A stretch of DNA of 64,000 bases from Escherichia phage vB-EcoP-XT73. The position numbers and the translations under genes were made by a program. The stretch is taken from sequence record OR757436.1; one strand, 5' to 3'. Below, piece by piece: positions 1-64,000 of the stretch; within the stretch, counting starts at the first letter, position 1, and the number at the start of each line of letters is the position of its first letter. Under the pieces are notes generated by a model. It saw nothing but the letters and a program-made list of their open reading frames with translations, was not told where the DNA came from and made no database searches.

Positions 1-828
1 ATGACCTTCGGTATTCGATGGGGGGAGGTGGTAGCAATCGGTGGTGGTGTAGGTAGTGGTAAAACACTAATTGCTCACGAACTGGTTGCTCATCTGTGCT
101 TAGAGCATGGTTTTAATGGGGGTGGCTTCTTCTTGGAAGAGAAGGTAGGCATGTCTGTTAAGAACATCGCTGGTAAGTCAGCATCAATTCCTTTCCACCG
201 ACCTGATGTTGAATATGACGAGGAAGATTTGCGTAATGAAGCACTTCGTTATGCAGACAAATTCTTCTTGTATGACAACTTTGGGCAGAACGAATGGGAA
301 GACATTAAACAGTGTATCCGTTTCTGGGTAGTTGAAAACCAGTGTAAGTTCATCATTCTTGATAACATTACCGCTCTGGTATCTCATTTAACACCTTCAG
401 AGATTAACACTGAAATCAGTAAGATTGCTTCCGAGCTTGCTGGTATGTGTAAAGAATTAGACTTTACCGCTTTCGTGCTATCTCACCTTAATGCTCCGGC
501 AGGTGGTGCTCCTCACGAAGAAGGTGGACAGGTACGTGAAGTACAGTTCACTGGCTCTCGTTCTCTTATGCGTTGGTGTCAGTGTATCATTGGCTTTGAG
601 CGTGATAAGCAAGCTGACGGCTTAGCTAAGAACCTCTCAGTCATTCGATTATTGAAAGAACGTAACTACGGTCAGACTGGTGTCTGTTATACTAAGTATA
701 TCAGTGAAACCGGTAGACTTGTAGAAAGGGAAGACTTTGAAGTTGATGAAGATAATCCATTCGTTTTAACTAACGGAGAGGGTGCAGCTTCTCTCGTCAA
801 CCAAGCAGATGGAGCTTCACCGTGGTAA
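1..828 (+). CDS. DnaB-like replicative helicase, C-terminal domain (T7 gp4-like); 5' end lies outside the window
   Basis: Walker A-like GGGVGSGKT and a C-terminal stretch [32 protein letters not shown]...FERDKQ that aligns by eye with the T7 gp4 helicase region (LVICHLKNP...AHEEGRPVSITDLRGSGAL...ERNQQ). Confidence 0.8.
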
Positions 829-1376
829 AGAAAAAGAAAGTGTTTGCATTTGATATCGAAAGTAATGCACTATACGATGACATAACTAAAGTATGGTGTA
901 TTTACATTTTCGATGTTGAAACTGGTGAAAGGTGGGGCTACCGGCCTCACCAAATTGAAGATGGGATTCGTAAACTTACAGAAGCAGATGTACTAGTAGG
1001 TCATAATATTATTGACTTCGACTTACCTGCTCTGAAAAAGATATATCCCTCTTTGATTAAATATAATTTTAACGTCTTTGACACTCTGTGTCTTAGTCGA
1101 TATCTTAAACCTGACCGTATTGGTGACAGTCCTGAGTATCCGAAAGGTGACCCTAGACATGGCCCAAGAGGTCATGGTTTGAAGCAATGGGGTGAGTTCT
1201 TAGAGGAACTTAAAGGAGACTACGGTGAGCAAGAGGAAGCATGGGATGCTTTCACTGAAGATATGTTTACTTATTGTGAACAGGACGTTAACTTAACAGT
1301 TAAGGTTTATAAATACTTGTGTGAACTCACAGGATTTGACCCTTACGACCCACCTTCATTATATTGGAAAATGTAA
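822..1376 (+). CDS. DNA polymerase fragment 1: 3'-5' exonuclease domain (T7 gp5-like N-terminus)
   Basis: [48 protein letters not shown] and YCEQDVNLT match the T7 gp5 exo motifs (DIEANAL, HNGHKYDVPAL, DTLVLSRL, HALEAWGYRLGEMKGEY, YNVQDV). GTG start overlaps the helicase stop. The ORF stops at the exo/pol boundary. Confidence 0.85.
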
Positions 1377-1377
1377 A

Positions 1378-2739
1378 ATGATTGTTATCCCGATTAACCG
1401 AATTGAAGATAAGGTTGCTCAACAACCTGATATCACTGTCGGTCGTCACTTCATTGAACAGCTGATTAACAACAACTTGATTCCAGATGGTATCTGTCCC
1501 ATCATTACTGGTGGGGCTGTTCGTGACGCTGTTCTTAATAACATAGCACCTCATGACATCGATATCTTTATTGTCAGAGGACAGACACCAAGAACTCAAA
1601 ACACTTTCATCCGTCATGAACAGTGGCAAGCTCTTGGGCGTGAGATTGAAAGCAATGTGAAAGAGTGGCTAGAGTCACAAGATATTGAGTATTCATCTCT
1701 TCTTGCTGAAACTACAGATGAACCATATACAGGAACTTCCCAATTAACATTCACTGATATCATTGAATTTCAGTGGCAGGGAACTCGAATCCAATTCATG
1801 TTTAATTATCCCACTTCTATCGAAGAGGTATTGGATAATTTTCCTATGATGTGTCGTGGTGCGATGACCCTTGAAAACCTATTCATGACTCCTCATGGAT
1901 ATTTGGCTATGACCGCTCCCTGTCCAGTGGTTGTTTCTAGTCGTGAAATCAGATATGTTCACAAGAAGTGGCCTAATTCTCAGGTATTAAGATTCTCATC
2001 TCCAGCAGTTGCACATCAATACATGGCCCAAACTCGATACCTTCCCACACCTCAGCCGGTTAGTCATCTGGTCAACGAACGGGGTCAGGTTGCTCTTATT
2101 GAGGATACAACAAGTGCTCAGTATTGTGTTGACCGAGATATGAGTCTATTCTTTGGTATACCTTATGAAGAGATTCAGTTAATGTCGAGTCTTAACGGCT
2201 CTGGTCGGGTTCATGCGTATTGGTCTGAAGGGTTGACAAACTTAACAACTAATACAAGAGGAGATCTCCTTGGTCGGGAAGAGGAACCTAATCGGAACAA
2301 TGTAATTGAAGGGGTGTTTGTAGCCCCTGCAATGCGCCGAGCACAAGAGTCACGAAATCTAAGCTCTACTCGTAGAACATCTTTTGAAGAAACTCTTGGT
2401 GTTACTAGCGATTCATTTGAGCGGTGGTTGTCTAGACGTTCTAATGGTCAATCAAATGGTTTGACTGTTAGCCGTCACCAGTTCTCTGGTCAGAGTTTAG
2501 CTGTTGGTAATAGCAACGCACCTGTTATGGCTGTGTGGACCGATGAAGGTGTGGCCCAAGATGTGGTAAGTAGTCTTGATGTCCCTTCTCATGGTGAATT
2601 AGCTGAGACCGTCAGCCGCAATCTCGCTGATCGGTTTGTTGCTAACAACCCTGAAGTATTAGAGCCTCAAACCCGTACAGTTCGGTTTGCCGATGAAGCG
2701 GGTCGTGGATTTTCTTTTGACATGGAAACAAATAACTAA
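1378..2739 (+). CDS. Pol-beta-superfamily nucleotidyltransferase-domain protein (CCA-adding/poly(A)-polymerase-like head motif) with a low-complexity S/T/R-rich C-terminus
   Basis: Motif PIITGGAVRDAVLNNIAPHDIDIFIV resembles the GGAVRD...DxD signature of class II tRNA nucleotidyltransferases. ATG sits 1 nt after the exo-fragment stop (ATGTAAAATG), suggesting translational coupling. Confidence 0.5.
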   Translation: MIVIPINRIEDKVAQQPDITVGRHFIEQLINNNLIPDGICPIITGGAVRDAVLNNIAPHDIDIFIVRGQTPRTQNTFIRHEQWQALGREIESNVKEWLESQDIEYSSLLAETTDEPYTGTSQLTFTDIIEFQWQGTRIQFMFNYPTSIEEVLDNFPMMCRGAMTLENLFMTPHGYLAMTAPCPVVVSSREIRYVHKKWPNSQVLRFSSPAVAHQYMAQTRYLPTPQPVSHLVNERGQVALIEDTTSAQYCVDRDMSLFFGIPYEEIQLMSSLNGSGRVHAYWSEGLTNLTTNTRGDLLGREEEPNRNNVIEGVFVAPAMRRAQESRNLSSTRRTSFEETLGVTSDSFERWLSRRSNGQSNGLTVSRHQFSGQSLAVGNSNAPVMAVWTDEGVAQDVVSSLDVPSHGELAETVSRNLADRFVANNPEVLEPQTRTVRFADEAGRGFSFDMETNN

Positions 2740-2748
2740 GGAATAAAA

Positions 2749-3282
2749 ATGAGTTTACTAGGAAGTGTTGAACTACACGATGTAATTGATAATGGCTATC
2801 TGGATGCGGAGCATAAGTATGTTAACGCTGCTAGTGTGGATATCCGTATTGGTGATACTATCCTTGTTGAAGAACAGGCTGATGGCATCGTTGATATTGA
2901 TGCGAAAGAAAATCTTCAGTGGAAGGAAGTAAAAATCCCTGAAGAGGGCTTGGTTATCACTCCGGGTCAGTTCTTCTTGGCTCACTCTATGGAGGAGTTT
3001 AACCTTCCAGATAACATCTCAAGCCTGTTTGTTCTGCGTTCGTCTATGGCTCGTTGTGGTTTGAACCACCTTCACGCCGGATGGGCAGATGCAGGATTTA
3101 ACAGCAGTAAGCTGACATTTGAGTTCCATAACGTAACCAAGCATCATAGCTTACGAGTTCGTGCTGGTATGCGTGTTGGTCAGATGGTGATGTTTGAGCA
3201 CTCTCATGCAGGGGAACATTCCTATGCAGTGAAGGGTCGTTATAATAACTCTGAAGGTGTAGTTGCATCTAAAGGTGTGTAA
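2749..3282 (+). CDS. dcd: dCTP deaminase / dUTPase-superfamily protein
   Basis: 177 aa with SVDIRIGD, VITPGQFFLAHSMEEF and RSSMARCGL, typical of dCTP deaminases. Confidence 0.75.
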   Translation: MSLLGSVELHDVIDNGYLDAEHKYVNAASVDIRIGDTILVEEQADGIVDIDAKENLQWKEVKIPEEGLVITPGQFFLAHSMEEFNLPDNISSLFVLRSSMARCGLNHLHAGWADAGFNSSKLTFEFHNVTKHHSLRVRAGMRVGQMVMFEHSHAGEHSYAVKGRYNNSEGVVASKGV

Positions 3283-3489
3283 ATGACTGAAGAAGAGTTC
3301 CAAGAACTGAAAGGTTTGACTACCGAGGTTCAATTAAAAGCTATTACTTTTGGTCGAGCATGTCATCAATTTGATATATGCGTCGAAAGCAGTAAAGAAG
3401 CTTGTAAGAGCTATATGGATAAGAAGCACCTTGAATGGGGTAAAGCCTCTAACGATCTTTATAACTATATGAAGGGTTTAGTAAAATGA
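3283..3489 (+). CDS. hypothetical protein
   Basis: 68-aa ORF tightly packed between neighbours. Confidence 0.4.
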   Translation: MTEEEFQELKGLTTEVQLKAITFGRACHQFDICVESSKEACKSYMDKKHLEWGKASNDLYNYMKGLVK

Positions 3490-3683
3490 AAAAGTGGATT
3501 GTTCGTGTACATGATGATACGACTGGAGACTTGGTAGCTGTAGATTTTATTAACACTCGAGAACACGCCCGTAGGGTCAAAAACCAATACAAGTCTACTT
3601 TTAGACTCAATAAGGTTACAATAGGAAAAGCTATTGTGAATAACGAAGGTGCTCTTTTTGCCAACAGCAAGGTTTATTATTAA
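3486..3683 (+). CDS. small protein, paralogue family A
   Basis: Shares W-I/V-R-V ... F-T-R-x-x-A-R-x-x-K ... K-V-x-Y-Y pattern with the ORFs at 3683, 3892, 6442 and 13529. Confidence 0.5.
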   Translation: MKKWIVRVHDDTTGDLVAVDFINTREHARRVKNQYKSTFRLNKVTIGKAIVNNEGALFANSKVYY

Positions 3684-3892
3684 TGAGACCAATCACTATG
3701 AGACAGTTTTGGTTAGCAAAGATTAAGTGGGCATCAGGTGGTATGACTATGACTGCACTTCCTACTCGTCAACAGGCTCGAGATTTTAAAAAGACTATGC
3801 TTACTGGTGACGTGGTCAATAGTATCAGTATCCATAAGGCCAAGGAGTATTCTTCTGGTCGTGTTTATATCAGCGGAAAGGTACATTACTAA
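3683..3892 (+). CDS. small protein, paralogue family A
   Basis: Tandem paralogue; start overlaps the upstream stop. Confidence 0.5.
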   Translation: MRPITMRQFWLAKIKWASGGMTMTALPTRQQARDFKKTMLTGDVVNSISIHKAKEYSSGRVYISGKVHY

Positions 3893-4101
3893 TGAAAAAG
3901 ATGTGGGCGATTCGTGTTGTTTGGGATCTTGATCAACACACGAGAAAAGATAGCATCAAATTGTTTGACACTCGCAAAGAGGCTCGTATTGCTAAGAAAC
4001 AGTTGAAGACTCTGGGCACAATAGTAAAAAGCGCTGATATACATCGCTGGTACGAAGACCCTAACTCGGGTTCTTTTATGTCTAAAGTAATTTATTACTG
4101 A
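3892..4101 (+). CDS. small protein, paralogue family A
   Basis: MKKMWAIRVVWD...FDTRKEARIAKKQLK...KVIYY; third tandem copy. Confidence 0.5.
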   Translation: MKKMWAIRVVWDLDQHTRKDSIKLFDTRKEARIAKKQLKTLGTIVKSADIHRWYEDPNSGSFMSKVIYY

Positions 4102-4125
4102 TTGGTAGTAGATATGGTAACTCTC

Positions 4126-4134
4126 AAATGTATA
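4126..4134 (+). promoter_or_regulatory. AATGTATA promoter-like motif upstream of the 4174 gene
   Basis: aAATGTATAtagag about 40 bp upstream of the ATG; same core as the motifs near 9156 and 15352. Confidence 0.4.
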
Positions 4135-4173
4135 TAGAGTACAATAAGAATTTGTATTTTACAGGAGAGAGTT

Positions 4174-4500
4174 ATGTTAGATTTGAGTAAAGTGGCCCCG
4201 CCCACTGAAGAGATTACAAAATCCAAGGTGATGCAACAGTTTTATCATCGTGATATGCTTGGTCGCTTTATCAAGAATCGTGATGTTGTTGCTTGGTCTA
4301 TTGGTAATCAGGGATATCTGTTGAAGGTTCTTCAGGTTACAGGTTCAACTGCTAAGCGAGTTAAGGTGTATGACCCTGAAATGGGGCGTTCTAAGTCAGT
4401 AGACCCGCAGAACTGCATCGTAATTACCCAGCAGGTGATAGCAAATCTAGAAAGAAATGTAGCAAACTCTACTGAGTTAGAAGGAGAAGACCCTAAGTGA
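4174..4500 (+). CDS. hypothetical protein
   Basis: 108-aa ORF with AGGAGAGAG RBS upstream. Confidence 0.5.
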   Translation: MLDLSKVAPPTEEITKSKVMQQFYHRDMLGRFIKNRDVVAWSIGNQGYLLKVLQVTGSTAKRVKVYDPEMGRSKSVDPQNCIVITQQVIANLERNVANSTELEGEDPK

Positions 4501-4990
4501 TTCCAAAGGAATTGGAAGGGAAGATTGATGTAACAGAGGATGGTAGAGTATTTACTATAAAAAGTGGAAGGTTTTAACCCTCCACACTAATGGTGCCTAT
4601 TACAGAGTTACTATTTACTTTCCTGAAGGATTAAAGAATTTCTATGTCCACAGGCTGGTTGCTAGTAAGTACATACCGAACCCTGATAATCTTCCATGTG
4701 TCAACCATAAGGATGGCAATAAACTTAACAATCATAAAGATAATCTTGAATGGTGTACCCACCGAGAAAACTCTCAACATGCATCATCATTAGGTCTGAT
4801 GGTACAGAGGTTTGGAGAAGACAATCCGCAGTCTAAACTTACTCTAGAAGATGTAGAGTACTGTAGGAGAGTTTATATCCCTCGAGATAAAGAGTTTGGA
4901 GGCTCTGCCCTTGCAAGACGTTTTGGTGTCTCTCAGCAAGTGATATCAAAAGTTCTACTTAATCAAACTTGGAGGGAATATAATGCATAA
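4497..4990 (+). pseudogene. HNH homing endonuclease, interrupted by a frameshift at an A5 run (about 4559-4563)
   Basis: Frame 3 from GTG 4497 gives MIPKELEGKIDVTEDGRVFTIKSGRF then stops; the -1 frame continues YYRVTIYFPEGLKNFYVHRLVASKYIPNPDNLPCVNHKDGNKLNNHKDNLEWCTHRENSQHA to 4990. No in-frame start precedes the HNH core. Confidence 0.5.
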
Positions 4991-5546
4991 GAATGTTTTT
5001 GATTTACCTGAGATTGGTCGTGCCGAATATAATATGTTAGACCGATCAGAGCTTTCAATCTCTCGCCTTGAAACAATGCAGGGTATGATTAGTGGAAACA
5101 GCCTAGAACACATCCTGAGCTGCTTACAAGCTAACATAGAACTCTTGCATATCAAAGCTAAAAACTACCATTGGAACGTCTCTGGTGCAGGATTTCAGGG
5201 TGTTCATGGTATGTTTGATGAGCTGGAAGATTACGCACGACAAGTAGGAGATCGTATTGCTGAACGTATGCGTTACCACTGTGTTAAAGTGGACGCCACA
5301 GCAGCCAATTATCTCTCCCATGCTTGGTTCTCAGAGGGTAATGCTGACCTAGATATGGACGGTATGCTCTCTGATATGTGCATGACCTTGATGTGTATTA
5401 TTGAGAAGATGGATGAGTTTGATGGTGATTTAGCCACTTATCCAGTTGATCAGAGTATGCTTCAAGAAATTAATGAAGGTCTTGGCAAGTATTGCTACTT
5501 CGTCAAGAGCAACATGTCCCACTCAAGTGGCGATGTGTCTTACTAA
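4983..5546 (+). CDS. dps: Dps-like ferritin-family protein
   Basis: LHIKAKNYHWNVSGAGFQGVHGMFDELEDYARQVGDRIAERM aligns with the E. coli Dps ferroxidase region ([25 protein letters not shown]...DTMAERA), including the His/Asp/Glu positions. Confidence 0.7.
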   Translation: MHKNVFDLPEIGRAEYNMLDRSELSISRLETMQGMISGNSLEHILSCLQANIELLHIKAKNYHWNVSGAGFQGVHGMFDELEDYARQVGDRIAERMRYHCVKVDATAANYLSHAWFSEGNADLDMDGMLSDMCMTLMCIIEKMDEFDGDLATYPVDQSMLQEINEGLGKYCYFVKSNMSHSSGDVSY

Positions 5547-5608
5547 AAACCTCCGCCCTGTCTCCTAACCCGAGGTGGGGCGAACTTATTTATAAGGATA
5601 TAGATATA

Positions 5609-5787
5609 TGTTATCAGCAATCGTATGGGGTATTTGGGCTGTCTTTATTGGTGGTGGTATCTATTGGGCTTCTGGCAAGCTTATTGAAGAAACTCCTGAC
5701 AAGAAAGGTGAGATTCAAACAGCATCAACCATCATGGTTGTCGTAGCTGTTGTTATCCCATTCCTGCTTCACCTCCTGACTGCATAA
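5609..5787 (+). CDS. small two-segment membrane protein
   Basis: 59 aa (MLSAIVWGIWAVFIGGGIYWASGK...VVVAVVIPFLLHLL) with two hydrophobic segments; below the ORF-track length cutoff. Confidence 0.35.
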
Positions 5788-5796
5788 GGGTTTGAT

Positions 5797-5982
5797 ATGA
5801 TTTCACTGATTGTGTGGGCCGTGTGGTCGTTAATAGTTGGTACTGTTATATATAAAGCTCGAAATTTAGCAATTAAAGAAAACCCAGCAGAAGAGGATGT
5901 TAAAGCTATCAAGCTAGGCAGTGTTGTTCTGGTACATTTTGCTATAACACTACCTCTTGTTATTATTCTTTGTATGCTATAA
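5797..5982 (+). CDS. small two-segment membrane protein, paralogue of 5609
   Basis: MISLIVWAVWSLIVGTVIYKA...LVHFAITLPLVIILCML; same hydrophobic pattern as the upstream ORF. Confidence 0.4.
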   Translation: MISLIVWAVWSLIVGTVIYKARNLAIKENPAEEDVKAIKLGSVVLVHFAITLPLVIILCML

Positions 5983-6172
5983 GGAAACCAAAGAGTGAAA
6001 CTAAACCTACCTGAAGAATTACAAGCACATGCCATTATCGTTAGTGGCTGTGTGATGGGTCTTGGTCAAACAAAGAAGATTGCTCATGACTTAGCAAAAG
6101 GTCAGTATAAATCTTTTATTGTTGTTCCTGCTACCCAACGTCATATCAACCTGTTTATTAACAAGGAATAGA

Positions 6173-6445
6173 ATGTCTAAAGTGATTAAGTTTTATAGCG
6201 ATCAGTGTGCTCCATGTAAAGCAATGGCTCCTACCTTTGAGAAGGTTGTTAAGGAGTTCGATGTAGAAGTAGAAGAGATTAACATCCTTGAAGGTGATGG
6301 TCGTGAACAAGCTGTTAAGTATGGTGTAAGAAGCATCCCTGCTTTCGTTGTACCTGACCGTAATAGTGGTGCACACTATAGTCTCTCTGGTATGCAGACC
6401 GAAGCAAACCTGAAAGCATTCTTAACTACTGCCCTAGGTGTTTGA
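6173..6445 (+). CDS. thioredoxin
   Basis: FYSDQCAPCKAMAPTFEKV...KYGVRSIPAFVV aligns with the thioredoxin CxxC active site and the KYGIRGIPT strand. Start chosen at the internal ATG preceded by AAGGAA. Confidence 0.7.
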   Translation: MSKVIKFYSDQCAPCKAMAPTFEKVVKEFDVEVEEINILEGDGREQAVKYGVRSIPAFVVPDRNSGAHYSLSGMQTEANLKAFLTTALGV

Positions 6446-6651
6446 TTATGAAAAAATATTGGACGGTGGTATATTACCTCTACCAAGACCCGGCTATACC
6501 TGTTACAGAGCACTTTGCTACTCGTAAAGATGCTCGCCGTTTTAAGAAGGCTCTTAAGATGGCCCCAAAGATTTATAGTAAAGTAAGCTTACATAAATCA
6601 ACATTGTCAGAGATGGGAACCTTAGTGGTTTATTATGTAAAAGAATATTAA
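6442..6651 (+). CDS. small protein, paralogue family A
   Basis: MIMKKYWTVVYY...FATRKDARRFKKALK...LVVYY. Confidence 0.45.
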   Translation: MIMKKYWTVVYYLYQDPAIPVTEHFATRKDARRFKKALKMAPKIYSKVSLHKSTLSEMGTLVVYYVKEY

Positions 6652-6666
6652 TAAGGAAATTCACGG

Positions 6667-7323
6667 ATGAATGAACAATTACAAGCAACATTAATCGAAG
6701 CTATGGGAAGTGATCGTAGCGTAGTAAACGCAGCTCGAGTTTCCTTTGGCGTAACCCGTGAAGGTGATTTAAATGAACGTGATGAACGTCTCATCAACTT
6801 CCTCGCAAGAGAGAAGCATGTTACTCCATTCCGACACCCACAAGTCAGTTTCCGATGCAAAGCACCTATCGCAATTGCGAGACAGTTGGGCAAGCATCAG
6901 GTTGGATTCTCGTGGAACGAAATGTCCCGGCGGTATAAAGATGGAGCAGTTGAAGTCTTCATCCCTAAAGAGATTTTTGCGAGACCTTCGGACCTCCATG
7001 CAGGTTCAGGGGTTCAACTCATCGATGGAGAACGAGCTGAAGCATTAATGTTGATTAACGATGCATACGAAGCTTCTCTAGCAGCATATGACAAGTTGAT
7101 TGAATTCGTTGCACCAGAACAAGCCCGATTTGTTCTTCCTCAGGGAATGATCACTGAGTGGGTGTGGACTGGTTCTTTGTATGGCTGGTTTGAGTTGTGT
7201 CGTCAGCGACTATCCTCCCATGCTCAGTATGAAGTTCGAGTGTTTGCTCAATCTCTGGATGAAGAGATGGCTAAACTCTACCCAATCTCGTGGGCAGCTC
7301 TGAAGAAAACTTTGGAGAGTTAA
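6667..7323 (+). CDS. thyX: flavin-dependent thymidylate synthase (ThyX)-like
   Basis: 218 aa with HVTPFRHPQVSF and SWNEMSRRY segments resembling ThyX RHR and S-x-R-Y motifs; sits in the nucleotide-metabolism cluster. Confidence 0.55.
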   Translation: MNEQLQATLIEAMGSDRSVVNAARVSFGVTREGDLNERDERLINFLAREKHVTPFRHPQVSFRCKAPIAIARQLGKHQVGFSWNEMSRRYKDGAVEVFIPKEIFARPSDLHAGSGVQLIDGERAEALMLINDAYEASLAAYDKLIEFVAPEQARFVLPQGMITEWVWTGSLYGWFELCRQRLSSHAQYEVRVFAQSLDEEMAKLYPISWAALKKTLES

Positions 7324-7508
7324 TGACACATAAAGTGTGTAGCTTCTGTAAGAAAGAGAAGACTATCATCAACTTCAAACCTAATCCTGTAACTGGTCTG
7401 TCTCATGTTATGTGTCACTCTTGTAGGATATATCTTGAAACAAAGCACACCATTAACAGGTTGCATTATTATCACCCAACAACATTCAAATTTAAGGTTG
7501 TTAAATGA
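7323..7508 (+). CDS. small Cys-rich (zinc-ribbon-like) protein
   Basis: MTHKVCSFCKKEK...MCHSCRIY; start taken at the internal ATG after GGAGAG. Confidence 0.4.
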   Translation: MTHKVCSFCKKEKTIINFKPNPVTGLSHVMCHSCRIYLETKHTINRLHYYHPTTFKFKVVK

Positions 7509-7708
7509 AAACATTATGGACTCTTGACTGTCAAGATGATGACGGAGAGCGTTGGACTTGGAAATATTTCCTAGGGAAACCAACACCCGAGAACCCTGCT
7601 TTGGATTGTGCTTCATATGAAGATGCTAAGAAGCTGGTAAATGGAGAAAAGGTTTGGTCTCCGGATAATGAAGTTCAGTACTTTTTAACAGAACGGAAAT
7701 TTTCATAA
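7505..7708 (+). CDS. hypothetical protein
   Basis: 67-aa ORF, overlapping start/stop with neighbours. Confidence 0.4.
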   Translation: MKTLWTLDCQDDDGERWTWKYFLGKPTPENPALDCASYEDAKKLVNGEKVWSPDNEVQYFLTERKFS

Positions 7709-8031
7709 TGATTGACGGTAATACATTTAGGACTTCAAATGGAAGTGAAATAAGTCCCGCTGAAGTGATTAATCGGCACAGAAGGCAATTGATCATCCAT
7801 TCCTATTTGTATTACTGGTTGGATGACCCTATCTGGTCTGATGATAAATGGCAACAAGTTGCTAACGATTTGGTTGAGTTGCAAGCCTTGTATCCAGAGC
7901 CTACCGGAGTCTTTGACAATGAGTTCAAAGATTGGGATGGTTCTACAGGGATGCATCTCCCACATAACGAAGCTGTTGCTTGTATGGCGACAGCTGTTTA
8001 CAGACTTCATAAAGAGGTTAACTTCGCATGA
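7708..8031 (+). CDS. hypothetical protein
   Basis: 107-aa ORF. Confidence 0.45.
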   Translation: MIDGNTFRTSNGSEISPAEVINRHRRQLIIHSYLYYWLDDPIWSDDKWQQVANDLVELQALYPEPTGVFDNEFKDWDGSTGMHLPHNEAVACMATAVYRLHKEVNFA

Positions 8032-8228
8032 GCGTAGTTTATGTTCTAGAAAGATATGCTGAAGATCACAACAGTATTGTTGCCATATTTAAATATGCCC
8101 CAGATGTTGAGGATATTTTGAATGTGACTCACTTAACTGATGTTGATAAAATCAAAGACCTCATCAGGAATGACAATGCCCACATAGGTGACTCTCTGTG
8201 GTCTCTTACCGAATGGACATTGTGGTGA
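8028..8228 (+). CDS. hypothetical protein
   Basis: 66-aa ORF. Confidence 0.35.
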   Translation: MSVVYVLERYAEDHNSIVAIFKYAPDVEDILNVTHLTDVDKIKDLIRNDNAHIGDSLWSLTEWTLW

Positions 8229-8410
8229 AGTGCTCTAGATGTGAAGGGACAAACCTTCATTTAAGTAACAAGGTTATCAGAGAGCTTGCCAAAGGCTCTC
8301 CAACCAAAGGGAAGAACAAACGATTTACTAACGTCAGGGTTTATACAGCAATCTGTAAAGATTGTTTAACTACTGAATGTCATTACGAAGAAATTGGAGA
8401 GCGTAAATGA
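8198..8410 (+). CDS. small Cys-rich protein
   Basis: KCSRCEG ... CKDCLTTECH; the true start may be the internal Met (MDIVVK). Confidence 0.35.
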   Translation: MVSYRMDIVVKCSRCEGTNLHLSNKVIRELAKGSPTKGKNKRFTNVRVYTAICKDCLTTECHYEEIGERK

Positions 8411-9144
8411 GTCGTCGTCAATCACGGAAAGAATCACGGAAAGACCTTCGTCGGGAAGCACTTGTCACTCGTAAGGGTAAGCGCGAGTTTGAAGAGGTGG
8501 TTTTAGCAAAGCCTGTAGTCCCTCAGAACCAGTTCCAGTCTGAACTGCTCAATGCTATCAAGACTAAACAAGTTGTGTTCACAGACGCTCCTGCGGGCTG
8601 CGGGAAGACCTTTGTAATCACTTCCACAGTTATTGATGCACTGAAGAGTGGTAAGATTCAGAAGATCATTCTGAGTCGCCCTTCTGTTGGCATGGGTAAC
8701 TCACTTGGGTTGCTTCCGGGAGGAATGCGTGAGAAATTTGAACCATATCTGATGCCAATCATTGATGTTATTACTCAGAGATATGGTAAGGGGTTCTATG
8801 AATGCCAGCTCGGTAATAGTAACATTGAGTTTGTACCTCTGGAGTATCTCCGTGGTCGTTCTTTCAATGATGCTATCGTTATCGTTGATGAGTTCCAGAA
8901 CACCACTAAAGATGAAGCCTTCTCAATCATGACTCGATTGGGAGAAACCTCTCAGCTGTTCTGCATGGGTGATACAAACCAGCATGATATGCGTGGTCGT
9001 GAGAGTGGTCTTACTTGGGCTACTAACTTTATTGATGAACATGATCTGTATGAGTTCGCTGAGATTGTAGACGGCGAATCAGATGACATTGTTCGTTCTG
9101 GTTTCTGTAAAGCTATTGTTAAAGCAATGGAAAAGAAAGCTTAA
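8407..9144 (+). CDS. phoH: PhoH-like ATPase
   Basis: Walker A APAGCGKT and Walker B-like IVIVDEFQN in the PhoH arrangement. Confidence 0.85.
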   Translation: MSRRQSRKESRKDLRREALVTRKGKREFEEVVLAKPVVPQNQFQSELLNAIKTKQVVFTDAPAGCGKTFVITSTVIDALKSGKIQKIILSRPSVGMGNSLGLLPGGMREKFEPYLMPIIDVITQRYGKGFYECQLGNSNIEFVPLEYLRGRSFNDAIVIVDEFQNTTKDEAFSIMTRLGETSQLFCMGDTNQHDMRGRESGLTWATNFIDEHDLYEFAEIVDGESDDIVRSGFCKAIVKAMEKKA

Positions 9145-9155
9145 ACAGTAACTTA

Positions 9156-9164
9156 TAATGTATA
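9156..9164 (+). promoter_or_regulatory. TAATGTATA promoter-like motif
   Basis: acttaTAATGTATAct about 40 bp upstream of the 9201 start; shared with 15352. Confidence 0.45.
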
Positions 9165-9200
9165 CTCCTTAGTGTACACTGATATATTAAGGAGTTTTAA

Positions 9201-9524
9201 ATGGCAGACCATGTAGGAAAGAGAGATTATGCACAAGAAAGACGTACCGCCATCGCAAGGGGTGAAACGGGAATTGGTAGCAAGAGCGGAGATGCTCAGC
9301 GCCACCGTGCACGTCGCATCGTTGAAAAGCGCGATGGAAAAGCTGCTGTCAGAGGTAAAGACGTTGGACACAAGCGAGCCATCAAGTCAGGAGGCTCTAA
9401 TGCGTCAAGCAACTTACGTGTTGAAACAGTCAGCGGAAATCGTTCAGCTGGCGGCAAAAGTGGAGATCGAGCTGGGAAGGCAGCTGGCGCTGCTAAGCGA
9501 AAAGGAGCTTTAAGCTCCTCGTAA
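9201..9524 (+). CDS. basic, Gly/Arg/Lys-rich low-complexity protein
   Basis: AAGGAG sits 7 nt upstream of ATG 9201. An alternative overlapping frame (9229..9513) encodes a helical-looking 94-aa product; the sequence alone does not decide between them. Confidence 0.35.
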   Translation: MADHVGKRDYAQERRTAIARGETGIGSKSGDAQRHRARRIVEKRDGKAAVRGKDVGHKRAIKSGGSNASSNLRVETVSGNRSAGGKSGDRAGKAAGAAKRKGALSSS

Positions 9525-9532
9525 TATGAGGC

Positions 9533-9565
9533 TACCCAAATGGGTGGCCTTTTCTTTTATATAAA
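9533..9565 (+). terminator. rho-independent terminator
   Basis: ggctacccaaatgggtggcc hairpin followed by ttttcttttat. Confidence 0.6.
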
Positions 9566-9592
9566 CCGAATTAAACTTCTTAGGTAATAACT

Positions 9593-9841
9593 ATGTCTAT
9601 TGTAAAAACTGTAACTATTATTGATGTAATGACTGTCCGTCTGGTTAAGTGGAAATTCACCAACAATCATGGCATTGCTAATCTCATTGCAAACCAGATT
9701 GGTCATAACCCAAAAACAGCTCGTACTAACGTAATCCTCCGTGGTGCTGATGGGAAGTTCATTTCTTATAAGAATAAAGATGTAGAGAAAGAATTCCGTG
9801 TTGCAGTAGAAAACCTCATCCCATTCCCTAAAGGAGTTTAA
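9593..9841 (+). CDS. small protein, paralogue pair B
   Basis: ...HNPKTARTNVILRGADGKFISYKNK...LIPFPKGV; paralogous to the next ORF. Confidence 0.5.
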   Translation: MSIVKTVTIIDVMTVRLVKWKFTNNHGIANLIANQIGHNPKTARTNVILRGADGKFISYKNKDVEKEFRVAVENLIPFPKGV

Positions 9842-9842
9842 T

Positions 9843-10118
9843 ATGAATAAATTAGCTATGGTTCAGATTCGAGACATATACCCTAACCATCCGGAGAAAA
9901 CTTGGTCTTATCTGTTGACTGAAAGCAAGACTATTGACACATATCTTGCAGGGGTTGACACTATCCCAACCAGTATCACATTGCTCCCTCACAAAACAGC
10001 CAGAACCCATGTGATGTTACGTGACAGCAAAGGTAAGTTTATCTCTTATCGAGATGCTCGAATCAATAGCGAAATTAAATCTGCTATGGAATCTTTAACG
10101 CCATTCCCAAAAGGTTGA
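9843..10118 (+). CDS. small protein, paralogue pair B
   Basis: ...HKTARTHVMLRDSKGKFISYRDA...LTPFPKG. Confidence 0.5.
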   Translation: MNKLAMVQIRDIYPNHPEKTWSYLLTESKTIDTYLAGVDTIPTSITLLPHKTARTHVMLRDSKGKFISYRDARINSEIKSAMESLTPFPKG

Positions 10119-10281
10119 GTGATGAAAGAATATATTTACGTAGGAAAGCGCTGGGTCGGTGATGAATGGGAAGGTGGATACAGCGTTGTGAAAGCTTTTA
10201 AGTCTGAAGAAGATGCTAAGGCGTGGGTCTTAAAAGATGACGTTGGTGAGAGAACTTACATTGAAGTAGAGGTGGAGTAGA

Positions 10282-10698
10282 ATGCCATTACCAGCTAGAC
10301 ATCAAAACAGATTCCTAGTTCTCAAGTGGGATGATATCGAAATGAATCTCACTGAACACGAACTTGATTTGTTCCATGAACTGTTGTCAGAGATTCGCTC
10401 TGGTATCCCTGATCGTCAGTATGTAGTTATCAGTGATAAGCACCCTCAAGAGTTTGAAGAAGTTTGGGGTATGAAGTTAGCTTATATCCAGAGAGCTATT
10501 CGAGAAAGAGAAGAAGTCGCTAACCAAAGGGTTGTGGCCCATTTAGTACGAGAGCAACCTCGTGAAGCTGGGGCTAACCATGCACCACCTCCTCCTCGTA
10601 CAGTTATCAATGGGATGGTTAGGGCTTATAGTGACGAAGCTACCATGTTAGATGTGGTAGAAGATAACCAAGCATTTACAGATTTACTTTACCAATAA
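10282..10698 (+). CDS. hypothetical protein
   Basis: 138-aa ORF immediately upstream of the polymerase-domain gene. Confidence 0.45.
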   Translation: MPLPARHQNRFLVLKWDDIEMNLTEHELDLFHELLSEIRSGIPDRQYVVISDKHPQEFEEVWGMKLAYIQRAIREREEVANQRVVAHLVREQPREAGANHAPPPPRTVINGMVRAYSDEATMLDVVEDNQAFTDLLYQ

Positions 10699-10714
10699 TT
10701 TAAAGGAGTATAAA

Positions 10715-12559
10715 GTGAGCAACCCGGACGCTCTCCCATTTTTGACAGAGATGACTGTCGCTGATATAATCTCTAAGCAAGCGAAGCACGGAGTGAGTTT
10801 CAACCGAAGAAATGCTCGGTGGTATGTTCACCTCCTTAAAGAGATTATTGTTAATATTGACAAAGAACTGATTCCTCTCTTACCTAAGATGCGATTAGAT
10901 GGCTCTACTTACATGAAACCATTTAAGAAGTCTGGAGCTTTACAGAAATGGCCTCAAGCCTATTGTGATAGAGTTGGACTTAAGAGAGAAGACATTGGTG
11001 GAGCATTCACCTGTGTTGAATACGTAGACTTTGACCCATCGAAAGATGCACGAGTTAAAGAAGCCCTTATGGATGAGGGTTTTCTTCCTCCAGAGTTTAA
11101 CGTATCAAAGAAACCTTGGAATACTTTTGAAATCAAGAAAGATATGCGAAAGTATGGAACATACCAAGCATGGTATTCAGCTTGGATGCGAGGTAATGCT
11201 AAACAGAAGCAGACAGCCGAGATGGTTGACGCTGATATTAGGAAGTTCTTAGAAAAGCATTTTAGGTTTAAGACTAAGAACTATATGAAGGCTTATGTAT
11301 TTGGTTTAGGTTTAAATCCTAACCGACGTAGACCTATCACTTTTGACGAGATTAAGATAGCACTAGCTACCTCAAACAAGTGGCCTACAGCTCCTACAAA
11401 CCTCGAGGAGACTCTTGAAGAAGGGTTAGGGGGTGAGTTAGGAAGTGTCGGAAGTTTGCTTAAGAGACGCGTTGTAGCGGCTCACAGGCTAGGTCTTATC
11501 AGTGGACTAATAGCAAAGGAACGCGAAGATGGTAAACTTTCGGCAGAAGCTAACAGCTGCGCTACGCCGACTTTTCGATTCAAACATCGTATCGTGGTTA
11601 ATATTCCCTCCCGTGGTTTGTTTGGTCATGAGTGTCGCAGTTTGTTTGAGTCTGACTATAACTCAGATGATGATCACTCTCGTCCTTTCGTTATTACTAA
11701 CGTTGTTCCTGATGGTTGTTATATACGAAAAGGTACTAACGTAATTTACGAGAAAGGTAAGCCGGGGAAGAAAGATAAGCCTGTAGGTGCTTACAAATAT
11801 TACATACCCGCTGGTAAAGAAGTATTCTTAGGGTATGATGGTTCTGGGTTAGAGTTGCGTATGCTGGTACATTATCTAGTAAAAGAGTGCCTTGATATGA
11901 TGGAGGAGGCTAAACTAGAAAATGACAAAGTTAAATATCTAAGAGCTGAGAAAGGCTTAGAAGCTGCCTATACATACAGAGATGTACTGCTGTCTGGTGA
12001 TATTCATTCCCACAATCAGAAACTCGCTGGGCTTCCAACTCGTGACAATGCAAAAACCTTCATCTATGGATTCCTGTATGGAGCAGGAGCAGCTAAAATT
12101 GGGGAAATAGTTGGAGGGGGTGCTCAAGAAGGTGAAATTCTTAGAGAGCGATTCTTAGCGGAATGTCCTTGTATTCCTATCGTACTGGAGAGAGTTCAGG
12201 CCCGAGCGGAATCAGGCACTTTGGAAGGTGTGGATGGTCGTAAGTTAACTATGAGACGAGATGCTACTGGTAAGGTTATGGTGCATAAAGCACTGAATAC
12301 TCTACTTCAGAGTGCAGGTGCCATTGTCATGAAGTACTCTATTCTGTTTACAAACAAATGGGTAGAGCAGCAGAATATTAGAGGAAACAAAGTGATCGAT
12401 TATCATGATGAAGCACAGTGGTCTGTCAACCGTAACGACGTTGATAAAATGAAGAAGATAGCTGAGACTTGTGTTAAGAAGGCAGGTGAATATCTAAACA
12501 TGCACTGTGAACTAGCTTCTGATTGTAAAATCGGATTGAATTGGATGCAAACTCACTAA
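10715..12559 (+). CDS. DNA polymerase fragment 2: family A polymerase domain (T7 gp5-like)
   Basis: DGSGLELRMLVHY, GDIHSHNQKLAGLPTRDNAKTFIYGFLYGAG, ALNTLLQSAGA and YHDEAQ match T7 gp5 (DASGLELRCLAHF, GDIHTKNQ...PTRDNAKTFIYGFLYGAG, ALNTLLQSAGA, VHDEIQ). GTG start after AAAGGAG. The N-terminus aligns with T7 residues just after the exo domain. Confidence 0.9.
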   Translation: MSNPDALPFLTEMTVADIISKQAKHGVSFNRRNARWYVHLLKEIIVNIDKELIPLLPKMRLDGSTYMKPFKKSGALQKWPQAYCDRVGLKREDIGGAFTCVEYVDFDPSKDARVKEALMDEGFLPPEFNVSKKPWNTFEIKKDMRKYGTYQAWYSAWMRGNAKQKQTAEMVDADIRKFLEKHFRFKTKNYMKAYVFGLGLNPNRRRPITFDEIKIALATSNKWPTAPTNLEETLEEGLGGELGSVGSLLKRRVVAAHRLGLISGLIAKEREDGKLSAEANSCATPTFRFKHRIVVNIPSRGLFGHECRSLFESDYNSDDDHSRPFVITNVVPDGCYIRKGTNVIYEKGKPGKKDKPVGAYKYYIPAGKEVFLGYDGSGLELRMLVHYLVKECLDMMEEAKLENDKVKYLRAEKGLEAAYTYRDVLLSGDIHSHNQKLAGLPTRDNAKTFIYGFLYGAGAAKIGEIVGGGAQEGEILRERFLAECPCIPIVLERVQARAESGTLEGVDGRKLTMRRDATGKVMVHKALNTLLQSAGAIVMKYSILFTNKWVEQQNIRGNKVIDYHDEAQWSVNRNDVDKMKKIAETCVKKAGEYLNMHCELASDCKIGLNWMQTH

Positions 12560-12934
12560 ATTCAGAACTGAAAGATTGGAATACAAATGAACTAGTCTTA
12601 TTGATTAGTTCATAACAAGGAGATTGAAGTGGAAGAGATGCCATCGGATTGGTGTTATCGTCAGAGCGCCATCTGTAATGAACAAGGACGTCCTGATGAA
12701 GCTGAGTTTTATTTAGAACTCGCTGAACTATGGAAAGAGAGAGAGGAAAAGAATGACTGCAACTGAATTGAAAGAAACCATGTCCACTGAAGAAGGTAAA
12801 GCTTTCTTCCTAACTCAAGTACACTCTATGGGTAAAGATGCCCTTCGCCAAGCAGTCGTTGAGCTTACTGGTGTAGTGATTGACTTGAGTATTGAAAATG
12901 AAACACTTGAAGCTAAAGTAAAAAGTTAAATAAG

Positions 12935-12957
12935 AAGCTGCCTTAGGGCGGCTTTTC
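12935..12957 (+). terminator. possible terminator hairpin
   Basis: agctgccttagggcggctt followed by ttcttg; imperfect stem. Confidence 0.3.
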
Positions 12958-12975
12958 TTGTCTAAAGGATTTGAC

Positions 12976-13368
12976 ATGAATATTGGTTTAGATTACGATG
13001 ATACTTACACCTCAGATAAGAAGCTGTGGCGCTCTGTGGTGGCATTAATGCAAGCCAAAGGTTATGATGTGCGTTTTGTAACTTATCGCTTTGCAGAGCC
13101 TAATGGATATGATAATCACGACATTAAGATTGATGCAGAGTGTTTGCAGATTCCTATCATCTTTTGCAATGGTGTTCAGAAAGATAACGTATGTCGCCAG
13201 TTAGGTTTCTTTGTAGATATCTGGATTGACAACTTCCCTGTTGGAATCCCTAAGAAGGACCACCTAGATGGGATGCTGAAGGGCGTAAGACCTAATGACC
13301 TTAGGGCAGCACCTCCTGTAGAAATAGCCGCTCCTGTGTACTCTGAAGAGCCTCTGGTGATTCGATGA
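12976..13368 (+). CDS. hypothetical protein, possibly HAD-like phosphatase
   Basis: N-terminal IGLDYDDTYT resembles the HAD DxDxT motif; weak. ATG 12976 chosen because the upstream start would lie inside the hairpin. Confidence 0.35.
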   Translation: MNIGLDYDDTYTSDKKLWRSVVALMQAKGYDVRFVTYRFAEPNGYDNHDIKIDAECLQIPIIFCNGVQKDNVCRQLGFFVDIWIDNFPVGIPKKDHLDGMLKGVRPNDLRAAPPVEIAAPVYSEEPLVIR

Positions 13369-13528
13369 AAAAGTATAGTGTATGGTTTAACGAGGTAGAA
13401 GAAGGTTTTGATGAAGTTGGTGGATGGGTTAATATCCTAAACACTGATGATATAGAAGAGGCCGAGAAGTGCGCCCTAAACTATAACTCTGGATATTATG
13501 AAAGAAATTGGGAATACGAGGAAGAAGT

Positions 13529-13750
13529 ATGATTTGGATTCACACTTATAGAATTGGAAAGAAAGGGCTTACTACTGTTCACACATCTGAAGACAGTGCT
13601 AAAGCATCTCAGGCTGTACTGAAAGGAAAGATCACACCTTATGTAGTCGCTGAAGAAAAGAAAAGTCCTCCGGTTCTAGAATATCTAGGAACAGGTAAGG
13701 CTTACACAGCACTGGATGTTATTAACAACAAACAAGGAGATGTGGTGTAA
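13529..13750 (+). CDS. small protein, family A-like
   Basis: MIWIHTYRIGKKGLTTVHTSEDSAKASQAVLKG...; GAGGAAGAAG precedes the ATG. Confidence 0.4.
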   Translation: MIWIHTYRIGKKGLTTVHTSEDSAKASQAVLKGKITPYVVAEEKKSPPVLEYLGTGKAYTALDVINNKQGDVV

Positions 13751-13967
13751 AATGGAATACATTGATAAATACTCAAGTGAAGATTCAAAAGACGCTGAAG
13801 TTTTGTTCGTACTGAAAACAGACTGTTTAGAACATGGACAGCTTATCAACTTTATTGAATTGGCAAAACTTAAAGAAGAAATTGATCAACTATACAGTGA
13901 TGAGCAATCCAGATTACTTTCCTTGTCCCTGCTAGGTGACTTAACCTGTGATGGTTGCATGATATGA
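13740..13967 (+). CDS. hypothetical protein
   Basis: Small ORF; either ATG 13740 or 13752 is a possible start. Confidence 0.35.
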   Translation: MWCKMEYIDKYSSEDSKDAEVLFVLKTDCLEHGQLINFIELAKLKEEIDQLYSDEQSRLLSLSLLGDLTCDGCMI

Positions 13968-14437
13968 TAGAAGATCTTCTGGATGAGTTCTTTGTTTGTG
14001 ATTTATCATCTGGGAAAGTGTTCTGGAGAATTCACAACGGAACAAAATGCAGGCGGGGTGACGAGGCAGGAACTTCAAAAAAGGATGGAAGAGTGCTTAT
14101 TCGATTGAAAGGAAGAGCCATTTACAGATACCACATCATTTGGTATTTTGCTAATGGTGTTTTACCTAAAGATCAAATAGATCACATTGATCGAAACCCT
14201 TCCAACGATTCCATAGGCAACCTTAGAGAAGTTAACAACGAGAATAATTCTTGGAACAAGGGTTTGAACTCTAACAACACATCAGGAGCTAAGGGCGTAT
14301 ACCTCAATTCAAGAGGGAAGTACATAGCCAACATACATATTAGAGGTAAAACTAAATACCTAGGAACTTTCTCAACCCTAGAGGAAGCCGTCTCTGTTAG
14401 AAACAGAGCGGAGGAAGATCATAAATTAACTATCTAA
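13955..14437 (+). CDS. HNH endonuclease with AP2-like DNA-binding domain
   Basis: RYHIIWYFANGVLPKDQIDHIDRNPSNDSIGNLREV (HNH core) followed by GAKGVYLNSRGKYIANIHIRGKTKYLGTFSTLEEA (AP2-like). Confidence 0.7.
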   Translation: MHDMIEDLLDEFFVCDLSSGKVFWRIHNGTKCRRGDEAGTSKKDGRVLIRLKGRAIYRYHIIWYFANGVLPKDQIDHIDRNPSNDSIGNLREVNNENNSWNKGLNSNNTSGAKGVYLNSRGKYIANIHIRGKTKYLGTFSTLEEAVSVRNRAEEDHKLTI

Positions 14438-14446
14438 GAGGTCTTT

Positions 14447-15085
14447 ATGGCTGAAGTTTATTTTGCAGGAGATGGTCACTTAGGCCATCGAAACATCTGT
14501 AGTTTTCGTAAGCAATTTAAAAACATCGAAGAACATGACAAAGCAATTCTGGCTGCTTTTGACCACGTAACCAAACGTGATAAAGTTTTCTTTACCGGTG
14601 ATTGGGTGTTTGAAAAGTATGCCCTTGACATCATCGCTGAAGTTAGAGGAGAGAAGCATCTGGTCTTAGGAAATCATGACAGATTAGAACTTCTCCCTGA
14701 TATGATGAAAGTCTTCCGTAGAATCTCTGGTGACTTTAAATATAAAGAGTTTTGGGTAACTCATATTCCTATTCACTCTGATGAAATGAGAGGAAAGTAT
14801 AATATCTATGCTCATACTCATAATTCTACTATCAGAGATTGGAGATACTTTTGTACTTCTATGGAACAGATTGATTACAGAGCTGTGTCTCTGCAAGAAA
14901 TTCGTAAAGAGTTCGCTGCAAGAAAAAGCATTTTAGAAACTACATTATTTCCAGTGGGAGATAAAAGTAGAGAGCAATTGGATGAAATCCGAAAGAAGAT
15001 TCAATTAGAATCTCAAGCAGAATCTAACTTACTTTTTCAGAGAACAGTAGAACAAACTAGTTTTAAAGGTCTTTTAGAATGGTAG
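14447..15085 (+). CDS. calcineurin-like metallophosphoesterase
   Basis: GDGHLGH, TGDWV, LGNHD and HIPIH motifs. Confidence 0.7.
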   Translation: MAEVYFAGDGHLGHRNICSFRKQFKNIEEHDKAILAAFDHVTKRDKVFFTGDWVFEKYALDIIAEVRGEKHLVLGNHDRLELLPDMMKVFRRISGDFKYKEFWVTHIPIHSDEMRGKYNIYAHTHNSTIRDWRYFCTSMEQIDYRAVSLQEIRKEFAARKSILETTLFPVGDKSREQLDEIRKKIQLESQAESNLLFQRTVEQTSFKGLLEW

Positions 15086-15279
15086 AAGTTATTGTTTTAA
15101 GTTAAGTTTTCTTTTGATTTTAATAGAGAATCAAAGTCCTAGGAGTCCTCAACCTAAATCAAGGATTTCCTCAATTCTCTATTTTTATCTCGCAGGTGTC
15201 TCCTGCCCTTCGGTACTTGCAAGGGTTACGATGATTGCCCAATATACAAGCCTGCAATAGCTTTACTAGCTATACAATA

Positions 15280-15288
15280 TATACATTA
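15280..15288 (-). promoter_or_regulatory. inverted copy of the TAATGTATA motif within an AT-rich intergenic region
   Basis: Plus-strand tatacatta is the reverse complement of taatgtata; it points away from the plus-strand gene at 15419. Confidence 0.3.
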
Positions 15289-15351
15289 CTAGTGTGTTAT
15301 ATCTACTACCAAAGATACTTATATTATATAGTACCCTTATCGGTATAAGCG

Positions 15352-15360
15352 TAATGTATA
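15352..15360 (+). promoter_or_regulatory. TAATGTATA promoter-like motif
   Basis: gcgTAATGTATActatac about 60 bp upstream of the 15419 start. Confidence 0.45.
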
Positions 15361-15418
15361 CTATACATAACCGCTCAAAGAGAGCAACAATCTTTCAAAT
15401 TAAATAAGGAAATTAATA

Positions 15419-16165
15419 ATGAGCATGATCCCAACTATCGCAACTTCTTCTCGTAAATCCAACTACGATATTATCCCTGATGGTGAATATGAAGCACGTA
15501 TCGTTCGTGTAGTAGGTTTGGGTGTTCACAATCGTGATCCTTGGGTTGACCCGAAGACCAAAGCAGTAACTCCTAAGAATCCAGCTTTCCGTATGGATTT
15601 GGCTTTCGAGCTGATTGGTGTTGATGCTACTGGTAAAGATTCCGATGGTAAGGCATTAGAACCACGTCCTGCTTGCCAGTTCAAGAGTTATGATGTAAAC
15701 CCACGAGCTAAGAACTCTGGTATTCTTGATCTCTGCAAGATGATTGACCCAAGCATTCAAGCACTGAAAGGTGATCTGTCTTGGTTTAAGGATGTGTTGT
15801 TAGGTCAGCCTGTTAACATTCTGGTTAACTCCTACACTAACAAAGCTGGTGAAGTTAAAAACTCCATCAAGACCATTTCTCCAATCCCAACCAAATATCG
15901 TGCAGCAGTTGGTGAAGCTCGCAGTCCTCTGGTATTCTTCGAACCGTATGCGGAAACCGATGAGAACGTAGCATCCTATCAACTGATGTTCCCGTTCCAG
16001 CGCAACCTGCTTACTCAAGCTAATGACGCTAAGAACATGCCTCTGGCTGGTCGTGAAATTACTCGTGCTTCTGAAACAGAGCAGAAAGAAGCTACTCCTT
16101 CAATCCCTACGATTGATAAAGAGCCTGCTTCTACTTATGAAGATGACAACGACAGCCCATTCTGA
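15419..16165 (+). CDS. single-stranded DNA-binding protein (candidate)
   Basis: 248 aa ending in an acidic tail with terminal Phe (YEDDNDSPF), as in SSB and T7 gp2.5; located in the replication block. Confidence 0.5.
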   Translation: MSMIPTIATSSRKSNYDIIPDGEYEARIVRVVGLGVHNRDPWVDPKTKAVTPKNPAFRMDLAFELIGVDATGKDSDGKALEPRPACQFKSYDVNPRAKNSGILDLCKMIDPSIQALKGDLSWFKDVLLGQPVNILVNSYTNKAGEVKNSIKTISPIPTKYRAAVGEARSPLVFFEPYAETDENVASYQLMFPFQRNLLTQANDAKNMPLAGREITRASETEQKEATPSIPTIDKEPASTYEDDNDSPF

Positions 16166-16186
16166 TAACTCTCCTTGTTATAGCTT

Positions 16187-16212
16187 AGCCACCTTCGGGT
16201 GGCTTTTTTCGT
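16187..16212 (+). terminator. rho-independent terminator
   Basis: agccaccttcgggtggct hairpin followed by tttttcg. Confidence 0.65.
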
Positions 16213-16222
16213 TGGAGTCAAT

Positions 16223-16573
16223 ATGCAAAGCACTTTAAGTGATAATCTAGGATTTGTTATCTTCTCTGCTCTGGTGTTCTTTGGTGGTATGAAGTTTAAT
16301 GAGTACAGAACAGACAGTAACAATCTGGATAAAGAAAAGCATCAACAAGAGTTAGAGATTGAAAGAAGTAAGGCAGCTGATGAAGTTGCTCAGAGAGTTC
16401 TTACCGGTTTATCCAACTGGAAGAAGAACACGGAAACCGTTTATAAAGAGATGCATTATGAGAAAACTAAACCAGTTTTTTATAATGTCTGCGCTAGTGA
16501 TGACTACATCCGCATGTTCAACGAGCGACAGCAGCAGGCAATCGATGCCCTTACCAACAAACCTAAAAGCTGA
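16223..16573 (+). CDS. i-spanin (Rz-like) candidate
   Basis: N-terminal hydrophobic segment LGFVIFSALVFFGGM followed by a charged helical domain; a second ORF starts inside it in another frame. Confidence 0.4.
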   Translation: MQSTLSDNLGFVIFSALVFFGGMKFNEYRTDSNNLDKEKHQQELEIERSKAADEVAQRVLTGLSNWKKNTETVYKEMHYEKTKPVFYNVCASDDYIRMFNERQQQAIDALTNKPKS

Positions 16574-16714
16574 ATGTAGGGTTGACCTGCCTCTTTTAGA
16601 GAGTGCTCAAGGAAAGGCACTAGCCACTACGTTGGAGTGGTATCAGGACCAGTACACAGAATGTGCTGCTAATCACAATGGATTGTTAGAAGCTCTGAAA
16701 GAGCGTGGAGTAGA

Positions 16715-16718
<4 letters not shown>
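16458..16718 (+). CDS. o-spanin (Rz1-like) candidate, overlapping the 16223 gene
   Basis: MRKLNQFFIMSALVMTTSACSTSDSS looks like a signal peptide with a Cys near the cleavage region. It starts inside the upstream gene in a different frame and extends beyond it. The lipobox is atypical. Confidence 0.35.
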
Positions 16719-18091
<1,373 letters not shown>

Positions 18092-18092
18092 T

Positions 18093-18914
18093 ATGGAAGA
18101 CGTTAAGCTCCCTGAAGTAGCTATAGTGGATGCTGACGTTCTTCGATATGAAGTGGGTGCTCTTACTCAGGAGCATCCCTTTCTTGACACAGGACGTGTT
18201 CCAGTTGATTACAATTTCATGATTGAACGACTTCAGTACAAGATAGATACTATCATTGCTCGCTCAGGTTGCAGTAAGGTTGTGTTCTACTTCAGCGAAG
18301 GTGGTAACTTCCGTTTTGATGTTGCTAAGCAGCAAGACTACAAAGCAAATAGACCTCCCGGAGAAAGACCTTTTCACTGGCAAAATGTTGGTGATTACAT
18401 TAAAGGTAAATATGAATACATAGATGTATTTGGGAGAGAGGCTGATGATGCACTAGCTGAAAGGCAACGTAGGGATAAGAACACTATCATCTGTACTAGA
18501 GACAAGGATTTGTTGATAACTCCCGGATGGCACTACCGTTGGGCTTGTGGAGAAAGACAGAAAGAAGTTCCTCCTCACTATGTATCTGATTTAGTTTCGT
18601 GGCAAAACTTCTTCTATCAGATGTTGATTGGAGACGGTACAGATAATATCCCCGGATGTGGAGAACGTAAAGAAGTTATGTGGGGAGGTAAGCTCCAGCT
18701 TCGACGTCAAGGAATAGGGAAGAAAGCAGCAGCTAAGTTGTTGGCTGGTGTTACAGACAAGTGGACCATGTATCATATAGTACGAATGGAATATTATAAG
18801 AAGTTCGATACTGAAGATGAAGAGAAGATGCTTGAGAATGCTCGGCTGCTCTTTGTTGGTCAGACTCCGGAAGACCTATTTGATTGGTCGTGGCTCGAAA
18901 AAACTTGGGAATAA
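18093..18914 (+). CDS. 5'-3' exonuclease / flap endonuclease (FEN family)
   Basis: DADVLRYEV, YKANRPP, GREADDALA, TRDKDLLI and GDGTDNIPGCG in the FEN order. Confidence 0.8.
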   Translation: MEDVKLPEVAIVDADVLRYEVGALTQEHPFLDTGRVPVDYNFMIERLQYKIDTIIARSGCSKVVFYFSEGGNFRFDVAKQQDYKANRPPGERPFHWQNVGDYIKGKYEYIDVFGREADDALAERQRRDKNTIICTRDKDLLITPGWHYRWACGERQKEVPPHYVSDLVSWQNFFYQMLIGDGTDNIPGCGERKEVMWGGKLQLRRQGIGKKAAAKLLAGVTDKWTMYHIVRMEYYKKFDTEDEEKMLENARLLFVGQTPEDLFDWSWLEKTWE

Positions 18915-18924
18915 GGATATTATA

Positions 18925-19104
18925 ATGGGTAAATTTGACTATCGTTCATATGATGAAAACTCCTCCAATCGCGAATCTCGAAAAGAGCAGCGTATTAAAT
19001 ATAGTCATGAATTAGGCAATCGCTATATTAAAGAAAAGCGTGAAAAAGTATCACATCGAGTAGATAAACGTGTATGGGAAGAAGCTGATTATGGCGAAGT
19101 CTGA
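18925..19104 (+). CDS. hypothetical protein
   Basis: 59-aa charged ORF starting at the internal ATG (MGKFDYRSY...). Confidence 0.35.
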   Translation: MGKFDYRSYDENSSNRESRKEQRIKYSHELGNRYIKEKREKVSHRVDKRVWEEADYGEV

Positions 19105-19492
19105 GAAGACTAGATGCTCTGGAATGTGGACTGAAGCTCGTTACAATTCTTTCATCAAGTCAGGGATTCGTTCTCTGACTAGAAAGTGGAAGCCCATGTT
19201 CGATGCACTAGCAGACGCCAAGACAGAGCAGAAGATTAATCCAAAAACAGGCAGACTGGCAATGCACTTTAAGTGTGCCATGTGTGGTTCTGATCACCCT
19301 GTAAAGGATATGGCTATAGATCATATAAATCCTATCGTTCCTCTTGACCATGAAGCAACTTGGGATGAAATTATCTCTCGTGCTCTGTGTGAGAAAGAAG
19401 GTTTTCAGGTTCTGTGTAAAGACCCTTGTCATAAACTAAAAACTAAGATGGAAAATGATGCAAGAAAACAATTCAAAAAAGGAAATGAGTGA
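19070..19492 (+). CDS. HNH endonuclease
   Basis: CAMCGSDHPVKDMAIDHINPIVPLDHEATWDEIISRALCEKEGFQVLCKDPCHKLK; HNH core with Cys pairs. Confidence 0.7.
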   Translation: MYGKKLIMAKSEKTRCSGMWTEARYNSFIKSGIRSLTRKWKPMFDALADAKTEQKINPKTGRLAMHFKCAMCGSDHPVKDMAIDHINPIVPLDHEATWDEIISRALCEKEGFQVLCKDPCHKLKTKMENDARKQFKKGNE

Positions 19493-19712
19493 TGATCAAA
19501 AATCTACGCAACAAGTGCTTCGCTTTCGCTATCGCAATTGGAGAGGCGAGATTGCTGACCGGTCCGTTATTCCACTCCGAACCTCCGTTGCTAGCTCCCG
19601 TTTTCATAACGGTGGCAAACCTTGTTGGATTATGACAGCGATAGATGTAGAGAAAGATGAGATTCGAGAGTTCAAACTCTCTGACATTATTCAGTACTAC
19701 GATTTAATCTAG
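19455..19712 (+). CDS. hypothetical protein
   Basis: 85-aa ORF; start uncertain. Confidence 0.35.
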   Translation: MMQENNSKKEMSDDQKSTQQVLRFRYRNWRGEIADRSVIPLRTSVASSRFHNGGKPCWIMTAIDVEKDEIREFKLSDIIQYYDLI

Positions 19713-20131
19713 GAACTGACATGATCACACAAGCAGATAAAAATAAACTCTTCGACTTAATCCACGATCTATTAGAAGCTCAGAGCTTTATTGACAATGC
19801 CGAGACTTGGGAGATGGAAGCAGCTGGAAAAGCTTTTGATGAAAGCGAAGAGAAACTTACTAATTTTATAAACACAATCTAGGAGGGTATATGAATGAAG
19901 AAGTTGTTATCCTTGGCAGTAAATCAGATTGGTTCTATGGAGGCATCTCAGGATGCTTTGAAGATGAACATCCAGATTTCTGAAGAGAATTGGGATGTAT
20001 GAGGATGAATTTGATGGATTTTGAAAAGATAAAACAGAGCAAAATTGATATGATGAAAAAATTCAAAGCGGCTTATGATAAAGCTGTTAAAGAAGGAACT
20101 ATCACTTACAAGAAAATCTAGAAATAAATAA

Positions 20132-20165
20132 AGCCCCTTCCTTTCGGTTGGGGCTTTTCTTTTAT
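20132..20165. terminator. bidirectional terminator at the convergence of the plus and minus blocks
   Basis: agcccc-ttcctttcggtt-ggggct hairpin with T-rich flank (tttcttttat) on the plus strand and an A/T-rich flank on the other; lies between the last plus gene and the minus-gene stop at 20165. Confidence 0.6.
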
Positions 20166-23100
20166 CACTCCTTAGGTCGAACTCTTACACGGAGTCTCGA
20201 TTGACGCTTACTGCGTTCAAGCTTCTCTGACAATGAGCCACGTTTAATCTTCGGCTTCCCTTCGTCATTAAACTTCTCCAAGAACTGCAAGTACTCAGTA
20301 CGATTCGTTGTCTTGTAAGAAGGAATCTTAACATCAGGGTTCTCTTCAATCACACGTCTCATCTTCGCTACATCATCCCTGCCAAGCAACTTACTCTTAG
20401 CCTGTTCAGCTGTAGAACCAAAGATCTTCTCCAGTGCTCTGGATTTGTTACCACCTGCGGAAGAAGCACCAAGTTTAGCAATAGCAGAATAATCATCAGC
20501 ACTAAACCAAGCTACCGGATTATCGCCATACTTCTTCTTGTTTTCAGCAGCAGTCTGCAATGCACGTACAAAGCGACGGTTGTTACCAGCCTTATCTGCA
20601 CCATGAACCCTGTCTAAAACTTCAGCCACACTAGCTAACTCATCCAAGCTCTTCCCACTCAAGAAAGCTTTCTCTACTTTATCAGCAAAGACTTCTTCCT
20701 GCTGCTTAATACTTTCCAAGATATCAGAATTTGCTTGAGATTTTTCATCGTCAGGCAGAGCAGAACGAATCTTCTCCATCTCCATCTCTTCCTCTTGCAG
20801 TTTCTTAATATCAGAGTCAACCTTCTGAGCTTCCTCAATAGCCTTCCTAGTATCCGAATCCAAATTATCAATCTTACCTTCAGTATCTCCAGTAACCTTA
20901 ACAATCTCTTTCTCGATAGGAGTCATTGATTCGTACTTCTTAGCAAACTTCTCAACATCAGCCTCGATACGAGAACGAGCATTCTGATGTTCAGTTGGAG
21001 TCATAGGCTTCTCAAGAAGTGCATAACGGTTATCCATGTAGGAACCAGCAAACGCTTCAGCATCCTCTCTAGATATGCCCTTATCTTCCATAGTACGCAC
21101 CAGACGGCGATGAATGTCATCACGTTGACGTTGTACTGCCATAAGGTCATTCTCACGCTCTTGGGCCGCTTTAAGCTCTTCACTGCGCTTAACTCTCTTG
21201 TCCACATCAAACTTACGGTTCATCTCTTCCGCTTGCTCATACATCTTGTTCCACTTGGCCTGACGAGCATCTTCCTCTGCATCAGTTAAACGACGCTGAC
21301 GATCAAGGTAATCTGACTCGGCGTTGTGGATACGTTCAATGTAACTACGGAACTTCTCTGGAGGAACTGGAGAGTTCTTGTCATGGTGAGCAGCCAACTG
21401 TTTCAATGTACGAGATTCCTGAGCCTCACGAACAGGTTTAGGTAAACCTTCCATCATCTTCTCAATCTCACTCTTCTGAGCTGCAATAGCCTCTAGAGTT
21501 TTACGTTCATTCTCAACAGCAGCCTTAGCATCTGAACGAGCCTGAGCTTTGTTTTTCAGAGTGGCAAGACGTTCTTCACGAGCCTGTAAATGCTTAGCAG
21601 CAGCTTCATACTGAGAGTTCTTGTTAGCTTTGTTGAAGGCATTCACTTCTCTGTTATAGGTGTTAATAAACCCATCCCAAACATCCTTCATCTGACCAAC
21701 TTCCAAAGCCTCTTCTCTACCAGCCTTCTCTGAAGATTTAAACTTCCCATCTACATAATCATTCATCAGCTTACGCATAGCATCTTTCTGAGCAGGACGT
21801 AAAGGTTCTGAATCAATCAAAGTGTCAATCTCAGACTGAAGCTCTTTCTTCTGGTCAACCAGTTTAGGAGCATCTTTCTTATCAAAAGCTTTGTTCTCTT
21901 CTAGAGCTTGTTGATACAGTCTATCAAACTCATCCTCACGCTGCTTCTGATACAATCTTTCAGCACGACGTTTCAGACTATCCAAGTTAGTAACGTTCCC
22001 ACCTAAACCTTTCTCTTCAGCACGTAATGCCTTAGTAGCAATATCTTCTGGCAGACCACGTTCCTTAACCCATTCAGCAAAATTAGTTCGTACAGTGTTG
22101 TTCTTAGCAGTAGCAATACCTTGCTGAGAAGACAACTGGTTACGAGCCATTTCTTCATGACGTTCAGTGTTGATAGCATTATCTTCCTGACGAATACGAC
22201 GCATCAATTCCTTAGGATCACCTTTATAAGCCAAGAAGTTTTCAGCAGTAGCTTTAGCCTTAGCAGCCTTAGAGTACAGAGAACGAGCAAAGCGTTCTGC
22301 ACGATCTTTAGTAGCCTGACGAGCAGCACTAGACATAGCAGCTAAACGTTCTACACCACTTGCCGGTTTAACGTCCTGTACAGCTTCCTTAGGAGCTTTA
22401 GGAGCACGGGCAGGTAATGGCTCAGCTTTGACTGTTGGTTCCTCTACGGTTGGTTCTGGAGCCTGTGCGGCCTCTTCTTGAGCACGTTGCTGTTCCATTG
22501 CACGACGTTCCTCTAAAGGGTTACGAGCAGGGAGAGGTTCAGCCTGTGGAGCTTGTTCGACCGGAGCTTCTTGAGCCTGTGCTGCCTCTTCTTCAGCGCG
22601 ACGCTGTTCAGCCTGACGGATAGCACGTCTTTGCGCAACTAAATCACGAGCTGTAAGAGGGGTTTCTTGAGGAGCAGAAGAAGAAAGATTTTCTTCCGTC
22701 ACAGTACTAGAAGAAGGCTCCCGAACCGGTTCGGTTTCTACGTCATTTTGCGTCTTAAATTTAATGTCACCAACAACTGGTTCTTCTTCCATTTTAGCAC
22801 GAGCTTCATCAGCAGTAGACTTAGCACGAGCAACTTCCAAATCACCACGAGCCAGAGAGCGGATAGCTTCACTGTTAGATTCTTGTTGCTTAACACGTTG
22901 AGAGCGAGCACGCTGAGAAGAGAAGCGATTCAGAGCATACTTAGCAGCACCGAGTGTGTTCATAACCAGACTAGGAGAAGAAGCCTCACGGAATCCATCA
23001 TCAGTCAGGGACGTCCAACCACGGTCTTGGTTGCTCATGAACTTAGCTGTATTATTCAGAGTGTAAGCATCTTGAATAGGATTAAAACCTTCAGGCATAC

Positions 23101-24586
23101 CTTTCAGTTTCTTCAACCCACCAATAGCTTTCTTCATCTCTGGAGAAACATTATCAGCCATCTTCTGTAGTTCAGCAGCTTTCTCTACAAAGTTATTAAA
23201 GTCTTCACCATCACGAGCTTTGAATCGATTTGCTTCATTGTAGAAAGTCTTGTAAGCATCAATGAAATCACGGTCAGCTTGTGTACGGTTCTTAATGTCA
23301 ATCGGACTACCAGTAAAATCACCAGAAGCTCGGAGAGAAACTAACTCACGATCAAGATTATCCAGAACATCTGTAAGAGCTTTAGTGTTATCCTTTGTGT
23401 AATCAGCCATTGCATCTTTCATAGCAACAGCTTGCTTCTGGTTGTGCTCGTTATCAGCGAATGCTTTACCACGAACTTTAGAAGGAGAAGCCAAAGGATT
23501 GAGGCCAGGAATGTTAGAATGTTCTTTCTGAACAGAAGCAGCTTTCTCGGCACGAGCTTGGTCTGTATTAAGGATGCGCTGAGCAGCAGGAGAGTCTACA
23601 GCAACAGCATCTGTGATACGGAATCCGTTCTCATCCAGAAGGTTAAGGGCAGAAGCGGCGTTAGCAGTTTCAGCTTTAGAGTATGCTTCTTTCAGCTCAT
23701 CAATGTTCTTAGCACTACGAATTAATTCATCATCAGCAGCAATGTCAGTCTTTGCATACTCTGGAGTATTCTTAAAGACAGCAGAATCTGGACGACTAAT
23801 CAAACCATGGACACCACCAACTGCACCACCGAATGCAGCACCCATAGCGCCTTCTTCAATAGCACCTTCTAAGACATTAGAAAAGGTTGTGTCATCACCA
23901 TGTTTGTTCTGAGCTTCAGCAGCACCTACAAGAGCACCACCTTTAGCACCAGCCACTGCGTTACTAGCAACGTTCTGACCAATACGACCAAGTGTAGACT
24001 CAGCTGTACCAACAGCACCCGGAAGGATTCTCTGAGCTGCATAGTTAGCACCACCAACTAGAGCGGCATCCAGAACAGACTTATCTTCTCCCTCTTCAGG
24101 AGTTTGGTCTGCATATGCACGACCTGTCTCACGACCTGCAATGATAGCAGCGGCAGCTAATGGGTTAGCAACAGTCAAACCAATATCACCAACAACGCCA
24201 GCATATTGCCCAGCAGTTTTACCAATCCCATCCTCAATCTTATCCATACGATCTTTCAGAAGGTTCTGAGAGTTCTCTTGGATACGCTTACCATAACTAG
24301 TTTGTGCTCCAGCTAGATTCTCACCAATCTCAACTAAACCACCAATACCTTTAGCAGCACTAGCTGCAATGTTTGCACCACCAGATTGAAGAGCATTTGA
24401 CACACCTTGAGCAAACTCACCTATAGCACCACGTTCTTCTTGTTGTGGTTGTGCTACTGGTTGTTCCTCAGGAATAGAGCCACCTGCTGCCTTATATTGT
24501 TCTCTCATTTGAGCTTGACGCTCCGGAGAGGCATTCAGATACGCAGGAGCTTTGGAAGCTTCTTCCCACGGTTTAATGTTAGCCAT
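20165..24586 (-). CDS. large internal virion / ejection protein (about 1470 aa)
   Basis: Gly/Ala-rich N-terminal third, then long charged helical regions. Start taken at MANIKPW (ATG about 24586), preceded by AAAGGAGACG; the track ORF extends 15 codons further upstream. Confidence 0.55.
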   Translation of the reverse strand: MANIKPWEEASKAPAYLNASPERQAQMREQYKAAGGSIPEEQPVAQPQQEERGAIGEFAQGVSNALQSGGANIAASAAKGIGGLVEIGENLAGAQTSYGKRIQENSQNLLKDRMDKIEDGIGKTAGQYAGVVGDIGLTVANPLAAAAIIAGRETGRAYADQTPEEGEDKSVLDAALVGGANYAAQRILPGAVGTAESTLGRIGQNVASNAVAGAKGGALVGAAEAQNKHGDDTTFSNVLEGAIEEGAMGAAFGGAVGGVHGLISRPDSAVFKNTPEYAKTDIAADDELIRSAKNIDELKEAYSKAETANAASALNLLDENGFRITDAVAVDSPAAQRILNTDQARAEKAASVQKEHSNIPGLNPLASPSKVRGKAFADNEHNQKQAVAMKDAMADYTKDNTKALTDVLDNLDRELVSLRASGDFTGSPIDIKNRTQADRDFIDAYKTFYNEANRFKARDGEDFNNFVEKAAELQKMADNVSPEMKKAIGGLKKLKGMPEGFNPIQDAYTLNNTAKFMSNQDRGWTSLTDDGFREASSPSLVMNTLGAAKYALNRFSSQRARSQRVKQQESNSEAIRSLARGDLEVARAKSTADEARAKMEEEPVVGDIKFKTQNDVETEPVREPSSSTVTEENLSSSAPQETPLTARDLVAQRRAIRQAEQRRAEEEAAQAQEAPVEQAPQAEPLPARNPLEERRAMEQQRAQEEAAQAPEPTVEEPTVKAEPLPARAPKAPKEAVQDVKPASGVERLAAMSSAARQATKDRAERFARSLYSKAAKAKATAENFLAYKGDPKELMRRIRQEDNAINTERHEEMARNQLSSQQGIATAKNNTVRTNFAEWVKERGLPEDIATKALRAEEKGLGGNVTNLDSLKRRAERLYQKQREDEFDRLYQQALEENKAFDKKDAPKLVDQKKELQSEIDTLIDSEPLRPAQKDAMRKLMNDYVDGKFKSSEKAGREEALEVGQMKDVWDGFINTYNREVNAFNKANKNSQYEAAAKHLQAREERLATLKNKAQARSDAKAAVENERKTLEAIAAQKSEIEKMMEGLPKPVREAQESRTLKQLAAHHDKNSPVPPEKFRSYIERIHNAESDYLDRQRRLTDAEEDARQAKWNKMYEQAEEMNRKFDVDKRVKRSEELKAAQERENDLMAVQRQRDDIHRRLVRTMEDKGISREDAEAFAGSYMDNRYALLEKPMTPTEHQNARSRIEADVEKFAKKYESMTPIEKEIVKVTGDTEGKIDNLDSDTRKAIEEAQKVDSDIKKLQEEEMEMEKIRSALPDDEKSQANSDILESIKQQEEVFADKVEKAFLSGKSLDELASVAEVLDRVHGADKAGNNRRFVRALQTAAENKKKYGDNPVAWFSADDYSAIAKLGASSAGGNKSRALEKIFGSTAEQAKSKLLGRDDVAKMRRVIEENPDVKIPSYKTTNRTEYLQFLEKFNDEGKPKIKRGSLSEKLERSKRQSRLRVRVRPKE

Positions 24587-24624
24587 AACGTCTCCTTTTA
24601 TAAATAAAAATGTCCTACCCCCTA

Positions 24625-24633
24625 TATACATTA
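24625..24633 (-). promoter_or_regulatory. TAATGTATA promoter-like motif (minus strand) upstream of the large virion protein gene
   Basis: Plus-strand tatacatta about 40 bp upstream of the minus-strand start. Confidence 0.45.
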
Positions 24634-24653
24634 TAGAAGGCAGGACTTAGGTC

Positions 24654-26309
24654 TTATTGAGCGAACCAGCTGGTGTCTTCAACAGCTGATAAAGCACCGT
24701 TTAGTTTAGGATTGGTTGCTGCACCACCAACTGCCTCTTCTGCCTGTTCAGAGAAAACACCGAGTGGGTCATAGAAACCACCAGAAGGAATTGCACGGTT
24801 AACCAATGCAGTAGCCCTCTTCTTATCCATACCTGAACCAATGTACGCTTCGATAGTAGCTCTCTTAGCATCAGCAACACCTTTCATTGCAGATGTATGA
24901 CCAACATTAGCCTGCTTACGGGCATAAGAAAGAGCAGAGTCAGTAGGACGCCATCCTGACTTAAGAGCAAACTTGTTGCCAACACGAATGAAGATTGATG
25001 GGTCTTCTGCGAAGTGTCCCAAGTCTTCTTCGGTAAGGGAACGAGTAGCACCGATTTCAGCCCTTGCGGAGTTCATGATAGCCTGCATGTAAGCAGAACG
25101 AGCTGTCTGGTAGTCTTTATCTTTAACTGCTTTGTCAGCCAAATCCAAGTCTTTGTTGGACTGGTTAAACAGACCACCTTTCTCTGCCCACTGCTTAGCA
25201 ACTGTACCTTCAGCTGTGTTCTGAGCAAGACGAACTTCTTTCGGGTTAAAGTTAAAACTCTGAGCAACTTGTTCAGCACGTTCAGCCTTAACTTTATCAC
25301 GATAACCAATCAACTCTTTCTGACGTTCAAAGTTCATGTCAGTTCTCTTTTCAGCAGCACGACGAGTTTCCTCAGCACGTTCACGCATAGACTGCTCTTG
25401 AATCTGTTGACGTCTATCCCATTCAGCATTCTGACGTTCTTCACGAGCAGCATACAGAGCTTCCTGTTGAAGAGGGTCTTTAGCTTTCATCTTCAGAAGA
25501 GAAGGATCACCCTGAGCTATAGCAGCTGCAATTGAGTCTTGAGAGAAACCTTGTTCAATCAGAGCATCACGGTTAGCTTCCAGTTGCTTTTTAGTCTCAT
25601 CTTGATTAGCCATCCCCTGACCAATCTGGAATGCTTCGATAGGAGATTTACCTGACATGATAGAAAGACCTACACCCATTAAACCTGTATAGAAACTAGA
25701 GTTCTGATAGAAAGGTTCTTTCTGTAACTTCTTCCAAGCTTCTGAAGGATCTTTAGCTTTTGCAACTTGCAAGATATCATTGTTAACACGCTCTTGATCT
25801 TTAGTACGAGTAGCAGCAGCCATTCCGTCACCGGTGTCTTGTCCTTGAGCAAGAGTATTAACAACACCTTGTGCTTGTTCAACCTGAGAAGGAGTAAACT
25901 CCATAGGACCAGTTTCTAGTGGCTTGGCAGGAGGTGTCACCGGAAGAGGGTCACTAGGCATAAGTCCAGCATCCTGCAAACCTTGATCAGTAGATAAATT
26001 AGGATTAGCTGCTACAGGGGCTGGTGCTCCAATGTCAATACCCTGAAGACTTGTTGGGGTTCCTTGATTCTGTTGTTCCATAAGACGTTGCTGGAATCCC
26101 GGATTCACCATAGCATTCTGATCTTCTTCTGCCTGAGAGACAAGACCTGCGAGAGATGAAGGTACAGCAGGACGCTGGTACATAGAAACATCCGCTGTCT
26201 GAGTAGGTCTAGCCATATAAGGAGAGGCCGAAGCCGCTCCCGGATTAACACCATAGAAAGTATTTCTCGGGTCACGACTTCTGACCTGAGCGTAAGTTGT
26301 CTGTTGCAT
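24654..26309 (-). CDS. virion structural protein (internal protein candidate)
   Basis: 551 aa; in the virion block, tightly spaced with neighbours. Confidence 0.45.
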   Translation of the reverse strand: MQQTTYAQVRSRDPRNTFYGVNPGAASASPYMARPTQTADVSMYQRPAVPSSLAGLVSQAEEDQNAMVNPGFQQRLMEQQNQGTPTSLQGIDIGAPAPVAANPNLSTDQGLQDAGLMPSDPLPVTPPAKPLETGPMEFTPSQVEQAQGVVNTLAQGQDTGDGMAAATRTKDQERVNNDILQVAKAKDPSEAWKKLQKEPFYQNSSFYTGLMGVGLSIMSGKSPIEAFQIGQGMANQDETKKQLEANRDALIEQGFSQDSIAAAIAQGDPSLLKMKAKDPLQQEALYAAREERQNAEWDRRQQIQEQSMRERAEETRRAAEKRTDMNFERQKELIGYRDKVKAERAEQVAQSFNFNPKEVRLAQNTAEGTVAKQWAEKGGLFNQSNKDLDLADKAVKDKDYQTARSAYMQAIMNSARAEIGATRSLTEEDLGHFAEDPSIFIRVGNKFALKSGWRPTDSALSYARKQANVGHTSAMKGVADAKRATIEAYIGSGMDKKRATALVNRAIPSGGFYDPLGVFSEQAEEAVGGAATNPKLNGALSAVEDTSWFAQ

Positions 26310-26322
26310 ATTTATCTCCTAA

Positions 26323-27291
26323 TTAAGAACTAGCCATCCCGCCAATCACCCCTCCAGCCAAGGCACCCCAAGGACCAAAAGAAGAGCCAGCTGCTGCACC
26401 ACTCATAGCTCCACCAAGGAAACCACCTTTGCCACCAGATGTTTTAGTAGTTGTAGTTTGTCCGAGAGCACCGTTAAGTACACCTGCTGCACCTAGTTGG
26501 TTGTTAATGTCCTGCCATCCCCAGTTAGCTGCGTTCTGAGCATTCTGGTAGGCATTATCATATTCATTCTGTTGTTGCTGTTGTTGCTGCAACCCTGCAT
26601 TCCATTGATTCATCATTTGCTGTTGAGACAAATTAGCACCTTGCTGGCCTAAGTTAGAAAGATTAGAACCGATAGTAGAAAGACCTGAGAGAGCAGCTGC
26701 CTGATTCTGCCTATTACCAGAGAGGATGCTTTCAGCTTGACTAATAGCTGAGTTATAGGCGCTATTGGTAATATCTGTTGCTTGTCCTTGCATCTGATTC
26801 AGAGCATCGCCTTGAGCGAAAGATTTAGCCATACGAGCACCTGAACCCTGCTGACCAGCATACTGTTGAGCTAACTGAGGCAAAGCATTACGTGCTAGGT
26901 TCTGTTGAACTTGTTCGTTATTAGCTGTAATAGCTGCTTGCACAGCATCGTCATCATACAATTGACCAGCAAGAGCACCAATCTGTTCTCCAGTAACCCC
27001 ACCTTGTCCAGAAAGGCTCTGGTAGCCTTTATAGGCATTATCTAGATAACCCAACCCTTGGCCTGCTGCATCCATGTATTGTTGTGAGAGAGTCCCTAGA
27101 GCACCAGATTGTGCCAAGTTGTTAAGAGCTTCTGTCTGGTTGTTATTAAACCCTACATTGTCACGATAAACATAATCCCCTGAACTAGTATTACCAATCT
27201 GCTGGTTAAGCTGGTCAATATACTGTTGAATGTATTCAGGGCGAATCATTTGAGAAGTAGTCTTACTACCCCCGCCTCCGAAAAGTCCCAT
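26323..27291 (-). CDS. Q/N/G-rich low-complexity virion protein
   Basis: 322 aa with poly-Q (QQQQQQQNEY) and Gly-rich termini. Confidence 0.45.
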   Translation of the reverse strand: MGLFGGGGSKTTSQMIRPEYIQQYIDQLNQQIGNTSSGDYVYRDNVGFNNNQTEALNNLAQSGALGTLSQQYMDAAGQGLGYLDNAYKGYQSLSGQGGVTGEQIGALAGQLYDDDAVQAAITANNEQVQQNLARNALPQLAQQYAGQQGSGARMAKSFAQGDALNQMQGQATDITNSAYNSAISQAESILSGNRQNQAAALSGLSTIGSNLSNLGQQGANLSQQQMMNQWNAGLQQQQQQQNEYDNAYQNAQNAANWGWQDINNQLGAAGVLNGALGQTTTTKTSGGKGGFLGGAMSGAAAGSSFGPWGALAGGVIGGMASS

Positions 27292-27303
27292 ATTAAATCT
27301 CCT

Positions 27304-28350
27304 TTAGTTTGCTCCGAATGCCCCTAAGACCCCACCTAAGATATTATTACCCGTTGTGGATAACCAGTTAGACTGACCTTTCTGTTGAGAAAGATTAGAA
27401 CCTCCAATCATAGGACCAGCCATTCCAGATTGCCCACCTGAGTTGTTATAGGAACTCCAAGCATTCTGAGTCTGTTGGTTAGGAGAGAAAACTCCCATAC
27501 GACCTGCAATACCCAAACCAGTGATACCAGCACCTAGGAGCTGTTGTCCAGTATTAATCCCCGGAGCAGCATTCTTAATCGTGTATCCAGCCATAGGACT
27601 TACACTATTTAGTACATTAAGCTGATTGTTAAGCTGATTCCATCCATACTGCTGAGAGCCGATAGCATTCTGCCAATTAATATCAGCCTGAGCTTGGGCT
27701 TGTTGCTGTTGCAGATTGCCAGCCATGAGTTGATTCTGAATGGCCTGTTGAGTTGCCTGAACACCTTGAGCACCTAGGTTGAGGTTCTGTCCAGCTAGAC
27801 CGGATTGAGCACCAAGTAACCCTCTCTGGAAGTTCTGGTCTTGTTGCAAAGCACTTACACCCATATTCTTGCCACTGATAGTACGAGACAGGTTTGTATT
27901 AGCACCATTCAAAGCAGCCCCTTGAGCCGCAGCCCTACGGAGAGAACCAGAATCAGAGCCAAGAGAGACATTAGAAGCTGCTTTGCTAGTAGCTTGTGCA
28001 AGAGCTGAGTTGTTTAGTCCTTTACTAAAGTTATTAACACCCTCAGCCGTAACTCCACCACCATTGACAATATTCTGATACTGTTGAGCAAGAGAGTTGA
28101 GTTGGTCCAAACCTTGCTGTGTACGAGGTGTGTACATATCAGCTAATTGCTTTTGAGTTGTAGAAGCTGCTAAGTTATTCAGAGCACCTTGTTGGTTGCC
28201 ATTAAACCCAGCCAGCTGTTGGGAAATAAATCCCTGATCGTTGTTCTGCATATTCTGAGCATTAGCAACAATCTGCTTCAGCAGGGCATCAACCTGAGAG
28301 GAAGGAGCCACTGTGGTTTTGCTAGAAGCTGATTTTCCAAATAAAGACAT
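27304..28350 (-). CDS. Q/N/G-rich low-complexity virion protein
   Basis: 348 aa, similar composition to the adjacent gene. Confidence 0.45.
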   Translation of the reverse strand: MSLFGKSASSKTTVAPSSQVDALLKQIVANAQNMQNNDQGFISQQLAGFNGNQQGALNNLAASTTQKQLADMYTPRTQQGLDQLNSLAQQYQNIVNGGGVTAEGVNNFSKGLNNSALAQATSKAASNVSLGSDSGSLRRAAAQGAALNGANTNLSRTISGKNMGVSALQQDQNFQRGLLGAQSGLAGQNLNLGAQGVQATQQAIQNQLMAGNLQQQQAQAQADINWQNAIGSQQYGWNQLNNQLNVLNSVSPMAGYTIKNAAPGINTGQQLLGAGITGLGIAGRMGVFSPNQQTQNAWSSYNNSGGQSGMAGPMIGGSNLSQQKGQSNWLSTTGNNILGGVLGAFGAN

Positions 28351-28369
28351 AAGTCCTCCTTAATGACTA

Positions 28370-29152
28370 TTACTTAACACCAATGCTAGCCAAACGTCTA
28401 AGCACTGCTTGTGTTTGTGGACTGTACTGAGAACCTGCTGCATGAGGTGTACTCACTCTCTGAACTGTTTGAGAAGTAGGAGGTTTACCAGCAAGCATAG
28501 CAGCTACTCCTAATACTGCATTACCAAAGTTCTGTTGAGGCTTCTGGTCTTCACCTTCCTGTACTTCATCAGAGTAAAACTCTACCGGATTACCACCTAA
28601 AGCACCTGTCTTAGAAGCAGAAATCTCTGCCTGAGTTGGAGCTTGTGCAGCCTTCTCTCTATTTAGATTTTCTGGATTAAACTGGTTGACCGGTTGGACA
28701 GCTTGCAAAGCTCCAATAGGGTTAGCAATCTGAGAAGCTGCATCACCATAGAAAGGGAGAAAATGTTTGTTGTTCATTGAATCAAGAGCCTGAGGGGTAA
28801 ACCCTCTTTTACCAGCGAACATCTGCTTAGCACCACCTATACCTTCTGAATAACCAACCATTGCTTTCTTAACATCACCATTAAAAGCCTTTAAGTTATC
28901 TCTAATATAACGAGCACCCATGTCAATATTTTTTGCTGGGTCCAGTCTATCTTCCAGCTTATATCCATAGTCTTTAGCCAACCCTTTACTGATCTGCATT
29001 AAACCTACAGGACCAGTTCCAGAGGCCACTTTAGGACGTCCACTAGACTCTCTTTGGATTACAGCATGAATCAAAGCAGCTGGTATTCCATACTTCTTTG
29101 AAGCCTGTTGAACCATTGGGTCTAGTTCTTCAATACCCATTTTAATTGCCAT
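28370..29152 (-). CDS. lytic transglycosylase (SLT domain), probably virion-associated
   Basis: AALIHAVIQRESSGRP...GLMQI matches the SLT catalytic Glu-Ser and GLMQ motif. Confidence 0.75.
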   Translation of the reverse strand: MAIKMGIEELDPMVQQASKKYGIPAALIHAVIQRESSGRPKVASGTGPVGLMQISKGLAKDYGYKLEDRLDPAKNIDMGARYIRDNLKAFNGDVKKAMVGYSEGIGGAKQMFAGKRGFTPQALDSMNNKHFLPFYGDAASQIANPIGALQAVQPVNQFNPENLNREKAAQAPTQAEISASKTGALGGNPVEFYSDEVQEGEDQKPQQNFGNAVLGVAAMLAGKPPTSQTVQRVSTPHAAGSQYSPQTQAVLRRLASIGVK

Positions 29153-29164
29153 AATATCTCCTTG

Positions 29165-30196
29165 TTATAGTCCAGCAAAAACCTTAGCTGCATTCATTAC
29201 AGGAACTGATAGATTAACTACAGTGTCAGCTCCTAGGTCGTAATTTTGATCCCACTGAAATAGGTATCTTCCATAGCCAGTTCCTATGCTAGAGCCGCTC
29301 ATTGTGTGAGATCTCATTTGCTGATATCTCCATCCACTACCTTGGCCTTTTATTGCACCTATTCCAGAAGTAAGAGGTATCATAGGATACGACATTCCAG
29401 TGTTACCACCACCTGAACCTATAAAAGTATCTACAGTGAAAGGTGTTCTGTTAGTAGAGAAGACGCACTGAGTGGTGCCCGGAGAGTAGATATTCAAACC
29501 CCCGTTATGCTCAGGAACGCCAGCTCCGTTGCAGAATACGGCAATCCTCACAAAGACGGACCCTCCTTCATTAGTGTTTCCGTTGACATAAGGCCTATTC
29601 TGATAGACTCGAACAATCCTGTCATCAGATGTGTAAGATAAACCAACCCCTCCATCAGACCAATTAGCAAATACAACAGCATTGGTCATATTGAACCCAC
29701 CAATATTTGGTATCTGAAGGGAGTTGTTTATGGTCCCCTGCCAAGCCCAAATACATTGACCAACAACCCCACTATCCGATATTGAGAAGTAGTCTGCTGT
29801 ATTGGAAAAGGTAATTCCATAATTCCTATCCGCTCTAGGCCATATTTGGTATACGTTGAACCCACAGTCGAACAGAGGGTTACTACCTGGGTTCTGATTC
29901 AGAGTGACTCTAAAAGAGGAGTTGTTTTCTACGTAGATATCATTCACACAATAAACATCAGGAACTAGGTTAGGAGGGACTTCCCATTGCCAGCATAAAG
30001 AACCAGTAGGAACAATAACTATCTGACCACTGCCATCCCACCCACTAATAGGGAAAGACCTCCCTGCCCCGTTAAAGTTAAAACTTCCTCTTATACTATT
30101 CTTGAACTGAGGGAAAGTACTTCCACTGTCTATGAAAAGAGGGGCTGGTGTAGCTGGTCCCGGCCCTACCGGTTGTGTCCAAATTCCATATGCCAT
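29165..30196 (-). CDS. virion structural protein
   Basis: 343 aa, Gly/Ser/Asn-rich beta-type composition. Confidence 0.4.
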   Translation of the reverse strand: MAYGIWTQPVGPGPATPAPLFIDSGSTFPQFKNSIRGSFNFNGAGRSFPISGWDGSGQIVIVPTGSLCWQWEVPPNLVPDVYCVNDIYVENNSSFRVTLNQNPGSNPLFDCGFNVYQIWPRADRNYGITFSNTADYFSISDSGVVGQCIWAWQGTINNSLQIPNIGGFNMTNAVVFANWSDGGVGLSYTSDDRIVRVYQNRPYVNGNTNEGGSVFVRIAVFCNGAGVPEHNGGLNIYSPGTTQCVFSTNRTPFTVDTFIGSGGGNTGMSYPMIPLTSGIGAIKGQGSGWRYQQMRSHTMSGSSIGTGYGRYLFQWDQNYDLGADTVVNLSVPVMNAAKVFAGL

Positions 30197-30197
30197 A

Positions 30198-31166
30198 TCA
30201 CCAACTCCCTATCCTAATTCTCAGAGCACCACTTCCATCATAGAAGTCTATCCTGTTTCCATTCATCCATAATTGTGCCCCACCTGTGCCACCCATAACG
30301 AAATCACCTCCAACAGTAAACCTCCAGTTAGTACCTGACATTGTACCAGCAGTTATTTTATCAGCAGACAAACTTTGAATCTGAGCATTGGTGATTGATA
30401 CGTTGGTAATCTGCCCCCACTCAATAGTAGCAGTTGCAATTTGAGCAGAGGTGATAACTACGTTAGTGATATCAGCAAACTCCATAACAGCTCTACCGTT
30501 CTCAACCCTGAATGGGGTACTTCCTGACGTGCCATCAGATACCACAAACTTATCAGCTGTTACTTGGAACTGGCTTATAGTGCCATTGTTTGTTAGCTTT
30601 ACCCCTGCTGTCTTGCCGTTTACTGTGGAATTAACACCCCAAGTAGCCTCATACTCGGTGAGCTTCATATATTGAGATGCACTTCCTGTGCCATTAGTGA
30701 GATCAGATTGAATAAGAGCTATCTCTTGTCCTTGGTCGTTAACAATCCCTTCGACAGTTTGGATAGATGCTGTATTTCCTTCTATAGACGTTTTGATACC
30801 GGACACAGTTGAATCCAGCTTGACAGGAGGACTAACAGAATTATCCCAAATGTCATCAGTGGATAGATTACCCATTTGTGTTATGATATCTGCAATGGCA
30901 GTCTCAATCTCTGTAGTAACACGGTTCTCTAGTTCATCGAATTGTAAATTCATAGCATGAAGAGCTTTAATACGAACATCAATCTCCTCATGGATTTCAT
31001 CTATAGCTTGGAACATTTGATTAGTTGCAGTACTGATATTCTGGAGTTCATCATATATTGCAACGTTGTTAGTTTCTACACTCTCAGAGGTGTTTAGAAA
31101 ACCCACACTATAAGGTTGTGTTGTGTTGTTTCTTCCGGTATTCTTACGAAAGCCACCAGCACCCAT
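30198..31166 (-). CDS. virion structural protein (tail fibre-like)
   Basis: 322 aa; helical N-terminus then a T/S/G-rich region with repeated ITNV/ITSAQI segments. Confidence 0.4.
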   Translation of the reverse strand: MGAGGFRKNTGRNNTTQPYSVGFLNTSESVETNNVAIYDELQNISTATNQMFQAIDEIHEEIDVRIKALHAMNLQFDELENRVTTEIETAIADIITQMGNLSTDDIWDNSVSPPVKLDSTVSGIKTSIEGNTASIQTVEGIVNDQGQEIALIQSDLTNGTGSASQYMKLTEYEATWGVNSTVNGKTAGVKLTNNGTISQFQVTADKFVVSDGTSGSTPFRVENGRAVMEFADITNVVITSAQIATATIEWGQITNVSITNAQIQSLSADKITAGTMSGTNWRFTVGGDFVMGGTGGAQLWMNGNRIDFYDGSGALRIRIGSW

Positions 31167-31179
31167 ATAACCTCCTTCT

Positions 31180-31212
31180 TATAAACAAGAAAAGGGAGCA
31201 CGAAGCTCCCTT
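31180..31212 (-). terminator. rho-independent terminator (minus strand)
   Basis: Minus-strand gggagcttcgtgctccc followed by ttttcttgt, just downstream of the 985-aa gene. Confidence 0.5.
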
Positions 31213-31216
31213 AGTA

Positions 31217-34174
31217 TTATCTTCGCCCGCCAACAGCAAATTCAATAGTTAGGCCATTGATAGCTGCATTACTGTTAACATCATTATCTATAACATTATA
31301 GAATAGATACGGATGGTTCAGTCGGACACCTACATGTCTGTCCACACCAATCGTATAAGACTTTTCACTGTGAATATGTCTATCTTCCTGATCAGAATAC
31401 TGACTACCGCCAGCTTGGAATATATAGGTACCTGACCCTGTTACTTGTGGACGGAATCGGTTTATGTGCTTCTGATTCCATTCGTTAGTTACATTGTCAA
31501 AATCTATACCAGTTCTTTCCAGTTTCATCTCTAAAGGCTTCTTGACAACAATATCATTCAACCTATCGAATGAGTAGTCATAAGGACCTACATCCACTTG
31601 GTAAAAGCCTTTCATCCAAGAACCTACTACAGTGACTCTCTGACGGAAGTTAGTAGAATCCTTTCTCCACACAAGTTCACTGATTGAAGGGTCATCCCAA
31701 GTATACTCTTGGAAATCCACCCAAGTAGGACCTTTCTCTAGAGTTGGAGGATCAACTAAACCGATACAATGAGAGAATGGGATTGTACGGAAAGACCATG
31801 TATCAAACTCATAGTTCCATACAGCGGCTTTAGTACAAGCAAAACTCCCAGCAGGCTCTCCGGGTCCAACATAGAGAATCCACACTTCCTTCTTATCTTG
31901 ATGTAAGTGAACCTTAGTGGCTAAAGGGTTTACTAAACAGATTTCGTTGATAAGCATGTTCTTGACCCTGTTGGATGCAATAGATTTCTTAGTTGCACCA
32001 TTGTGTAGAATAACATCATTCTGAGTAACAACAAAGTGACTGCTCTCAACTTCAACCACACACTCAGGAGCTAAGATTCCAGAATCGTTGAAGAGCTTCT
32101 TGAACATTAGTGGTTGATATGTGTTGTTAGTTGGGGATCCGATGTAAGTCTCAAACTCTGTGTAGATAAATAAGTAATCCTTAAGAGGAAGAATCTCAAC
32201 TAAACTACCGTTTGAGTCAGCTAAATCTATATACCCAGCATATCCATTTTCCAGAGCCTCAGTCTGACCTACAACGTTTGCCGCTAAGTCTGAAGTCACA
32301 TATCTATCGTAAGCAAAATCATCCCATAAAGTAGGTGCCTTATTCTCATTAGCGTAATTAGACCAGCGAAGGCGAAGAGGATAGTGAGTGGTAACCCCTG
32401 ATGCATTAGACTCTCGCATATTAAGAGCAAATAGGCGATTATTAAATGCACGAATCCTTTCGCACTTCCAGTTATATTTTACAACAGATGGGTTTCCGTT
32501 AGCATCAACTATCGTCTGCTCCCCCCACCCCGGAAGATCTGTGAAGTACTCAGAGGCAAACTCTTTTACTTGAGGGGTTTCGTAGTGAGTGGTGAATACT
32601 GCGCAGTTAGAAATAATCGTATTGTACCAAGGATATTCCTCAAACGCTTCATAGTCTCTACGAGCTACCTGACTAGCAGTACAGGTTATCTTCACTTTGC
32701 CAGTCTTAATAGCAGTTAAGGTAAAGGAAGGCCCAGTAGTGGAAGTAGAGGATACATATCCCGGCTGATCTACCACCCAATTATAAAGATAGTCTCCTTC
32801 AGGGAATGCCGTTGCAGTTATTACTAATTCATCTCCAACATCAATTTCAGTATCCACAATGTCAAGAGTTAAAGTTTCAAGTTGAGCTGACCTTGACATA
32901 ACTGCATTTAAAGAATAGGCTTCGACTCCATCAACCATAGAATAGTCATAAAAAGGGTTGCCCTCTGACATAGCCGAAGTGTCGATACCTGAATCCGTAG
33001 AACTCGGTTCTTCAGGAGGAGCTGATGCAGCAGCAAAAAGGGTTCTACTTGACAGCTCAACTCTAACACTACAGGTAGCTGTCCTCTCACCTTCTTCCGT
33101 AGTTGCTGTTATAACTGTGAACCCAGCTGTGAGTCCAGAGATAGTACCTTGAAGACCTGTTCCAGAAACAGTAGCAATATTTGGATTAGAGGAGGTCCAA
33201 GTTATTTTCTGATTTGCAGCATTTGATGGGATTAAACTAGCATACAAGACATATGACGCCCCACGGTTAATTTGTAAATCTGTTTGACTCAAAGATATAC
33301 TGTCAATTTGATTAATAACACTAACAGAACATTCTGAGGTCTTAGACCCATTGCTTGCAGTTATTAGTGCATTACCTACTCCTTGAGCGGATAAAACTGC
33401 TGTAGTAGTATCACCGTTAGGAGCTACAGAAATAATGGCTGGGTTAGAAGAAGTCCATGTTAGAGGGGTCTTACTGGATGTTGCTGTAAGTGTGGTTGTT
33501 CCGCCTTTACGGAGTTGGACAGAGTCCCGGTTAAGGAAGATACCAGAATCAGAATCAACAACCCTTACGGAGATGCTGGCAGTCACAGAATCATCTTCAT
33601 TAGAGACAGTGACAGTAAAGCTGCCCTCATTAGATAAGACACTCAATGTAGCTTTCTTACTATCATCAGGATCAACTAGTATTGAACCATAAGAAGGATT
33701 ACTAACCTCCCACACAAGAGATGGTGTAGTAACACCCTCCGGAAGAAGAGATACCTCAAGAGTCTTGCTTTCATTAAAATTCATAATGACAGACGTTTCT
33801 TTAGGGATGATCTCCGTTAGTACAGGATTTATCTTAACATAAGACACAGCTTTTTTGGTGACTGTAGCCACTCTTAGACTAACATCAATCATAGATTCGT
33901 TGTTCAGTCTAAAAATACTCTTATCTGTACCTACCAGCAAGAAGCTATTGTTAGCGCTAAAGTAGTCAAAAGGCATTGAAGCGAATGATAATGGTTTTAT
34001 TTCTTTATCACTCTCAACGTAAGAAAGAGGGGCAGAGCCCCCCGTTTTAAACACACGCTGTTCTACAAACCGAGCATTGATTGCATTAGTGAATGCATTA
34101 GGAGCCAGATCTGTAGGAGATTGGTCGGCAATAACACCAACCGCACCCAAAGATTTTATTGGGTAGAGAGCCAT
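31217..34174 (-). CDS. large structural protein with Ig-like (BIG2-type) domains
   Basis: 985 aa with two repeats resembling bacterial Ig-like domains (…TWTSSNPAIISVAPNGD… and …ITWTSSNPNIATVSGTG…). Confidence 0.5.
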   Translation of the reverse strand: MALYPIKSLGAVGVIADQSPTDLAPNAFTNAINARFVEQRVFKTGGSAPLSYVESDKEIKPLSFASMPFDYFSANNSFLLVGTDKSIFRLNNESMIDVSLRVATVTKKAVSYVKINPVLTEIIPKETSVIMNFNESKTLEVSLLPEGVTTPSLVWEVSNPSYGSILVDPDDSKKATLSVLSNEGSFTVTVSNEDDSVTASISVRVVDSDSGIFLNRDSVQLRKGGTTTLTATSSKTPLTWTSSNPAIISVAPNGDTTTAVLSAQGVGNALITASNGSKTSECSVSVINQIDSISLSQTDLQINRGASYVLYASLIPSNAANQKITWTSSNPNIATVSGTGLQGTISGLTAGFTVITATTEEGERTATCSVRVELSSRTLFAAASAPPEEPSSTDSGIDTSAMSEGNPFYDYSMVDGVEAYSLNAVMSRSAQLETLTLDIVDTEIDVGDELVITATAFPEGDYLYNWVVDQPGYVSSTSTTGPSFTLTAIKTGKVKITCTASQVARRDYEAFEEYPWYNTIISNCAVFTTHYETPQVKEFASEYFTDLPGWGEQTIVDANGNPSVVKYNWKCERIRAFNNRLFALNMRESNASGVTTHYPLRLRWSNYANENKAPTLWDDFAYDRYVTSDLAANVVGQTEALENGYAGYIDLADSNGSLVEILPLKDYLFIYTEFETYIGSPTNNTYQPLMFKKLFNDSGILAPECVVEVESSHFVVTQNDVILHNGATKKSIASNRVKNMLINEICLVNPLATKVHLHQDKKEVWILYVGPGEPAGSFACTKAAVWNYEFDTWSFRTIPFSHCIGLVDPPTLEKGPTWVDFQEYTWDDPSISELVWRKDSTNFRQRVTVVGSWMKGFYQVDVGPYDYSFDRLNDIVVKKPLEMKLERTGIDFDNVTNEWNQKHINRFRPQVTGSGTYIFQAGGSQYSDQEDRHIHSEKSYTIGVDRHVGVRLNHPYLFYNVIDNDVNSNAAINGLTIEFAVGGRR

Positions 34175-34183
34175 ACTTCCTCC

Positions 34184-34987
34184 TTAACTAATACGTCTCC
34201 AGATATATGCTGCACGGAAAGGTGGTAGCGTATTTATAGGTTGACGAGATACGTCATCATAGCCAAATGTTGCATTGCCAGTGATAGAGTGGGTGTGGGT
34301 ATCAGAACTTGTTACAGCAGAATATCCACTACCTGGACTGTACCAGTTAGGTGAGCTATTATGACCACTTGCATCTCCACGTCCAAATGATGTAGTGTGT
34401 GAGTGTGTATAGTTAGAAAGAGAAAAACTTGAACCAGAGATTGTAGTCAATGGCAGGTTCTCTGTCTTAACTGTGTTGTAAACACGACCACCTGTAGCAC
34501 CAGCAGTAAACTCCACACGCTGAGCATTAGGGACTGTCCCATCAGGGTTCACAACCCCAGCACCCATGATAACACCAGTAACTGCTGTCCAGATACCAAA
34601 CCCTAAAGATGTAGAATCTCCAGGGTTAATATCTTCCTCAGTGATGTAATAAGACCCAACCCTGTAAATCTTATTCTGCATCCAGTTGAGCATAAAAGAT
34701 TCCATTTGAGCTTTGGTGGTAAAGTCGCTATTACCAGTACCTGCTGTACCGTTCTTAATCATCAGACCACCAACATCCATATAGTCACCAGCAAAAGAGA
34801 TCTTGTCAGAGATGGCGGCTAGTGTATCAGAATCTACTGTCATAGGCTCAGTTAAGTTGGGGAATGTGTTCTGTAATACTTGCTTAACTAGGCGCAGCTG
34901 GGCTGCACCTTCATAGATATAATCTCTATCACGAGGATAGAGAGGGTTTAAGTCGGTAACTACTACCGCATTAGTTTCAATAGCCAA
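34184..34987 (-). CDS. tail fibre / receptor-binding-like protein
   Basis: 267 aa, G/S/T-rich with His-x-His segments (YTHSHTTSFG, THTHSITG) as in fibre tip domains. Confidence 0.4.
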   Translation of the reverse strand: MAIETNAVVVTDLNPLYPRDRDYIYEGAAQLRLVKQVLQNTFPNLTEPMTVDSDTLAAISDKISFAGDYMDVGGLMIKNGTAGTGNSDFTTKAQMESFMLNWMQNKIYRVGSYYITEEDINPGDSTSLGFGIWTAVTGVIMGAGVVNPDGTVPNAQRVEFTAGATGGRVYNTVKTENLPLTTISGSSFSLSNYTHSHTTSFGRGDASGHNSSPNWYSPGSGYSAVTSSDTHTHSITGNATFGYDDVSRQPINTLPPFRAAYIWRRIS

Positions 34988-34999
34988 GAGGCACCTCCA

Positions 35000-35491
35000 T
35001 TAATATTTACCTTCGGTATAAAGATCAGCTTCTGCAACCCTTCTGTTATGAAGACCCTGACTTCTCTGCTTCACTCCCTTGACCGTTATCTTATCCCAAC
35101 GAAGAAATTCAGAATATACATCCCCTTTAACATCTCCATTGATAACCTTCCTTAACTTAGATGTGCTCAAAGCCCCACTACCAACATTAAAGTTGAAAGA
35201 GGTGAGTGCATCAAACTCATGAACTAGCAAAGGAACCTTTATGTTCTTCTGAGTAGCACGAACAGAGTCTTGTGTGTCTCTATCTAGCAGAGCTAGACAA
35301 TCCTCTATAGAATACGTTAATCCTTGTCTAACCGGATAACCATTCATATCGCGCGTAGCCCCTACACATATCGTCCAGATACCTGCGGAATCTTTATAAG
35401 CCTTAGTTCTCATACCCTCATGCTTCATGATAAATTCAATTCCAGCTGGGCTTAAGTTTAATTGTACAGGTGGCAATGCGGCGTTATCCAT
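35000..35491 (-). CDS. lysozyme (T4 e-like, GH24)
   Basis: HEGMRTKAYKDSAGIWTICVGATRD places the Glu, Asp and Thr catalytic residues at GH24 spacing. Confidence 0.8.
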   Translation of the reverse strand: MDNAALPPVQLNLSPAGIEFIMKHEGMRTKAYKDSAGIWTICVGATRDMNGYPVRQGLTYSIEDCLALLDRDTQDSVRATQKNIKVPLLVHEFDALTSFNFNVGSGALSTSKLRKVINGDVKGDVYSEFLRWDKITVKGVKQRSQGLHNRRVAEADLYTEGKY

Positions 35492-35520
35492 TTCTAACCT
35501 CCTTTTGTAGTCCCTTTAGA

Positions 35521-35739
35521 TTAAGGTAATATCTTTCTCAGAGCGTTAGATTCAGCATCAGGACAAATAACAACTAAGTTATTTTGAATTATTCTCTGCT
35601 TACATTGAGAACTAAGTTTCTCTACTGGAGCAGGGATATTTACTAATGGGTGAACTGCACCTACAGGAACTGCGGTCGACACCACAACACCTGCACCTAA
35701 ACACACCAAACCATATGCAGCTTGTTTCATCATTTTCAT
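35521..35739 (-). CDS. small membrane protein (holin candidate)
   Basis: 72 aa with one long hydrophobic segment (AAYGLVCLGAGVVVSTAVPVGAV); immediately precedes the lysozyme gene in the direction of transcription. Confidence 0.35.
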   Translation of the reverse strand: MKMMKQAAYGLVCLGAGVVVSTAVPVGAVHPLVNIPAPVEKLSSQCKQRIIQNNLVVICPDAESNALRKILP

Positions 35740-35854
35740 TTAAGTGTCTCCTATATATTAACCTCTTGAGATATATTAGTTTCATTACCCATCAAGAAAA
35801 GGTACTGCTAAAAATTCTTGATGGGCTGTTCTTATCACATATAGAGTATCAAGA

Positions 35855-38800
35855 TCATATCAATCCATAGATGATGTTGTGAAGAACACACCCCCCAACT
35901 GCGCCACCTATGTTGAAATTAATTTCAGCCTTACTGGACCCTGGAGGAACTGAATCAATAACAGCATAGAAACTGAACGAGTTGTTACTAGGTATGTAAT
36001 ATCCAATAGACTCAGAAACTGCATTACCTGCTGAATCTAGAAACCTAATAGATGCTAGTGTAGTGGTTGTATTCTTAGCCCAAAAACCAAACTGAAAGTA
36101 TCTTCCGGGATGACACTCACTCACTGATTGGGTGAAGTTTGCCGAGCTAGTCGTATCTGGGACACCAAAAGAGAATGATGTGTTAAACATAGGAGACGAA
36201 CTCGGAACATCATTGGGTTGAGAAACTGACACTACCCCTGATCCTGTTTGACTAAATGTCCAGTTAGATGTATTTAAGAATTGCCCGGAACCATTACTAA
36301 GACTATTAATGTAAGGGCTTACAATAGATCCAAGATCCCACCTACTTAAGACAAAACCAGCTCTAGGGTAACATCCGTTAGACACAACTCTCTTACTATC
36401 ACCGCCGATGAGTTGGCGAGTAGGGAAACCAGTGGCTAGAGTATTGTTGCCATACAGAGGTAGAGAGCAGTTTGTCAGAGAAACAAAACCATCCCCATTA
36501 CTTACTATAGGGACAGAACTAAAACCTACAGGGACCAAAATTGTCGAATCTTTTATGCTCAATCTCGAACTACCATTAACAGAAAAAGAAACAAAAGACT
36601 GATCCGGTTGATACTCAATGTTCCCATTAGAAAAAACAACTGTGGCGTTGTCTGTCATTATAATGGTTGGGTCAAAATATCCAGACTTTTTCCCAGCAGG
36701 AAGTGAACACGTATCAAAGATGAATTGTCCATTCTCAAAAGTAAAAGGTCCTCCGTTATCCACGCACCAGCAGTGATTGAACTTTATAACTTCTCCAGAG
36801 TTCGCTCTTGATTTAAAAACAACCGTGTCCGTAAAGCTTCTACTTATTGCACATTTGTCAAAAAGGATCCTATATGAATTATCAAGGAATTCAAGACCAG
36901 CTGTTGAGATAAAACCACAATTTTCTATCCGAACTTCCGACACCTCCCCACTATCAGTCCCTCCAATTACAACCTTTCTGGCACCTAGACCAACAAAGGA
37001 CACTCCTGATATCTTAGCTGTTGAAGAAATCGAATCTCTAAGCCCATAATCTGTGTTTGAATTTATAATCTTCAAGAAATATTGACCTGTTGCTCCAGCC
37101 CCTTCCTGAAGCTTACAATTATTATAGCCTATCAAGGCTCCTTTAGAAACGTCAATAGCTATCTCAGATAATACGGATCCAGAAGTTGGAACTATACAAT
37201 CGTAACCAGAGGAGTTCACTTTGTTGATATAAACAGCAATATCCCCGCTGCCAGTGTAGCCTGCATCAAACACAGAAGCTTCTCCAGAGAATAGCAACCT
37301 CTTCCATTTTACAGAAACTCCACTGAAAACCACCACCCCATCAGCTGTTTCTGAATTGTCTATTGCTACAAACACACCCCCTCCCATATTAGCCCCTTCG
37401 ACATAAGATCTTACAAAGACTTTGTCGCCTACAGAAGCTCCCTCTAAGGTCTGAAGTTGTTCAATAGAGGGGAGATCTCCAATAAGATTAAACCCTGTAG
37501 GCAGGCCTAGTTCTTGAGAGACCACATTAGATACCTGACCTAATGCCACTGCTTCGTCACTCTCAACGGCGTTTGGTATACGTATAGGTTGAGAAAAAGT
37601 TACCTTATTTGTCATCGAAGTAATATCTGAGTTAGCCCCACTCTTAGCCGCAACCAGTGCGAGCCTTGCCGTGTCCGGAGAAGAGGCTCCTGTACCACCT
37701 TTCGAAATAGGAACAATATTTTCTACAGAAACATCACCTAATCCTAAATTAGATCTAGCAATAGTAGTATTAATTGCTCCTGTACCACCTTTCGAAATAG
37801 GAACAATATTTTCTACAGAAACATCACCTAATCCTAAATTAGATCTAGCAATAGTAGTATTAATTGCTCCTGTACCACCTTTCGAAATAGGAACAATATT
37901 TTCTACAGAAACATCACCTAATCCTAAATTAGATCTAGCAATAGTAGTATTAATTGCTCCTGTACCACCTTTCGAAATAGGAACAATATTTTCTACAGAA
38001 ACATCACCTAATCCTAAATTAGATCTAGACCCCTCTGCCGTGGAAGAACCCGTACCTCCTTGGAGCAGAGAGAGAGGTGTGGTTAGGCCTGAGAGGGAGG
38101 TAATATCTGAGTTAGAGCCACTCTTAGCTGCACCGGTAATCTGCTCAACAGTATAGTCTCCGGCCTGCGGTGATACAACACCTGTCCGTGAGTTAAAACT
38201 GGAAACCACCTGTAAAGAAACTTCTCCTGTTTGAGCAACACCCCCATTAAGAGATACTGACCGAACAGAGGGGATTAGATTAGCAATGTCAACCATTGAG
38301 GTTCTATACAGCCCACCAGAGTCCTTATCTACGAAAAAACCATAATCATCCGACACAGGAATACCAACAGGAGTTTCCCCAATGTCTGAAATTGTACCAT
38401 CTGTTCCGTCACGACCCGGCTTCCCTTCTGGAATACCAAAAGAGAATACACCAGTTGTATTGTCATAGGAACCCGTTGCCAAACTACCTGGGGGTAGTAG
38501 CGTCGTCTGTACCGTCATATTAGAAATAATATCAAGCTGTTCTAGGACTTGCTGCGTTGCTTCTCTTGAAAGATCTGTAGCTGCATTTGTATTGTCAATA
38601 GCCTGTCCCGTAGACTGAATAAGACCTAGAAGAGTCTGATTCTGTGCTTCAAAGTCTTCTTTAAGTTGCTTAATGTCAGACTCTAGCAGGAACCCTTGAG
38701 CGTATAGACGTTCTACCTCAGCAAGAATCTCATCTACTGAAGAATATTTAGTCTGGGATAACAGCGCCCAATATTTAGCATCAGCTGCATACTCAGCCGC

Positions 38801-38890
38801 TGATTTATAAGCACCAATTGATCCTTCTGTAGCACCAAATTGGCCTACATTATTCACCGCTGTAGGTGCTGAATTGTTGTAACTGATCAT
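35855..38890 (-). CDS. tail fibre / tailspike protein with repeated fibre motif
   Basis: 1011 aa; four or more copies of SNLGLGDVSVENIVPISKGGTGAINTTIAR, and a Gly/Ser/Asn-rich C-terminal half. Confidence 0.7.
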   Translation of the reverse strand: MISYNNSAPTAVNNVGQFGATEGSIGAYKSAAEYAADAKYWALLSQTKYSSVDEILAEVERLYAQGFLLESDIKQLKEDFEAQNQTLLGLIQSTGQAIDNTNAATDLSREATQQVLEQLDIISNMTVQTTLLPPGSLATGSYDNTTGVFSFGIPEGKPGRDGTDGTISDIGETPVGIPVSDDYGFFVDKDSGGLYRTSMVDIANLIPSVRSVSLNGGVAQTGEVSLQVVSSFNSRTGVVSPQAGDYTVEQITGAAKSGSNSDITSLSGLTTPLSLLQGGTGSSTAEGSRSNLGLGDVSVENIVPISKGGTGAINTTIARSNLGLGDVSVENIVPISKGGTGAINTTIARSNLGLGDVSVENIVPISKGGTGAINTTIARSNLGLGDVSVENIVPISKGGTGASSPDTARLALVAAKSGANSDITSMTNKVTFSQPIRIPNAVESDEAVALGQVSNVVSQELGLPTGFNLIGDLPSIEQLQTLEGASVGDKVFVRSYVEGANMGGGVFVAIDNSETADGVVVFSGVSVKWKRLLFSGEASVFDAGYTGSGDIAVYINKVNSSGYDCIVPTSGSVLSEIAIDVSKGALIGYNNCKLQEGAGATGQYFLKIINSNTDYGLRDSISSTAKISGVSFVGLGARKVVIGGTDSGEVSEVRIENCGFISTAGLEFLDNSYRILFDKCAISRSFTDTVVFKSRANSGEVIKFNHCWCVDNGGPFTFENGQFIFDTCSLPAGKKSGYFDPTIIMTDNATVVFSNGNIEYQPDQSFVSFSVNGSSRLSIKDSTILVPVGFSSVPIVSNGDGFVSLTNCSLPLYGNNTLATGFPTRQLIGGDSKRVVSNGCYPRAGFVLSRWDLGSIVSPYINSLSNGSGQFLNTSNWTFSQTGSGVVSVSQPNDVPSSSPMFNTSFSFGVPDTTSSANFTQSVSECHPGRYFQFGFWAKNTTTTLASIRFLDSAGNAVSESIGYYIPSNNSFSFYAVIDSVPPGSSKAEINFNIGGAVGGCVLHNIIYGLI
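37686..38030. repeat. tandem array of identical 90-bp repeats (about 3.8 copies) inside the tail fibre gene
   Basis: gctcctgtaccacctttcgaaataggaacaatattttctacagaaacatcacctaatcctaaattagatctagcaatagtagtattaatt recurs at about 37686, 37776 and 37866 with no mismatches seen, plus a partial fourth copy. Confidence 0.85.
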
Positions 38891-38899
38891 ATTATCTCC

Positions 38900-39652
38900 T
38901 TATACACGAGAAGTACGAATACCATAAATATCAGGCAAGCTGCTCTGAAGCCGAGTCATGTTATTCGGAATTGCGATAGGTGAACCTGAGTACTCTTGTT
39001 TCTTATTCTGCTCTACCATTTCATCAAGGATAGCTTTTCCTAATGCTGACCATTTCTGAACTCCGTTGTCATCTTGAACAAACAAGCAAGCATGACGTAG
39101 AGTAAAGTACAGAAGAAGTTCTGGTGCGATAGTAAGAATAGCACTAGTGTCTGTGTCTTCATGGAATTCCGGTGGGTCTGCATAATAACTAAGAATTACT
39201 GAGTTTTCTGCTGGAATCAAAGGACTTCCATCATCAGGGTAATACGGAGTGTCTGCTTCGATGCTAGGATAGAAAATGAAACGACTACCGAAACGAGCAA
39301 AGTTAACAGGTTGATTGTTCCAATGAGATGGGTTAATTGTTCCATGCTGTCTACGATAGCTAATCTCTTCAGGAGATGTTACTTGGAAGATTGTACCATC
39401 TTTGGCTCTCATCATCCATTGAGCTTCTAAGTAATCAGGAGGAATGTAAGCTACTCCATCTTTAATATCTAAATACACTTCTTTTTCCAGAGGAGGGATA
39501 CGTAAATTACGATAAATCTCTTTCTCTGCAAAGTTAATAAAGTTTGGAATTTGATTAACAAATTCGTCATCGTCCCTATCTGCCCAGAGGGCCACGGCCT
39601 TCTTTAGCCACCCATAGGTATTGATGGGGTATTGAACATCTGGCATTGCCAT
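38900..39652 (-). CDS. virion protein (head-tail adaptor candidate)
   Basis: 250 aa, between capsid genes and tail fibre. Confidence 0.35.
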   Translation of the reverse strand: MAMPDVQYPINTYGWLKKAVALWADRDDDEFVNQIPNFINFAEKEIYRNLRIPPLEKEVYLDIKDGVAYIPPDYLEAQWMMRAKDGTIFQVTSPEEISYRRQHGTINPSHWNNQPVNFARFGSRFIFYPSIEADTPYYPDDGSPLIPAENSVILSYYADPPEFHEDTDTSAILTIAPELLLYFTLRHACLFVQDDNGVQKWSALGKAILDEMVEQNKKQEYSGSPIAIPNNMTRLQSSLPDIYGIRTSRV

Positions 39653-39685
39653 AGGTTGTCCTCCTTGTTATATGTAGACAAAGAA

Positions 39686-39694
39686 TATACATTA
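39686..39694 (-). promoter_or_regulatory. TAATGTATA promoter-like motif (minus strand)
   Basis: Plus-strand tatacatta about 35 bp upstream of the minus-strand start at 39652. Confidence 0.45.
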
Positions 39695-39753
39695 CACACT
39701 AGCTTGTATAGGTCTTAAAACGAAAAAACCCCGCCCGAAGGCAGGGTCTAATT

Positions 39754-40197
39754 TTAAGCAGCAGGTGTTACACCTGTGAATTCACAAGTGGCTGTTACAA
39801 GAGGTTTAGTCTCGTGTGTAGCTGTAACAGAGACTGCACCCGTAGCAGTATCAGCAAGAGTCAAAAGACCAGCTGCACTAACAGTGCCCGCTTCCGGAGG
39901 AGTTACCTCAAAAGTATAGTCACTTCCGGTAGAGTTTGTTGCTGTAAACATAGTAGAGAATGCGGTTGTTGATCCACCCACCTTCCCTGAAATCGGACCT
40001 CGGCTAACAAGGGTAGGTTCAGGGTCAGCAATAGCTGAGATCGTAGATGTACCGGATTTACCACCTTTAGTAGCTTTCACTGTAATCGGGGTTTCTTGCG
40101 ACGCACTCGGTGCAGTATACAGTCCAGAAACAGAAATAGCCCCACCACCCTCAACGGACCAAACAAATCCAGTTGTTGATGTGGAGCTATCACTCAT
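39754..40197 (-). CDS. capsid-associated protein with Ig-like fold (decoration candidate)
   Basis: 147 aa, T/S/G/A-rich beta-type sequence directly downstream of the major capsid gene; a hairpin with a T tract follows on the minus strand. Confidence 0.35.
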   Translation of the reverse strand: MSDSSTSTTGFVWSVEGGGAISVSGLYTAPSASQETPITVKATKGGKSGTSTISAIADPEPTLVSRGPISGKVGGSTTAFSTMFTATNSTGSDYTFEVTPPEAGTVSAAGLLTLADTATGAVSVTATHETKPLVTATCEFTGVTPAA

Positions 40198-40280
40198 TTG
40201 TGCTGTAGCTGTAAACTGCTGAGTAGCCCCCGTCGGAAGGCTTGCAACCGACGAAGGACTAACAGTTATGGTATCTACTG

Positions 40281-41342
40281 TTACGCCGCCACTGCCTTTC
40301 CCGCAGCAGTGAACAGAACACCGGAAGCATACGGGTTGCGGTGACGCAGACCAACTTCCATCTCAATCATCCATTTTTCGTAAGAACCATCTTTAGCCAG
40401 TTCAGTACGTTTCGGAGCACGCAGAACCATCTGAGTCCAGTCAGCGCTACGGAAGAAGTAAACTGCATCGGTAGGCATCCAACGGTTAACGATGATTTTG
40501 TAGCTCTGGCCCAGCGGGTCAGTGATGCTGTTAACTTCGTAAATGAACTGCTTGGTGTTTTCAAAGATACGCTTACGTGAACCCTGAGTATTTTCTTGCA
40601 GACCAGCGAAGATCTTAGCATGAGCCGGGTTAATCATGATGATATCTGCTTCAGAACCAGCGGTGTACAGTTGCAGAGTCATATCAAAGATATCTGCTTC
40701 ATCAAAGCCGATGTTAGTAGCCGGGTTAGAAGCGTTCTGTGCAACTTTAACAGTGATTGCACCAGTATCCGGGTCAGCAGGACCATTCTTGGTCTTGTCA
40801 ACAACGCCGCCAGCCAGACCACCGTGAGCACACAGGAACTGGAATGCACCAGTCTTACGAGCTGCATGGGTGTCGTTCTTGCCAATCTGATCTGGGTCAG
40901 CGGCAGAGTTAGTCAGGTATTGGTCAGCCAGAACGTCGGTACGAGCCTGACCAGACAGAAGGATTTTCTCGAGGTCACGCTTGATCTCTTTACCTTTCTT
41001 CTCCAGCTGGTACATCAGTTCGCGACCACGACCGTAGTTAGCGGTGGTGTTAGCAGTGTCAGAAACACGAACAACCTTACGCAGAATCTGAGTAACGTTA
41101 GACTTGATAACAGTCGGTTTCATTTCGCCGTCTTCAGCACGAGAGCCTTCGACGTGTGCGTTATTACCATCAACGCTTGCCAGTGCATCGGTCTGCCAGC
41201 TAAAGATAGTCTGGTTGATAGACTCTTTACCGGTCATGGATACGAACGGGGTATCCTGAGGGGACAGAACAGAAATCCAGTTAGCAAAAGAAAGTTTTTT
41301 ACCATTCTGGTCATACGATACAAATAAAGTTGGATTAGCCAT
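40281..41342 (-). CDS. major capsid protein
   Basis: 353 aa, directly downstream of the scaffold gene. Confidence 0.7.
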   Translation of the reverse strand: MANPTLFVSYDQNGKKLSFANWISVLSPQDTPFVSMTGKESINQTIFSWQTDALASVDGNNAHVEGSRAEDGEMKPTVIKSNVTQILRKVVRVSDTANTTANYGRGRELMYQLEKKGKEIKRDLEKILLSGQARTDVLADQYLTNSAADPDQIGKNDTHAARKTGAFQFLCAHGGLAGGVVDKTKNGPADPDTGAITVKVAQNASNPATNIGFDEADIFDMTLQLYTAGSEADIIMINPAHAKIFAGLQENTQGSRKRIFENTKQFIYEVNSITDPLGQSYKIIVNRWMPTDAVYFFRSADWTQMVLRAPKRTELAKDGSYEKWMIEMEVGLRHRNPYASGVLFTAAGKAVAA

Positions 41343-41383
41343 GTTATGTTAGCTCCTATACTATTAAATAATTAATTTGTCGA

Positions 41384-42469
41384 TTAATCTACGAGGAATT
41401 TGAATGCGTCTTCGTGACTAACGCGACCCTCTGCGAATGCCTTGGCAACCTTAGCGTTGTCTGGCTTATTGGAAGTACGAGACTTTGCAGCATCAGACTT
41501 CACAACCTTGCGTGGAGCACCGGGACGTTTAATCTTAGCCATCACCTGCTGCTTACCTTTATCAAATTGGTATGCTTTATGGAGAGCTAGGAAAATAGAC
41601 GGACGGTTTTCCTTCAATACTTCTTCTTCAGTAGCACCTAAGTCAATTGCATATTGCATTAAGTTTTGATATAAGTTTTCATCCCAATTTGGAATCTCAC
41701 GTTTCAGAATATTAACGCACTCAATACTTTTGGCTTGGAAAGCTTCCTGTTCTTTAGCTGCTGCTTCCTGCTTAACACGCATCTGAGCCTGTTCAAGCTG
41801 GTTACGACGAGCTGTGTACTTCTCTAGGAAACGTTTGTTTTCAACATATGCTTGAGGATCTTCTACTGCAAGCTTGTCCCAATCAAATCCGTTGTAATCT
41901 TCAATTACTCGGTCTGCTTCTAAAGACGCTAATTCTAATACATCCTTCAAACCTACTACACGTTCCTCAAATGCTTCCATGTGACGCTGAAGAGTTGATT
42001 CTCGTTCGGTCATGTCAGCACCAGTAAGATAGCCATTGGAGAGTTCTTCAATAGTCATCTCACGTCCATCAGGAAGGGTGATAACGGTTTCGTAGTCTAC
42101 ATCAAAGACCTCACCATCACCGTCAGCAGAATCATCTTCATACCCTGCATCGCTTGAGTCTTCCTCTTCTGCTTCAGTGTTTTCATCACCTTCATCAGAG
42201 TCATCCCCATCTTCTTCGACTTCGCCTTCCTCATCATGATCTTCCCAACCATCTTCATCTTCGAACTTAAGCTCATCGCTTTCACCGAGAAGGTCGGTAT
42301 CAAAGTCGAAATTGTCACCGATATCTTCCGGGAACTCATCGTCAATGTCCACTTCTGGTTCTTGTTCAGATTCTAATCGACCAAGTTCTTCTTTAAAAGA
42401 ACCTTTCAGGTCATCCAGTTGGAGGAAAGATTTAAAATCGTTCGGGTCAATATAATTATCTTGTGGCAT
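41384..42469 (-). CDS. scaffolding protein
   Basis: 361 aa, very acidic N-terminal half (Asp/Glu runs) and helical C-terminal half, between portal and capsid genes. Confidence 0.6.
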   Translation of the reverse strand: MPQDNYIDPNDFKSFLQLDDLKGSFKEELGRLESEQEPEVDIDDEFPEDIGDNFDFDTDLLGESDELKFEDEDGWEDHDEEGEVEEDGDDSDEGDENTEAEEEDSSDAGYEDDSADGDGEVFDVDYETVITLPDGREMTIEELSNGYLTGADMTERESTLQRHMEAFEERVVGLKDVLELASLEADRVIEDYNGFDWDKLAVEDPQAYVENKRFLEKYTARRNQLEQAQMRVKQEAAAKEQEAFQAKSIECVNILKREIPNWDENLYQNLMQYAIDLGATEEEVLKENRPSIFLALHKAYQFDKGKQQVMAKIKRPGAPRKVVKSDAAKSRTSNKPDNAKVAKAFAEGRVSHEDAFKFLVD

Positions 42470-42705
42470 TATGAAACATCTCCTGCACTATTGATAGCAG
42501 CTTTTATGACCTCTTTTAAGCTACCCACCATTTTATACTTTTGATAACAATCTTCGCGTTTCTTATTCTCATGAGGTTCAGTTTGAACTATCTCTGTCAT
42601 GAGTCTTTCTTTCAATGCCTCTAATGCTGCGTCAAGACTGCCGTTAAGATTGAGAGCCGCCAAAGCGGCGGCGTGCTCTTTATTGAATTGATGCCTAATG
42701 TTCAT
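42469..42705 (-). CDS. hypothetical protein
   Basis: 78-aa ORF between portal and scaffold. Confidence 0.4.
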   Translation of the reverse strand: MNIRHQFNKEHAAALAALNLNGSLDAALEALKERLMTEIVQTEPHENKKREDCYQKYKMVGSLKEVIKAAINSAGDVS

Positions 42706-42714
42706 TCGACGTCC

Positions 42715-44958
42715 TTACTTTTTACTTCCAAGACGTTTGCCTGGAATCCGTGAATCTTTGAGAGAAGCTTGTTGCTCTTTCTTAGTTACATTTGCTTCTT
42801 TCTTCTGGAGTTCCAAAGTTTTATCCTGAACACGAGATTGCTGAACAATCTTCTCTTGGTCAACCTGATGTTCCATAACCATCTGCAATTCTTTCAGTAC
42901 AGACTCATACTGACGGACCTGCTGTTGCATAAGAGCTAACTTGTGCTTAGCTTGTTCCAGAGTTGCATTGTTATCTTCTTTACGGTTTTCCAGAGTCATA
43001 GCATCTGCTGCATTTTCTTGCTTGAACTGCAACTCTTCCTGACGCAGACTTAATTCATCCGCAGCTTTCTGCTGTTCGAATGTAGTACGTTCACGCTGGT
43101 CGAATGCATCAGCAATCATCTTCTGAGAAGAAGCCTGTACGTTCTCAACCTGTGCTTTAGTCATCTCGAGCTGGAGGATTTCCATCGGAGACGGCTCAGG
43201 AGGCTGATACTGTTCCAGAGGCAGTAGGTATTTGTGAGTGTCTTTAATACCCATCAACTCAAAGATCTGTGCAGTCATGTAACGGTCTTGCTCCAAACCG
43301 AAGAGAGGTGCTAACTGTGCATCTGCTGCAATCAGCTGCTTCAAGCTAATCAGTTTCTGTGCACGTTCTGCTTTTTCATTAGGAGAGATAGCTACAACAA
43401 CTTGAAGATTGTGACGAGCTGGTAATTGTTTCGGATTTACCTGAACCATACCACGAGGGGTTTGTACCTCAATAGGAACTTCACCATTTTCTCTGATAAG
43501 GCTATAAATACCACGCATCAATTCAACCATACCATTGTGAGCAATGTTACGACATACCATACGGAGACGGTTCTGTGCAGCATTCATCATCAAGCCTACG
43601 GTTGCATAAGCGTTATCGTTCTTAAACACATCAGGGTTGATACCCATGCCAAGTTTAGTTACACCAGTACGTGTCTCTTTAAGCTCCTCAGACATACCTA
43701 GGAGGCCATCAATACCTTGAGGTAGGTTATGGTATGGGAACAGGTCGATAGCGTCCTGACGTTCCATTTCAACCACTCCACCGGGACGGTTATCAAGCAG
43801 AGAGCGACGATCGTATGCACCAACAAGAGCTTTGTATCGACCATAGTTAGCATTGTTGACGTTATCAATATAACCACGAACTAACGCGGTACGTAAATCC
43901 TGAATATCTTTCGTAATGTCATAGACTGACTGACCATAGAAGGAACCCGGAATCGGATACGGACAGAAGGTTACAAACGGAATGTGAGTTACTTCTTCAG
44001 TGTGAAGGATATGCTCACCAGCTTGAATAACCTGATAGAGTTTAGATTCTTTATTCTTATCTAGAACACCAGTACGGATGTAGTGCTCATAAACCCAAAC
44101 CATAGTAGCGATATCTTCAGTATCTGTGCCAATGTCAGCATCAATGTCCTGACGCCAGTCAGTACGAGACCAAGCAACTGTAGATTGAGTGGTATCCATC
44201 GTGTCTGTCCAGTCATTAAATGCTTCAATCTCATCTTTAGGGAAGCCCATAGCAACCAGATCTTCTTTAGAACGACGTACACGATGACAGAAATATTGTG
44301 CATCTGCAAAAGAGGTAGCATGTTCATCAACAAAGATTTGCTCTGAAGGAACATATTCAACTTTCACACGTTTAACAGTTTGTTCATAAGTAACTTTAAC
44401 ATCTACTGTACCGTCTTCATTTTCTTCAGTGAAGATTTCCAGATTCTTGAGTCCACCAGCTTCTAATCCCTGAACATATGCAGCCAACGCTTCCGGTGGT
44501 ACACCTTCAGCTTCTTCAGTTTGAGTAGAAGTGTGCTCATCCCAATAATACTTGATAAAAGAGTTACGAGTAACTAGACATTCTTGTGCAGCAGAGGAGA
44601 TAATATTGTATCCCGGATTGTCACGCAGAAGAATTTGGTTAACTAGTTTAGTTGCTACATCAGCAGCATCAGAGTCCTGTTGGTTATCAGCTACAAAAGT
44701 AACTGCTTCATCACCAGAACAGAATACGTTAATAATATCTTGCAATGTACCGTTAACGGATTCCCAAACAGTACGATCTACCCAACTAGAGCTGCCAGCA
44801 GTTACTGGTGCAGGTAAGTTACCATAGAAATATTCCCAAGCTTCACGAGCATAGCCCTTAACAGCCATGTCAACGTAACCTTGAGCGTAATTAAAACGAC
44901 GTTGAAGGTCAACACGTAACTCGTCCAACACCTCTTCACTATATTTTTGCTTAGCCAT
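42715..44958 (-). CDS. portal protein
   Basis: 747 aa, immediately downstream of TerL and upstream of scaffold; RBS GGGAGAGAA. Confidence 0.7.
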   Translation of the reverse strand: MAKQKYSEEVLDELRVDLQRRFNYAQGYVDMAVKGYAREAWEYFYGNLPAPVTAGSSSWVDRTVWESVNGTLQDIINVFCSGDEAVTFVADNQQDSDAADVATKLVNQILLRDNPGYNIISSAAQECLVTRNSFIKYYWDEHTSTQTEEAEGVPPEALAAYVQGLEAGGLKNLEIFTEENEDGTVDVKVTYEQTVKRVKVEYVPSEQIFVDEHATSFADAQYFCHRVRRSKEDLVAMGFPKDEIEAFNDWTDTMDTTQSTVAWSRTDWRQDIDADIGTDTEDIATMVWVYEHYIRTGVLDKNKESKLYQVIQAGEHILHTEEVTHIPFVTFCPYPIPGSFYGQSVYDITKDIQDLRTALVRGYIDNVNNANYGRYKALVGAYDRRSLLDNRPGGVVEMERQDAIDLFPYHNLPQGIDGLLGMSEELKETRTGVTKLGMGINPDVFKNDNAYATVGLMMNAAQNRLRMVCRNIAHNGMVELMRGIYSLIRENGEVPIEVQTPRGMVQVNPKQLPARHNLQVVVAISPNEKAERAQKLISLKQLIAADAQLAPLFGLEQDRYMTAQIFELMGIKDTHKYLLPLEQYQPPEPSPMEILQLEMTKAQVENVQASSQKMIADAFDQRERTTFEQQKAADELSLRQEELQFKQENAADAMTLENRKEDNNATLEQAKHKLALMQQQVRQYESVLKELQMVMEHQVDQEKIVQQSRVQDKTLELQKKEANVTKKEQQASLKDSRIPGKRLGSKK

Positions 44959-45184
44959 CTATTCTCTCCCTCGGTTGATAGCTTAAATAAAAGAAGGGAG
45001 GACAAACCTCCCCTCTTGTTTTTCTTTCTAGCTGCACTTAAGGTAGCAAATCACCTGAATTTCTTAACCATAAGACTAAAAGGGAGGTCGTAGCCTACTC
45101 TCCCCAACAAGCCGCCAGAATGCTTGTCCCCTACACTAGAAAGACCAATTTCTGGCCTAAGTCTCTCTAGAAACTCTTAGGATT

Positions 45185-46726
45185 TTAGTAGCTCTGATTC
45201 CATCTGCTTACGTTTGCCTCATACAAAGAAGCGCTTCCGTAGCTAACATCATGCTTAGAGCGACCACGATGTGTAACAGAGCACGCTGAATAGCGCATTG
45301 CATCCATTAAGTCATCATGTTCTTTAATAATCTTACCAACCTTACGGTGATATCTAGCTTTCTCTTCGAATAGCTTAGCGTTAGCGGCTGTGTTAAAGAC
45401 TTTAAAGCGTCCACTCATCATTCTTTCTCGGATATCTGTGATTCCCGGTTCTACAAAGAAGTTCTTTTTACCATCCATTCCAATTTTGTTGTAGAAGGTC
45501 TCACTCTGTACGTTAACTCCTGCATTCTTATAGAATTGAGCAACAGATGAGCCACTACCTTTCTCAGTATTGTCCGCATCATGCGGTAGGATGACAGGAA
45601 TCCACTGACCACGACCATTAATAGCTGGAGCATGATACACTGGAGTAAAGCCACCTTCTTTATATGAGTCGTAAACATAGATAGTATCCGTGTTTGCATC
45701 GTAAGCTGTCCAAACAGCAGCAGTTGGGTGATCAATACCAATATCAATTGCACAGACACGTTTCCACGTATCAGGAATTTCGAATGGTTCACATTTAATT
45801 GTGTCATCCGATACATCATATATCAAACCACTTCCTAACAATGGCATACCTTTTGAACGCATCTCTAACTGCCACGCTGGAATACCTTCAGTCATATCTT
45901 TTATATCTTGGTCAGTGATGTGTCCACCTAGGTCTGCATGAGCATCCCACCAAGAAGCATTCTGGAAATACAGAGAACCTGTGTTCTCATCTCCTTCACC
46001 TTTCATAAATTTATCTACCAGTTCAGTTAAACCGTTCTCTGGTGTAGCTGTAATTGTAACTAGACCTTTAGTTGTGAGTGTACGTGTGACGCACTGTGCG
46101 AATATAGCCATAGACTCGTATGGATCTTCTTCGTCTAACCAAATGTAGTCAACTGTTGCACCCATCAATGTGTGTTCACCCTGTTGGGTTGAACGGAATT
46201 CTAATGTACTTAAACCGTCAAACTCTCCTCTCTCATTTTGATGTTTGATTTGTACGATTTGAAGTTTGTTACCATCTCGTTCTATCGTATCAATGACGAT
46301 AGCATCACGAGGAATGACACCTGTCCCTAATAAATTTGTATCCTTTCCGATAGGTGTACCAAACAATTCCTTTTGCAATACTTTCCTTGTGGAATCCCCT
46401 GTAATACCAACTGCCCATGCTAAGATAGGTCTTTTAAATTTATATCCTGTCCACCAAGTTGGGTAGCGACCTGTGACATGACAAGCAAACTCGTATGCCT
46501 CGCTATAAGATTTACCAACACGGTTCGCTGCACACAAGAATCTAAAGCGATGCTTCAATCCTGCTGCATAAAATTTCTTTTGGAAGTCATACGCCTTGAA
46601 AGACAAAATCTTATTATACTTCCTCCATTGGTCACGCTCTTTCAACATATTCAATAGTGCTTTCTTTTCGTCTACACTAAGGTTGTTACCAGTTAGAGCT
46701 TCATAAATTTGTTTATCTAATGACAT
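45185..46726 (-). CDS. terminase large subunit
   Basis: 513 aa with Walker A-like AANRVGKS and Walker B-like VDYIWLDEED, then a nuclease-type C-terminal half. Confidence 0.8.
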   Translation of the reverse strand: MSLDKQIYEALTGNNLSVDEKKALLNMLKERDQWRKYNKILSFKAYDFQKKFYAAGLKHRFRFLCAANRVGKSYSEAYEFACHVTGRYPTWWTGYKFKRPILAWAVGITGDSTRKVLQKELFGTPIGKDTNLLGTGVIPRDAIVIDTIERDGNKLQIVQIKHQNERGEFDGLSTLEFRSTQQGEHTLMGATVDYIWLDEEDPYESMAIFAQCVTRTLTTKGLVTITATPENGLTELVDKFMKGEGDENTGSLYFQNASWWDAHADLGGHITDQDIKDMTEGIPAWQLEMRSKGMPLLGSGLIYDVSDDTIKCEPFEIPDTWKRVCAIDIGIDHPTAAVWTAYDANTDTIYVYDSYKEGGFTPVYHAPAINGRGQWIPVILPHDADNTEKGSGSSVAQFYKNAGVNVQSETFYNKIGMDGKKNFFVEPGITDIRERMMSGRFKVFNTAANAKLFEEKARYHRKVGKIIKEHDDLMDAMRYSACSVTHRGRSKHDVSYGSASLYEANVSRWNQSY

Positions 46727-46887
46727 ACTTCCTCCAGTTTAAAAATAGAAAAGGGAAAGTCCCTTCGTCAAAGAACCTCCCCTCTCCACTACAAGGGTAC
46801 ACTGCAAAAGAACATCGTGGCAATAAAACTATAACAACCCTCAGATTGCTAATCAGATGATCTTCGACAGCTCCCTGTTTCCTTTAA

Positions 46888-47361
46888 TTAACTCTCGTCC
46901 GCTTCCTCCCCCTTTTCAGCGTCCTCAGAGTTGTCTTCTTCTGGAGGCATAACGTCGATACCAAGTGCTCCAGTCAAGAAGTCCTTGATTTGTGCATTCA
47001 ATGATTCTTCGTTAATTACATTCTCTTCCTCAATCTTAACTTCAACAGAGGCCGCCTTAGGATATACCAGATCTGCAACTTTTGATGCAGCCTTGAATCT
47101 AAGATCAGGTGGAATATTAGGATCTTCGTAAATTTGAATTAACACTTCATCAGGAGACAAATGACTTGCAGCAACACGGTCCAACATTAATTGTGTCAGT
47201 TTACCTCTACTACCTCTGGGTCGTCCGAATTTATTTCCCTTTTGAAACTTCCCATTGCTTGGGTTCATACCACGGCCTTCAAGTTCTTCCGTTACTCCGG
47301 GTAATCTTCCTGTAATCTCAGCTACCTGTGCAGGCGTGAGTTCTCCGTTTTCTCCAAACAT
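46888..47361 (-). CDS. terminase small subunit (candidate)
   Basis: 157 aa with GNKFGRPRGSRG and an acidic C-terminus, directly upstream of TerL. Confidence 0.55.
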   Translation of the reverse strand: MFGENGELTPAQVAEITGRLPGVTEELEGRGMNPSNGKFQKGNKFGRPRGSRGKLTQLMLDRVAASHLSPDEVLIQIYEDPNIPPDLRFKAASKVADLVYPKAASVEVKIEEENVINEESLNAQIKDFLTGALGIDVMPPEEDNSEDAEKGEEADES

Positions 47362-47417
47362 TTTATACTCCTTCTACATTATCAACAACACAAAAAGCCT
47401 CCCAAGGGAGGCAAACA

Positions 47418-48050
47418 TTACTTACAATCACCAACGGACAGGTTAAACATCTTACCTAAAGTAACTATCTCACCCTCCCACGGAAGTTCTACACCCTTCT
47501 CTTCCTCTAAAAGAATAGAGCCGTCGACCAAAAATTTTTCGTAGTCTCGCAGTGCGTCGTCTACTAACTCACTCTTGTGAATCCACGTAATTGTTTCTGT
47601 ACCATCTTCTTCGATTCGAACATCACGATGCCATTCATCTTTAGAGGTAATGTAATCATGGAGCATTTCATATTCAGCTTCTTCAATCATCTCAATCATT
47701 GCACGAGCATAGTCAGGAAGGTGATCATGTTTAGTAGATTCATATTCAACTACTTCCAGAGTAGATGGTTGTGTTTTAGTTTTAGAGTTAGGGCGAGTAG
47801 TATGAATCAAATCTAACATGTTTTTGTTCTCCGTAATATTTGGTTTAAGAATACTTCCACTATACAAATCTTGTACAGCCAGTCCTGAGATGTTTCCCAT
47901 AGTTTCTAAATGTTGTAAGCTACAACCAGAGCGACATAGCTGTGAATTATACTCGTTAAGGTCCATCGCTTGGGTGTGGAAAGGAGAGCCAGAAGGGAAA
48001 CTACCTCCATAAATACCTTCCATGTTACGTGCGATTATTTGATTATTCAT
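47418..48050 (-). CDS. hypothetical protein
   Basis: 210-aa ORF at the head of the minus-strand block. Confidence 0.45.
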   Translation of the reverse strand: MNNQIIARNMEGIYGGSFPSGSPFHTQAMDLNEYNSQLCRSGCSLQHLETMGNISGLAVQDLYSGSILKPNITENKNMLDLIHTTRPNSKTKTQPSTLEVVEYESTKHDHLPDYARAMIEMIEEAEYEMLHDYITSKDEWHRDVRIEEDGTETITWIHKSELVDDALRDYEKFLVDGSILLEEEKGVELPWEGEIVTLGKMFNLSVGDCK

Positions 48051-48297
48051 CTGTCTCTCCCTTGCTGTAATCTTTATACGTTTCTACTTTGTAAGTGCAG
48101 AATGCTCTAAAGAAGAGCCAACCTAAGCTACTCACATCAATGGTAATATCGAAATCTGTTTCATCATCTAGGTCAACAAGACGACCTAAGCATGTAGCTT
48201 CCATCCCATCTTCAGAGTCACTATTGACTACGAAAGCGTATGTCTCCGTTCTGAACCGAGGCACTATCTCTGATAAAAAGTCTAATACTAAATTCAT
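48043..48297 (-). CDS. hypothetical protein
   Basis: 84-aa acidic ORF, first gene of the minus-strand block; RBS AGGAG. Confidence 0.45.
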   Translation of the reverse strand: MNLVLDFLSEIVPRFRTETYAFVVNSDSEDGMEATCLGRLVDLDDETDFDITIDVSSLGWLFFRAFCTYKVETYKDYSKGETDE

Positions 48298-48342
48298 AAC
48301 TCTTCTCCTCTGAATAAGAGTATAAAGGGCTAGTCATATCTA

Positions 48343-49281
48343 ACCCGTAAAGGCCACGTCATCAAAGATGACTACCTCATACTAACAACCCGTGTACTCT
48401 GAAGTAAAGGGCATGTCATAAAGGCACCCTCATGTTAAGGCCATGTCATTAGTCATACTTGATACATCTTGCTATAGAGAAGCAGATGAATAAACAGAAG
48501 ACTATTACTAACCAAAAGATTATTTCCATTAAGACCTATCCACCCACGTACTGAATCTCAACTTACCACATTCCTTACACTTCCATGTTGATAGGTAGAG
48601 ACCGTGTATTCTTTCATCCCCGTAAGCTTTACGAAGAAGGTAGTAATTGTGCTTACACTTCATCCGTCTAAATACTTTAATTAGATTCATTAAGTTCTCT
48701 CTTAAGCTTATATATAACAGTTCAAAATTCTGATTTGACCGAGTGGGGCTAGGCCCTCTGCGGCGAATTGTTAAAAAGGGGGAGTCCTCAAATAAAAAAT
48801 GGTTATTGGCAATGCCTTTACACCTTCTTCCACGTTCCAACCTTTCCCCGTGCCTACTCCCCGTAATTATTTCCCCGTGTATACCATCCTATTCATTACC
48901 TACCCGTTTATTTAGTACCCCTTTACTGAATGGATGAAAGGCTAGCACTGTATAGGCACATTCATAACCAGGATAATAATACCGTATTGTTACCGTTCAG
49001 CTCCCCATAGTTTGATTGTAAATAGTTTCAATAGTGATTGTTATGAGTGCAATAATGATGTATGTATTAATTAAGTGGATAATGGTTGATGTGTGTTATT
49101 GTTTCTTTTAATTACTTTCTTTTTCAGCGTGCATGAGCGTAGCGAATGGTCTTTGATGTTTGAGTTATACAATTATTTAAGTGGTATATTATTACCGCAC
49201 TATCTGGCAATGTTCCCCCGTGGTCTGTCCTGCGGTTGTATGTTCCCCGTCCTATAGAGATAGTAGAAATATTTTACCCGT
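48343..49281. repeat. non-coding region with at least 9 dispersed copies of a (T)(T)CCCCGT(G/A) motif and 3 copies of a CA(T/C)GTCAT motif
   Basis: Copies seen at about 48343, 48388, 48617, 48846, 48859, 48873, 48902, 49216, 49245 and 49276; lies between the divergent minus and plus blocks with no convincing ORF. Confidence 0.6.
48529..48664 (-). CDS. small zinc-ribbon-like protein
   Basis: MKCKHNYYLLRKAYGDERIHGLYLSTWKCKECGKL shares a C-K-H ... C-K-x-C-G pattern with the small ORFs at 58889 and 59062; weak RBS. Confidence 0.3.
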
Positions 49282-49554
49282 AGGACTTGCTTTCTTTATT
49301 AAGAAGTAGTAAATTGTATTCATCGAAGCGAAGCAGTGATGCAAAGTAGCTAGATGGTAGTAAGCTCCATGAAGGATAATCGTCCTAAGTAGTGGAGAAT
49401 GTTTAAAGATAAGGACTCTGCGATTGACTGGTGAAAGCTGGAACACTATCGAGTCAGTGAAGAGGCCAACTGAGCAATGGCCCTACGTATAAAAGAGAAA
49501 TACGTGCTATCTTGTGAAACATGAAACCAAATACACATCAATGAGGATTCACAA

Positions 49555-50046
49555 ATGGCTAAAGTAATGCAGGTAGTTAATCTGGCAAGCTATGTACTGG
49601 TTGCCGCGATCGGTGTTAGTGCACTGGTAACATCTCTTTCTGATAAGGCTATCGCTAGTCCAGCTCCTGCAACTAATGCCGCTGATGTTTTCGCTAGTTC
49701 CATTAATAAAGGTTGGATGATTTGCAACGGTGCGGATAGTGACGGCAATACCATCGCGTTAAAGATGAAATTTAGTAACGTAACAAATGAAGGCGTTCTC
49801 TTTCAATCTAAGACGTTGGATGGTCAGCCTAACAGTGATCTGGTACTCAAGCGTGCTGATAATGATGCGGATATGGTGACGTATGGCACTGTACAACGTT
49901 ACGAAGACGTTAAAGCTGTAACCAACCTAGTGAGTTATGGTCCGGTCAATGAGTCGATGATTGCTACCACTGTTTACAATAACGCTGATAACGCTGTTTA
50001 TACTATTCACGTTAATCTGTCAAATTGTATTAAAGCTAGCAAATGA
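49555..50046 (+). CDS. secreted/periplasmic protein (signal-peptide-like N-terminus)
   Basis: MAKVMQVVNLASYVLVAAIGVSALVTSLS; RBS GAGGA. Confidence 0.5.
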   Translation: MAKVMQVVNLASYVLVAAIGVSALVTSLSDKAIASPAPATNAADVFASSINKGWMICNGADSDGNTIALKMKFSNVTNEGVLFQSKTLDGQPNSDLVLKRADNDADMVTYGTVQRYEDVKAVTNLVSYGPVNESMIATTVYNNADNAVYTIHVNLSNCIKASK

Positions 50047-50150
50047 AAAAATTAATTTGCAATACTAGCTCAACCTTGCTATCTTTAGCTTTCACCGCGA
50101 TTGCTACGGCAATAGCATATTATGTTCTTGTTGTTTTGGGAGTGTAGGTT

Positions 50151-50402
50151 ATGGCTATCAAAGAAGTTAAATTGTCTAACGGTTTTTCCTGTTTCGTCGG
50201 TCGTTCTGAAATCATGTTTAATACACTTGATGGTCAGATAACTTTTCCTATCGTCACTTTTTGCAAGATGGAATATCAGCCTCTTAAGGACTGGTTAGCC
50301 TTTGCTAATTTCGAAATTAACCGCGATGACTTCCGCTCAATCTATATTGACGGTGATTTGACTCTGGCTAACCTGCTTAGTGAAGGATTAATACATGGCT
50401 AA
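50151..50402 (+). CDS. hypothetical protein
   Basis: 83-aa ORF. Confidence 0.4.
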   Translation: MAIKEVKLSNGFSCFVGRSEIMFNTLDGQITFPIVTFCKMEYQPLKDWLAFANFEINRDDFRSIYIDGDLTLANLLSEGLIHG

Positions 50403-50649
50403 AGAGCATAGCTTTACTATCCCGACTTACAATTACGGTGAGATTGATTTCTCATATACGGATAACTCTGACAAGTGTCTAATCTTGTTTGTTGTCGGTG
50501 ACAATATTAATGCGATCGACTTCCCTGCGGTCGCTCTAATCATGGATGGCGTTAAAGCAGGCCATTATCTGGCGCAACGTGGGATTCTTCTGTCGCTGGA
50601 AGAAATCGAACTACTTAGAGTAGCACTATTTAAAGGTAAAGGCAACTAA
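50395..50649 (+). CDS. hypothetical protein
   Basis: 84-aa ORF overlapping the upstream stop. Confidence 0.4.
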   Translation: MAKEHSFTIPTYNYGEIDFSYTDNSDKCLILFVVGDNINAIDFPAVALIMDGVKAGHYLAQRGILLSLEEIELLRVALFKGKGN

Positions 50650-50848
50650 TGATCCATGATTATTTTTGGCGGTGCTTGTTCGTTGTTACAGTGGCGTTAT
50701 TCGTAGCTGATATGCTTTATTCTTACATTCTATAGAGTCCGGTTGTGTTATTTCTGTTTTTGTTTGTCGTTGGCTTCATTTCTTTAAATTATTTATTGAT
50801 TGTTGCCGCTTTCGATATTCTTAAACTCATTACTAAAGGTTAACTATT

Positions 50849-51214
50849 ATGTGGTTTATTAAATTCGTCGTTAAAACGGTTGTAGGCTTTTTTCTGGTTG
50901 TTCTTCTGTTGGGTGTCCTGCTATCAGCTATGGGTAGCGTTAAGGCTGCAACATTTTCCCCTGCTACGGTTGACGGCTTGCAATGTACCTACCTTGTAGA
51001 AAACTATTCGACTGGTAAAAAGTCACCTAAGGTTATTATTTTACATGTAAATGATTTCGAGCATGTACAATCATACGCTAAGACTATTCAGCTAGTGAAT
51101 GAAACCACTGGCAAACAAATCACGGTCGATCACTTGATGCGCTCGTCGTTGACGCTCTTTGACGAGTCTATGAATGAAGTAGAATCCGGTAACGGTCAGT
51201 GTGTAAATCCTTAA
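50849..51214 (+). CDS. membrane-anchored or secreted protein
   Basis: N-terminal hydrophobic stretch VVGFFLVVLLLGVLLSAMGSVKA. Confidence 0.45.
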   Translation: MWFIKFVVKTVVGFFLVVLLLGVLLSAMGSVKAATFSPATVDGLQCTYLVENYSTGKKSPKVIILHVNDFEHVQSYAKTIQLVNETTGKQITVDHLMRSSLTLFDESMNEVESGNGQCVNP

Positions 51215-51293
51215 TCCTTGTGGGCCTGTTCTTTTTGACCATTGTCGGTGCAATGGGCCTTTTCTATGCTGTCATAATGTTAGGAGTTTAAAA

Positions 51294-51617
51294 ATGAAGA
51301 AGTTAATCGTTGGCTTGGCTGTTGGTTTGTCTTTGTTTGCTGGTAGTGCTAGCGCATACATGAAATGCGGAAGCATTGGAGTGGTCACAGCCTCTAATGG
51401 TGCTAAAAATCTCACCGCTTTAGGTAAGACTTGGTCCGCTACTGAGGTTATCACTTTAGAAAATGGCTTAAAGGCTGTAATCTATGATAACCGGAAAGAT
51501 GGTTCAATTCTTCGGGTTGTTCCTACGGAAGATGGGAAAACGGTTGCCATTATCTATTATCGAGATGCGGAATCTAATCTTAATGGTAATCCTGTGCTTT
51601 CCGGTATGTGCCGATAG
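51294..51617 (+). CDS. secreted protein with Sec-type signal peptide
   Basis: MKKLIVGLAVGLSLFAGSASA followed by a hydrophilic mature region. Confidence 0.5.
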   Translation: MKKLIVGLAVGLSLFAGSASAYMKCGSIGVVTASNGAKNLTALGKTWSATEVITLENGLKAVIYDNRKDGSILRVVPTEDGKTVAIIYYRDAESNLNGNPVLSGMCR

Positions 51618-51954
51618 TCTATCTGATGCTCTAAATCCTTCCTATAAGCCTCCTAGTGAGGCTTTTCTCATTTCTAAGGTGATTGTATTCCTTACCCTCC
51701 TTTAGCTCATTGTGATGCGTCTGAGAGCGTCAAATAGTGCTTTACAAGCCTGTTTTAGTATGTTATTCGCGTGCGCGTTCCTTTACCTACTCCTCTACGA
51801 AAAAGTTTAAAATAATTTGCTTTGCCCTATTGCATTACTCACTGGTTGGCGTATACTTCAATTCATCGGGTACGATGAAAAACATACAAGGCAAGAAATT
51901 GCCCCGCTCTTTAAAAATCAGGCTAGAAAGTGAAAAAATACTTGAAAAAAGTAT

Positions 51955-51982
51955 TTGACAACTGGAAAGCCTAACCTATAAT
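51955..51982 (+). promoter_or_regulatory. sigma70-type promoter (consensus -35 and -10)
   Basis: TTGACA, 16-nt spacer, TATAAT, preceded by A-tracts. Confidence 0.6.
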
Positions 51983-52101
51983 GAGCATAAGTCAGCGATG
52001 ACGTGAAACATCCCCGCTCTTTAAAAACTTATCATCTTGCCCTTTCGCATAGATTCAAGCGAGATAAGGGAAAAGAATAAAAGAAGATGATAAAAAAGAG
52101 G

Positions 52102-52130
52102 TTGCAAACGTGGTTAAGGTAGTTCATACT
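52102..52130 (+). promoter_or_regulatory. sigma70-type promoter candidate
   Basis: TTGCAA, 17-nt spacer, CATACT, A-rich upstream. Confidence 0.45.
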
Positions 52131-52407
52131 AACCACAAGTTAACAAAACAACGTTAACTAGTTCCCAAGTCAACGTATCGCGGGAAAGGTGGCACATAGT
52201 GCAGCGAGTAGTTCGGGAGTAGGCGCCCCGTTAATGAATAAGTAAGCCTTTAATGATGCAGTGATTAGCAGACACTATAAAAGGCTAAAAACGCTCTTTA
52301 ACAATATGGATCATAAGTTTAAGCCTTATCGCTTAATCTTCAATCAAATAAAGCTGGTTGATATATCCTCCCAATAGCGGGAACGACGAAAAAGATTAAA
52401 AAAGCGG

Positions 52408-52436
52408 TTGACAGCAAAAACATCATGGTCCATACT
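52408..52436 (+). promoter_or_regulatory. sigma70-type promoter candidate
   Basis: TTGACA, 17-nt spacer, CATACT, preceded by aaaaaagcgg. Confidence 0.5.
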
Positions 52437-53357
52437 GAGCACTCACTAAGCAAAACACCGCTTCAGTGAAAAGCGAAACAACGGCTAACAGTTGCATGAC
52501 GTGAGAAAGCACGTCGATAGATTTACCGCTCTTTAATAATTTAAACATTCCCCTATATCGGTTAAATATGTTTGATGATAATAACCATCGGAAAACATAC
52601 CAGATAAAACGGTGTAAAACTCCCTAAAATATCAGGGTAAACAGTTTTACATTCCCTTACTGGAAACGCCACCACTGATAAGCGGATTCATTGAGTACAC
52701 GCAACGGCTTAAGCTAATCGCCCACGGTTAAGGGTAGCGGCGGCCATCGCTAACACGGTGCTACAGTGAAAGAAACTAATCAGGGTAGGCAATCCCGACG
52801 AATTAACGCTCAATTGAGAGCGGCGGGGAGTGGTTAAAAAGTGGCAAATTGCTATTTAACAATAAGGTTTAATGCGAACGTTTACGATGTGAACGGCTTG
52901 AGATTCATCACAAGATGAAAGTACATAGCCGGTTTATGTAGTAAACCTGCCGAAAGATATAAAACGCCGGAATACTAGGCGGTTAGTGACTTTTTCGCAA
53001 TAGTATCCCGTAGTGGGCGATGACTAGCGAAAGAGAGCTGATATAAAAGGATAAGCGGGAGCGAAAGCAAAGTAAACGATATTGCCGACGGTTACAGTAA
53101 TGTAATTAAATAGAGTCGGACGCATAGCCTTATTGTGATGATTGATCATCGCTATCAGGTCGGCTTCGTTTATAGCGACTAATTAAAGATACCAGATGAA
53201 ACATCACGGATAAGGGGGCGGCAAGGTTAACTCCTGACAAGACCGCCCCGCTTATCAATAATTACTTAACAATGAGTGATTATCGATAAGTCAATGGCGA
53301 CTTAAAAAGCTCATAGAGAGCGGGGCATAGTGCCCTTACAATTGAAAGGTGAATATC

Positions 53358-54257
53358 ATGGCTAAAATTTTTAATCTGGTAAAAGAATCTGGTTTTAACG
53401 CACTGGCTAACAACATTCGTAGCAACAACGCGGCGATTAAACAAGATGTTTCTAATTTTCTGTTAGGGCACTTGCAGCACTTCCGCAGTAACGGCAAGAA
53501 GTTAGATGTATTGCAGTCGGCGGTTGATTTTCTGTTAACCGAACGTTTCCGCGATATGGATGTGATCGCCACTGCAATTACTTTCTTAACCCCAATCAAG
53601 TTTAACACCGATGCGGCAAATGGTCGTAAGAAGTGGATTAATCTGGAAGGTGAAGCGAAAGCGAAAGAAGATGCGAAAGAAGCGCAAATTAAGGCCAAAA
53701 TGGAACAAAACCGTGCTCGCTGGTCAAATGCTTTCGAAAATTTTGCTTTAGGCCGTGAAATTGAAGTCGATAACCCTAACTTCTACAAGGGTTGCAATGA
53801 CAACGTGGCGGCACACCTGCAAATCCCGGCGAAAAACAAGGAAGATTTTAATCAGGATATTTACGCTTTAGTTGAACGCTTGAATGCAATCCGTATCGAA
53901 GCCAAATTGTTGGCTGATGAGCGCAATGGCGCTACCAGTGATAATACTATTGCCTTGAGTGAAGAAGTGGGGAAAGTTAAAAAGTCCTTTGATTCACTCA
54001 TCAAGAAAGTCACGGCCTCAACGGTAGCGATCTCGGATGATTATCTGATGAACGCATCAAGCAAGGAATTAGGATCACTCGATTCATACGCTGATGAAAT
54101 GGAAAAGACTGTTGCAGCTATGCAGGAGAAGTTAGAAAGTCTGCGCGGTCGTATCTCTTCAACGGTTGCTACCCGTACCGAACAAGCTGCGAAAGAAGAA
54201 GAGGAAGAAGTATTGCGCAAGGCAGCTGAGATTATGGCGGCACGTCAGGCAGCATAA
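53358..54257 (+). CDS. hypothetical early protein
   Basis: First long ORF downstream of the promoter cluster; GAAAGGTG RBS before ATG 53358; charged helical sequence. Confidence 0.5.
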   Translation: MAKIFNLVKESGFNALANNIRSNNAAIKQDVSNFLLGHLQHFRSNGKKLDVLQSAVDFLLTERFRDMDVIATAITFLTPIKFNTDAANGRKKWINLEGEAKAKEDAKEAQIKAKMEQNRARWSNAFENFALGREIEVDNPNFYKGCNDNVAAHLQIPAKNKEDFNQDIYALVERLNAIRIEAKLLADERNGATSDNTIALSEEVGKVKKSFDSLIKKVTASTVAISDDYLMNASSKELGSLDSYADEMEKTVAAMQEKLESLRGRISSTVATRTEQAAKEEEEEVLRKAAEIMAARQAA

Positions 54258-54288
54258 GTAAGACAATTCTAATAAACATGAGGCGCTA

Positions 54289-54318
54289 TCTTAACGGGTA
54301 GCGCCTTTTCTTTTATCA
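54289..54318 (+). terminator. rho-independent terminator
   Basis: ggcgctatc-ttaacgg-gtagcgcc hairpin followed by ttttcttttat. Confidence 0.6.
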
Positions 54319-54359
54319 GTGCATTGATTCAGTGCATTAATCAAAGAATATAATCAAAG

Positions 54360-54587
54360 GTGACGATCATGTTAATTACGCATACCACGATTTATCGGAA
54401 TCTTGTCAACGGTCAACATTACCGACTATCTAAAAAGTATGGCGTTGAATGTAAATGTGCTATTACCGGTGAATGGTATCCGTCGCCAATGAAGATTGAA
54501 ACGTTGGAACGCGAAGCGATCAGCTATATTATCACGCAAGAAACAACGTTAGGCCGTATCTTAAGAAAGCTGGGATTAAGAAAATGA
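54360..54587 (+). CDS. hypothetical protein
   Basis: 75-aa ORF. Confidence 0.4.
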   Translation: MTIMLITHTTIYRNLVNGQHYRLSKKYGVECKCAITGEWYPSPMKIETLEREAISYIITQETTLGRILRKLGLRK

Positions 54588-54808
54588 TATTCAGTAGCAA
54601 TTTTGGCAAGTGTCCTATTTGTGAGAAACATCGCAGCACGGGAAACCATCGCAAATGTAGTAAGATATTACAGCGCCAACGTGATAACAAACATTGGGAT
54701 ACTGTACACACCAACCAACGTAAGGAAGAAGTTAGAAAAATGGCTGTTAAAGCGTCATTTGCTCAATCCACCCGTATTGAACACATTCAAAGGTATCAAG
54801 CATTATGA
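54584..54808 (+). CDS. small basic Cys/His-containing protein
   Basis: FGKCPICEKHRSTGNHRKCSK; an overlapping alternative frame (54603..54815) also exists. Confidence 0.35.
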   Translation: MIFSSNFGKCPICEKHRSTGNHRKCSKILQRQRDNKHWDTVHTNQRKEEVRKMAVKASFAQSTRIEHIQRYQAL

Positions 54809-55014
54809 TCACTAACATCTCAGAATTTAAGAAGGCTCCTTCCCGACTGTTAGGCCGTCGTGTTGTATATCTTTATAGCAACAAAGGTAAATGTACAACC
54901 GGACGAATTACAACGGTGAGTAGTGCTAACAAGAAGCTGTTAAAGTTATGCGTGGCTATGGATGATGGTACAATCCTGCTACGCAGTTGGAAATCGTTTA
55001 GTTTACTTGATTAA
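54805..55014 (+). CDS. hypothetical protein
   Basis: 69-aa ORF. Confidence 0.4.
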   Translation: MITNISEFKKAPSRLLGRRVVYLYSNKGKCTTGRITTVSSANKKLLKLCVAMDDGTILLRSWKSFSLLD

Positions 55015-55083
55015 GTTGTTTGTTCAAGCCTATCCCCTTGATGGGCTTGCCCGATATAACTTATCACTGAAAGGAATAAGATT

Positions 55084-55527
55084 GTGGCTAAATCTAAAAT
55101 CAGCATGAAGGGCGGTCGTTGTTTTGCTATCTCTGAATTAGAGAAAGAGAAACCAAAGGCAACCAATCACGTCAGTAAGCGTAGTTTAAAACGTCGTGCT
55201 GCAAAGGCTGAAGCTGAATCCCATATCCCTTCTAGTGTGGCAAAACGTGTAGGCCATCGTGTCCATCGTGCTGATGCGTTATTGTTAGCCGATCATAAAC
55301 GTTCTTTGTTAAAGAGCGGGGGAGCTAAAACAGAAGAGGAGAAGAAGTTAGAAATCTTCTGTAATGGTCGCACCCGTGGTAAACAGAAGTTTAAGGGTAG
55401 CACGAAAGACCCTCAGGCTTTTCCTAAGACAAGCCAGTGTGCGCCTGATGTTTTCTACGCAGATAGTAAACACAAATGGGGAGTTGAAAAATACATTGAC
55501 CCCATAAAAGAGGCGAGGGTAAAATGA
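55084..55527 (+). CDS. strongly basic protein (nucleic-acid-binding candidate)
   Basis: 147 aa rich in Lys/Arg/His. Confidence 0.4.
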   Translation: MAKSKISMKGGRCFAISELEKEKPKATNHVSKRSLKRRAAKAEAESHIPSSVAKRVGHRVHRADALLLADHKRSLLKSGGAKTEEEKKLEIFCNGRTRGKQKFKGSTKDPQAFPKTSQCAPDVFYADSKHKWGVEKYIDPIKEARVK

Positions 55528-55706
55528 TTTATTCAGAGATTCTAAATAAAGTCAGAGAGATGCGGAAAGGTGATGCAGTAGTTGATGTTTTGGTTCATCT
55601 GGTAGCATCCTTGCAAGAAGAAAACGATTTGCTAAAGAAGGAGATAGAATCTAGAAGTAGAGAAAGGGATAGGGAGTCATTACGGAATAGCACCCCTCTC
55701 TTTTAG
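55524..55706 (+). CDS. hypothetical protein
   Basis: 60-aa helical ORF. Confidence 0.35.
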   Translation: MIYSEILNKVREMRKGDAVVDVLVHLVASLQEENDLLKKEIESRSRERDRESLRNSTPLF

Positions 55707-55759
55707 TACTATGACGCTCTTTCTGTCACGTCGTGCCCTCTCCCCATTTGAAGCTTCCG

Positions 55760-55880
55760 CATAGCCGCCTTTGAGCGGCTTTTTGCGTTGCTATAAGTGC
55801 ATTTGCGAGTGTATTTATAGCAACGGTCATGTGTTGCTTTCAGGTTTGCCCCGGCTACGGCTGGGGCTTTTTTATGCCCG
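55760..55880 (+). terminator. two tandem hairpin terminators
   Basis: agccgcctttgagcggct + ttttt, then gccccggctacggctggggc + tttttt. Confidence 0.5.
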
Positions 55881-55922
55881 TAAAACAGGAGGTAGCAAGT
55901 TCTGATAACAACGGCCCAGCTA

Positions 55923-56312
55923 ATGTTGACATTGACTATTTATTATGAGGCAGGGAACCAGCCAACCGCATGTAAGGCTTTAGTTGCGGATACCGTAATA
56001 AATAGAATGGCTCAACGAAAACTGACCGCTGAACAGGTGATAAGACAAAAGAACCAGTTTGAGTGGATTCCGGTACTATTAAAACAGGAGAAACCTTATA
56101 AACGTTATGTAAAGCTGATTCGTGACAAGAATCCGATGACTAAGCAAGCCATTGGAGAAAGCGAGCGACTTGCTAAACGTGCCCTTAAGAAGAATTATGT
56201 TCCGCTGTATAGTGGGACTTACTTTCAGAGTAAGAGCGAAGGGGTGCCAAAATGGTATGCCAATCCTATATATTGTGGTGATTTAGTGTTCGATAATAGC
56301 TCTAGGGAATAA
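55923..56312 (+). CDS. cell-wall hydrolase, SleB/CwlJ-like domain (candidate)
   Basis: IYYEAGNQPTACKALVADTVINRMAQ...NQFEW resembles the Hydrolase_2 motif; the start may lie upstream at a non-ATG codon. Confidence 0.4.
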   Translation: MLTLTIYYEAGNQPTACKALVADTVINRMAQRKLTAEQVIRQKNQFEWIPVLLKQEKPYKRYVKLIRDKNPMTKQAIGESERLAKRALKKNYVPLYSGTYFQSKSEGVPKWYANPIYCGDLVFDNSSRE

Positions 56313-56511
56313 TCACTAGTGCCAGATTTGACAAACTAAATTCCTTTATAAACCAACCACTTAGTAAATTTATTGAAAAAGATGGTAGTATTCTGGGACT
56401 ATGAGTAATGCTCTGTATATAGACCCTTTGAAAATTTCTTAGAAAATAAGTTTACTAAATATAACTTACTTAAATAATATTACTTTTAATCTCTGATAAA
56501 GGGTAAATAAT

Positions 56512-56808
56512 ATGACTTTAGAAGTATATAAATTCCTTTTTGTAAGCTGTTTAACTATCAGCGTTATAGGATTTATTGTTCTCAGAAACAAAGCAGCAAG
56601 CTGGGAGAGAATGTATAGATCTCTAGTCCGAGTGGATGAGATGTATAATGAGAAAGTTAAAGTAACACTCAACGATCTTATTATGCAAGTTGAAGACAGA
56701 AACAAGCGTCTTCAGAATCTCAATCATGAAGTGTTGCGCCTTGCTCGTGCTAATGAAGACTTGCGAGTGGCTATTGCTAAGCAGCAGGAGATTAACAGTG
56801 AAAGTTAA
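56512..56808 (+). CDS. membrane-anchored coiled-coil protein
   Basis: N-terminal hydrophobic segment FLFVSCLTISVIGFIVL followed by a heptad-like region. Confidence 0.45.
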   Translation: MTLEVYKFLFVSCLTISVIGFIVLRNKAASWERMYRSLVRVDEMYNEKVKVTLNDLIMQVEDRNKRLQNLNHEVLRLARANEDLRVAIAKQQEINSES

Positions 56809-57031
56809 TATCAAGCCCGATCATACCACACTTCGTTTAAATAACATGAGGCCGGGTGCCCTGTTTCATTTTAAAGGCTCCCTCTATATCAGAACCGGAT
56901 TAACAACTGACTATCACGTCAATTGTGTTAACGTGGTTTCTGGAGAGCTTATTGTTATCAGCAAAAACGAAGTCTGCCAAGTGCGCAACGATCTCCACAT
57001 AACCAACATAGAGGCTAAAGATGAAGATTGA
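56800..57031 (+). CDS. small protein, paralogue family C
   Basis: GTG start overlapping the upstream stop; ...LRLNNMRPGALFHF...YHVNCVNVVSGELI fits the family pattern. The longer track ORF (56690..57031) overlaps the upstream gene and is taken as an over-extension. Confidence 0.45.
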
Positions 57032-57275
57032 TCTTAACCTTAAAGCTAAAGAATTGCGTGTGGGTGATTTGAAACTTGGCGATGTGTTCCAAGTTAAGGC
57101 AACATGTATTGATTATTACATGATCGTTCAGTTATATACACCACATGTGTCAGAGACTGATCTTCGGAATGGTTGTGTAGTTCTTAATTTAAGAACCAAT
57201 CAAGTAATGAAGCTAGATTCAAACTTACCTGTTTCAGTTATCCATGATGCAGTAATTACCAACAAAGAAGAGTAA
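57021..57275 (+). CDS. small protein, paralogue family C
   Basis: KELRVGDLKLGDVFQV...YYMIV...GCVVLNLRTNQV. Confidence 0.5.
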   Translation: MKIDLNLKAKELRVGDLKLGDVFQVKATCIDYYMIVQLYTPHVSETDLRNGCVVLNLRTNQVMKLDSNLPVSVIHDAVITNKEE

Positions 57276-57575
57276 CATCGACTTATAGCCCTTGTGTTTA
57301 TCAGAGGGCTATGTGAGGGTGTTCCTCATTAACTTATTAATTCAGGCATATGCCACACCGCTAGGGAGAGCTTGCTCGAACATCCGGTGTTAGACTAAAA
57401 CCTGTTAATTTTCGAAAGACTTTCTGATATGTAGGGGTACATATCGGTTTGGGATTCAGGAGACTTCCTAGGGGTAGGGAGTCTTCACCAGTTTGTAGAG
57501 TAGGTGGCTCTATTGTAAGAGTCATCCGCTATATCAACTGGCAATAATGCCTCCACTAACAAAGAGAGATAGGTA

Positions 57576-57719
57576 TGAAAGTATCAACCAAACGTATGAA
57601 CCGCCCTGAACGTATGGATGCAGTAGCTAACGGTGCTCTGAAACTGGAAGGCTTCTGGATTCATGCAATGTCAGCCATCCGTAACAAGCAAGGTAATTGG
57701 ACTTATGCCGGTTAAAACA
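57576..57719 (+). CDS. small basic protein (47 aa)
   Basis: AGAGAGATAGG precedes the ATG; below the ORF-track cutoff. Confidence 0.3.
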
Positions 57720-57914
57720 GCTCATGTGATAGGTATGCGAGAGATCATTCGCATTGCCTTGATGGAACACACTGATCGAAACATGCAACTAACGCAAATC
57801 TCTAAGTGTCTTAATTGCTCAAGAGATATGGCTAAGGAATTAATGTTCGCATTCCTTTATAATGCAGAAGATGGGTTTTTACAAAACCGTCTGCTTGGTT
57901 TAAAACAGAAATAA
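57705..57914 (+). CDS. hypothetical protein
   Basis: Start taken at the internal Met (MPVKTAH...) of the track ORF 57663..57914; a hairpin with T tract follows. Confidence 0.35.
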   Translation: MPVKTAHVIGMREIIRIALMEHTDRNMQLTQISKCLNCSRDMAKELMFAFLYNAEDGFLQNRLLGLKQK

Positions 57915-57999
57915 ATAAATAAAAGGCTGCCCAATCGGGTGGCCTTTGTTGTTTTAATTAAGGGACAGCTCTTACTTAAACTAACAAGAGGAAGCTCAA

Positions 58000-58176
58000 A
58001 TGTCTAAGCAAACAATCAAGAATACACAAGCTGGTTACTCTTATGTTAACTCTCCTTGCTGTGGTGCTCGTGTTAATCTGGTTAAAGAAGAGGTTCGTAT
58101 CGTTCAGCGTGGAGCTACTGTTGTTCGTTCATGCTGTGTCTGTGGTAATGACATCTTTATTAAAGGTAAAGTATGA
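58000..58176 (+). CDS. small Cys-rich protein
   Basis: About 58 aa with SPCCGARV ... CC-x-C; below the ORF-track cutoff. My hand reading of this stretch was off by one base against the ORF track, so the 3' end is approximate. Confidence 0.3.
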   Translation: MSKQTIKNTQAGYSYVNSPCCGARVNLVKEEVRIVQRGATVVRSCCVCGNDIFIKGKV

Positions 58177-58397
58177 TTATCGTCCACTCTGAACCTAAAG
58201 ATAATACTTTTGGTAGTCTACGTAATGGTGATGTATTCTCTCTAGAAATAGACGGGGATACAAAACCTCCTTTATACATGAAGGTTATGCACAGACATGC
58301 TATCTGTATAAAGAATCCTGAAACAAGATTCACCTTTGATAGAACTTGCCCTGTCAAATACTATCAAGCTACCCTAAATGTTAGGAGAGTAGGATGA
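58173..58397 (+). CDS. small protein, paralogue family C
   Basis: DNTFGSLRNGDVFSL...LYMKVMH...HAICIKNPETRF. Confidence 0.5.
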   Translation: MIIVHSEPKDNTFGSLRNGDVFSLEIDGDTKPPLYMKVMHRHAICIKNPETRFTFDRTCPVKYYQATLNVRRVG

Positions 58398-58645
58398 AAA
58401 ACTTCCAAGCTGCACCAATAACTAAAGCGATCGCAGTTAGTGATGTGATGATGACTGTTCCTCTGAACACTCGTTACATTGCAATTGACAAGATGGGTTA
58501 TGTATGGGCTTGGAAGATTAAGCCTAGCTATAACGCATTGTTTGACGAGTTTGTTTGTACTGGTACTTACAGTCCTACATTCTTGGGTTTATTTGGAGAG
58601 TTTGAAGGTCAGTATAAAATCATTACTCTCCCTGCTTGTGTTTGA
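58394..58645 (+). CDS. small protein, paralogue pair D
   Basis: RYIAIDKMGYVWAWKIKP; shares the Y-I/L-A-x-D-x-x-G-x-V-W/Y core with the next ORF. Confidence 0.45.
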   Translation: MKNFQAAPITKAIAVSDVMMTVPLNTRYIAIDKMGYVWAWKIKPSYNALFDEFVCTGTYSPTFLGLFGEFEGQYKIITLPACV

Positions 58646-58654
58646 GGTTCTGGT

Positions 58655-58886
58655 GAAGACTAAAGAGGTTAAATATTTTGGTGAAGTTATTAAAATAGGT
58701 AACTCTATAAGATATTTAGCAACTGATAGCAACGGCGAAGTGTATGGGTTTACTCATAAGCCAGAAATTCGTGGGTATGCTTGGGCACTCCCTTATGGAA
58801 CTCCATTCGAGACTGGAGGGGCTGTTTATCTTAATGATAATGGACCTCTGTTTGGGTGGAAAACATCTCTCGTTGAGGTGGTATAA
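58655..58886 (+). CDS. small protein, paralogue pair D
   Basis: RYLATDSNGEVYGFTHKPEIRGYAWALP; non-ATG start assumed just after the upstream stop. Confidence 0.35.
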
Positions 58887-58888
58887 TT

Positions 58889-59053
58889 ATGTTCAAGTGG
58901 TTTAAATATCTCTTCCATCTCCATGAGTGGGAGACAATCAAAGCGGTTAGTTTAAATACATACAATGAGTTTGGTAAACTGGAAAGTACCGGAACTCGTT
59001 ACATACTTCGATGTAAAACATGTGGTCATATCACTAAGCGGGATATGATCTAA
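58889..59053 (+). CDS. small H-E-W / C-x-x-C protein
   Basis: MFKWFKYLFHLHEWETIK...RCKTCGH; 54 aa. Confidence 0.35.
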   Translation: MFKWFKYLFHLHEWETIKAVSLNTYNEFGKLESTGTRYILRCKTCGHITKRDMI

Positions 59054-59061
59054 GAGGTGTT

Positions 59062-59271
59062 ATGTTCTTTCGTAAGAAAAAGCCCGAAGATTCTGGATGT
59101 AAACATGAGTGGGTGATCACTGAAAACTTACATATCACTCACGCTAAAGACACTCCAGTTGAAGCGAAAGAGTCTCGTGTATCTCGTGTCTGTAAACGCT
59201 GTTTGAAAATAGAACAGCATAAAGTCCCCGGTCATATAGGTCATGATGTGGCCTTGCGTATCTTCAGTTAA
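59062..59271 (+). CDS. small H-E-W / C-x-x-C protein
   Basis: ...CKHEWVITEN...VCKRCLK; paralogue of the 58889 ORF. Confidence 0.4.
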   Translation: MFFRKKKPEDSGCKHEWVITENLHITHAKDTPVEAKESRVSRVCKRCLKIEQHKVPGHIGHDVALRIFS

Positions 59272-59289
59272 ACAAATTCAGAGGTTAAT

Positions 59290-59598
59290 GTGAAACAAAA
59301 GCATTTTATCATCTCAACCTTACTACTAATGACAACCATTGGTATCATCTCTGTTAATAGTGCAGAGATTGGGGTTAAGTATCAGAGTGTTCAGCAATGC
59401 ACTCTTAAAGAGCATAGCTTAACTGGTATCAAAGAATCTCATGGTATGGTAAGAGATGGGCTTCTGTTTGTAGAAACAACTTCTGGTAATCGTGTCATGG
59501 CTACTGATGGCAAAGAAACAAAGTATGCCTACTTCCCTGATACAACAGGCTACTACACTTTTGAAGAGAAGGATTGTAAGAAGTCTTTCTCTTTATAA
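59290..59598 (+). CDS. secreted protein with signal peptide
   Basis: MKQKHFIISTLLLMTTIGIISVNSAE. Confidence 0.5.
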   Translation: MKQKHFIISTLLLMTTIGIISVNSAEIGVKYQSVQQCTLKEHSLTGIKESHGMVRDGLLFVETTSGNRVMATDGKETKYAYFPDTTGYYTFEEKDCKKSFSL

Positions 59599-59607
59599 AA
59601 GAATCAA

Positions 59608-59682
59608 GTCCCTATAGTTAAAAGGATATAACAGATTTCTTCTAAAAATCCATTCTAGGTTCGAGTCCTAGTGGGGACGCCA
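59608..59682 (+). tRNA. tRNA-Arg (anticodon TCT)
   Basis: Hand-folded cloverleaf: acceptor gtcccta/tggggac (one G-U), D stem gtta/taac with GG in the loop, anticodon stem gattt/aaatc with loop cTTCTaa, T stem ctagg/cctag with loop ttcgagt, discriminator G and encoded CCA. Confidence 0.75.
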
Positions 59683-59702
59683 AATCAAATAGGAGGTGTG
59701 TT

Positions 59703-60002
59703 ATGAGTTGGGGTGGTGTAATATCCTTAATCGGTATCTTCATCGTCTGTGTGGCCCTTACAGGCTGTGTACAGAGCCGTCCTGATGGATGGTGTGCAGT
59801 AGCAGTGGATGGTATTTGTGTATCTCGCTGGCATAAAGGTGAGAAGGTTCCTTCTGGTGAGATTGATATGCGCTGGAACGGAGCAACCTGCTCTAATGCT
59901 AACCCTTCTATCAACGAAGAGAAATCTACACCGGATAATGTTGTGATTGATACAGCGTTGTGGTGTGGTGGCTCTGTAACAACAACCGGTAAGGAGTGGT
60001 GA
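59703..60002 (+). CDS. lipoprotein
   Basis: Signal peptide ISLIGIFIVCVALTGC with lipobox L-T-G-C; six further Cys in the mature part. Confidence 0.55.
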   Translation: MSWGGVISLIGIFIVCVALTGCVQSRPDGWCAVAVDGICVSRWHKGEKVPSGEIDMRWNGATCSNANPSINEEKSTPDNVVIDTALWCGGSVTTTGKEW

Positions 60003-60003
60003 T

Positions 60004-60201
60004 ATGAATTATACATCTACAAAGGTGTTAATTGATTCGATTAATAGCTCCTCAGAAGCTGTACAGGAGCGTTTAATACAAGATGTTAGCAATGACATTA
60101 AGTTCTTTGTTAAACGCCGCCTGTTAGGTTCTAAGGCTTATTACAGAGCTAAAGCAGAGTTAACTAAGAGAGTGTTTCTCTTACATGGCTTGGTATATTA
60201 A
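60004..60201 (+). CDS. hypothetical protein
   Basis: 65-aa ORF. Confidence 0.4.
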   Translation: MNYTSTKVLIDSINSSSEAVQERLIQDVSNDIKFFVKRRLLGSKAYYRAKAELTKRVFLLHGLVY

Positions 60202-60210
60202 GGAACTTAT

Positions 60211-60432
60211 ATGAAATTAGATTCTAAACAATCCCTTAAAACTGTTGAACTATCCACACTGCCAAACGGAAGTATTTTTGGTCATGATAAACACTTCTGG
60301 ATTAAAACAGACTACTTGAACGATGGGTATATCACCTGTGTCAATCTTTGGAATGGCTCAGTGGATGGCTATCGCCCTAGTGCAAAAGTAGTCCCTCAGC
60401 CTGATGCAAAGGCTATAGGTTTAGTTTATTAA
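60211..60432 (+). CDS. small protein, paralogue family C
   Basis: KTVELSTLPNGSIFGH...FWIKTDY...GYITCVNLWNGSV. Confidence 0.5.
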   Translation: MKLDSKQSLKTVELSTLPNGSIFGHDKHFWIKTDYLNDGYITCVNLWNGSVDGYRPSAKVVPQPDAKAIGLVY

Positions 60433-60441
60433 GGAGTTTAT

Positions 60442-60615
60442 ATGAGCTGTTTTGGTGGTGGTGAAATAGATGACGATTATGACATGGAATCCAACGGTAC
60501 ATGTCCTGATTGTGGATGTGAGACGTGGGATGGTGTGTCAGTATACCCTGCCTGTAGTTACTCACCAGTGATCTGTAAAACATGTGGTGATCAGCCATGT
60601 GACCAATCTTGTTAA
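60442..60615 (+). CDS. small Cys-rich protein
   Basis: 57 aa with CPDCGCE ... CKTCGDQPC; below the ORF-track cutoff. Confidence 0.3.
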   Translation: MSCFGGGEIDDDYDMESNGTCPDCGCETWDGVSVYPACSYSPVICKTCGDQPCDQSC

Positions 60616-60624
60616 GAGGTTAAT

Positions 60625-60882
60625 ATGGACGGAGAAGTGGTTTCATATATAGCCATGACTTACTTGGTAGGTTGGTGGGTTGCAGTGTTGGTGGTGACGT
60701 GGTGCTTCAAGAGAGGGAAGTTTAAAACTTTCCTACATACTCCTTGGGGGAACCCTGACGAAATTGCAATTTGGGTTGTGATCTTCTTCTGGCCTGTTAT
60801 CTTATTATTCTTTATCATCTTCCCAATCCTACTACTATTTGACACTGTATTATGTAGGCTTACTAATTTTATAGTAAAGTAA
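60625..60882 (+). CDS. small integral membrane protein
   Basis: Two or three hydrophobic segments (LVGWWVAVLVVTW ... IAIWVVIFFWPVILLFFIIFPILLLF). Confidence 0.5.
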   Translation: MDGEVVSYIAMTYLVGWWVAVLVVTWCFKRGKFKTFLHTPWGNPDEIAIWVVIFFWPVILLFFIIFPILLLFDTVLCRLTNFIVK

Positions 60883-61530
60883 TATCGTGAAGGATTCTTA
60901 CGAGAGTCCTTTGAGATAGGACTTCAGATCTCCTATCAAACTAACATTCATGTAACTAGCCCATAAGGGCGTTACCCTTTAATAACCCAGCCCACTAAGG
61001 GGGCGGGAGTTTAGTGCTGGATTAGCATAACGCTTATTCCCACAAAGGCAACCGATTGTTAGATCTTACATGCAATATTAATTAATAGGATAAGGGAGGA
61101 TTCGTCCCCTCCCCCTATTTATAAATTATCAGGAGGGTGCATTAGCTGATTAGCTGTAGAAGGGAGGCTGATATCTACAGCGTGGCCCAGAGTTAGTGTA
61201 CTCTCCTGATGAGTAGATACCTCATCACGGTAAGCTGTGGAATAATCTTTACAGAAGTTACTTAAAGTAGCCTGTACGGCCCTCAGCAAAGAGTCCGGAC
61301 GATATCTGAGTGACTTTAAAAACAGATGGAGCCAGGTGGAATCCCTGGCAATCAATTACAGGTATAGCTTATGAGGCTAATTAATGCAGAGCCTATGGTA
61401 AAGCAGTCGCCCGTGGTCAAATGACCGTATGCCCATTGGGTGCATCCCTTTGGTGATGGCTAGGGAGTCCGAGCGTAGGTCCGAACCCTACACCTGTAAC
61501 CAAATCAAACAATATCTAATTGGAGGATGT

Positions 61531-61842
61531 ATGAAAGCTCGAAGAACTATATGGACTCCGATTCAGATTGAAAATCTTCGGAGACTAATCAAAGAGTACT
61601 CTGTTCAAGAGGTTGCTCAGATTATGAATGTAACGGAGAATGCAGTTAATACAGCTTGCACTAAGTTTGGTATATCAAGAGCTGCAATCCGAGTCAAGTG
61701 GTCTAAAGAAGAAGACCAGTTCCTTATCCGTAATGCTGGGTTCATGTCTATTCAGAGAATGGCTGACATGCTCGGTAGAAGCTATGCTGCTGTACAGAAC
61801 AGGGCATGTATGCACCTTAACATTAGCCTTAAACTTAAATAG
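61531..61842 (+). CDS. DNA-binding protein candidate with two helix-turn-helix-like repeats
   Basis: Start at the internal ATG after GGAGG; two similar segments (SVQEVAQIMNVTENAVNTACTKFGIS and SIQRMADMLGRSYAAVQNRACMHLNIS). Confidence 0.4.
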   Translation: MKARRTIWTPIQIENLRRLIKEYSVQEVAQIMNVTENAVNTACTKFGISRAAIRVKWSKEEDQFLIRNAGFMSIQRMADMLGRSYAAVQNRACMHLNISLKLK

Positions 61843-61850
61843 GAATCAAT

Positions 61851-62105
61851 ATGAAAGTTAACGAGTTAAATAGAACTACCAAGACTGTGAAACTCCATAC
61901 TCTGAAGAAGGGTGATACATTCCGTTTAGAGGAGAATGGACCAATCCACATGGTCTGCACTGCGGCATCTACTAATTGGGTGGAAGTTGCACGAGATCGA
62001 GTAGTGTGTGTCAGGCTGGAAGATGGTAATCTGAGTGGTCCGGTCGAGAGGATTCCTGTTATCCCTGTTAAAGTTGAAGCTAACGTTATTAAGGGTTCTA
62101 AATGA
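61851..62105 (+). CDS. small protein, paralogue family C
   Basis: KTVKLHTLKKGDTFRL...IHMVCTA...RVVCVRLEDGNLSG. Confidence 0.5.
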   Translation: MKVNELNRTTKTVKLHTLKKGDTFRLEENGPIHMVCTAASTNWVEVARDRVVCVRLEDGNLSGPVERIPVIPVKVEANVIKGSK

Positions 62106-62347
62106 AGATCATCCCAAAGATTAAAGATAACACTGTTTCATTGGCTACAATTATTCCCGGAAACCCTTTCGTAGTTCAAAGAGGAACAGCATCCCCTCAG
62201 TATTACATCCGTGTCAATAATGTGTCCAACAAAATCTCTGTCGAAGAAGGTTGGATTACTATAGTCAATCTTCTTACTGGTGTATTAGGTGTTATGAAAA
62301 GTGATGCCCCAGTTGAAGTAATTCGTATGTCAGTGGTTCAGGAGTAG
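62102..62347 (+). CDS. small protein, paralogue family C
   Basis: NTVSLATIIPGNPFVV...QYYIRV...GWITIVNLLTGVLG. Confidence 0.5.
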   Translation: MKIIPKIKDNTVSLATIIPGNPFVVQRGTASPQYYIRVNNVSNKISVEEGWITIVNLLTGVLGVMKSDAPVEVIRMSVVQE

Positions 62348-62352
62348 TGTAG

Positions 62353-62595
62353 ATGAGCACAATACATATCAAGGTCCATCACAAAGAAGAAAAGAAACTC
62401 TTTGTTAAAGATCTATCAATCGCTGATATCTTCACTTTAAAAGAAGATGATAATCAGGTCATCTATTTGATGATGCCTGTGACTGGAGGGTATCGAAGGG
62501 CTGTTTGTTTGGGTACAGGTGTACCTCGTCCTGTTGCTGATACTCTTGAAGTTGGTGAGAAGTTTAGTAAGGCTGAAATCATCTTAACTCCATAG
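62353..62595 (+). CDS. small protein, paralogue family C
   Basis: KKLFVKDLSIADIFTL...VIYLMMP...RRAVCLGTGVPR. Confidence 0.5.
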   Translation: MSTIHIKVHHKEEKKLFVKDLSIADIFTLKEDDNQVIYLMMPVTGGYRRAVCLGTGVPRPVADTLEVGEKFSKAEIILTP

Positions 62596-62603
62596 GAAAA
62601 CAA

Positions 62604-62720
62604 ATGAGACGTAAAGCATATTCTTATGACGATATGATTAACCAGAAAGGCTTCGGTCAACGACAGCCTGACGGTTCAATTATCTGGTTCGTAAACGGGC
62701 AGAAAAAGGTAGCTAAATAA
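62604..62720 (+). CDS. small basic protein (38 aa)
   Basis: MRRKAYSYDDMINQKGFGQRQPDGSIIWFVNGQKKVAK; below the ORF-track cutoff. Confidence 0.25.
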   Translation: MRRKAYSYDDMINQKGFGQRQPDGSIIWFVNGQKKVAK

Positions 62721-62825
62721 GCCTTCTTCTCTCCTCCTTTTAGTACTATGACGCCTCTCTGTGGGCGGACCAATTTGCGTAGGGAATTCCCTCTACGCAG
62801 CCATAATTTTTAAGGAATTTCCCCT

Positions 62826-63059
62826 ATGTCTAAAGTAAGCGCAATTGATGCAATCCGTCAACCGTTCCAGTTCCAATCCAAATCAACCCAAACCTTCAGC
62901 GAGCCTAAGCAAATTCGCTTGGGTGGCACAGAGAAGACTGTATTTGATCTGGCTAAAAACAAGAGCGTTACTGTAGTTGATGGTGGCACTCTGGTTAACG
63001 TTTCCCATCGTATCCGCACTGGCAAAACTGCCAAAGATCGTGCTAAGAAAGGTGAATAA
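62826..63059 (+). CDS. hypothetical protein
   Basis: 77-aa ORF with upstream AAGGAA. Confidence 0.45.
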   Translation: MSKVSAIDAIRQPFQFQSKSTQTFSEPKQIRLGGTEKTVFDLAKNKSVTVVDGGTLVNVSHRIRTGKTAKDRAKKGE

Positions 63060-63301
63060 TGAAAATAGGGCAACCAGCTAAGGATGTTCTAGCGAAGATT
63101 AGTGATATCTCTATTGGGGAGGTTTTCTCAGCAGAGCACTTTTCAAGTTACTACATGAAAATCCCTGACACTAAAGTAGAGGGTTGCATCACCCCCGCCA
63201 ACGCAGTTAACCTGAACACAGGGCATTTGTCTGCATTCAAACCTGATTCACAGGTTACTGAAATCAAAGATGCCTACCTTGCCTTTGGTGGGGATAAATA
63301 G
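63059..63301 (+). CDS. small protein, paralogue family C
   Basis: KISDISIGEVFSA...SYYMKI...GCITPANAVNLNTGHL. Confidence 0.5.
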   Translation: MKIGQPAKDVLAKISDISIGEVFSAEHFSSYYMKIPDTKVEGCITPANAVNLNTGHLSAFKPDSQVTEIKDAYLAFGGDK

Positions 63302-63302
63302 T

Positions 63303-63518
63303 ATGATAGAACTTGTGTCTGTCGTTTACAGATTACACTATCGTCTAGATAAAGGAAAATCCTATAAATGCAAGAGTAAGACAGGGAATCTGTGCTCTGT
63401 AGAGAATAACTCTGGTCAATGGGTGAATGTTCCTTGTTGCTGGTTCAGGAAAGATTTGACTAGCAAAGAGATTGACGAAATTCTTAGTGATGATTTTGTA
63501 AAATCAGGTGATTTTTAG
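63303..63518 (+). CDS. hypothetical protein
   Basis: Start at the internal ATG of the track ORF 63270..63518. Confidence 0.35.
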   Translation: MIELVSVVYRLHYRLDKGKSYKCKSKTGNLCSVENNSGQWVNVPCCWFRKDLTSKEIDEILSDDFVKSGDF

Positions 63519-63755
63519 TTGTAGTAACGCCTATAGCCTTCCCTCCGGAGGGCTATGTGAGTTATTCTGACTCAACCAACCTAATCTTAATATATTTCCC
63601 GTATGGGGCCGATGCTAGGGCGAGGAATAATCCTCAAACATCCGTCGGATAGATATTTTAAGAGCAGGTTATCCACAGATATTGGGTAATATCTTTTTGG
63701 ATTTAAAGCTTGGCTCTTTTCGGAGAGTCCTTTTTTAAATTCAACGAGAGGAAAT

Positions 63756-63908
63756 ATGTCTAAATTAGATTTAAAACTGCTAGCAGCAGCGGTAGTGATT
63801 TGTGCACTAGCACTGGTAACGCAGAGAACATCTGGATTTATTCAGTGTTTCTTTTCTGGGCAATCCACTTATCAGTGGGTTATTGACGAGTGTAAACAAC
63901 AGGAGTAA
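63756..63908 (+). CDS. small membrane/secreted protein (50 aa)
   Basis: MSKLDLKLLAAAVVICALALVT...; GAGAGGAAAT RBS. Confidence 0.3.
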   Translation: MSKLDLKLLAAAVVICALALVTQRTSGFIQCFFSGQSTYQWVIDECKQQE

Positions 63909-63910
63909 GT

Positions 63911-64000
63911 ATGAATACACGTCCCATTAAGGGCAACGTTAATATTGAAACTCTGAACAAGGTTGCATCAAATCTCGGTGGAATGTCCAACGAGGATCTT
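63911..64000 (+). CDS. hypothetical protein, 3' end outside the window
   Basis: ATG after AGGAG; ORF runs to the window edge. Confidence 0.3.
   Translation, partial: MNTRPIKGNVNIETLNKVASNLGGMSNEDL

What the first reader, a model, noticed from the sequence alone, without database searches (positions are those of the whole stretch)
49555..60002. Cluster of secreted, membrane and lipoprotein genes in the early-type block
At least five products carry clear signal peptides or a lipobox (49555, 50849, 51294, 59290, and 59703 with L-T-G-C). Early-expressed exported phage proteins are typical of superinfection exclusion or receptor masking.
Basis: partly seen in the sequence, partly recalled or inferred. 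Interest (0 to 1): 0.5.

Follow-up and report, generated by a model that had tools for sequence, protein, structure and literature searches.

The report
Early exported proteins; LptD-blocking phage lipoprotein
This E. coli phage makes at least five small proteins early in infection that go to the cell envelope; one belongs to a family known to block the essential outer-membrane protein LptD, and the phage also carries the matching receptor-binding gene, which suggests LptD is this phage group's unidentified entry receptor.

Summary
The window is a Kuravirus (phiEco32-like podophage, about 96% identical to vB-EcoP-XT18). All five ORFs exist, have Shine-Dalgarno sites and N-terminal export signals. 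TM-grade N-termini occur in 8 of 39 early-block ORFs and 0 of 67 elsewhere (p=2e-4).

They form two groups, not one cluster. ORFs 49555, 50849 and 51294 lie in a separate five-gene early operon. ORFs 59290 and 59703 flank tRNA-Arg.

The exclusion reading is well supported only for 59703. It belongs to Pfam PF24052 (E=6e-34) and matches the solved Rtp45 chain (PDB 9RPS_D, E=3e-13), a superinfection-exclusion lipoprotein that binds LptDE.

The same phage also encodes a homologue of the LptD-binding receptor-binding protein (29165-30196, DUF6453, E=4e-26; PDB 9RPT_C, E=7e-11). It lies directly after a tail needle that ends in the Phage_Tail_Tip domain, the same domain that ends the siphovirus tip protein thought to carry this protein. 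I found no paper linking kuraviruses to LptD.

The other four are periplasm-facing, Cys-pair-bracketed small domains with no detectable relatives of known function. One is a confident lipocalin-like barrel.

Caveat: the DUF6453 orthologue (SU10 gp19) was not detected in published virion proteomes.

The parts
49555..50046 (+). First gene of the leading early operon. 163-aa protein with an N-terminal signal-anchor or signal peptide and a periplasmic eight-stranded lipocalin-like beta-barrel. Invariant C57 and C158 lie in the first and last strands. Orthologue of the C-terminal part of phiEco32 gp128.
   Evidence: signal, RBS; short versus long form; invariant Cys; AF2 pLDDT 85-91 for residues 40-160; generic barrel only; 93 phage records; dN/dS 0.13-0.19.
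50849..51214 (+). 121-aa near-core Gordonclarkvirinae protein. Very hydrophobic N-terminal helix (residues 2-28), a conserved GSVKA|AT site and a beta-rich domain bracketed by invariant C46 and C118. Orthologue of phiEco32 gp125, which is mislabelled 'terminase'.
   Evidence: PHROG 13168, whole-length 121-aa family; 86 records; alignment; AF2 poor apart from the TM helix; dN/dS 0.07-0.09.
51294..51617 (+). 107-aa rare accessory secreted protein. Textbook Sec signal MKKLIVGLAVGLSLFAGSASA|Y. Invariant C25 and C106 near the two ends of the mature protein. Inserted before the operon terminator.
   Evidence: only XT18 and XT32 in 50,697 phage records; 3 relatives in 5.8 billion proteins; signal and Cys invariant; same gene order in divergent contigs; dN/dS 0.26-0.28.
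51646..51664 (+). Terminator-like hairpin closing the leading early operon (49555-51617).
   Evidence: It matches the 'putative terminator downstream of CDS121' described for SU10 and phiEco32.
51955..51982 (+). Perfect sigma-70 consensus promoter (TTGACA-16-TATAAT) in the 1.7 kb ORF-free spacer. It is one of the early promoters that head the rest of the early block, which includes 59290 and 59703.
   Evidence: [quoted passage not shown] Intervening terminator-like sites at 54280, 55848 and 57922 make read-through to 59.3 kb uncertain.
59290..59598 (+). 102-aa orphan secreted protein. GTG start, signal MKQKHFIISTLLLMTTIGIISVNSA|E, Cys37 and Cys96. A sporadic accessory gene; Bas91 has a homing endonuclease at this position.
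   Evidence: 11 phage records, all at least 95% identical; only its own cluster among 1.84 billion representatives; PHROG 23590, unknown function; 6.
59608..59682 (+). tRNA-Arg (anticodon TCT), lying between the two exported-protein genes.
59703..60002 (+). 99-aa outer-membrane lipoprotein of the Rtp45 / PF24052 superinfection-exclusion family. Lipobox LTGC with Cys22 and +2 Val. Conserved RPDGWC...G[IV]CV disulfide pair (C31/C39), VPxGE[IV]D[MV]R hairpin region and C-terminal GGSV..GKEW. Kuravirus-specific insertion of about 25-35 aa with C63 and C88. Orthologue of phiEco32 gp106.
   Evidence: PF24052, E=5.6e-34, 116 bits versus cut-off 27; 9rps_D, E=2.6e-13; full-length alignment; 383 phage records, 91 at 60% identity or more; 29; dN/dS 0.36-0.39.
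29165..30196 (-). 343-aa homologue of the LptD-binding receptor-binding protein of small siphoviruses (Rtp44 / RBP-Oekolampad; Pfam DUF6453). Orthologue of SU10 gp19, labelled 'membrane protein'. No export signal. Proposed cognate partner of the 59703 lipoprotein.
   Evidence: tblastn and phmmer; 9rpt_C/9rpw/9rqi, E=6.7e-11; PF20051, E=4.3e-26, 92 bits versus cut-off 25; 85; 91 (323 records, 91 at 60% identity or more); 96; 109 (dN/dS 0.04). Against: not detected in SU10 virions.
30198..31166 (-). Tail needle (SU10 gp18 orthologue). Its C-terminal domain is Pfam Phage_Tail_Tip, the same domain that ends the siphovirus J-like tip proteins encoded next to Rtp44-type receptor-binding proteins.
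   Evidence: needle E=9e-22; ACG-M12 J E=8e-37; HK578 J E=6e-40; T1 J E=4e-49; BLASTP runs to the C-terminus, E=5e-7.
56512..56808 (+). Additional early membrane protein. 98 aa, N-terminal TM segment plus a coiled coil. Orthologue of phiEco32 gp116, mislabelled 'DNA helicase'.
60625..60882 (+). Additional early integral membrane protein. 85 aa, three predicted TM segments, no family match.
63756..63908 (+). Additional early small membrane protein. 50 aa with an N-terminal TM segment. PHROG 13048, unknown function.

Best explanation
The early arm of this kuravirus, transcribed by host sigma-70, encodes a set of small proteins sent to the cell envelope.

Shown:
- Five ORFs carry export signals, and four of them have a Cys pair bracketing the mature domain; the pairs are invariant in the three families that could be aligned, which is a periplasmic disulfide signature.
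- Three of them (49555, 50849, 51294) sit in a separate five-gene early operon.
- ORF 59703 is a bona fide member of the Rtp45 / PF24052 lipoprotein family.
- The same genome encodes a DUF6453 homologue of the LptD-binding receptor-binding protein (RBP) directly downstream of a tail needle that ends in a Phage_Tail_Tip domain.

Inferred mechanism for the lipoprotein:
1. It is made early, lipidated at Cys22 and sorted by Lol to the inner leaflet of the outer membrane (+2 Val).
2. Like Rtp45, it docks on the periplasmic face of LptDE, pushes its conserved hairpin up the LptD lumen and displaces extracellular loop 4.
3. LptD-directed RBPs then cannot bind.

Because the phage has the matching RBP type, the most likely purpose is self-exclusion and protection of progeny from LptD-bearing debris. 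It would also exclude LptD-dependent siphophages. This implies that LptD is the terminal receptor used by the kuravirus needle tip.

The other four exported proteins act in the periplasm or at the outer face of the inner membrane on unknown targets. The most likely roles are envelope-level exclusion of incoming phage DNA or ejection proteins, or remodelling of the host envelope. That part is inference by analogy only.
For: Export signals and their enrichment. Conserved signals and Cys pairs. Purifying selection. Early class and operon structure.

Lipoprotein: PF24052 E=5.6e-34. It matches 9rps_D at E=2.6e-13, including both disulfide cysteines. Homology runs the full length. It is 41% identical to Rtp45 over the aligned part, while the accepted functional equivalent SE-Oeko is 35% identical. 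The Rtp45 mechanism is structurally solved.

Cognate module: DUF6453 protein at 29165-30196. Its dN/dS is 0.04. It lies immediately after a needle that ends in the Phage_Tail_Tip domain, the same domain that ends the siphovirus J proteins.

Specificity control: FhuA-targeting T1 has the tip domain but no DUF6453 and no above-threshold PF24052.

Same phage groups carry both families, with 91 records at 60% identity or more for each. In siphoviruses this module matches LptD dependence 'without exception'. The kuravirus terminal receptor is unidentified. In contig L007 the lipoprotein gene sits inside the leading exported-protein cluster.
Against: - SU10 gp19 (the DUF6453 orthologue) was not among 34 proteins detected by shotgun MS of SU10 particles, although gp16-18 and gp20-24 all were. 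It is never mentioned in the SU10 cryo-EM paper or the supplement text held here.
- Kuraviruses are reported to depend on O-antigen, with short fibres presumed to bind LPS core.
- The lipoprotein and RBP genes are about 30 kb apart, not adjacent as in siphoviruses.
- The lipoprotein's n-region has no basic residue, and it carries an insertion absent from Rtp45. The RBP homologue is only about 25% identical to the siphovirus RBPs, so the target could have drifted.
- No signal-peptide predictor was available.
- Nothing ties the other four proteins to exclusion.
Confidence: 0.6

Rival explanations
1. Heterotypic exclusion only. Kuraviruses do not use LptD. The lipoprotein blocks competing LptD-dependent siphophages (Dhillonvirus, Rtp-like) that infect the same O-antigen-bearing hosts. 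gp19 has another, non-receptor role.
For: gp19 was not detected in SU10 virions. Kuravirus infection is explained so far by O-antigen plus presumed LPS core. O16-dependent Dhillonvirus isolates Bas83-85 are predicted to target LptD and so share hosts. Klebsiella Webervirus records also carry the lipoprotein gene away from the tail locus.
Against: It leaves unexplained why a full-length DUF6453 gene is kept under very strong constraint (dN/dS 0.04) directly after a needle carrying the cognate docking domain, in about 91 genomes. The characterised exclusion lipoproteins (Llp, Cor, Rtp45) block receptors that are known or predicted to be used by the encoding phage.
Confidence: 0.25
2. Host-takeover reading. 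The lipoprotein's main role is to plug LptDE and stop LPS and O-antigen export, as outer-membrane remodelling or to deplete the phage's own glycan receptor. Receptor masking would be incidental.
For: The Rtp45 hairpin occupies the LptD lumen, and LptM is displaced to the periplasm. Kuraviruses use O-antigen as primary receptor.
Against: LPS already on the surface would not be removed within a roughly 45-65 min infection (timing). The PNAS paper reports co-overexpression of Rtp45 with LptDE and mentions no toxicity. The presence of the RBP homologue points to receptor logic.
Confidence: 0.1
3. The four non-lipoprotein exported proteins are not exclusion factors. They serve other envelope functions, such as inhibiting host periplasmic enzymes or envelope-stress sensors, countering membrane-bound defence systems, or controlling lysis timing.
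For: They show no similarity to any known exclusion protein (Sp, Imm, Sim, SieA, Cor, Llp) in PHROG, Pfam or PDB. The lipocalin-like barrel of 49555 is a common scaffold for binding or inhibitor proteins. The early block also holds a SleB-type cell-wall hydrolase next to a TM plus coiled-coil protein.
Against: There is no positive evidence for any specific alternative. PADLOC and NCBIfam are empty. The true holin, endolysin and spanin genes lie elsewhere.
Confidence: 0.4
4. Artefact. The hydrophobic N-termini are chance features of spurious or mis-started ORFs.
For: 59703 overlaps a 124-aa antisense ORF. PHROG 23590 members start at Met14 of 59290. 49555 is annotated as a 290-aa ORF in phiEco32.
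Against: Family matches, RBS sites and conserved signals. dN/dS well below 1. Significant enrichment. Most public callers use the same starts.
Confidence: 0.02

Closest known systems
Rtp45 of phage Rtp (and SE-Oeko of Oekolampad): LptDE-binding superinfection-exclusion lipoproteins, Pfam PF24052, PDB 9RPS
   Same: Lipobox and outer-membrane sorting signal, the RPDGWC...GxCV disulfide pair, the hairpin-region motif VPxGE[IV]D[MV]R and the C-terminal GGSV..GKEW. The match is 41% identical over the aligned part, at E=2.6e-13. The encoding phage also carries a DUF6453 receptor-binding protein.
   Different: The host is a podovirus, not a small siphovirus. The gene lies in the early arm about 30 kb from the RBP gene rather than adjacent to it. 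It has an insertion of about 25-35 aa with two extra cysteines, and no basic residue in the n-region. Binding and the exclusion phenotype are untested.
Small-siphovirus RBP locus (gpJ-like tip protein, then Rtp44-type RBP, then cognate exclusion lipoprotein; Maffei 2021)
   Same: All three components are present: a Phage_Tail_Tip C-terminal domain, a DUF6453 protein encoded directly downstream, and a PF24052 lipoprotein.
   Different: The tip domain sits on a P22-like tail needle (SU10 gp18) rather than on a J-like central fibre. The exclusion gene is unlinked. The RBP homologue has not been seen in virions.
T5 Llp and T1/phi80/N15 Cor (FhuA-blocking lipoproteins)
   Same: Same logic: a small lipoprotein, made early in infection in T5, that inactivates an outer-membrane receptor from the periplasmic side. 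This stops superinfection and the loss of progeny on debris.
   Different: Not the same family. T1 Cor scores 17.7 bits against PF24052 (cut-off 27), and Llp gives no PDB sequence match. The target is FhuA rather than LptD. Llp works by allostery, whereas Rtp45 works by physical loop displacement.
Periplasmic or inner-membrane exclusion proteins: T4 Sp and Imm, P1 Sim, P22 SieA (from my own knowledge of the field)
   Same: Small exported or membrane-anchored phage proteins that act on incoming phage at the envelope. This is the kind of role the four non-lipoprotein products could have.
   Different: No detectable sequence or fold similarity. This is analogy only.

Membership tests
Rtp45 / PF24052 phage superinfection-exclusion lipoprotein (ORF 59703) | Scores above the Pfam gathering threshold for PF24052 | tested here: met
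   116.4 bits versus cut-off 27, E=5.6e-34, profile positions 1-80 of 80.
Rtp45 / PF24052 phage superinfection-exclusion lipoprotein (ORF 59703) | N-terminal lipoprotein signal with a lipobox Cys, and an outer-membrane sorting residue at +2 | tested here: met
   L-T-G-C with Cys22 and +2 Val. The G-C of the lipobox is invariant in alignment A5. Caveat: no K or R in the n-region, and LipoP was not available.
Rtp45 / PF24052 phage superinfection-exclusion lipoprotein (ORF 59703) | Significant match to the solved Rtp45 chain, including the Cys30-Cys38 disulfide pair and the hairpin region | tested here: met
   9rps_D at E=2.6e-13, query 8-66 against chain 6-65. C31 and C39 align with Cys30 and Cys38.
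Rtp45 / PF24052 phage superinfection-exclusion lipoprotein (ORF 59703) | Encoded next to the cognate RBP, downstream of the tip-protein gene | tested here: not met
   The lipoprotein is at 59.7 kb and the DUF6453 gene at 29.2-30.2 kb. Klebsiella Webervirus records likewise carry the lipoprotein gene away from the tail genes. Adjacency is typical of siphoviruses and is not part of the protein-family definition.
Rtp45 / PF24052 phage superinfection-exclusion lipoprotein (ORF 59703) | Binds LptDE and blocks infection by LptD-dependent phage | not testable with these tools
   Needs co-purification or cryo-EM and plating-efficiency assays. Structure prediction of such complexes is reported as unreliable.
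DUF6453 / Rtp44-type LptD-binding RBP (ORF 29165-30196) | Above-threshold Pfam match and a match to the solved RBP-Oekolampad chain | tested here: met
   PF20051 at 92.4 bits versus cut-off 25, E=4.3e-26, profile positions 15-289 of 291. 9rpt_C at E=6.7e-11.
DUF6453 / Rtp44-type LptD-binding RBP (ORF 29165-30196) | Encoded directly downstream of a fibre gene ending in the Phage_Tail_Tip domain | tested here: met
   The needle gene 30198-31166 ends 2 nt upstream, with PF09327 at E=9e-22. The siphovirus J proteins have the same domain.
DUF6453 / Rtp44-type LptD-binding RBP (ORF 29165-30196) | Present in the virion and binds LptD | not testable with these tools
   Published SU10 proteomics did not detect gp19. 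This is literature evidence against, or a sign of very low copy number.
Sec / signal-peptidase I secreted proteins (49555, 50849, 51294, 59290) | Basic n-region, h-region of about 7-15 residues, and small residues at -3 and -1 | tested here: inconclusive
   Clearly met for 51294 (ASA|Y at 21) and 59290 (NSA|E at 24). For 49555 and 50849 the h-regions are 20-22 residues with sites at 33-34, so a signal-anchor is equally likely. These are heuristics only; SignalP was not available.
Two-component spanin, o-spanin (ORF 59703) | Lipoprotein gene embedded in or adjacent to the i-spanin gene in the lysis cassette | tested here: not met
   The Rz-like i-spanin is at 16199-16573 (PHROG 1152, E=1e-37). 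Holin and endolysin lie in the late block by synteny with SU10 gp14 and gp15.
Cor / Llp FhuA-blocking lipoproteins (ORF 59703) | Sequence membership | tested here: not met
   No Llp chain appears in the PDB search at E up to 10. T1 Cor is itself below the PF24052 threshold.
Known anti-phage defence or exclusion families (all five ORFs) | Match to PADLOC, or to PHROG or NCBIfam exclusion models | tested here: not met
   PADLOC and NCBIfam give nothing meaningful. PHROG hits are to unknown-function or mislabelled whole-length families.

The most novel reading that the evidence does not exclude
LptD(E), the essential LPS translocon, is the terminal receptor or entry portal of Gordonclarkvirinae podoviruses. 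It would be recognised by a low-copy DUF6453 protein (SU10 gp19) docked on the Phage_Tail_Tip domain of the tail needle. The early PF24052 lipoprotein would be its cognate self-exclusion factor. On this reading the small-siphovirus RBP-plus-exclusion module has been transplanted onto a podovirus needle and split between the late and early arms. The four other exported, disulfide-bracketed early proteins would then be new families of periplasmic exclusion or envelope-takeover factors.
Probability: 0.4. Interest if true: 0.75.

Novelty: new variant of a known kind. Interest (0 to 1): 0.62.

Why it matters
Kuraviruses are common, broad-host-range, restriction-resistant E. coli phages that are often proposed for therapy. 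Their terminal receptor is unknown, and lptD is essential, so knockout screens cannot find it.

Finding both halves of the LptD-specific RBP and exclusion-lipoprotein pair in these podoviruses turns that open question into a one-plate experiment, using the existing lptD loop-deletion mutants or expression of the lipoprotein in trans. It also predicts cross-exclusion between kuraviruses and LptD-dependent siphophages, which matters when designing phage cocktails.

If confirmed, it would show that receptor modules move between siphovirus tips and podovirus needles.

The four remaining exported proteins are compact, conserved periplasmic domains with no known relatives. They are candidates for new envelope-level phage-host or phage-phage interference factors.

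Tried and rejected
- **Paralogy among the 49555, 50849 and 51294 families**, suggested by their shared layout of signal, Cys, beta-rich domain and Cys. hhalign probabilities were below 1%, so it is not supported at sequence level.
- **AF2 model of 50849.** pLDDT was 56 and only the TM helix was confident. It was not used for fold search.
- **Family and RNA libraries.** NCBIfam, PADLOC and PDB sequence searches gave nothing for the four non-lipoprotein ORFs. Rfam found only the tRNA in the block.
- **o-spanin reading of the lipoprotein.** Rejected, because the i-spanin is at 16.2 kb.
- **Record labels.** 'Terminase', 'polymerase', 'DNA helicase' and 'ABC transporter' on 80-210-aa products are inherited from mislabelled whole-length PHROGs, so I disregarded them.
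- **lptD mutation in phage-resistant APEC (PMC12057083).** The phage used also infects K-12, so it is not a kuravirus and the paper is irrelevant.
- **OzMSK / Black et al.** OzMSK is a T1-like siphophage, not a kuravirus.
- **Savalia 2008 phiEco32 proteome.** The paper is not held, so the virion status of the gp19 orthologue rests on SU10 only.
- **Co-variation of lipoprotein and gp19 alleles.** It could not be done properly. The one phage that appears divergent in both lists (phiEco32: lipoprotein 74% identical, gp19 97%) shows no strict co-variation, and the lipoprotein differences are concentrated in the insertion.

Full report
**What the window is.** The region is 95.6% identical to Escherichia phage vB-EcoP-XT18 (Gordonclarkvirinae, Kuravirus). 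About 99 phiEco32-like phages match it. The 49555 product is 100% identical to that of vB-EcoP-XT73. The layout is + strand middle genes at 1-20.1 kb, − strand structural genes at 20.2-48.8 kb, and + strand small genes from 49.5 kb onward. That last block is syntenic with phiEco32 genes 88-128 and lies within SU10 CDS 69-125, the early class transcribed by host sigma-70. Exact copies of the phage-sigma promoter TAATGTATA occur only in the middle and late parts of the window, and none lies on the + strand at 49-64 kb.

**Checking the observation.** All five ORFs start where stated and have Shine-Dalgarno-like sequences. With no SignalP available, I scored hydropathy, n-region charge, the −3/−1 rule and lipoboxes for 106 strand-consistent ORFs. 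ORFs 51294 (MKK…ASA|Y) and 59290 (MKQKH…NSA|E) have textbook Sec/SPase I signals. ORFs 49555 and 50849 have 20-22-residue h-regions with conserved AIA|S and VKA|A sites, so they may be cleaved or may stay anchored. ORF 59703 has lipobox LTGC (Cys22, +2 Val). TM-grade N-termini occur in 8 of 39 early-block ORFs and 0 of 67 elsewhere (Fisher p=2e-4; p=0.006 for the five alone). The genes are real. Four of the five match conserved families. dN/dS is 0.07-0.39 for the four that have divergent orthologues. Signals are conserved in orthologues. Invariant cysteine pairs bracket the mature domains of 49555 (C57/C158), 50849 (C46/C118) and 51294 (C25/C106), and 59290 has C37/C96. That is the pattern of DsbA-oxidised periplasmic domains.

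**Anatomy.** The five ORFs are not one cluster. ORFs 49555, 50849 and 51294 lie with two non-exported genes (50151, 50395) in a short unit that ends at a terminator-like hairpin at 51646-51664. [quoted passage not shown] The 1.7 kb ORF-free spacer (51620-53348) contains a perfect sigma-70 consensus at 51955-51982. ORFs 59290 and 59703 flank tRNA-Arg about 6 kb further on.

**Distribution**.

| ORF | Phage records | Status |
|---|---|---|
| 49555 | 93 | near-core, Gordonclarkvirinae only |
| 50849 | 86 | near-core, Gordonclarkvirinae only |
| 59290 | 11 | sporadic; no relative outside its own cluster in 1.84 billion representatives |
| 51294 | 2 | rare; only 3 relatives in 5.8 billion proteins |
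| 59703 | 383 | widespread beyond this subfamily |

In phiEco32 and Bas91 the 49555 orthologue has an extra N-terminal domain of 128 aa. It is genuinely coding, because the differences between the two fall mostly at third codon positions. It ends in a basic stretch just before the hydrophobic segment. So the segment is an N-in/C-out anchor there and an N-terminal signal in the commoner short form. Either way the conserved domain faces the periplasm.

**The lipoprotein.** ORF 59703 is a confident member of Pfam PF24052 'Phage lipoprotein family' (E=5.6e-34). It matches chain D of PDB 9RPS at E=2.6e-13. That chain is Rtp45, the superinfection-exclusion lipoprotein of phage Rtp, solved by cryo-EM bound to LptDE(M). 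Rtp45 sits on the periplasmic face between LptE and LptM. It sends a hairpin up the LptD lumen and displaces extracellular loop 4 by up to 20 Å, so the phage RBP cannot bind (PMC12685063). Alignment with siphovirus and kuravirus relatives shows full-length homology. It covers the lipobox, RPDGWC…G[IV]CV (both disulfide cysteines), the WxxGxxVPxGE[IV]D[MV]R hairpin region and the C-terminal GGSV..GKEW. The kuravirus type adds a 25-35-aa insertion with two further conserved cysteines. It is not the o-spanin, because the Rz-like i-spanin lies at 16199-16573. In HK578 and ACG-M12 the homologue sits next to the Rtp44-type protein, between the tail-tip and fibre genes.

**Following the lead outside the stated coordinates.** Exclusion lipoproteins normally match the phage's own receptor, and kuraviruses have no known protein receptor. 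So I searched the window with the Rtp44-type RBPs. They hit the − strand ORF 29165-30196 (343 aa) over nearly its full length (tblastn E=2e-11, phmmer E=4e-12). Three independent checks agree:
- Pfam PF20051/DUF6453 at 92 bits against a cut-off of 25 (E=4.3e-26), the same family as the ACG-M12 and HK578 RBPs (E=1e-140 and 1e-123).
- The solved LptDE-bound RBP of phage Oekolampad (9RPT/9RPW/9RQI chain C) at E=6.7e-11.
- BLASTP at E=1e-13.

The gene is SU10 gp19, labelled only 'membrane protein', and its dN/dS is 0.04. It lies directly after the tail-needle gene (30198-31166). The needle's C-terminal domain is Pfam Phage_Tail_Tip (E=9e-22), the same domain that ends the J-like tip proteins of ACG-M12, HK578 and T1 (E=8e-37, 6e-40 and 4e-49).

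As a specificity control, FhuA-targeting T1 has the tip domain but no DUF6453, and its Cor is below the PF24052 threshold. The tip domain is therefore the generic docking platform, and DUF6453 plus PF24052 are the parts specific to the LptD-type locus. Maffei et al. 2021 report that these loci match receptor specificity 'without exception'. They also report that all seven siphoviruses with this module are blocked by lptD loop deletions. The two families occur in the same phage groups, each with 91 records at 60% identity or more. I found no paper linking kuraviruses with LptD or DUF6453.

**Caveat.** SU10 shotgun proteomics detected gp16, 17, 18, 20, 21, 22, 23 and 24 but not gp19. The SU10 cryo-EM paper and the supplement text held here never mention gp19. 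A single-copy tip protein could be missed, but this is real evidence against a stoichiometric virion role. The phiEco32 proteome paper was not available.

**Mechanism and rivals.** Most likely (0.6): an early envelope-directed programme whose one interpretable member is an LptDE-plugging exclusion lipoprotein paired with the phage's own LptD-type RBP module. That implies LptD is the kuravirus terminal receptor. Rivals:
- Purely heterotypic exclusion of LptD-dependent siphophages that share O-antigen-bearing hosts (0.25).
- Inhibition of LPS export as host takeover (0.1).
- Non-exclusion roles for the other four proteins (0.4; not mutually exclusive with the main explanation).
- Artefact (0.02).

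**Novelty and verdict.** The lipoprotein has been annotated 'putative phage lipoprotein' in the phiEco32 record, and its family is in Pfam, so on its own it is a new member of a known kind. What appears new is that a podovirus subfamily carries the complete LptD-type module. The module is split between late and early arms and mounted on a tail needle. Alongside it are four unassigned periplasmic protein families. I rate this a new variant of a known kind, with interest 0.62.

Noticed in passing
window 51620-53348: A 1.7 kb ORF-free spacer, also unannotated in XT18, Bas91 and phiEco32. It is as conserved against Bas91 (84-92%) as the flanking genes (88-93%). It holds a perfect sigma-70 consensus (51955-51982) and two further promoter-like sites (52408, 53234). 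The motif CGCTCTTTAAMAA occurs four times in direct orientation (51905, 52015, 52292, 52527). Five copies are found in the whole window against 0.27 expected, and an inverted partner lies at 53314-53327. There is no Rfam hit. The promoters are known from the SU10 and phiEco32 papers; the repeated motif and the long leader downstream of these promoters (about 90 nt to 1.4 kb before the first ORF at 53349) are unexplained.
   Followed up: partly
window 55923-56312 and 56512-56808: A SleB-type cell-wall hydrolase (Pfam Hydrolase_2, E=2e-7) without a signal peptide sits in the early block. It is followed by a 98-aa protein with an N-terminal TM segment and a coiled coil (mislabelled 'DNA helicase'). 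The real holin and endolysin (by synteny with SU10 gp14 and gp15) and the Rz-like spanin (16199-16573) are elsewhere, so this is a second, early peptidoglycan-hydrolase module of unknown role.
   Followed up: partly
window 49555 versus L006 15445-16317 (phiEco32 gp128) and L002 1099-1971 (Bas91_0126): The first early gene exists in two forms. One is a 290-aa form with an extra 128-aa N-terminal, presumably cytoplasmic, domain before the membrane segment. The other is a 163-aa form that starts at the membrane segment and has unrelated upstream DNA and its own RBS. The short form is the commoner one in public data. The N-terminal domain has no Pfam match.
   Followed up: partly
window 59290-59700; L002 11028-11513: The tRNA-Arg neighbourhood is a variable spot. 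The window, XT18, NJ01, ECBP2 and 172-1 carry the orphan secreted 102-aa gene. Bas91 has a homing endonuclease overlapping the tRNA start. phiEco32 has neither.
   Followed up: partly
window 49150-49240: In the divergent intergenic region, a stretch of about 160 nt is nearly invariant across the window, XT18, Bas91 and phiEco32. It includes an extended -10-like TGGTATATT (about 49183-49191) followed by the hairpin CCGTGGTCTGTCCTGCGG (49218-49235). It may be the conserved promoter and leader of the leading early operon, or a packaging or terminal-repeat element.
   Followed up: no
window 60625-60882 and 63756-63908: Two further small integral membrane proteins lie in the early block: one of 85 aa with three TM segments and no family match, and one of 50 aa with one TM segment (PHROG 13048, unknown function). 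They extend the envelope-directed theme beyond the finding's end coordinate.
   Followed up: partly
public records L001, L002, L006 (XT18, Bas91, phiEco32): There is systematic mis-annotation of small early proteins: 'terminase' (121 aa), 'polymerase' (83-87 aa), 'DNA helicase' (98 aa), 'ABC transporter' (210 aa) and 'tail protein' (44 aa). At least the first three trace to mislabelled PHROG families that cover the whole length of these small proteins.
   Followed up: yes
L007 435-764 (Logan SRR27294589 contig): In a divergent kuravirus-like contig the PF24052 lipoprotein gene lies between the gp128-like gene and an 87-aa gene homologous to window ORF 50395, at the head of the early region, rather than next to the tRNA. 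The exclusion gene therefore moves around within the early arm.
   Followed up: partly
window 5995-6171: A 58-aa ORF in the middle-gene block has a lipobox-like VSGC (Cys19) and matches an unknown-function PHROG (19504, E=1.5e-45). It is not next to the i-spanin. It may be another small lipoprotein.
   Followed up: no

Follow-up and report, generated by a model that had tools for sequence, protein, structure and literature searches.

Here, we found that the repeated motif in a spacer of the 64-kb window, the whole stretch of DNA analysed and identified as a Kuravirus (phiEco32-like) coliphage, is, judged by its letters, boxA, the NusB/S10 antitermination signal, and that a folded RNA covering most of this spacer is a product under selection, as shown by purifying selection and covariation. 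We consider it likely that the early unit is built like an rRNA operon, in which boxA recruits the Nus factors and a structured leader RNA and the phiEco32 gp124 homologue follow. Both the boxA identity of the motif and the large structured RNA appear to be unreported before. An earlier suggestion that the region encodes non-coding RNA is strongly supported, and its main content turns out to be one RNA of about 0.9 kb whose structure is backed by covariation. The boxA reading explains the repeated motif and suggests a route by which a long untranslated early leader could be transcribed.

Within the cluster, each of the four copies on the + strand matches the gamma-proteobacterial boxA consensus, GYTCTTTAANA (PMC5725501), with the critical C4 and T6 in place. 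Window-wide, consensus matches number seven against 0.6 expected. The 10-nt core CGCTCTTTAA (repeat family D1) occurs five times, four on the + strand (51905, 52015, 52292 and 52527) and one on the - strand (55309), against 0.14 expected, and none of 100 shuffles reached five. The preliminary description had reported a 16-bp motif in four direct copies together with inverted variants. Four + strand copies are indeed found for the 10-nt core, whereas the full 16-mer is present only twice. The inverted elements exist (52807-52822 and 53308-53321), but they are local GCTC-loop-GAGC hairpins, and the one at 52807-52822 shows covariation between TA and CG (19 versus 15 sequences). Likewise, the idea of a protein-binding array survives as a predicted NusB/S10 boxA site on the nascent RNA, not as a DNA iteron array.

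Every + strand boxA lies about 25-155 nt downstream of a predicted promoter and directly after a hairpin, and about 830 nt of untranslated structured RNA follow boxA-4. The stretch 52519-52536, which includes the start of boxA-4, is invariant across 35 phages. No boxA was found in the early operon at 49555-51617, which is translated from its start. We rejected the internal GCTATTTAACA at 52851-52861 as a second, spacer-type boxA: its C4 is changed, and distant clades read GCTAATTAACA.

Is boxA a common element of the related phages? All 45 carry one to five copies, exclusively on the transcribed (+) strand: three to five in each of 35 close relatives and one to three in each of ten distant loci, which belong to two clades with gp124 identities of 47-70%. 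In the close relatives, the copies at about -1065 from the ATG (boxA-3, in 35/35) and about -830 and the promoter at about -950 are all fixed in position. The last copy of the distant loci is found 870-936 nt before the ATG, and the distance from last boxA to ATG spans 830-936 nt over close and distant phages. A hairpin precedes the last boxA in the distant clades too, but it is of different sequence. At boxA-4, many relatives have GCTCTTTAACAATTTA, which is exactly the E. coli rrn boxA-spacer (CACugcucuuuaacaauuua; PMC2724277). The locus L061 reads CACTGCTCTTTAACAATTTA and matches the rrn cac-boxA-spacer at 20/20 positions; the window copy matches at 15/16. In the related Salmonella phage 7-11, whose antitermination strategy was noted as still undefined (PMC8948821), neither a gp124 homologue nor, on the early transcribed strand of the right-end 5.4 kb, a boxA was found.

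Such copies could also serve mainly as a decoy, with very abundant early boxA RNA titrating NusB, S10 and SuhB off the rrn operons and thereby shutting off the host; antitermination would then be a secondary effect. This would be in line with three to five consensus copies behind consensus-strength promoters in every phage of the close set, with the exact match to the rrn boxA and its flanks, and with the high affinity at which NusB/E alone binds boxA RNA (PMC5725501). We nevertheless regard a decoy as quite improbable, since it leaves both the 0.9-kb conserved downstream fold and the fixed distance from boxA to ATG unexplained and does not require every promoter to have its own boxA right before an untranslated RNA.

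The early host-polymerase promoter cluster that had been proposed for this region is right, though published already: the SU10 paper describes three sigma-70 promoters between genes 120 and 121, as in phiEco32, as well as a terminator downstream of its CDS121 (PMC4281155). In our scan, the perfect TTGACA/TATAAT promoter (P2) scored 12/12, and relatives carry equivalent consensus promoters. The proposed promoter at about 52408 (P4) scored 10/12, while the one at about 52102 (P3) can be read in the sequence but falls under the scan threshold. P3 and P4 have a 14-nt repeat in common, TAAAAAAG(A/C)GGTTG (repeat family D14), and P1 was called solely because a boxA lies about 50 nt downstream. The position of P4, about -950 from the ATG, is kept in 35/35 close relatives, and the promoter is also present in distant clades; its -10 element is CATAAT in most relatives, and transcription is predicted to start at about 52441-52444. 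For P2 and P3, the predicted starts are at about 51989 and 52138. Since the 14 promoter-like sites between 48.5 and 56 kb, with 16.7 expected, do not exceed chance, the evidence for the cluster lies in the quality of the sites and in the -950 promoter conserved in all relatives. Based on the shared promoters and the flanking terminators (Table 1), we predict that the RNA and the gp124 homologue are co-transcribed; the terminator scan revealed no intrinsic terminator at their junction. The distant locus L053 has the same transcription-unit layout as the window, and there, as in the SU7 annotation, a terminator likewise directly follows the gp124 homologue.

Table 1. Features of the early unit in the window (P, predicted promoter)
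Feature	Position	Strand	Basis
Intrinsic terminator, closes upstream early operon (ORF end 51617)	51646-51674	+	terminator scan: AAGCCTCCTAGTGAGGCTT then T-run
P1, possible weak promoter TTGCAT-16-TATACT	51830-51857	+	read from sequence; under scan threshold
Hairpin GGCAA-GAAA-TTGCC, then boxA-1 GCTCTTTAAAA (51906-51916)	51890-51916	+	consensus match
P2, TTGACA-16-TATAAT, 12/12; A-tract just upstream	51955-51982	+	promoter scan
Hairpin GATG-loop-CATC, then boxA-2 (52016-52026)	51997-52026	+	consensus match
P3, TTGCAA-17-CATACT, preceded by AAAAAAGAG	52102-52130	+	read from sequence; under scan threshold
Hairpin AGCCTT...AAGGCT, then boxA-3 GCTCTTTAACA (52293-52303)	52247-52303	+	conserved position
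P4, TTGACA-17-CATACT, 10/12; preceded by AAAAAAGCG	52408-52436	+	promoter scan
5' leader hairpins	52443-52526	+	fold and covariation
boxB-like hairpin GACGTG-AGAAAG-CACGTC (helix 4)	52497-52516	+	three covarying pairs
boxA-4 and spacer GCTCTTTAATAATTTA	52528-52543	+	consensus match, conservation
Domain A, closed by 52546-52553/52825-52832	52546-52838	+	several helices with 3-6 pairs changed on both sides
Domain A parts: arms; long arm; hairpin	52567-52599, 52600-52663; 52668-52790; 52807-52822	+	
Hairpin overlapping invariant 19-mer GCAAATTGCTATTTAACAA (52844-52862)	52839-52857	+	conservation
Domain B, closed by 10-bp helix 52859-52868/53127-53136	52859-53136	+	fold and covariation
Domain B arms	52887-52939, 52946-53059, 53085-53119	+	
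3' domain	53135-53336	+	helix 53135-53156/53188-53207 around hairpin 53158-53180
3' domain, further hairpins	53211-53254, 53256-53285, 53287-53304, 53308-53321, 53322-53336	+	
Shine-Dalgarno AAGGTGA and ATG of gp124 homologue	53346-53360	+	sequence, annotation of relatives
phiEco32 gp124 homologue, 299 aa	53358-54257	+	homology
Strong intrinsic terminator directly 3' of gp124 homologue; closes unit	54280-54317	+	terminator scan

The RNA comprises about 915 nt (52443-53357, + strand) between the last promoter and the gene that follows it. Its at least 44 conserved helices fall into a hairpin/boxA module on the 5' side, two multi-helix domains, each of them closed, and an array of hairpins on the 3' side. 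For a long-range closing helix we obtained two mutually incompatible predictions, neither with covariation. The block 52308-53357 is almost without indels, and mean pairwise identity amounts to 87.2% in the RNA block compared to 83.8% in the adjacent gene. Across 35 phages, canonical pairing reaches 99.4% over the 244 pairs of the 44 helices. Changes on both sides were observed for 70 of these pairs, against 28.5 ± 2.5 in shuffles (0/500 reached 70) and 3-12 with slid partners, where the counts take in inherited changes and mosaic recombination blocks, as linked non-pairing columns were seen. In the helix 52946-52951/53054-53059, 6/6 pairs are compensated, and the top covariation pairs, which were found without any predicted structure, are fully Watson-Crick switches. 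That G-U cells far outnumber A-C cells (1006 versus 59) marks the + strand as the one that folds. Folded as a single sequence, the RNA reaches -290.6 kcal/mol, while shuffles reach -223 ± 8 kcal/mol (z = -8.5).

The distant clades keep this fold. In a sequence-only alignment, 59-79% of their pairs are canonical versus 33-47% with slid partners; the two clades, each folded separately, yielded 97 and 127 compensated pairs, and over three clades compensatory changes affect 39 of the 52 consensus pairs of the 3' domain. A covariance model of the arm 52664-52800 gave weak distant-clade matches (E = 0.045 and 0.26) at an effective sequence number of 0.93 and was too narrow, so a sequence alignment with projected structure was used for these clades.

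In relatives, the spacer is found about 2.3 kb away from the genome end or the terminal repeat. It had been described as ORF-free over about 1.4 kb, which holds for 51959-53348 (1.39 kb; longest ORF 54 aa on either strand) but not for the full 51700-53340, where a 73-aa GTG ORF occupies 51737-51958, a poorly conserved stretch without codon periodicity. Could the spacer then be only a promoter cluster, as the preliminary description primarily read it, followed by neutral sequence or by unannotated small genes? Some GenBank records place 9-10 small hypothetical CDSs across the region, and ORFs of 31-42 aa are present on both strands. However, variable sites are distributed over the codon phases as 140/148/143 in the conserved block, whereas the neighbouring gene shows 74/52/242. 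The block has neither a 3-nt substitution periodicity nor a conserved open frame, so that small ORFs with conserved coding potential are absent. The few indels and 87% identity are moreover incompatible with neutrality, and covariation is extensive. We find this reading hardly credible and regard the small CDS annotations of the region in public records as spurious.

The conserved block might instead act as DNA, be it as a transcription-activated origin, a packaging site or an array of protein sites, with the RNA structure being incidental. Some phage replication origins, e.g. the T7 primary origin, are located just downstream of promoters, and the distance to the genome end (or terminal repeat) seen in relatives would suit such a function. 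Yet compensatory changes preserve pairing in 70 pairs, the ratio of G-U to A-C cells indicates selection on one RNA strand and not on duplex DNA or a cruciform, and boxA is strand-specific, with no other iterons. A function at the DNA level is accordingly very improbable.

A covariance-model check of the region for known RNA families, with GOLLD, ROOL, OLE, group I/II introns, RNase P, tmRNA, 6S and rRNA among them, matched none: at gathering score, Rfam 15 found only a tRNA-Arg at 59608 in the window, and a permissive scan (E <= 10) of 51500-53500 yielded chance-level matches only (E = 1.2-5). ARAGORN found no tRNA in the region, and nothing similar to the RNA occurs in E. coli complete genomes. 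Six matches to the invariant 19-mer in a genome collection, from unrelated phyla, were rejected as homologues, as only 19-20-mers matched and their number equals the chance expectation. Carriers of the RNA are cultured phages of E. coli and Shigella together with uncultured relatives. RNA and gp124 homologues are present in 97 phage records each, with the same organism breakdown, and are found together in the distant clades as well; database matches of gp124 are limited to phages that also carry the RNA. A metagenome scan with the gp124 alignment returned only 8 close relatives, and IMG/VR scans returned 5. For gp124 itself, we found no Pfam family, no PDB sequence match and, for its AlphaFold model (pLDDT 73), no Foldseek match at E <= 0.001; its PHROG family is without assigned function.

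What does the RNA do? It may affect the expression of gp124 in cis, or it may work in trans as RNA or RNP, perhaps joined by gp124. It is quite possible, if short of probable, that it represents a new large functional class produced in the manner of rRNA and acting in trans, as a catalytic, scaffold or decoy RNA or as an RNP, possibly with gp124. Somewhat unlikely, in our view, is a purely cis-acting 5' leader of gp124, i.e. a stabiliser, a translational operator or a riboswitch- or thermometer-like sensor that controls when or how much gp124 is made, with no function in trans. The RNA is contiguous with gp124 within a terminator-bracketed unit, no intrinsic terminator separates them, and their records show the same organism breakdown; in addition, 52521-52527 is paired with 53348-53354, at the Shine-Dalgarno sequence, in one RNAalifold solution. 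This pairing shows no covariation because it is invariant. It is also unsupported in the distant clades and clashes with a further predicted helix. To our knowledge, bacterial 5' UTR regulators fall far short of the roughly 44 conserved helices that extend here over about 870 nt, and a leader conserved more than the gene that it regulates speaks against this alternative as well.

In the rRNA operon-like unit that we favour, transcripts would begin at each of three or four host sigma-70 promoters that have an A-tract just upstream, and every transcript would present a hairpin and then a boxA within about 25-155 nt. boxA on the nascent RNA would bind host NusB-NusE(S10) and, by extension, lead to a Nus complex (NusA, NusG, SuhB) on the RNA polymerase. 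The modified polymerase would be Rho-resistant, may chaperone co-transcriptional folding as at rRNA genes, and would transcribe the leader of about 915 nt, predicted never to be covered by ribosomes. Transcription is predicted to proceed into the gp124 homologue and to end mostly at the intrinsic terminator at 54280-54307. With its high A content and an overall excess of G over C, the RNA is no evident substrate for Rho loading. boxA may thus serve folding or elongation rate rather than act against Rho, as was also argued in the case of rRNA (PMC5725501).

According to this model, a virulent, non-lambdoid phage would borrow the N-independent, rrn-type antitermination of its host. The analysis uncovers a large and ornate RNA that is held more tightly than the neighbouring gene and provides a natural case for asking whether Nus/SuhB is a general folding chaperone for large non-rRNA RNAs. 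Therapy studies make use of the carrier phages, and E. coli K-12 derivatives now support their growth (BASEL collection), so the function of the RNA is directly testable by genetics, probing and cryo-EM. If true, the unit would be a phage 'pseudo-rRNA operon' that copies the host rRNA production line with consensus promoters and an rrn boxA. Among structured RNAs without an assigned function, its RNA would rank with the largest in any E. coli phage that is cultured and genetically tractable, and a trans-acting RNA or RNP would operate in the first minutes of infection.

Among known systems, the E. coli rrn leader, which combines tandem promoters, boxB-boxA-boxC and a complex of NusA/B/E/G, SuhB and S4, resembles the phage unit in its several strong sigma-70 promoters with upstream A-tracts, in the succession of hairpin, boxA and AAUUUA-type spacer, and in the long untranslated, highly structured RNA downstream. 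In rrn, too, the hairpin precedes boxA (PMC8632103), and rrn boxB and boxC were reported dispensable (PMC2724277). In contrast to rrn, the phage element resides on a virulent phage, no boxC was recognised by eye in the window, and Nus recruitment is what we infer; the RNA runs into a protein gene and is not rRNA, with no Rfam SSU/LSU match and no counterpart in E. coli genomes.

A lambdoid nut site (boxA-spacer-boxB plus N) similarly places a promoter-near boxA on a phage early RNA, here presumably for a termination-resistant host polymerase. lambda boxA is CGCTCTTA, whereas the full rrn-type CGCTCTTTAA with an extra U is found here (lambda and rrn sequences: PMC2724277). Unlike in nut, all copies have their hairpin upstream of boxA. 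The phage is not lambdoid but virulent, and an rrn-type boxA works without N. We rejected a lambda-type nut site on the grounds of the 5' hairpin, the rrn-type boxA and a scan of five neighbouring proteins, in which no N-like family was identified.

In size (about 0.6-0.9 kb), in its many covarying conserved helices and in its conserved unpaired islands, the RNA is comparable to GOLLD, ROOL, OLE and raiA, of which GOLLD and ROOL are known from phages or prophages. It differs in matching no Rfam family by sequence or structure, even at E <= 10, and in belonging to a defined transcription unit that includes boxA and, downstream, a conserved partner gene. The T7 early region, in which promoters A1-A3 are followed by an RNase III-processed leader, likewise combines a very strong host-polymerase promoter cluster near the genome end with a structured leader and early genes. 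The T7 leader is short and carries single RNase III hairpins without a boxA, whereas the leader described here is about 0.9 kb long and contains at least 44 helices and Nus-type signals.

Finally, a stand-alone consensus boxA near the promoter shields long untranslated RNA from Rho upstream of CRISPR arrays and in the suhB 5' UTR (Stringer 2020; Baniulyte 2017), and the phage copies share both this consensus and the short distance downstream of the promoter. Here, by contrast, boxA belongs to a phage early unit, is organized in tandem promoter-boxA modules and precedes a single large folded RNA instead of a repeat array.

The window phage is a phiEco32-like podophage (Kuravirus, Gordonclarkvirinae), and a search of the phage collection with 51600-53400 returned 97 Escherichia/Shigella phage records at 76-96% identity and no match outside these records. 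The spacer is flanked 5′ by a small early operon (last ORF ending at 51617; terminator at 51646-51664) and 3′ by the homologue of phiEco32 gp124 (ATG at 53358), for which no Pfam family, PDB relative or fold match was found. Terminators at 51646 and 54280 bracket a unit holding the promoters, boxA, RNA and gp124; the corresponding gap in relatives measures 1.7-2.1 kb and is largely without annotation. Elsewhere among the early genes, a tRNA-Arg gene (anticodon TCT, 59608-59682) is the sole Rfam or ARAGORN match in the window. A second stretch poor in genes (48050-49555, ~1.5 kb) separates the leftward late genes from the first early ORF that points rightward; it probably includes the genome terminus or a terminal repeat.

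All three promoter sequences proposed in the preliminary description are present. Sites resembling promoters are no commoner around the spacer than chance predicts (14 against 16.7 expected), so the case rests on site quality and conservation: TTGACA-17-CATAAT lies ~950 nt 5′ of the gp124 ATG in 35 of 35 close relatives, and an equivalent promoter with upstream A-tracts occurs in two distant clades. The cluster as such is already known, the SU10 genome paper having reported three sigma-70 promoters in this spacer, as in phiEco32 (PMC4281155).

Features of the spacer and of the RNA preceding gp124
Feature	Position	Strand	Basis
Hairpin directly before boxA-1	51890-51903	+	
Promoter P2, TTGACA-16-TATAAT	51955-51982	+	promoter scan
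Hairpin directly before boxA-2	51997-52012	+	
Promoter P3, TTGCAA-17-CATACT	52102-52130	+	seen in sequence
Hairpin directly before boxA-3	52247-52288	+	
Promoter P4, TTGACA-17-CATACT	52408-52436	+	promoter scan
5′ hairpins + boxA	52443-52543	+	
Hairpin directly before boxA-4	52497-52516	+	
Domain A	52546-52838	+	
Hairpin	52839-52857	+	
Domain B	52859-53136	+	
3′ hairpin array	53135-53336	+	
Shine-Dalgarno + ATG	53346-53360	+	

A 16-bp motif had been described in four direct copies; this number holds for the 10-nt core CGCTCTTTAA (four + strand occurrences, 0.14 expected), whereas the full 16-mer occurs only twice. Judged by its sequence, the core is a boxA of the rrn type, boxA being the RNA signal that is bound by NusB-NusE(S10) and nucleates processive antitermination complexes. 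The rrn boxA reads UGCUCUUUA, or CACugcucuuuaacaauuua with its flanks, and that of lambda CGCUCUUA (PMC2724277). All four copies (51906, 52016, 52293 and 52528) fit the gamma-proteobacterial consensus GYTCTTTAANA (PMC5725501), which has seven matches in the window versus 0.6 expected, and every copy lies 3′ of one promoter. The 35 close relatives carry 3-5 consensus copies each within 2.3 kb 5′ of gp124, exclusively on the transcribed strand, and ten loci of the two distant clades carry 1-3, likewise on the + strand only, the last one 870-936 nt 5′ of the ATG. The final copy reads GCTCTTTAACAATTTA in many phages, as in rrn, and CACTGCTCTTTAACAATTTA in the related locus L061, which agrees with the rrn element at 20/20 positions; 52519-52536 is unchanged in 35 phages. 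No boxA was found in the other early operon of the window, which is translated from its start, nor in the 5.4 kb examined of the early region at the right end of Salmonella phage 7-11.

Three consensus matches fall outside the cluster, at 45319-45329 (+), 59403-59413 (-) and 55307-55317 (-), the last within ORF 55084-55527; slightly above the 0.6 expected, they may well be due to chance. The leader between P3 and boxA-3 also contains a ~75-100-nt module (52170-52270), present in only ~11 of 35 Kuravirus loci and ~75% identical to the minus strand of Salmonella phage 7-11 (NC_015938, locus L038, 3449-3519). The matching stretch is annotated as the 3′ part of CDS gp150, but at the protein level the two are not similar; the module has the look of a small RNA or DNA element that two phage families share in their early leaders.

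Is the block behind the last boxA coding? When the window was aligned to 17 distinct relatives, 52308-53357 proved almost without indels; the upstream part (51700-52300) is variable with large indels. Mean pairwise identity is 87.2% in the block versus 83.8% in the adjacent gene. Variable sites are distributed over the three phases as 140/148/143, compared to 74/52/242 in the gene. The absence of ORFs was borne out for 51959-53348, and the unbiased phases, together with covariation and folding of one strand, bear out the earlier suggestion of a non-coding RNA. In NC_070982 (L016, 967-2637) and NC_070989 (L032, 462-2052), the stretch of the structured RNA is filled, on either strand, with 9-10 CDSs of 30-50 aa named 'hypothetical protein'; as coding signal is absent, these calls are almost certainly spurious. 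Names such as 'terminase' or 'polymerase' given to upstream ORFs of 84-121 aa look doubtful as well.

In a covariation scan blind to structure, the highest ranks went to switches that are fully Watson-Crick (TA<->CG or AT<->GC). The RNAalifold consensus of 35 sequences has 44 helices comprising 244 pairs, with 99.4% canonical pair cells; 70 pairs changed on both sides, compared to 28.5 ± 2.5 after shuffling of columns (none of 500 shuffles reaching 70) and 3-12 when 3′ partners were displaced by 1-3 columns. The excess of G-U over A-C cells (1006 versus 59) indicates that the + strand folds, the one made by early transcription. Folding of the window sequence by itself gives -290.6 kcal/mol (shuffles -223 ± 8; z = -8.5) and essentially the same helices. 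In one consensus fold, AUUUACC (52521-52527), just 5′ of boxA-4, pairs with GGUGAAU (53348-53354), which covers the gp124 Shine-Dalgarno, and in an alternative 52526-52535 pairs with 53314-53323; both partners are invariant, and neither predicted pairing shows covariation.

How deep is this conservation? Searching with the gp124 protein, we found uncultured relatives at ~69% and ~50% identity (47-70% overall), among them five Logan contigs (L050, L051, L053, L055 and L057; genomes/contigs up to 96 kb). Where upstream sequence suffices, ~3 kb 5′ of gp124 lacks called genes, of which the last 1-1.5 kb was analysed; divergently oriented genes flank this stretch (positions about 900-4000 in these five contigs). 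Promoter, hairpin, boxA and the ~0.9-kb spacing to the ATG are kept, and in L053 a terminator directly follows the gp124 gene. The RNA itself is only 46-62% identical to that of the window. Projected through a sequence-only alignment, the Kuravirus structure gave 59-79% canonical pairs versus 33-47% in the slid control, and in several helices pairing reached 90-100% although most of their pairs had changes in both partners. Across three clades, 39 of 52 consensus pairs in the 3′ domain show compensatory changes, and the distant clades folded separately yielded 97 and 127 compensated pairs. Islands such as ATCGCCCACGG..AAGGG, CCCGTAGTGGGCGAT, TTGTGATGATTGATCATCGCT and ACCAGATGAAACATCACGG persist in all clades.

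Between the two domains, the invariant 19-mer GCAAATTGCTATTTAACAA (52844-52862) holds a boxA-like GCTATTTAACA (C4 -> A) and, taken together with its own flanks, resembles boxA-3 (31 nt, 74% identical). Since the distant clades read GCTAATTAACAATATGG at this site, a conserved RNA motif is more probable here than a working boxA; six genome-collection matches to the 19-mer were dismissed as chance.

The ~0.9-kb RNA is a real, strongly constrained structured RNA without a described family. Rfam gave no family match even at E ≤ 10, and E. coli genomes contain nothing similar. In a loose literature search for phiEco32 with boxA, antitermination or structured RNA, where two of six terms sufficed for a match, phiEco32 was absent from the top-ranked papers, and the BASEL account of Gordonclarkvirinae mentions neither boxA/antitermination nor structured RNA. 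Being present in cultured E. coli phages, the RNA is directly testable.

The unit combines strong promoters, a strand-specific consensus boxA and an RNA fold under selection. From established knowledge, we infer that the nascent boxA would recruit NusB/S10, then NusA, NusG and SuhB, and that the modified polymerase would resist Rho, the factor that normally ends transcription of untranslated RNA (PMC7665894; PMC2724277). In addition, this polymerase may keep the 5′ end of the RNA at the exit channel and assist its folding as a chaperone, in line with proposals for rRNA (PMC8632103; PMC5725501). As the RNA is rich in A and has G>C, such a role in folding/elongation may be no less important than shielding from Rho. 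Complexes of the rrn type are not known to bypass intrinsic terminators efficiently, which fits a functional terminator after gp124; lambda N, unlike rrn, is reported to suppress both kinds of terminator. Recognition of the repeat as an rrn-type boxA, here in a virulent phage, seems to be novel, as a variant of a known mechanism. The order of hairpin and then boxA in the window phage is that of the rrn operon, and opposite to that of lambda nut (PMC8632103).

What the first reader, a model, noticed from the sequence alone, without database searches (positions are those of the whole stretch)
56800..63301. Paralogue family C: at least eight small (about 75-85 aa) related proteins in the early-type block
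ORFs at 56800, 57021, 58173, 60211, 61851, 62102, 62353 and 63059 share a three-part pattern: L-x-x-L-x-x-G-D/N-x-F near the N-terminus, a central Y-Y/M-K/I-V, and a C-terminal V-C-V-N-L-x-T-G-like segment. This is the largest expanded family in the window, and three members are directly adjacent.
Basis: seen in the sequence. Interest (0 to 1): 0.65.

Follow-up and report, generated by a model that had tools for sequence, protein, structure and literature searches.

The report
Eight-copy small beta-barrel phage protein family
A phiEco32-like E. coli phage carries eight old, diverged copies of a roughly 75-residue early protein that is predicted to fold as an SH3-like beta-barrel; the family is real, common in phages (N4 gp21 is a member), has no name in any curated domain library, and its function is unknown.

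Summary
The window is a Kuravirus (phiEco32-like) E. coli podophage, 96.8% identical to vB-EcoP-XT18. All eight ORFs are real genes: each has an SD-like site, and dN/dS against orthologues is 0.04-0.31. They are truly homologous. In leave-one-out HMM tests the omitted member is always the best of 301 window ORFs. An HMM built only from foreign sequences ranks the eight as the top 8 of 368 ORFs (E 8e-18 to 3e-6; the next is 0.13). No ninth copy exists in the window. A 219-nt deletion removed the copy that relatives carry after C2.

My best reading, which is inferred and not shown, is a diversified set of early small binding proteins aimed at host or defence targets. The conserved residues build the barrel and the loops vary. 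I rate it moderately interesting: a real, large, unnamed family with no demonstrated mechanism.

The parts
56798..57031 (+). C1, 77 aa, GTG start; orthologue of phiEco32 phi32_115; PHROG 16423
   Evidence: dN/dS is 0.11-0.21. Its start overlaps the stop of the upstream ORF, and its stop overlaps the start of C2.
57021..57275 (+). C2, 84 aa; orthologue of phi32_114; PHROG 9955. Its last two codons come from the deleted neighbouring paralogue.
   Evidence: (AF2 model, pLDDT 74.7). dN/dS is 0.13-0.25.
57267..57268 (+). Junction of a 219-nt deletion that removed the ninth paralogue (phi32_113 type), which is present in XT18, phiEco32, KBNP1711 and ShigP1
   Evidence: In the alignment with XT18, window C2 ends ...ITNKEE* where relatives end ...ITNKGK* and then carry a separate 72-aa gene.
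58173..58397 (+). C3, 74 aa; orthologue of phi32_109; PHROG 10911. It is the most divergent member in motif 3.
   Evidence: leave-one-out E 8e-4; 88% probability to C5; E 4.5e-9; dN/dS 0.06-0.08.
60211..60432 (+). C4, 73 aa; orthologue of phi32_104; PHROG 6570. It is the hub of the profile-profile network.
   Evidence: dN/dS is 0.04-0.10.
61851..62105 (+). C5, 84 aa; PHROG 7832. First gene of the adjacent trio.
   Evidence: dN/dS is 0.04.
62102..62347 (+). C6, 81 aa; orthologue of phi32_96; PHROG 7431
   Evidence: dN/dS is 0.07-0.31. There are two allele classes.
62353..62595 (+). C7, 80 aa; orthologue of phi32_95; PHROG 12612
   Evidence: weakest leave-one-out, E 3e-3; 79% probability to C4; E 2.8e-6. 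dN/dS is 0.09-0.23.
63059..63301 (+). C8, 80 aa; PHROG 12612. It is absent from phiEco32 and ShigP1.
   Evidence: (AF2 model, pLDDT 84.3, pTM 0.71). dN/dS is 0.13.

Best explanation
The eight genes are old, diverged paralogues (17-29% identity) of one large family of stand-alone phage proteins about 75 residues long, predicted to fold as SH3-like small beta-barrels. In this Kuravirus they lie in the early-class block, which host sigma-70 RNA polymerase transcribes, and they are arranged in short, translationally coupled operons. The signature is M-K-I at the N-terminus, then [FL]-x-D-L-x-x-G-D-V-F, Y-M-K, N-[AC]-V-N-L-x-[TN]-G, and V-x-P-V...A-x-L. This signature supplies the hydrophobic core and the tight turns of the barrel. 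The segments between the motifs vary in length and sequence, especially the loop between Y-M-K and N-A-V-N-L and the stretch after T-G. I infer that each paralogue is a small cytoplasmic binding module made early in infection. Each would use its variable loops to bind a different host component or host defence component, or possibly a phage one, so that the set acts as a battery of accessory host-takeover or counter-defence factors. Shown here: homology, purifying selection, the predicted fold, phage-wide distribution, variation in copy number, and location in the early block. Inferred: early expression in this particular phage, binding as the activity, and the nature of the targets.
Against: No member has any experimental data, and none has a solved structure. 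The fold matches are generic and say nothing about the ligand. The eight copies show no consistent charge bias (pI 5.5-9.4). C3 and C4 are 93-99% conserved across genera, which suits a fixed housekeeping-type partner better than an arms race. The elevated loop pN/pS rests on 4-5 sequences and is not significant. Early expression is taken from phiEco32 literature that I could cite only second-hand, because the primary papers were not held. No informative partner domains were found in the fusion proteins.
Confidence: 0.45

Rival explanations
1. The proteins modulate transcription or translation. Like KOW or Tudor-like barrels (NusG/Spt5 KOW, the RNAP-interacting domains of UvrD, Mfd and CarD, the EF-P N-domain), they would dock on host RNA polymerase or the ribosome to retune them for the phage, which relies on host core RNAP throughout infection.
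Confidence: 0.15
2. The proteins are dedicated counter-defence proteins, for example inhibitors of restriction or abortive-infection systems, and the paralogues are diversified against different host immune proteins.
For: The genes sit in the early block. Paralogues are gained and lost between close relatives, alleles are mosaic, and a clean deletion removed one copy here. Gordonclarkvirinae are unusually resistant to RM systems without a known inhibitor. Each subfamily is narrowly lineage-specific; close homologues of N4 gp21 occur only in 16 N4-type records.
Against: Six of the copies are found in all five Kuravirus-group genomes examined, and C3 and C4 are nearly invariant. That pattern is unusual for anti-defence genes. 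The BASEL authors themselves favour DNA modification as the cause of RM resistance. No sequence or fold match to any characterised anti-defence protein was found.
Confidence: 0.2
3. The proteins are relatives of bacterial SH3b (SH3_3) cell-wall-binding domains and act on the envelope.
For: The family profile weakly hits a 1,008-aa protein made of SH3b repeats plus NlpC/P60 (P0165, summed E 4e-8), and the G-D-x-F...Y-x-K segment aligns with the SH3b core. The predicted fold class is the same.
Against: Each repeat scores 11.5 bits or less and covers only half of the domain. hhalign probability is 23% over 30 columns. The Pfam SH3 models do not match. The proteins have hydrophilic N-termini without signal peptides, are stand-alone, and lie in the early block rather than with the lysis genes.
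Confidence: 0.04
4. The resemblance is a chance or compositional artefact among unrelated short ORFs, or some of the ORFs are not genes.
For: Pairwise E-values are mostly 0.02-1. C3 and C7 are weak in the leave-one-out test (E 8e-4 and 3e-3).
Against: The leave-one-out test ranks the omitted member first every time. The independent foreign HMM separates the eight from all other ORFs by more than four orders of magnitude. PHROG cross-hits reach E 1e-9. Purifying selection acts on all eight, and all have SD-like sites.
Confidence: 0.01

Closest known systems
PHROGs 7832, 6570, 7431, 8365, 9955, 12612, 16423, 10911 and 34455 (all labelled 'unknown function')
   Same: Each window protein is a full-length member of one of these groups (E 1e-26 to 1e-42) and cross-hits several of the others. 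Of 72 distant relatives, 68 hit phrog_7832 and 63 hit phrog_6570.
   Different: PHROGs treats them as separate families with no annotation. The evidence here joins them into one superfamily with one predicted fold.
Escherichia phage N4 gp21 (YP_950499, 74 aa, function unknown)
   Same: It matches the family HMM end to end (E 4.6e-17) and the C8 model in BFVD. It has the same length and the same motifs.
   Different: N4 has a single copy in the first 30 kb that I scanned, and it lies among genes downstream of the N4 RNAP II genes rather than in a multi-copy early block. No function has been reported.
SH3-like small beta-barrel folds (ribosomal L2 C-domain, KOW, Tudor, FeoA, DtxR SH3-like domain, eIF5A/EF-P N-domain)
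   Same: The predicted topology is 5-6 short strands forming a barrel. These are the best structural matches.
phiEco32 gp79 (small RNAP-binding regulator of the same phage group)
   Same: It is a small regulatory protein of the same phage group that acts on a host enzyme.
   Different: gp79 is built from alpha-helices. Its solved structure is in the PDB, yet the family profile does not hit it. It is not a member.
Bacterial SH3b / SH3_3 domains
   Same: They share the fold class and a local G-x-x-F...[WY]-Y-x-[IK] motif.
   Different: hhalign probability is only 23%. There is no Pfam match, no secretion signal and no catalytic partner.

Membership tests
Family C superfamily (the merged PHROG groups; includes N4 gp21) | A full-length match to a family HMM built without the sequence under test | tested here: met
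   Leave-one-out E ranges from 3e-3 to 4e-9, and the omitted member ranks first of 301 ORFs each time. The HMM built only from foreign sequences gives E 7.6e-18 to 2.8e-6 for all eight.
Family C superfamily (the merged PHROG groups; includes N4 gp21) | A single-domain protein of about 70-85 aa with the signature [FL]-x-x-L-x-x-G-[DE]-x-F / Y-[MI]-[KR] / V-N-L-x-[TN]-G / V-x-P-V | tested here: met
   C7 (G to A), C1 (G-A-L-F) and C3 (weak third motif) deviate at single positions.
SH3-like small beta-barrel fold | A barrel of five or six antiparallel strands, recovered in fold searches | tested here: met
Pfam SH3_3 / SH3b, KOW and Tudor families | A sequence match to the Pfam model above the gathering score | tested here: not met
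   No Pfam family at E<=1 for the eight proteins, and none at E<=0.01 for 72 relatives. hhalign against SH3b repeats gives 23% probability.
phiEco32 gp79-type RNAP regulators | Helical fold with an N-terminal helix that binds RNAP or gp36; sequence similarity to gp79 | tested here: not met
   gp79 is described as helical. The family models are all-beta. PDB profile searches do not recover gp79 chains.
Known defence-system proteins (PADLOC) and curated NCBIfam families | An HMM match | tested here: not met
   There are no meaningful hits for the 78 family members: isolated single-member hits at E>=0.0018 in NCBIfam and E 0.0052 in PADLOC.
Early (host sigma-70-dependent) gene class of phiEco32-like phages | Transcribed from sigma-70 promoters before the gp36-dependent middle and late genes | not testable with these tools
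   Position and synteny agree: these are orthologues of phi32_95-115, downstream of a spacer with consensus sigma-70 promoters as described for SU10 and phiEco32. No expression data exist for this phage.

The most novel reading that the evidence does not exclude
The family is a general-purpose, phage-wide scaffold for evolving small inhibitors: a minimal SH3-like barrel whose loops are re-tailored against different host proteins, much as other biological systems reuse repeat or immunoglobulin scaffolds. On this reading Kuraviruses carry a standing battery of 8-12 such inhibitors, which would contribute to their unusually broad resistance to host restriction and defence systems. N4 gp21 would be a tractable single-copy entry point for working out the mechanism.
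Probability: 0.15. Interest if true: 0.75.

Novelty: new member of a known kind. Interest (0 to 1): 0.42.

Why it matters
Small early phage genes are the largest pool of proteins with unknown function, and they are where host-takeover and anti-defence factors are usually found. This analysis merges at least nine PHROG groups of unknown function, N4 gp21, and about 1,900 sequence clusters into one family with one predicted fold. It defines the family signature and shows repeated expansion: 1-2 copies in most contigs, 4 in phage 7-11, and 8-9 in Kuraviruses. That gives a concrete target for a curated domain entry. It also offers a small set of experiments that would annotate thousands of genes at once, such as characterising N4 gp21 or deleting the copies in a BASEL-collection Kuravirus. 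In itself this is not a new kind of system, and no mechanism is demonstrated.

Tried and rejected
1. Pfam, NCBIfam and PADLOC scans of the eight proteins and of 72-78 relatives found nothing.
2. PDB sequence-profile searches with two profiles returned only noise, such as CopZ and rotavirus VP4 at E>=0.14.
3. Fold searches gave only generic SH3-like barrels. The afdb50 library was unavailable.
4. I considered phiEco32 gp79 as a possible characterised member and rejected it, because it is helical and gives no profile hit.
5. The SH3b relationship is weak and partial, so I leave it as inconclusive.
6. tblastn of a distant member and of the family consensus against 50,697 phage records found nothing; tblastn is too insensitive at 25-30% identity over 75 aa.
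7. The word-indexed protein searches recovered only Kuravirus orthologues or unnamed metagenomic proteins.
8. The search for related loci could not use the divergent alignment.
9. Rfam found only the tRNA in the block.
10. Literature searches on Kuravirus early genes, N4 gp21 and anti-defence found no description of this family. The primary phiEco32 papers were not held.
11. Contexts of the fusion proteins were on contigs too short to be informative.
12. Charge analysis gave no hint of DNA mimicry or nucleic-acid binding.
Full report
IDENTITY OF THE WINDOW. Region 56500-63600 matches 172 phage records. The best is Escherichia phage vB-EcoP-XT18 (96.8% identity over 90% of the query), followed by NJ01, KBNP1711 and other phiEco32-like podophages of the Gordonclarkvirinae. 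GC skew and ORF orientation split the window into three parts: + strand genes at 1-20 kb, - strand genes at 20-48 kb, and a + strand block of small genes from about 49.5 kb to the end. By synteny with phiEco32 (genes phi32_95 to phi32_115), the finding lies in what the literature calls the early class. That class is host sigma-70-dependent, mostly hypothetical, the most variable part of these genomes, and presumed to serve host takeover. An ORF-free spacer at about 51.7-53.35 kb carries a perfect TTGACA-16-TATAAT promoter at 51955-51982 and two more good matches. [quoted passage not shown] Terminator-like hairpins on the + strand at 57922, 61094 and 62775 suggest several transcription units.

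CHECKING THE OBSERVATION. All eight ORFs exist. C1 starts at a GTG at 56798, which agrees with the XT18 annotation, not at 56800. All eight have an SD-like site. Several are translationally coupled: C1 and C2 overlap by 11 nt, C5 and C6 overlap by 4 nt, and the starts of C1 and C3 overlap the stops of the upstream ORFs. Pairwise identity is only 17-29%, and pairwise phmmer E-values are weak. Even so, the best non-self hits of each protein among 301 window ORFs are nearly always other members. Four independent tests settle the question of homology.
- Leave-one-out HMMs rank the omitted member first every time, with E from 3e-3 (C7) to 4e-9 (C2).
- Each protein belongs to its own PHROG but cross-hits the PHROGs of its paralogues, down to E 2e-9.
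- hhalign of the orthologue-group profiles links every member through C4 and C5: C4-C1 96%, C4-C5 98%, C4-C6 96%, C4-C8 87%, C4-C7 79%, C5-C3 88%, C5-C2 86%.
- An HMM built from 20 foreign proteins, none with a pairwise E below 1e-3 to any window copy, puts the eight at the top of 368 ORFs with E 7.6e-18 to 2.8e-6. The next ORF scores 0.13.
No other window ORF of 40 aa or more belongs to the family. Against orthologues in phiEco32, KBNP1711 and ShigP1, dN/dS is 0.04-0.31 for all eight. They are therefore expressed, constrained genes.

THE FAMILY IS MUCH LARGER THAN THE WINDOW. The word-indexed search returned only Kuravirus orthologues. The exhaustive profile search of 1.84 billion cluster representatives returned 1,904 proteins at E<=1e-3. 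Of the 150 listed, nearly all are full-length, single-domain proteins of 69-90 aa with the same signature. There are also two-domain fusions of 126-156 aa and proteins with 3-5 repeats (P0154 at 387 aa, P0259 at 515 aa, P0244 at 834 aa). N4 gp21 matches end to end (E 4.6e-17), and its close homologues occur only in 16 N4-type records. Salmonella phage 7-11 has four copies in its early region. A metagenomic contig (L006) has three adjacent genes carrying four domains. Other contigs carry one or two copies among small phage-type ORFs. Among Kuravirus-group genomes the census is: window 8; XT18 9, with C5 split into two ORFs; phiEco32 9; KBNP1711 9, including a tandem C4 duplicate and no C5; ShigP1 9. 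Across these genomes at least 12 subfamilies can be told apart. C1, C2, C3, C4, C6 and C7 are present in all five. The window has lost the phi32_113-type copy through a clean 219-nt deletion. The deletion fuses ...ITNK of C2 to the last two codons of the lost gene, so C2 ends NKEE* here and NKGK* in relatives. The window's C6 and C7 are 88-95% identical to those of KBNP1711, which belongs to a different genus, but only 54-69% identical to those of phiEco32 and ShigP1. So there are allele classes that move by recombination.

WHAT IT IS NOT. There is no match in Pfam, NCBIfam or PADLOC, either for the eight proteins or for 72-78 relatives. There is no sequence relative in the PDB. gp79, the well-studied small RNAP regulator of phiEco32, is helical and unrelated. 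The profile weakly touches SH3b repeats in an NlpC/P60 protein (P0165), but each repeat scores 11.5 bits or less over half the domain, and hhalign gives 23% probability. I therefore treat the SH3b link as fold-level only. The proteins have hydrophilic N-termini and no consistent charge bias: pI is 5.5-9.4 in the window, and the median for relatives is 5.3. I found no paper that describes the family or gives N4 gp21 a function.

HOW IT MOST LIKELY WORKS. Shown: this is an old, selected, phage-wide family of stand-alone predicted SH3-like barrels. It sits in the early block here, and copies are gained, lost, duplicated and exchanged between close relatives. Inferred: the proteins are small cytoplasmic binding modules made at the start of infection. 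The conserved residues maintain the scaffold, and the variable loops give each paralogue its own partner. The multi-repeat fusions found elsewhere fit a binding module. The early position, the polymorphism and the narrow lineage range of each subfamily fit host-takeover or counter-defence roles. BASEL reports that Gordonclarkvirinae are strongly resistant to RM systems with no known inhibitor. That makes counter-defence attractive but proves nothing, and the near-invariance of C3 and C4 points instead to stable targets for at least some copies. RNAP or the ribosome are plausible specific targets, given the KOW/Tudor-like fold and this group's dependence on host RNAP. The structural evidence for that is generic. 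I put about 0.95 on the family and fold statement and about 0.35-0.45 on the binding-battery mechanism. Within that mechanism I give roughly 0.2 to counter-defence and 0.15 to transcription or translation targets.

NOVELTY AND SCORE. The genes are annotated as 'hypothetical' in more than 170 genomes, and the family is scattered over at least nine PHROGs of unknown function. New here are the unification into one family, the signature, the fold prediction, the membership of N4 gp21, and the pattern of expansion. This is a new, unnamed family of a known fold and a known genomic kind (expanded small early phage genes), not a new kind of system. Interest is 0.42: worth a domain-family entry and a few targeted experiments, but not surprising to a phage specialist.

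Noticed in passing
window 57276-57574: A non-coding spacer of about 300 nt after C2 is about 97% identical to XT18. It contains a hairpin (TAGCCCT...AGGGCTA) and has no + strand ORF. It could be a terminator or an unannotated small RNA. Rfam finds nothing there.
   Followed up: partly
window 57267/57268 (compare L001:3780-3998): A clean 219-nt deletion removed the ninth paralogue (phi32_113 type) and rewrote the last two codons of C2, so C2 ends NKEE* instead of NKGK*.
   Followed up: yes
window 51700-53350: An ORF-free spacer carries a perfect sigma-70 consensus promoter at 51955-51982 (+) and further good matches at 52408 and 53234. It probably corresponds to the early-promoter cluster described for SU10 and phiEco32. 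phiEco32 has an unannotated gap of about 1.9 kb at the same place.
   Followed up: partly
window 58000-58176, 58889-59053, 59062-59271, 60442-60615: Four small ORFs rich in CxxC pairs, which look like zinc ribbons, are interspersed with the family C genes. They may form a second small-protein family in the block.
   Followed up: no
window 59290-60002: tRNA-Arg(TCT) at 59608-59682 sits between two lipoprotein-like ORFs (59290-59598 and 59703-60002) in the middle of the early block. The arrangement is conserved in phiEco32 and ShigP1.
   Followed up: no
window 62102-62595 vs L004, L008, L009: The alleles are mosaic. The window's C6 and C7 are 88-95% identical to KBNP1711 (genus Nieuwekanaalvirus) but only 54-69% identical to phiEco32 and ShigP1 (genus Kuravirus). 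This implies recombinational exchange of allele classes across genera.
   Followed up: partly
L001:8305-8561 (XT18): The C5 orthologue in XT18 is split into two overlapping ORFs. This is either a frameshift or a sequencing error.
   Followed up: no
L008:10383-10835 (KBNP1711): KBNP1711 carries two adjacent C4-type genes, a recent tandem duplicate, and has no C5.
   Followed up: partly
L005:646-3315 (metagenomic contig): A 387-aa protein made of five family C repeats (P0154) lies next to a WGR-PARP domain gene. The contig is too short (3.4 kb) to interpret.
   Followed up: no
window 54805-55014: A 69-aa ORF (MITNISEFKK...GRRVVYLYSNKG...) looks like another small beta-rich protein, but it does not match the family C HMM.
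   Followed up: partly
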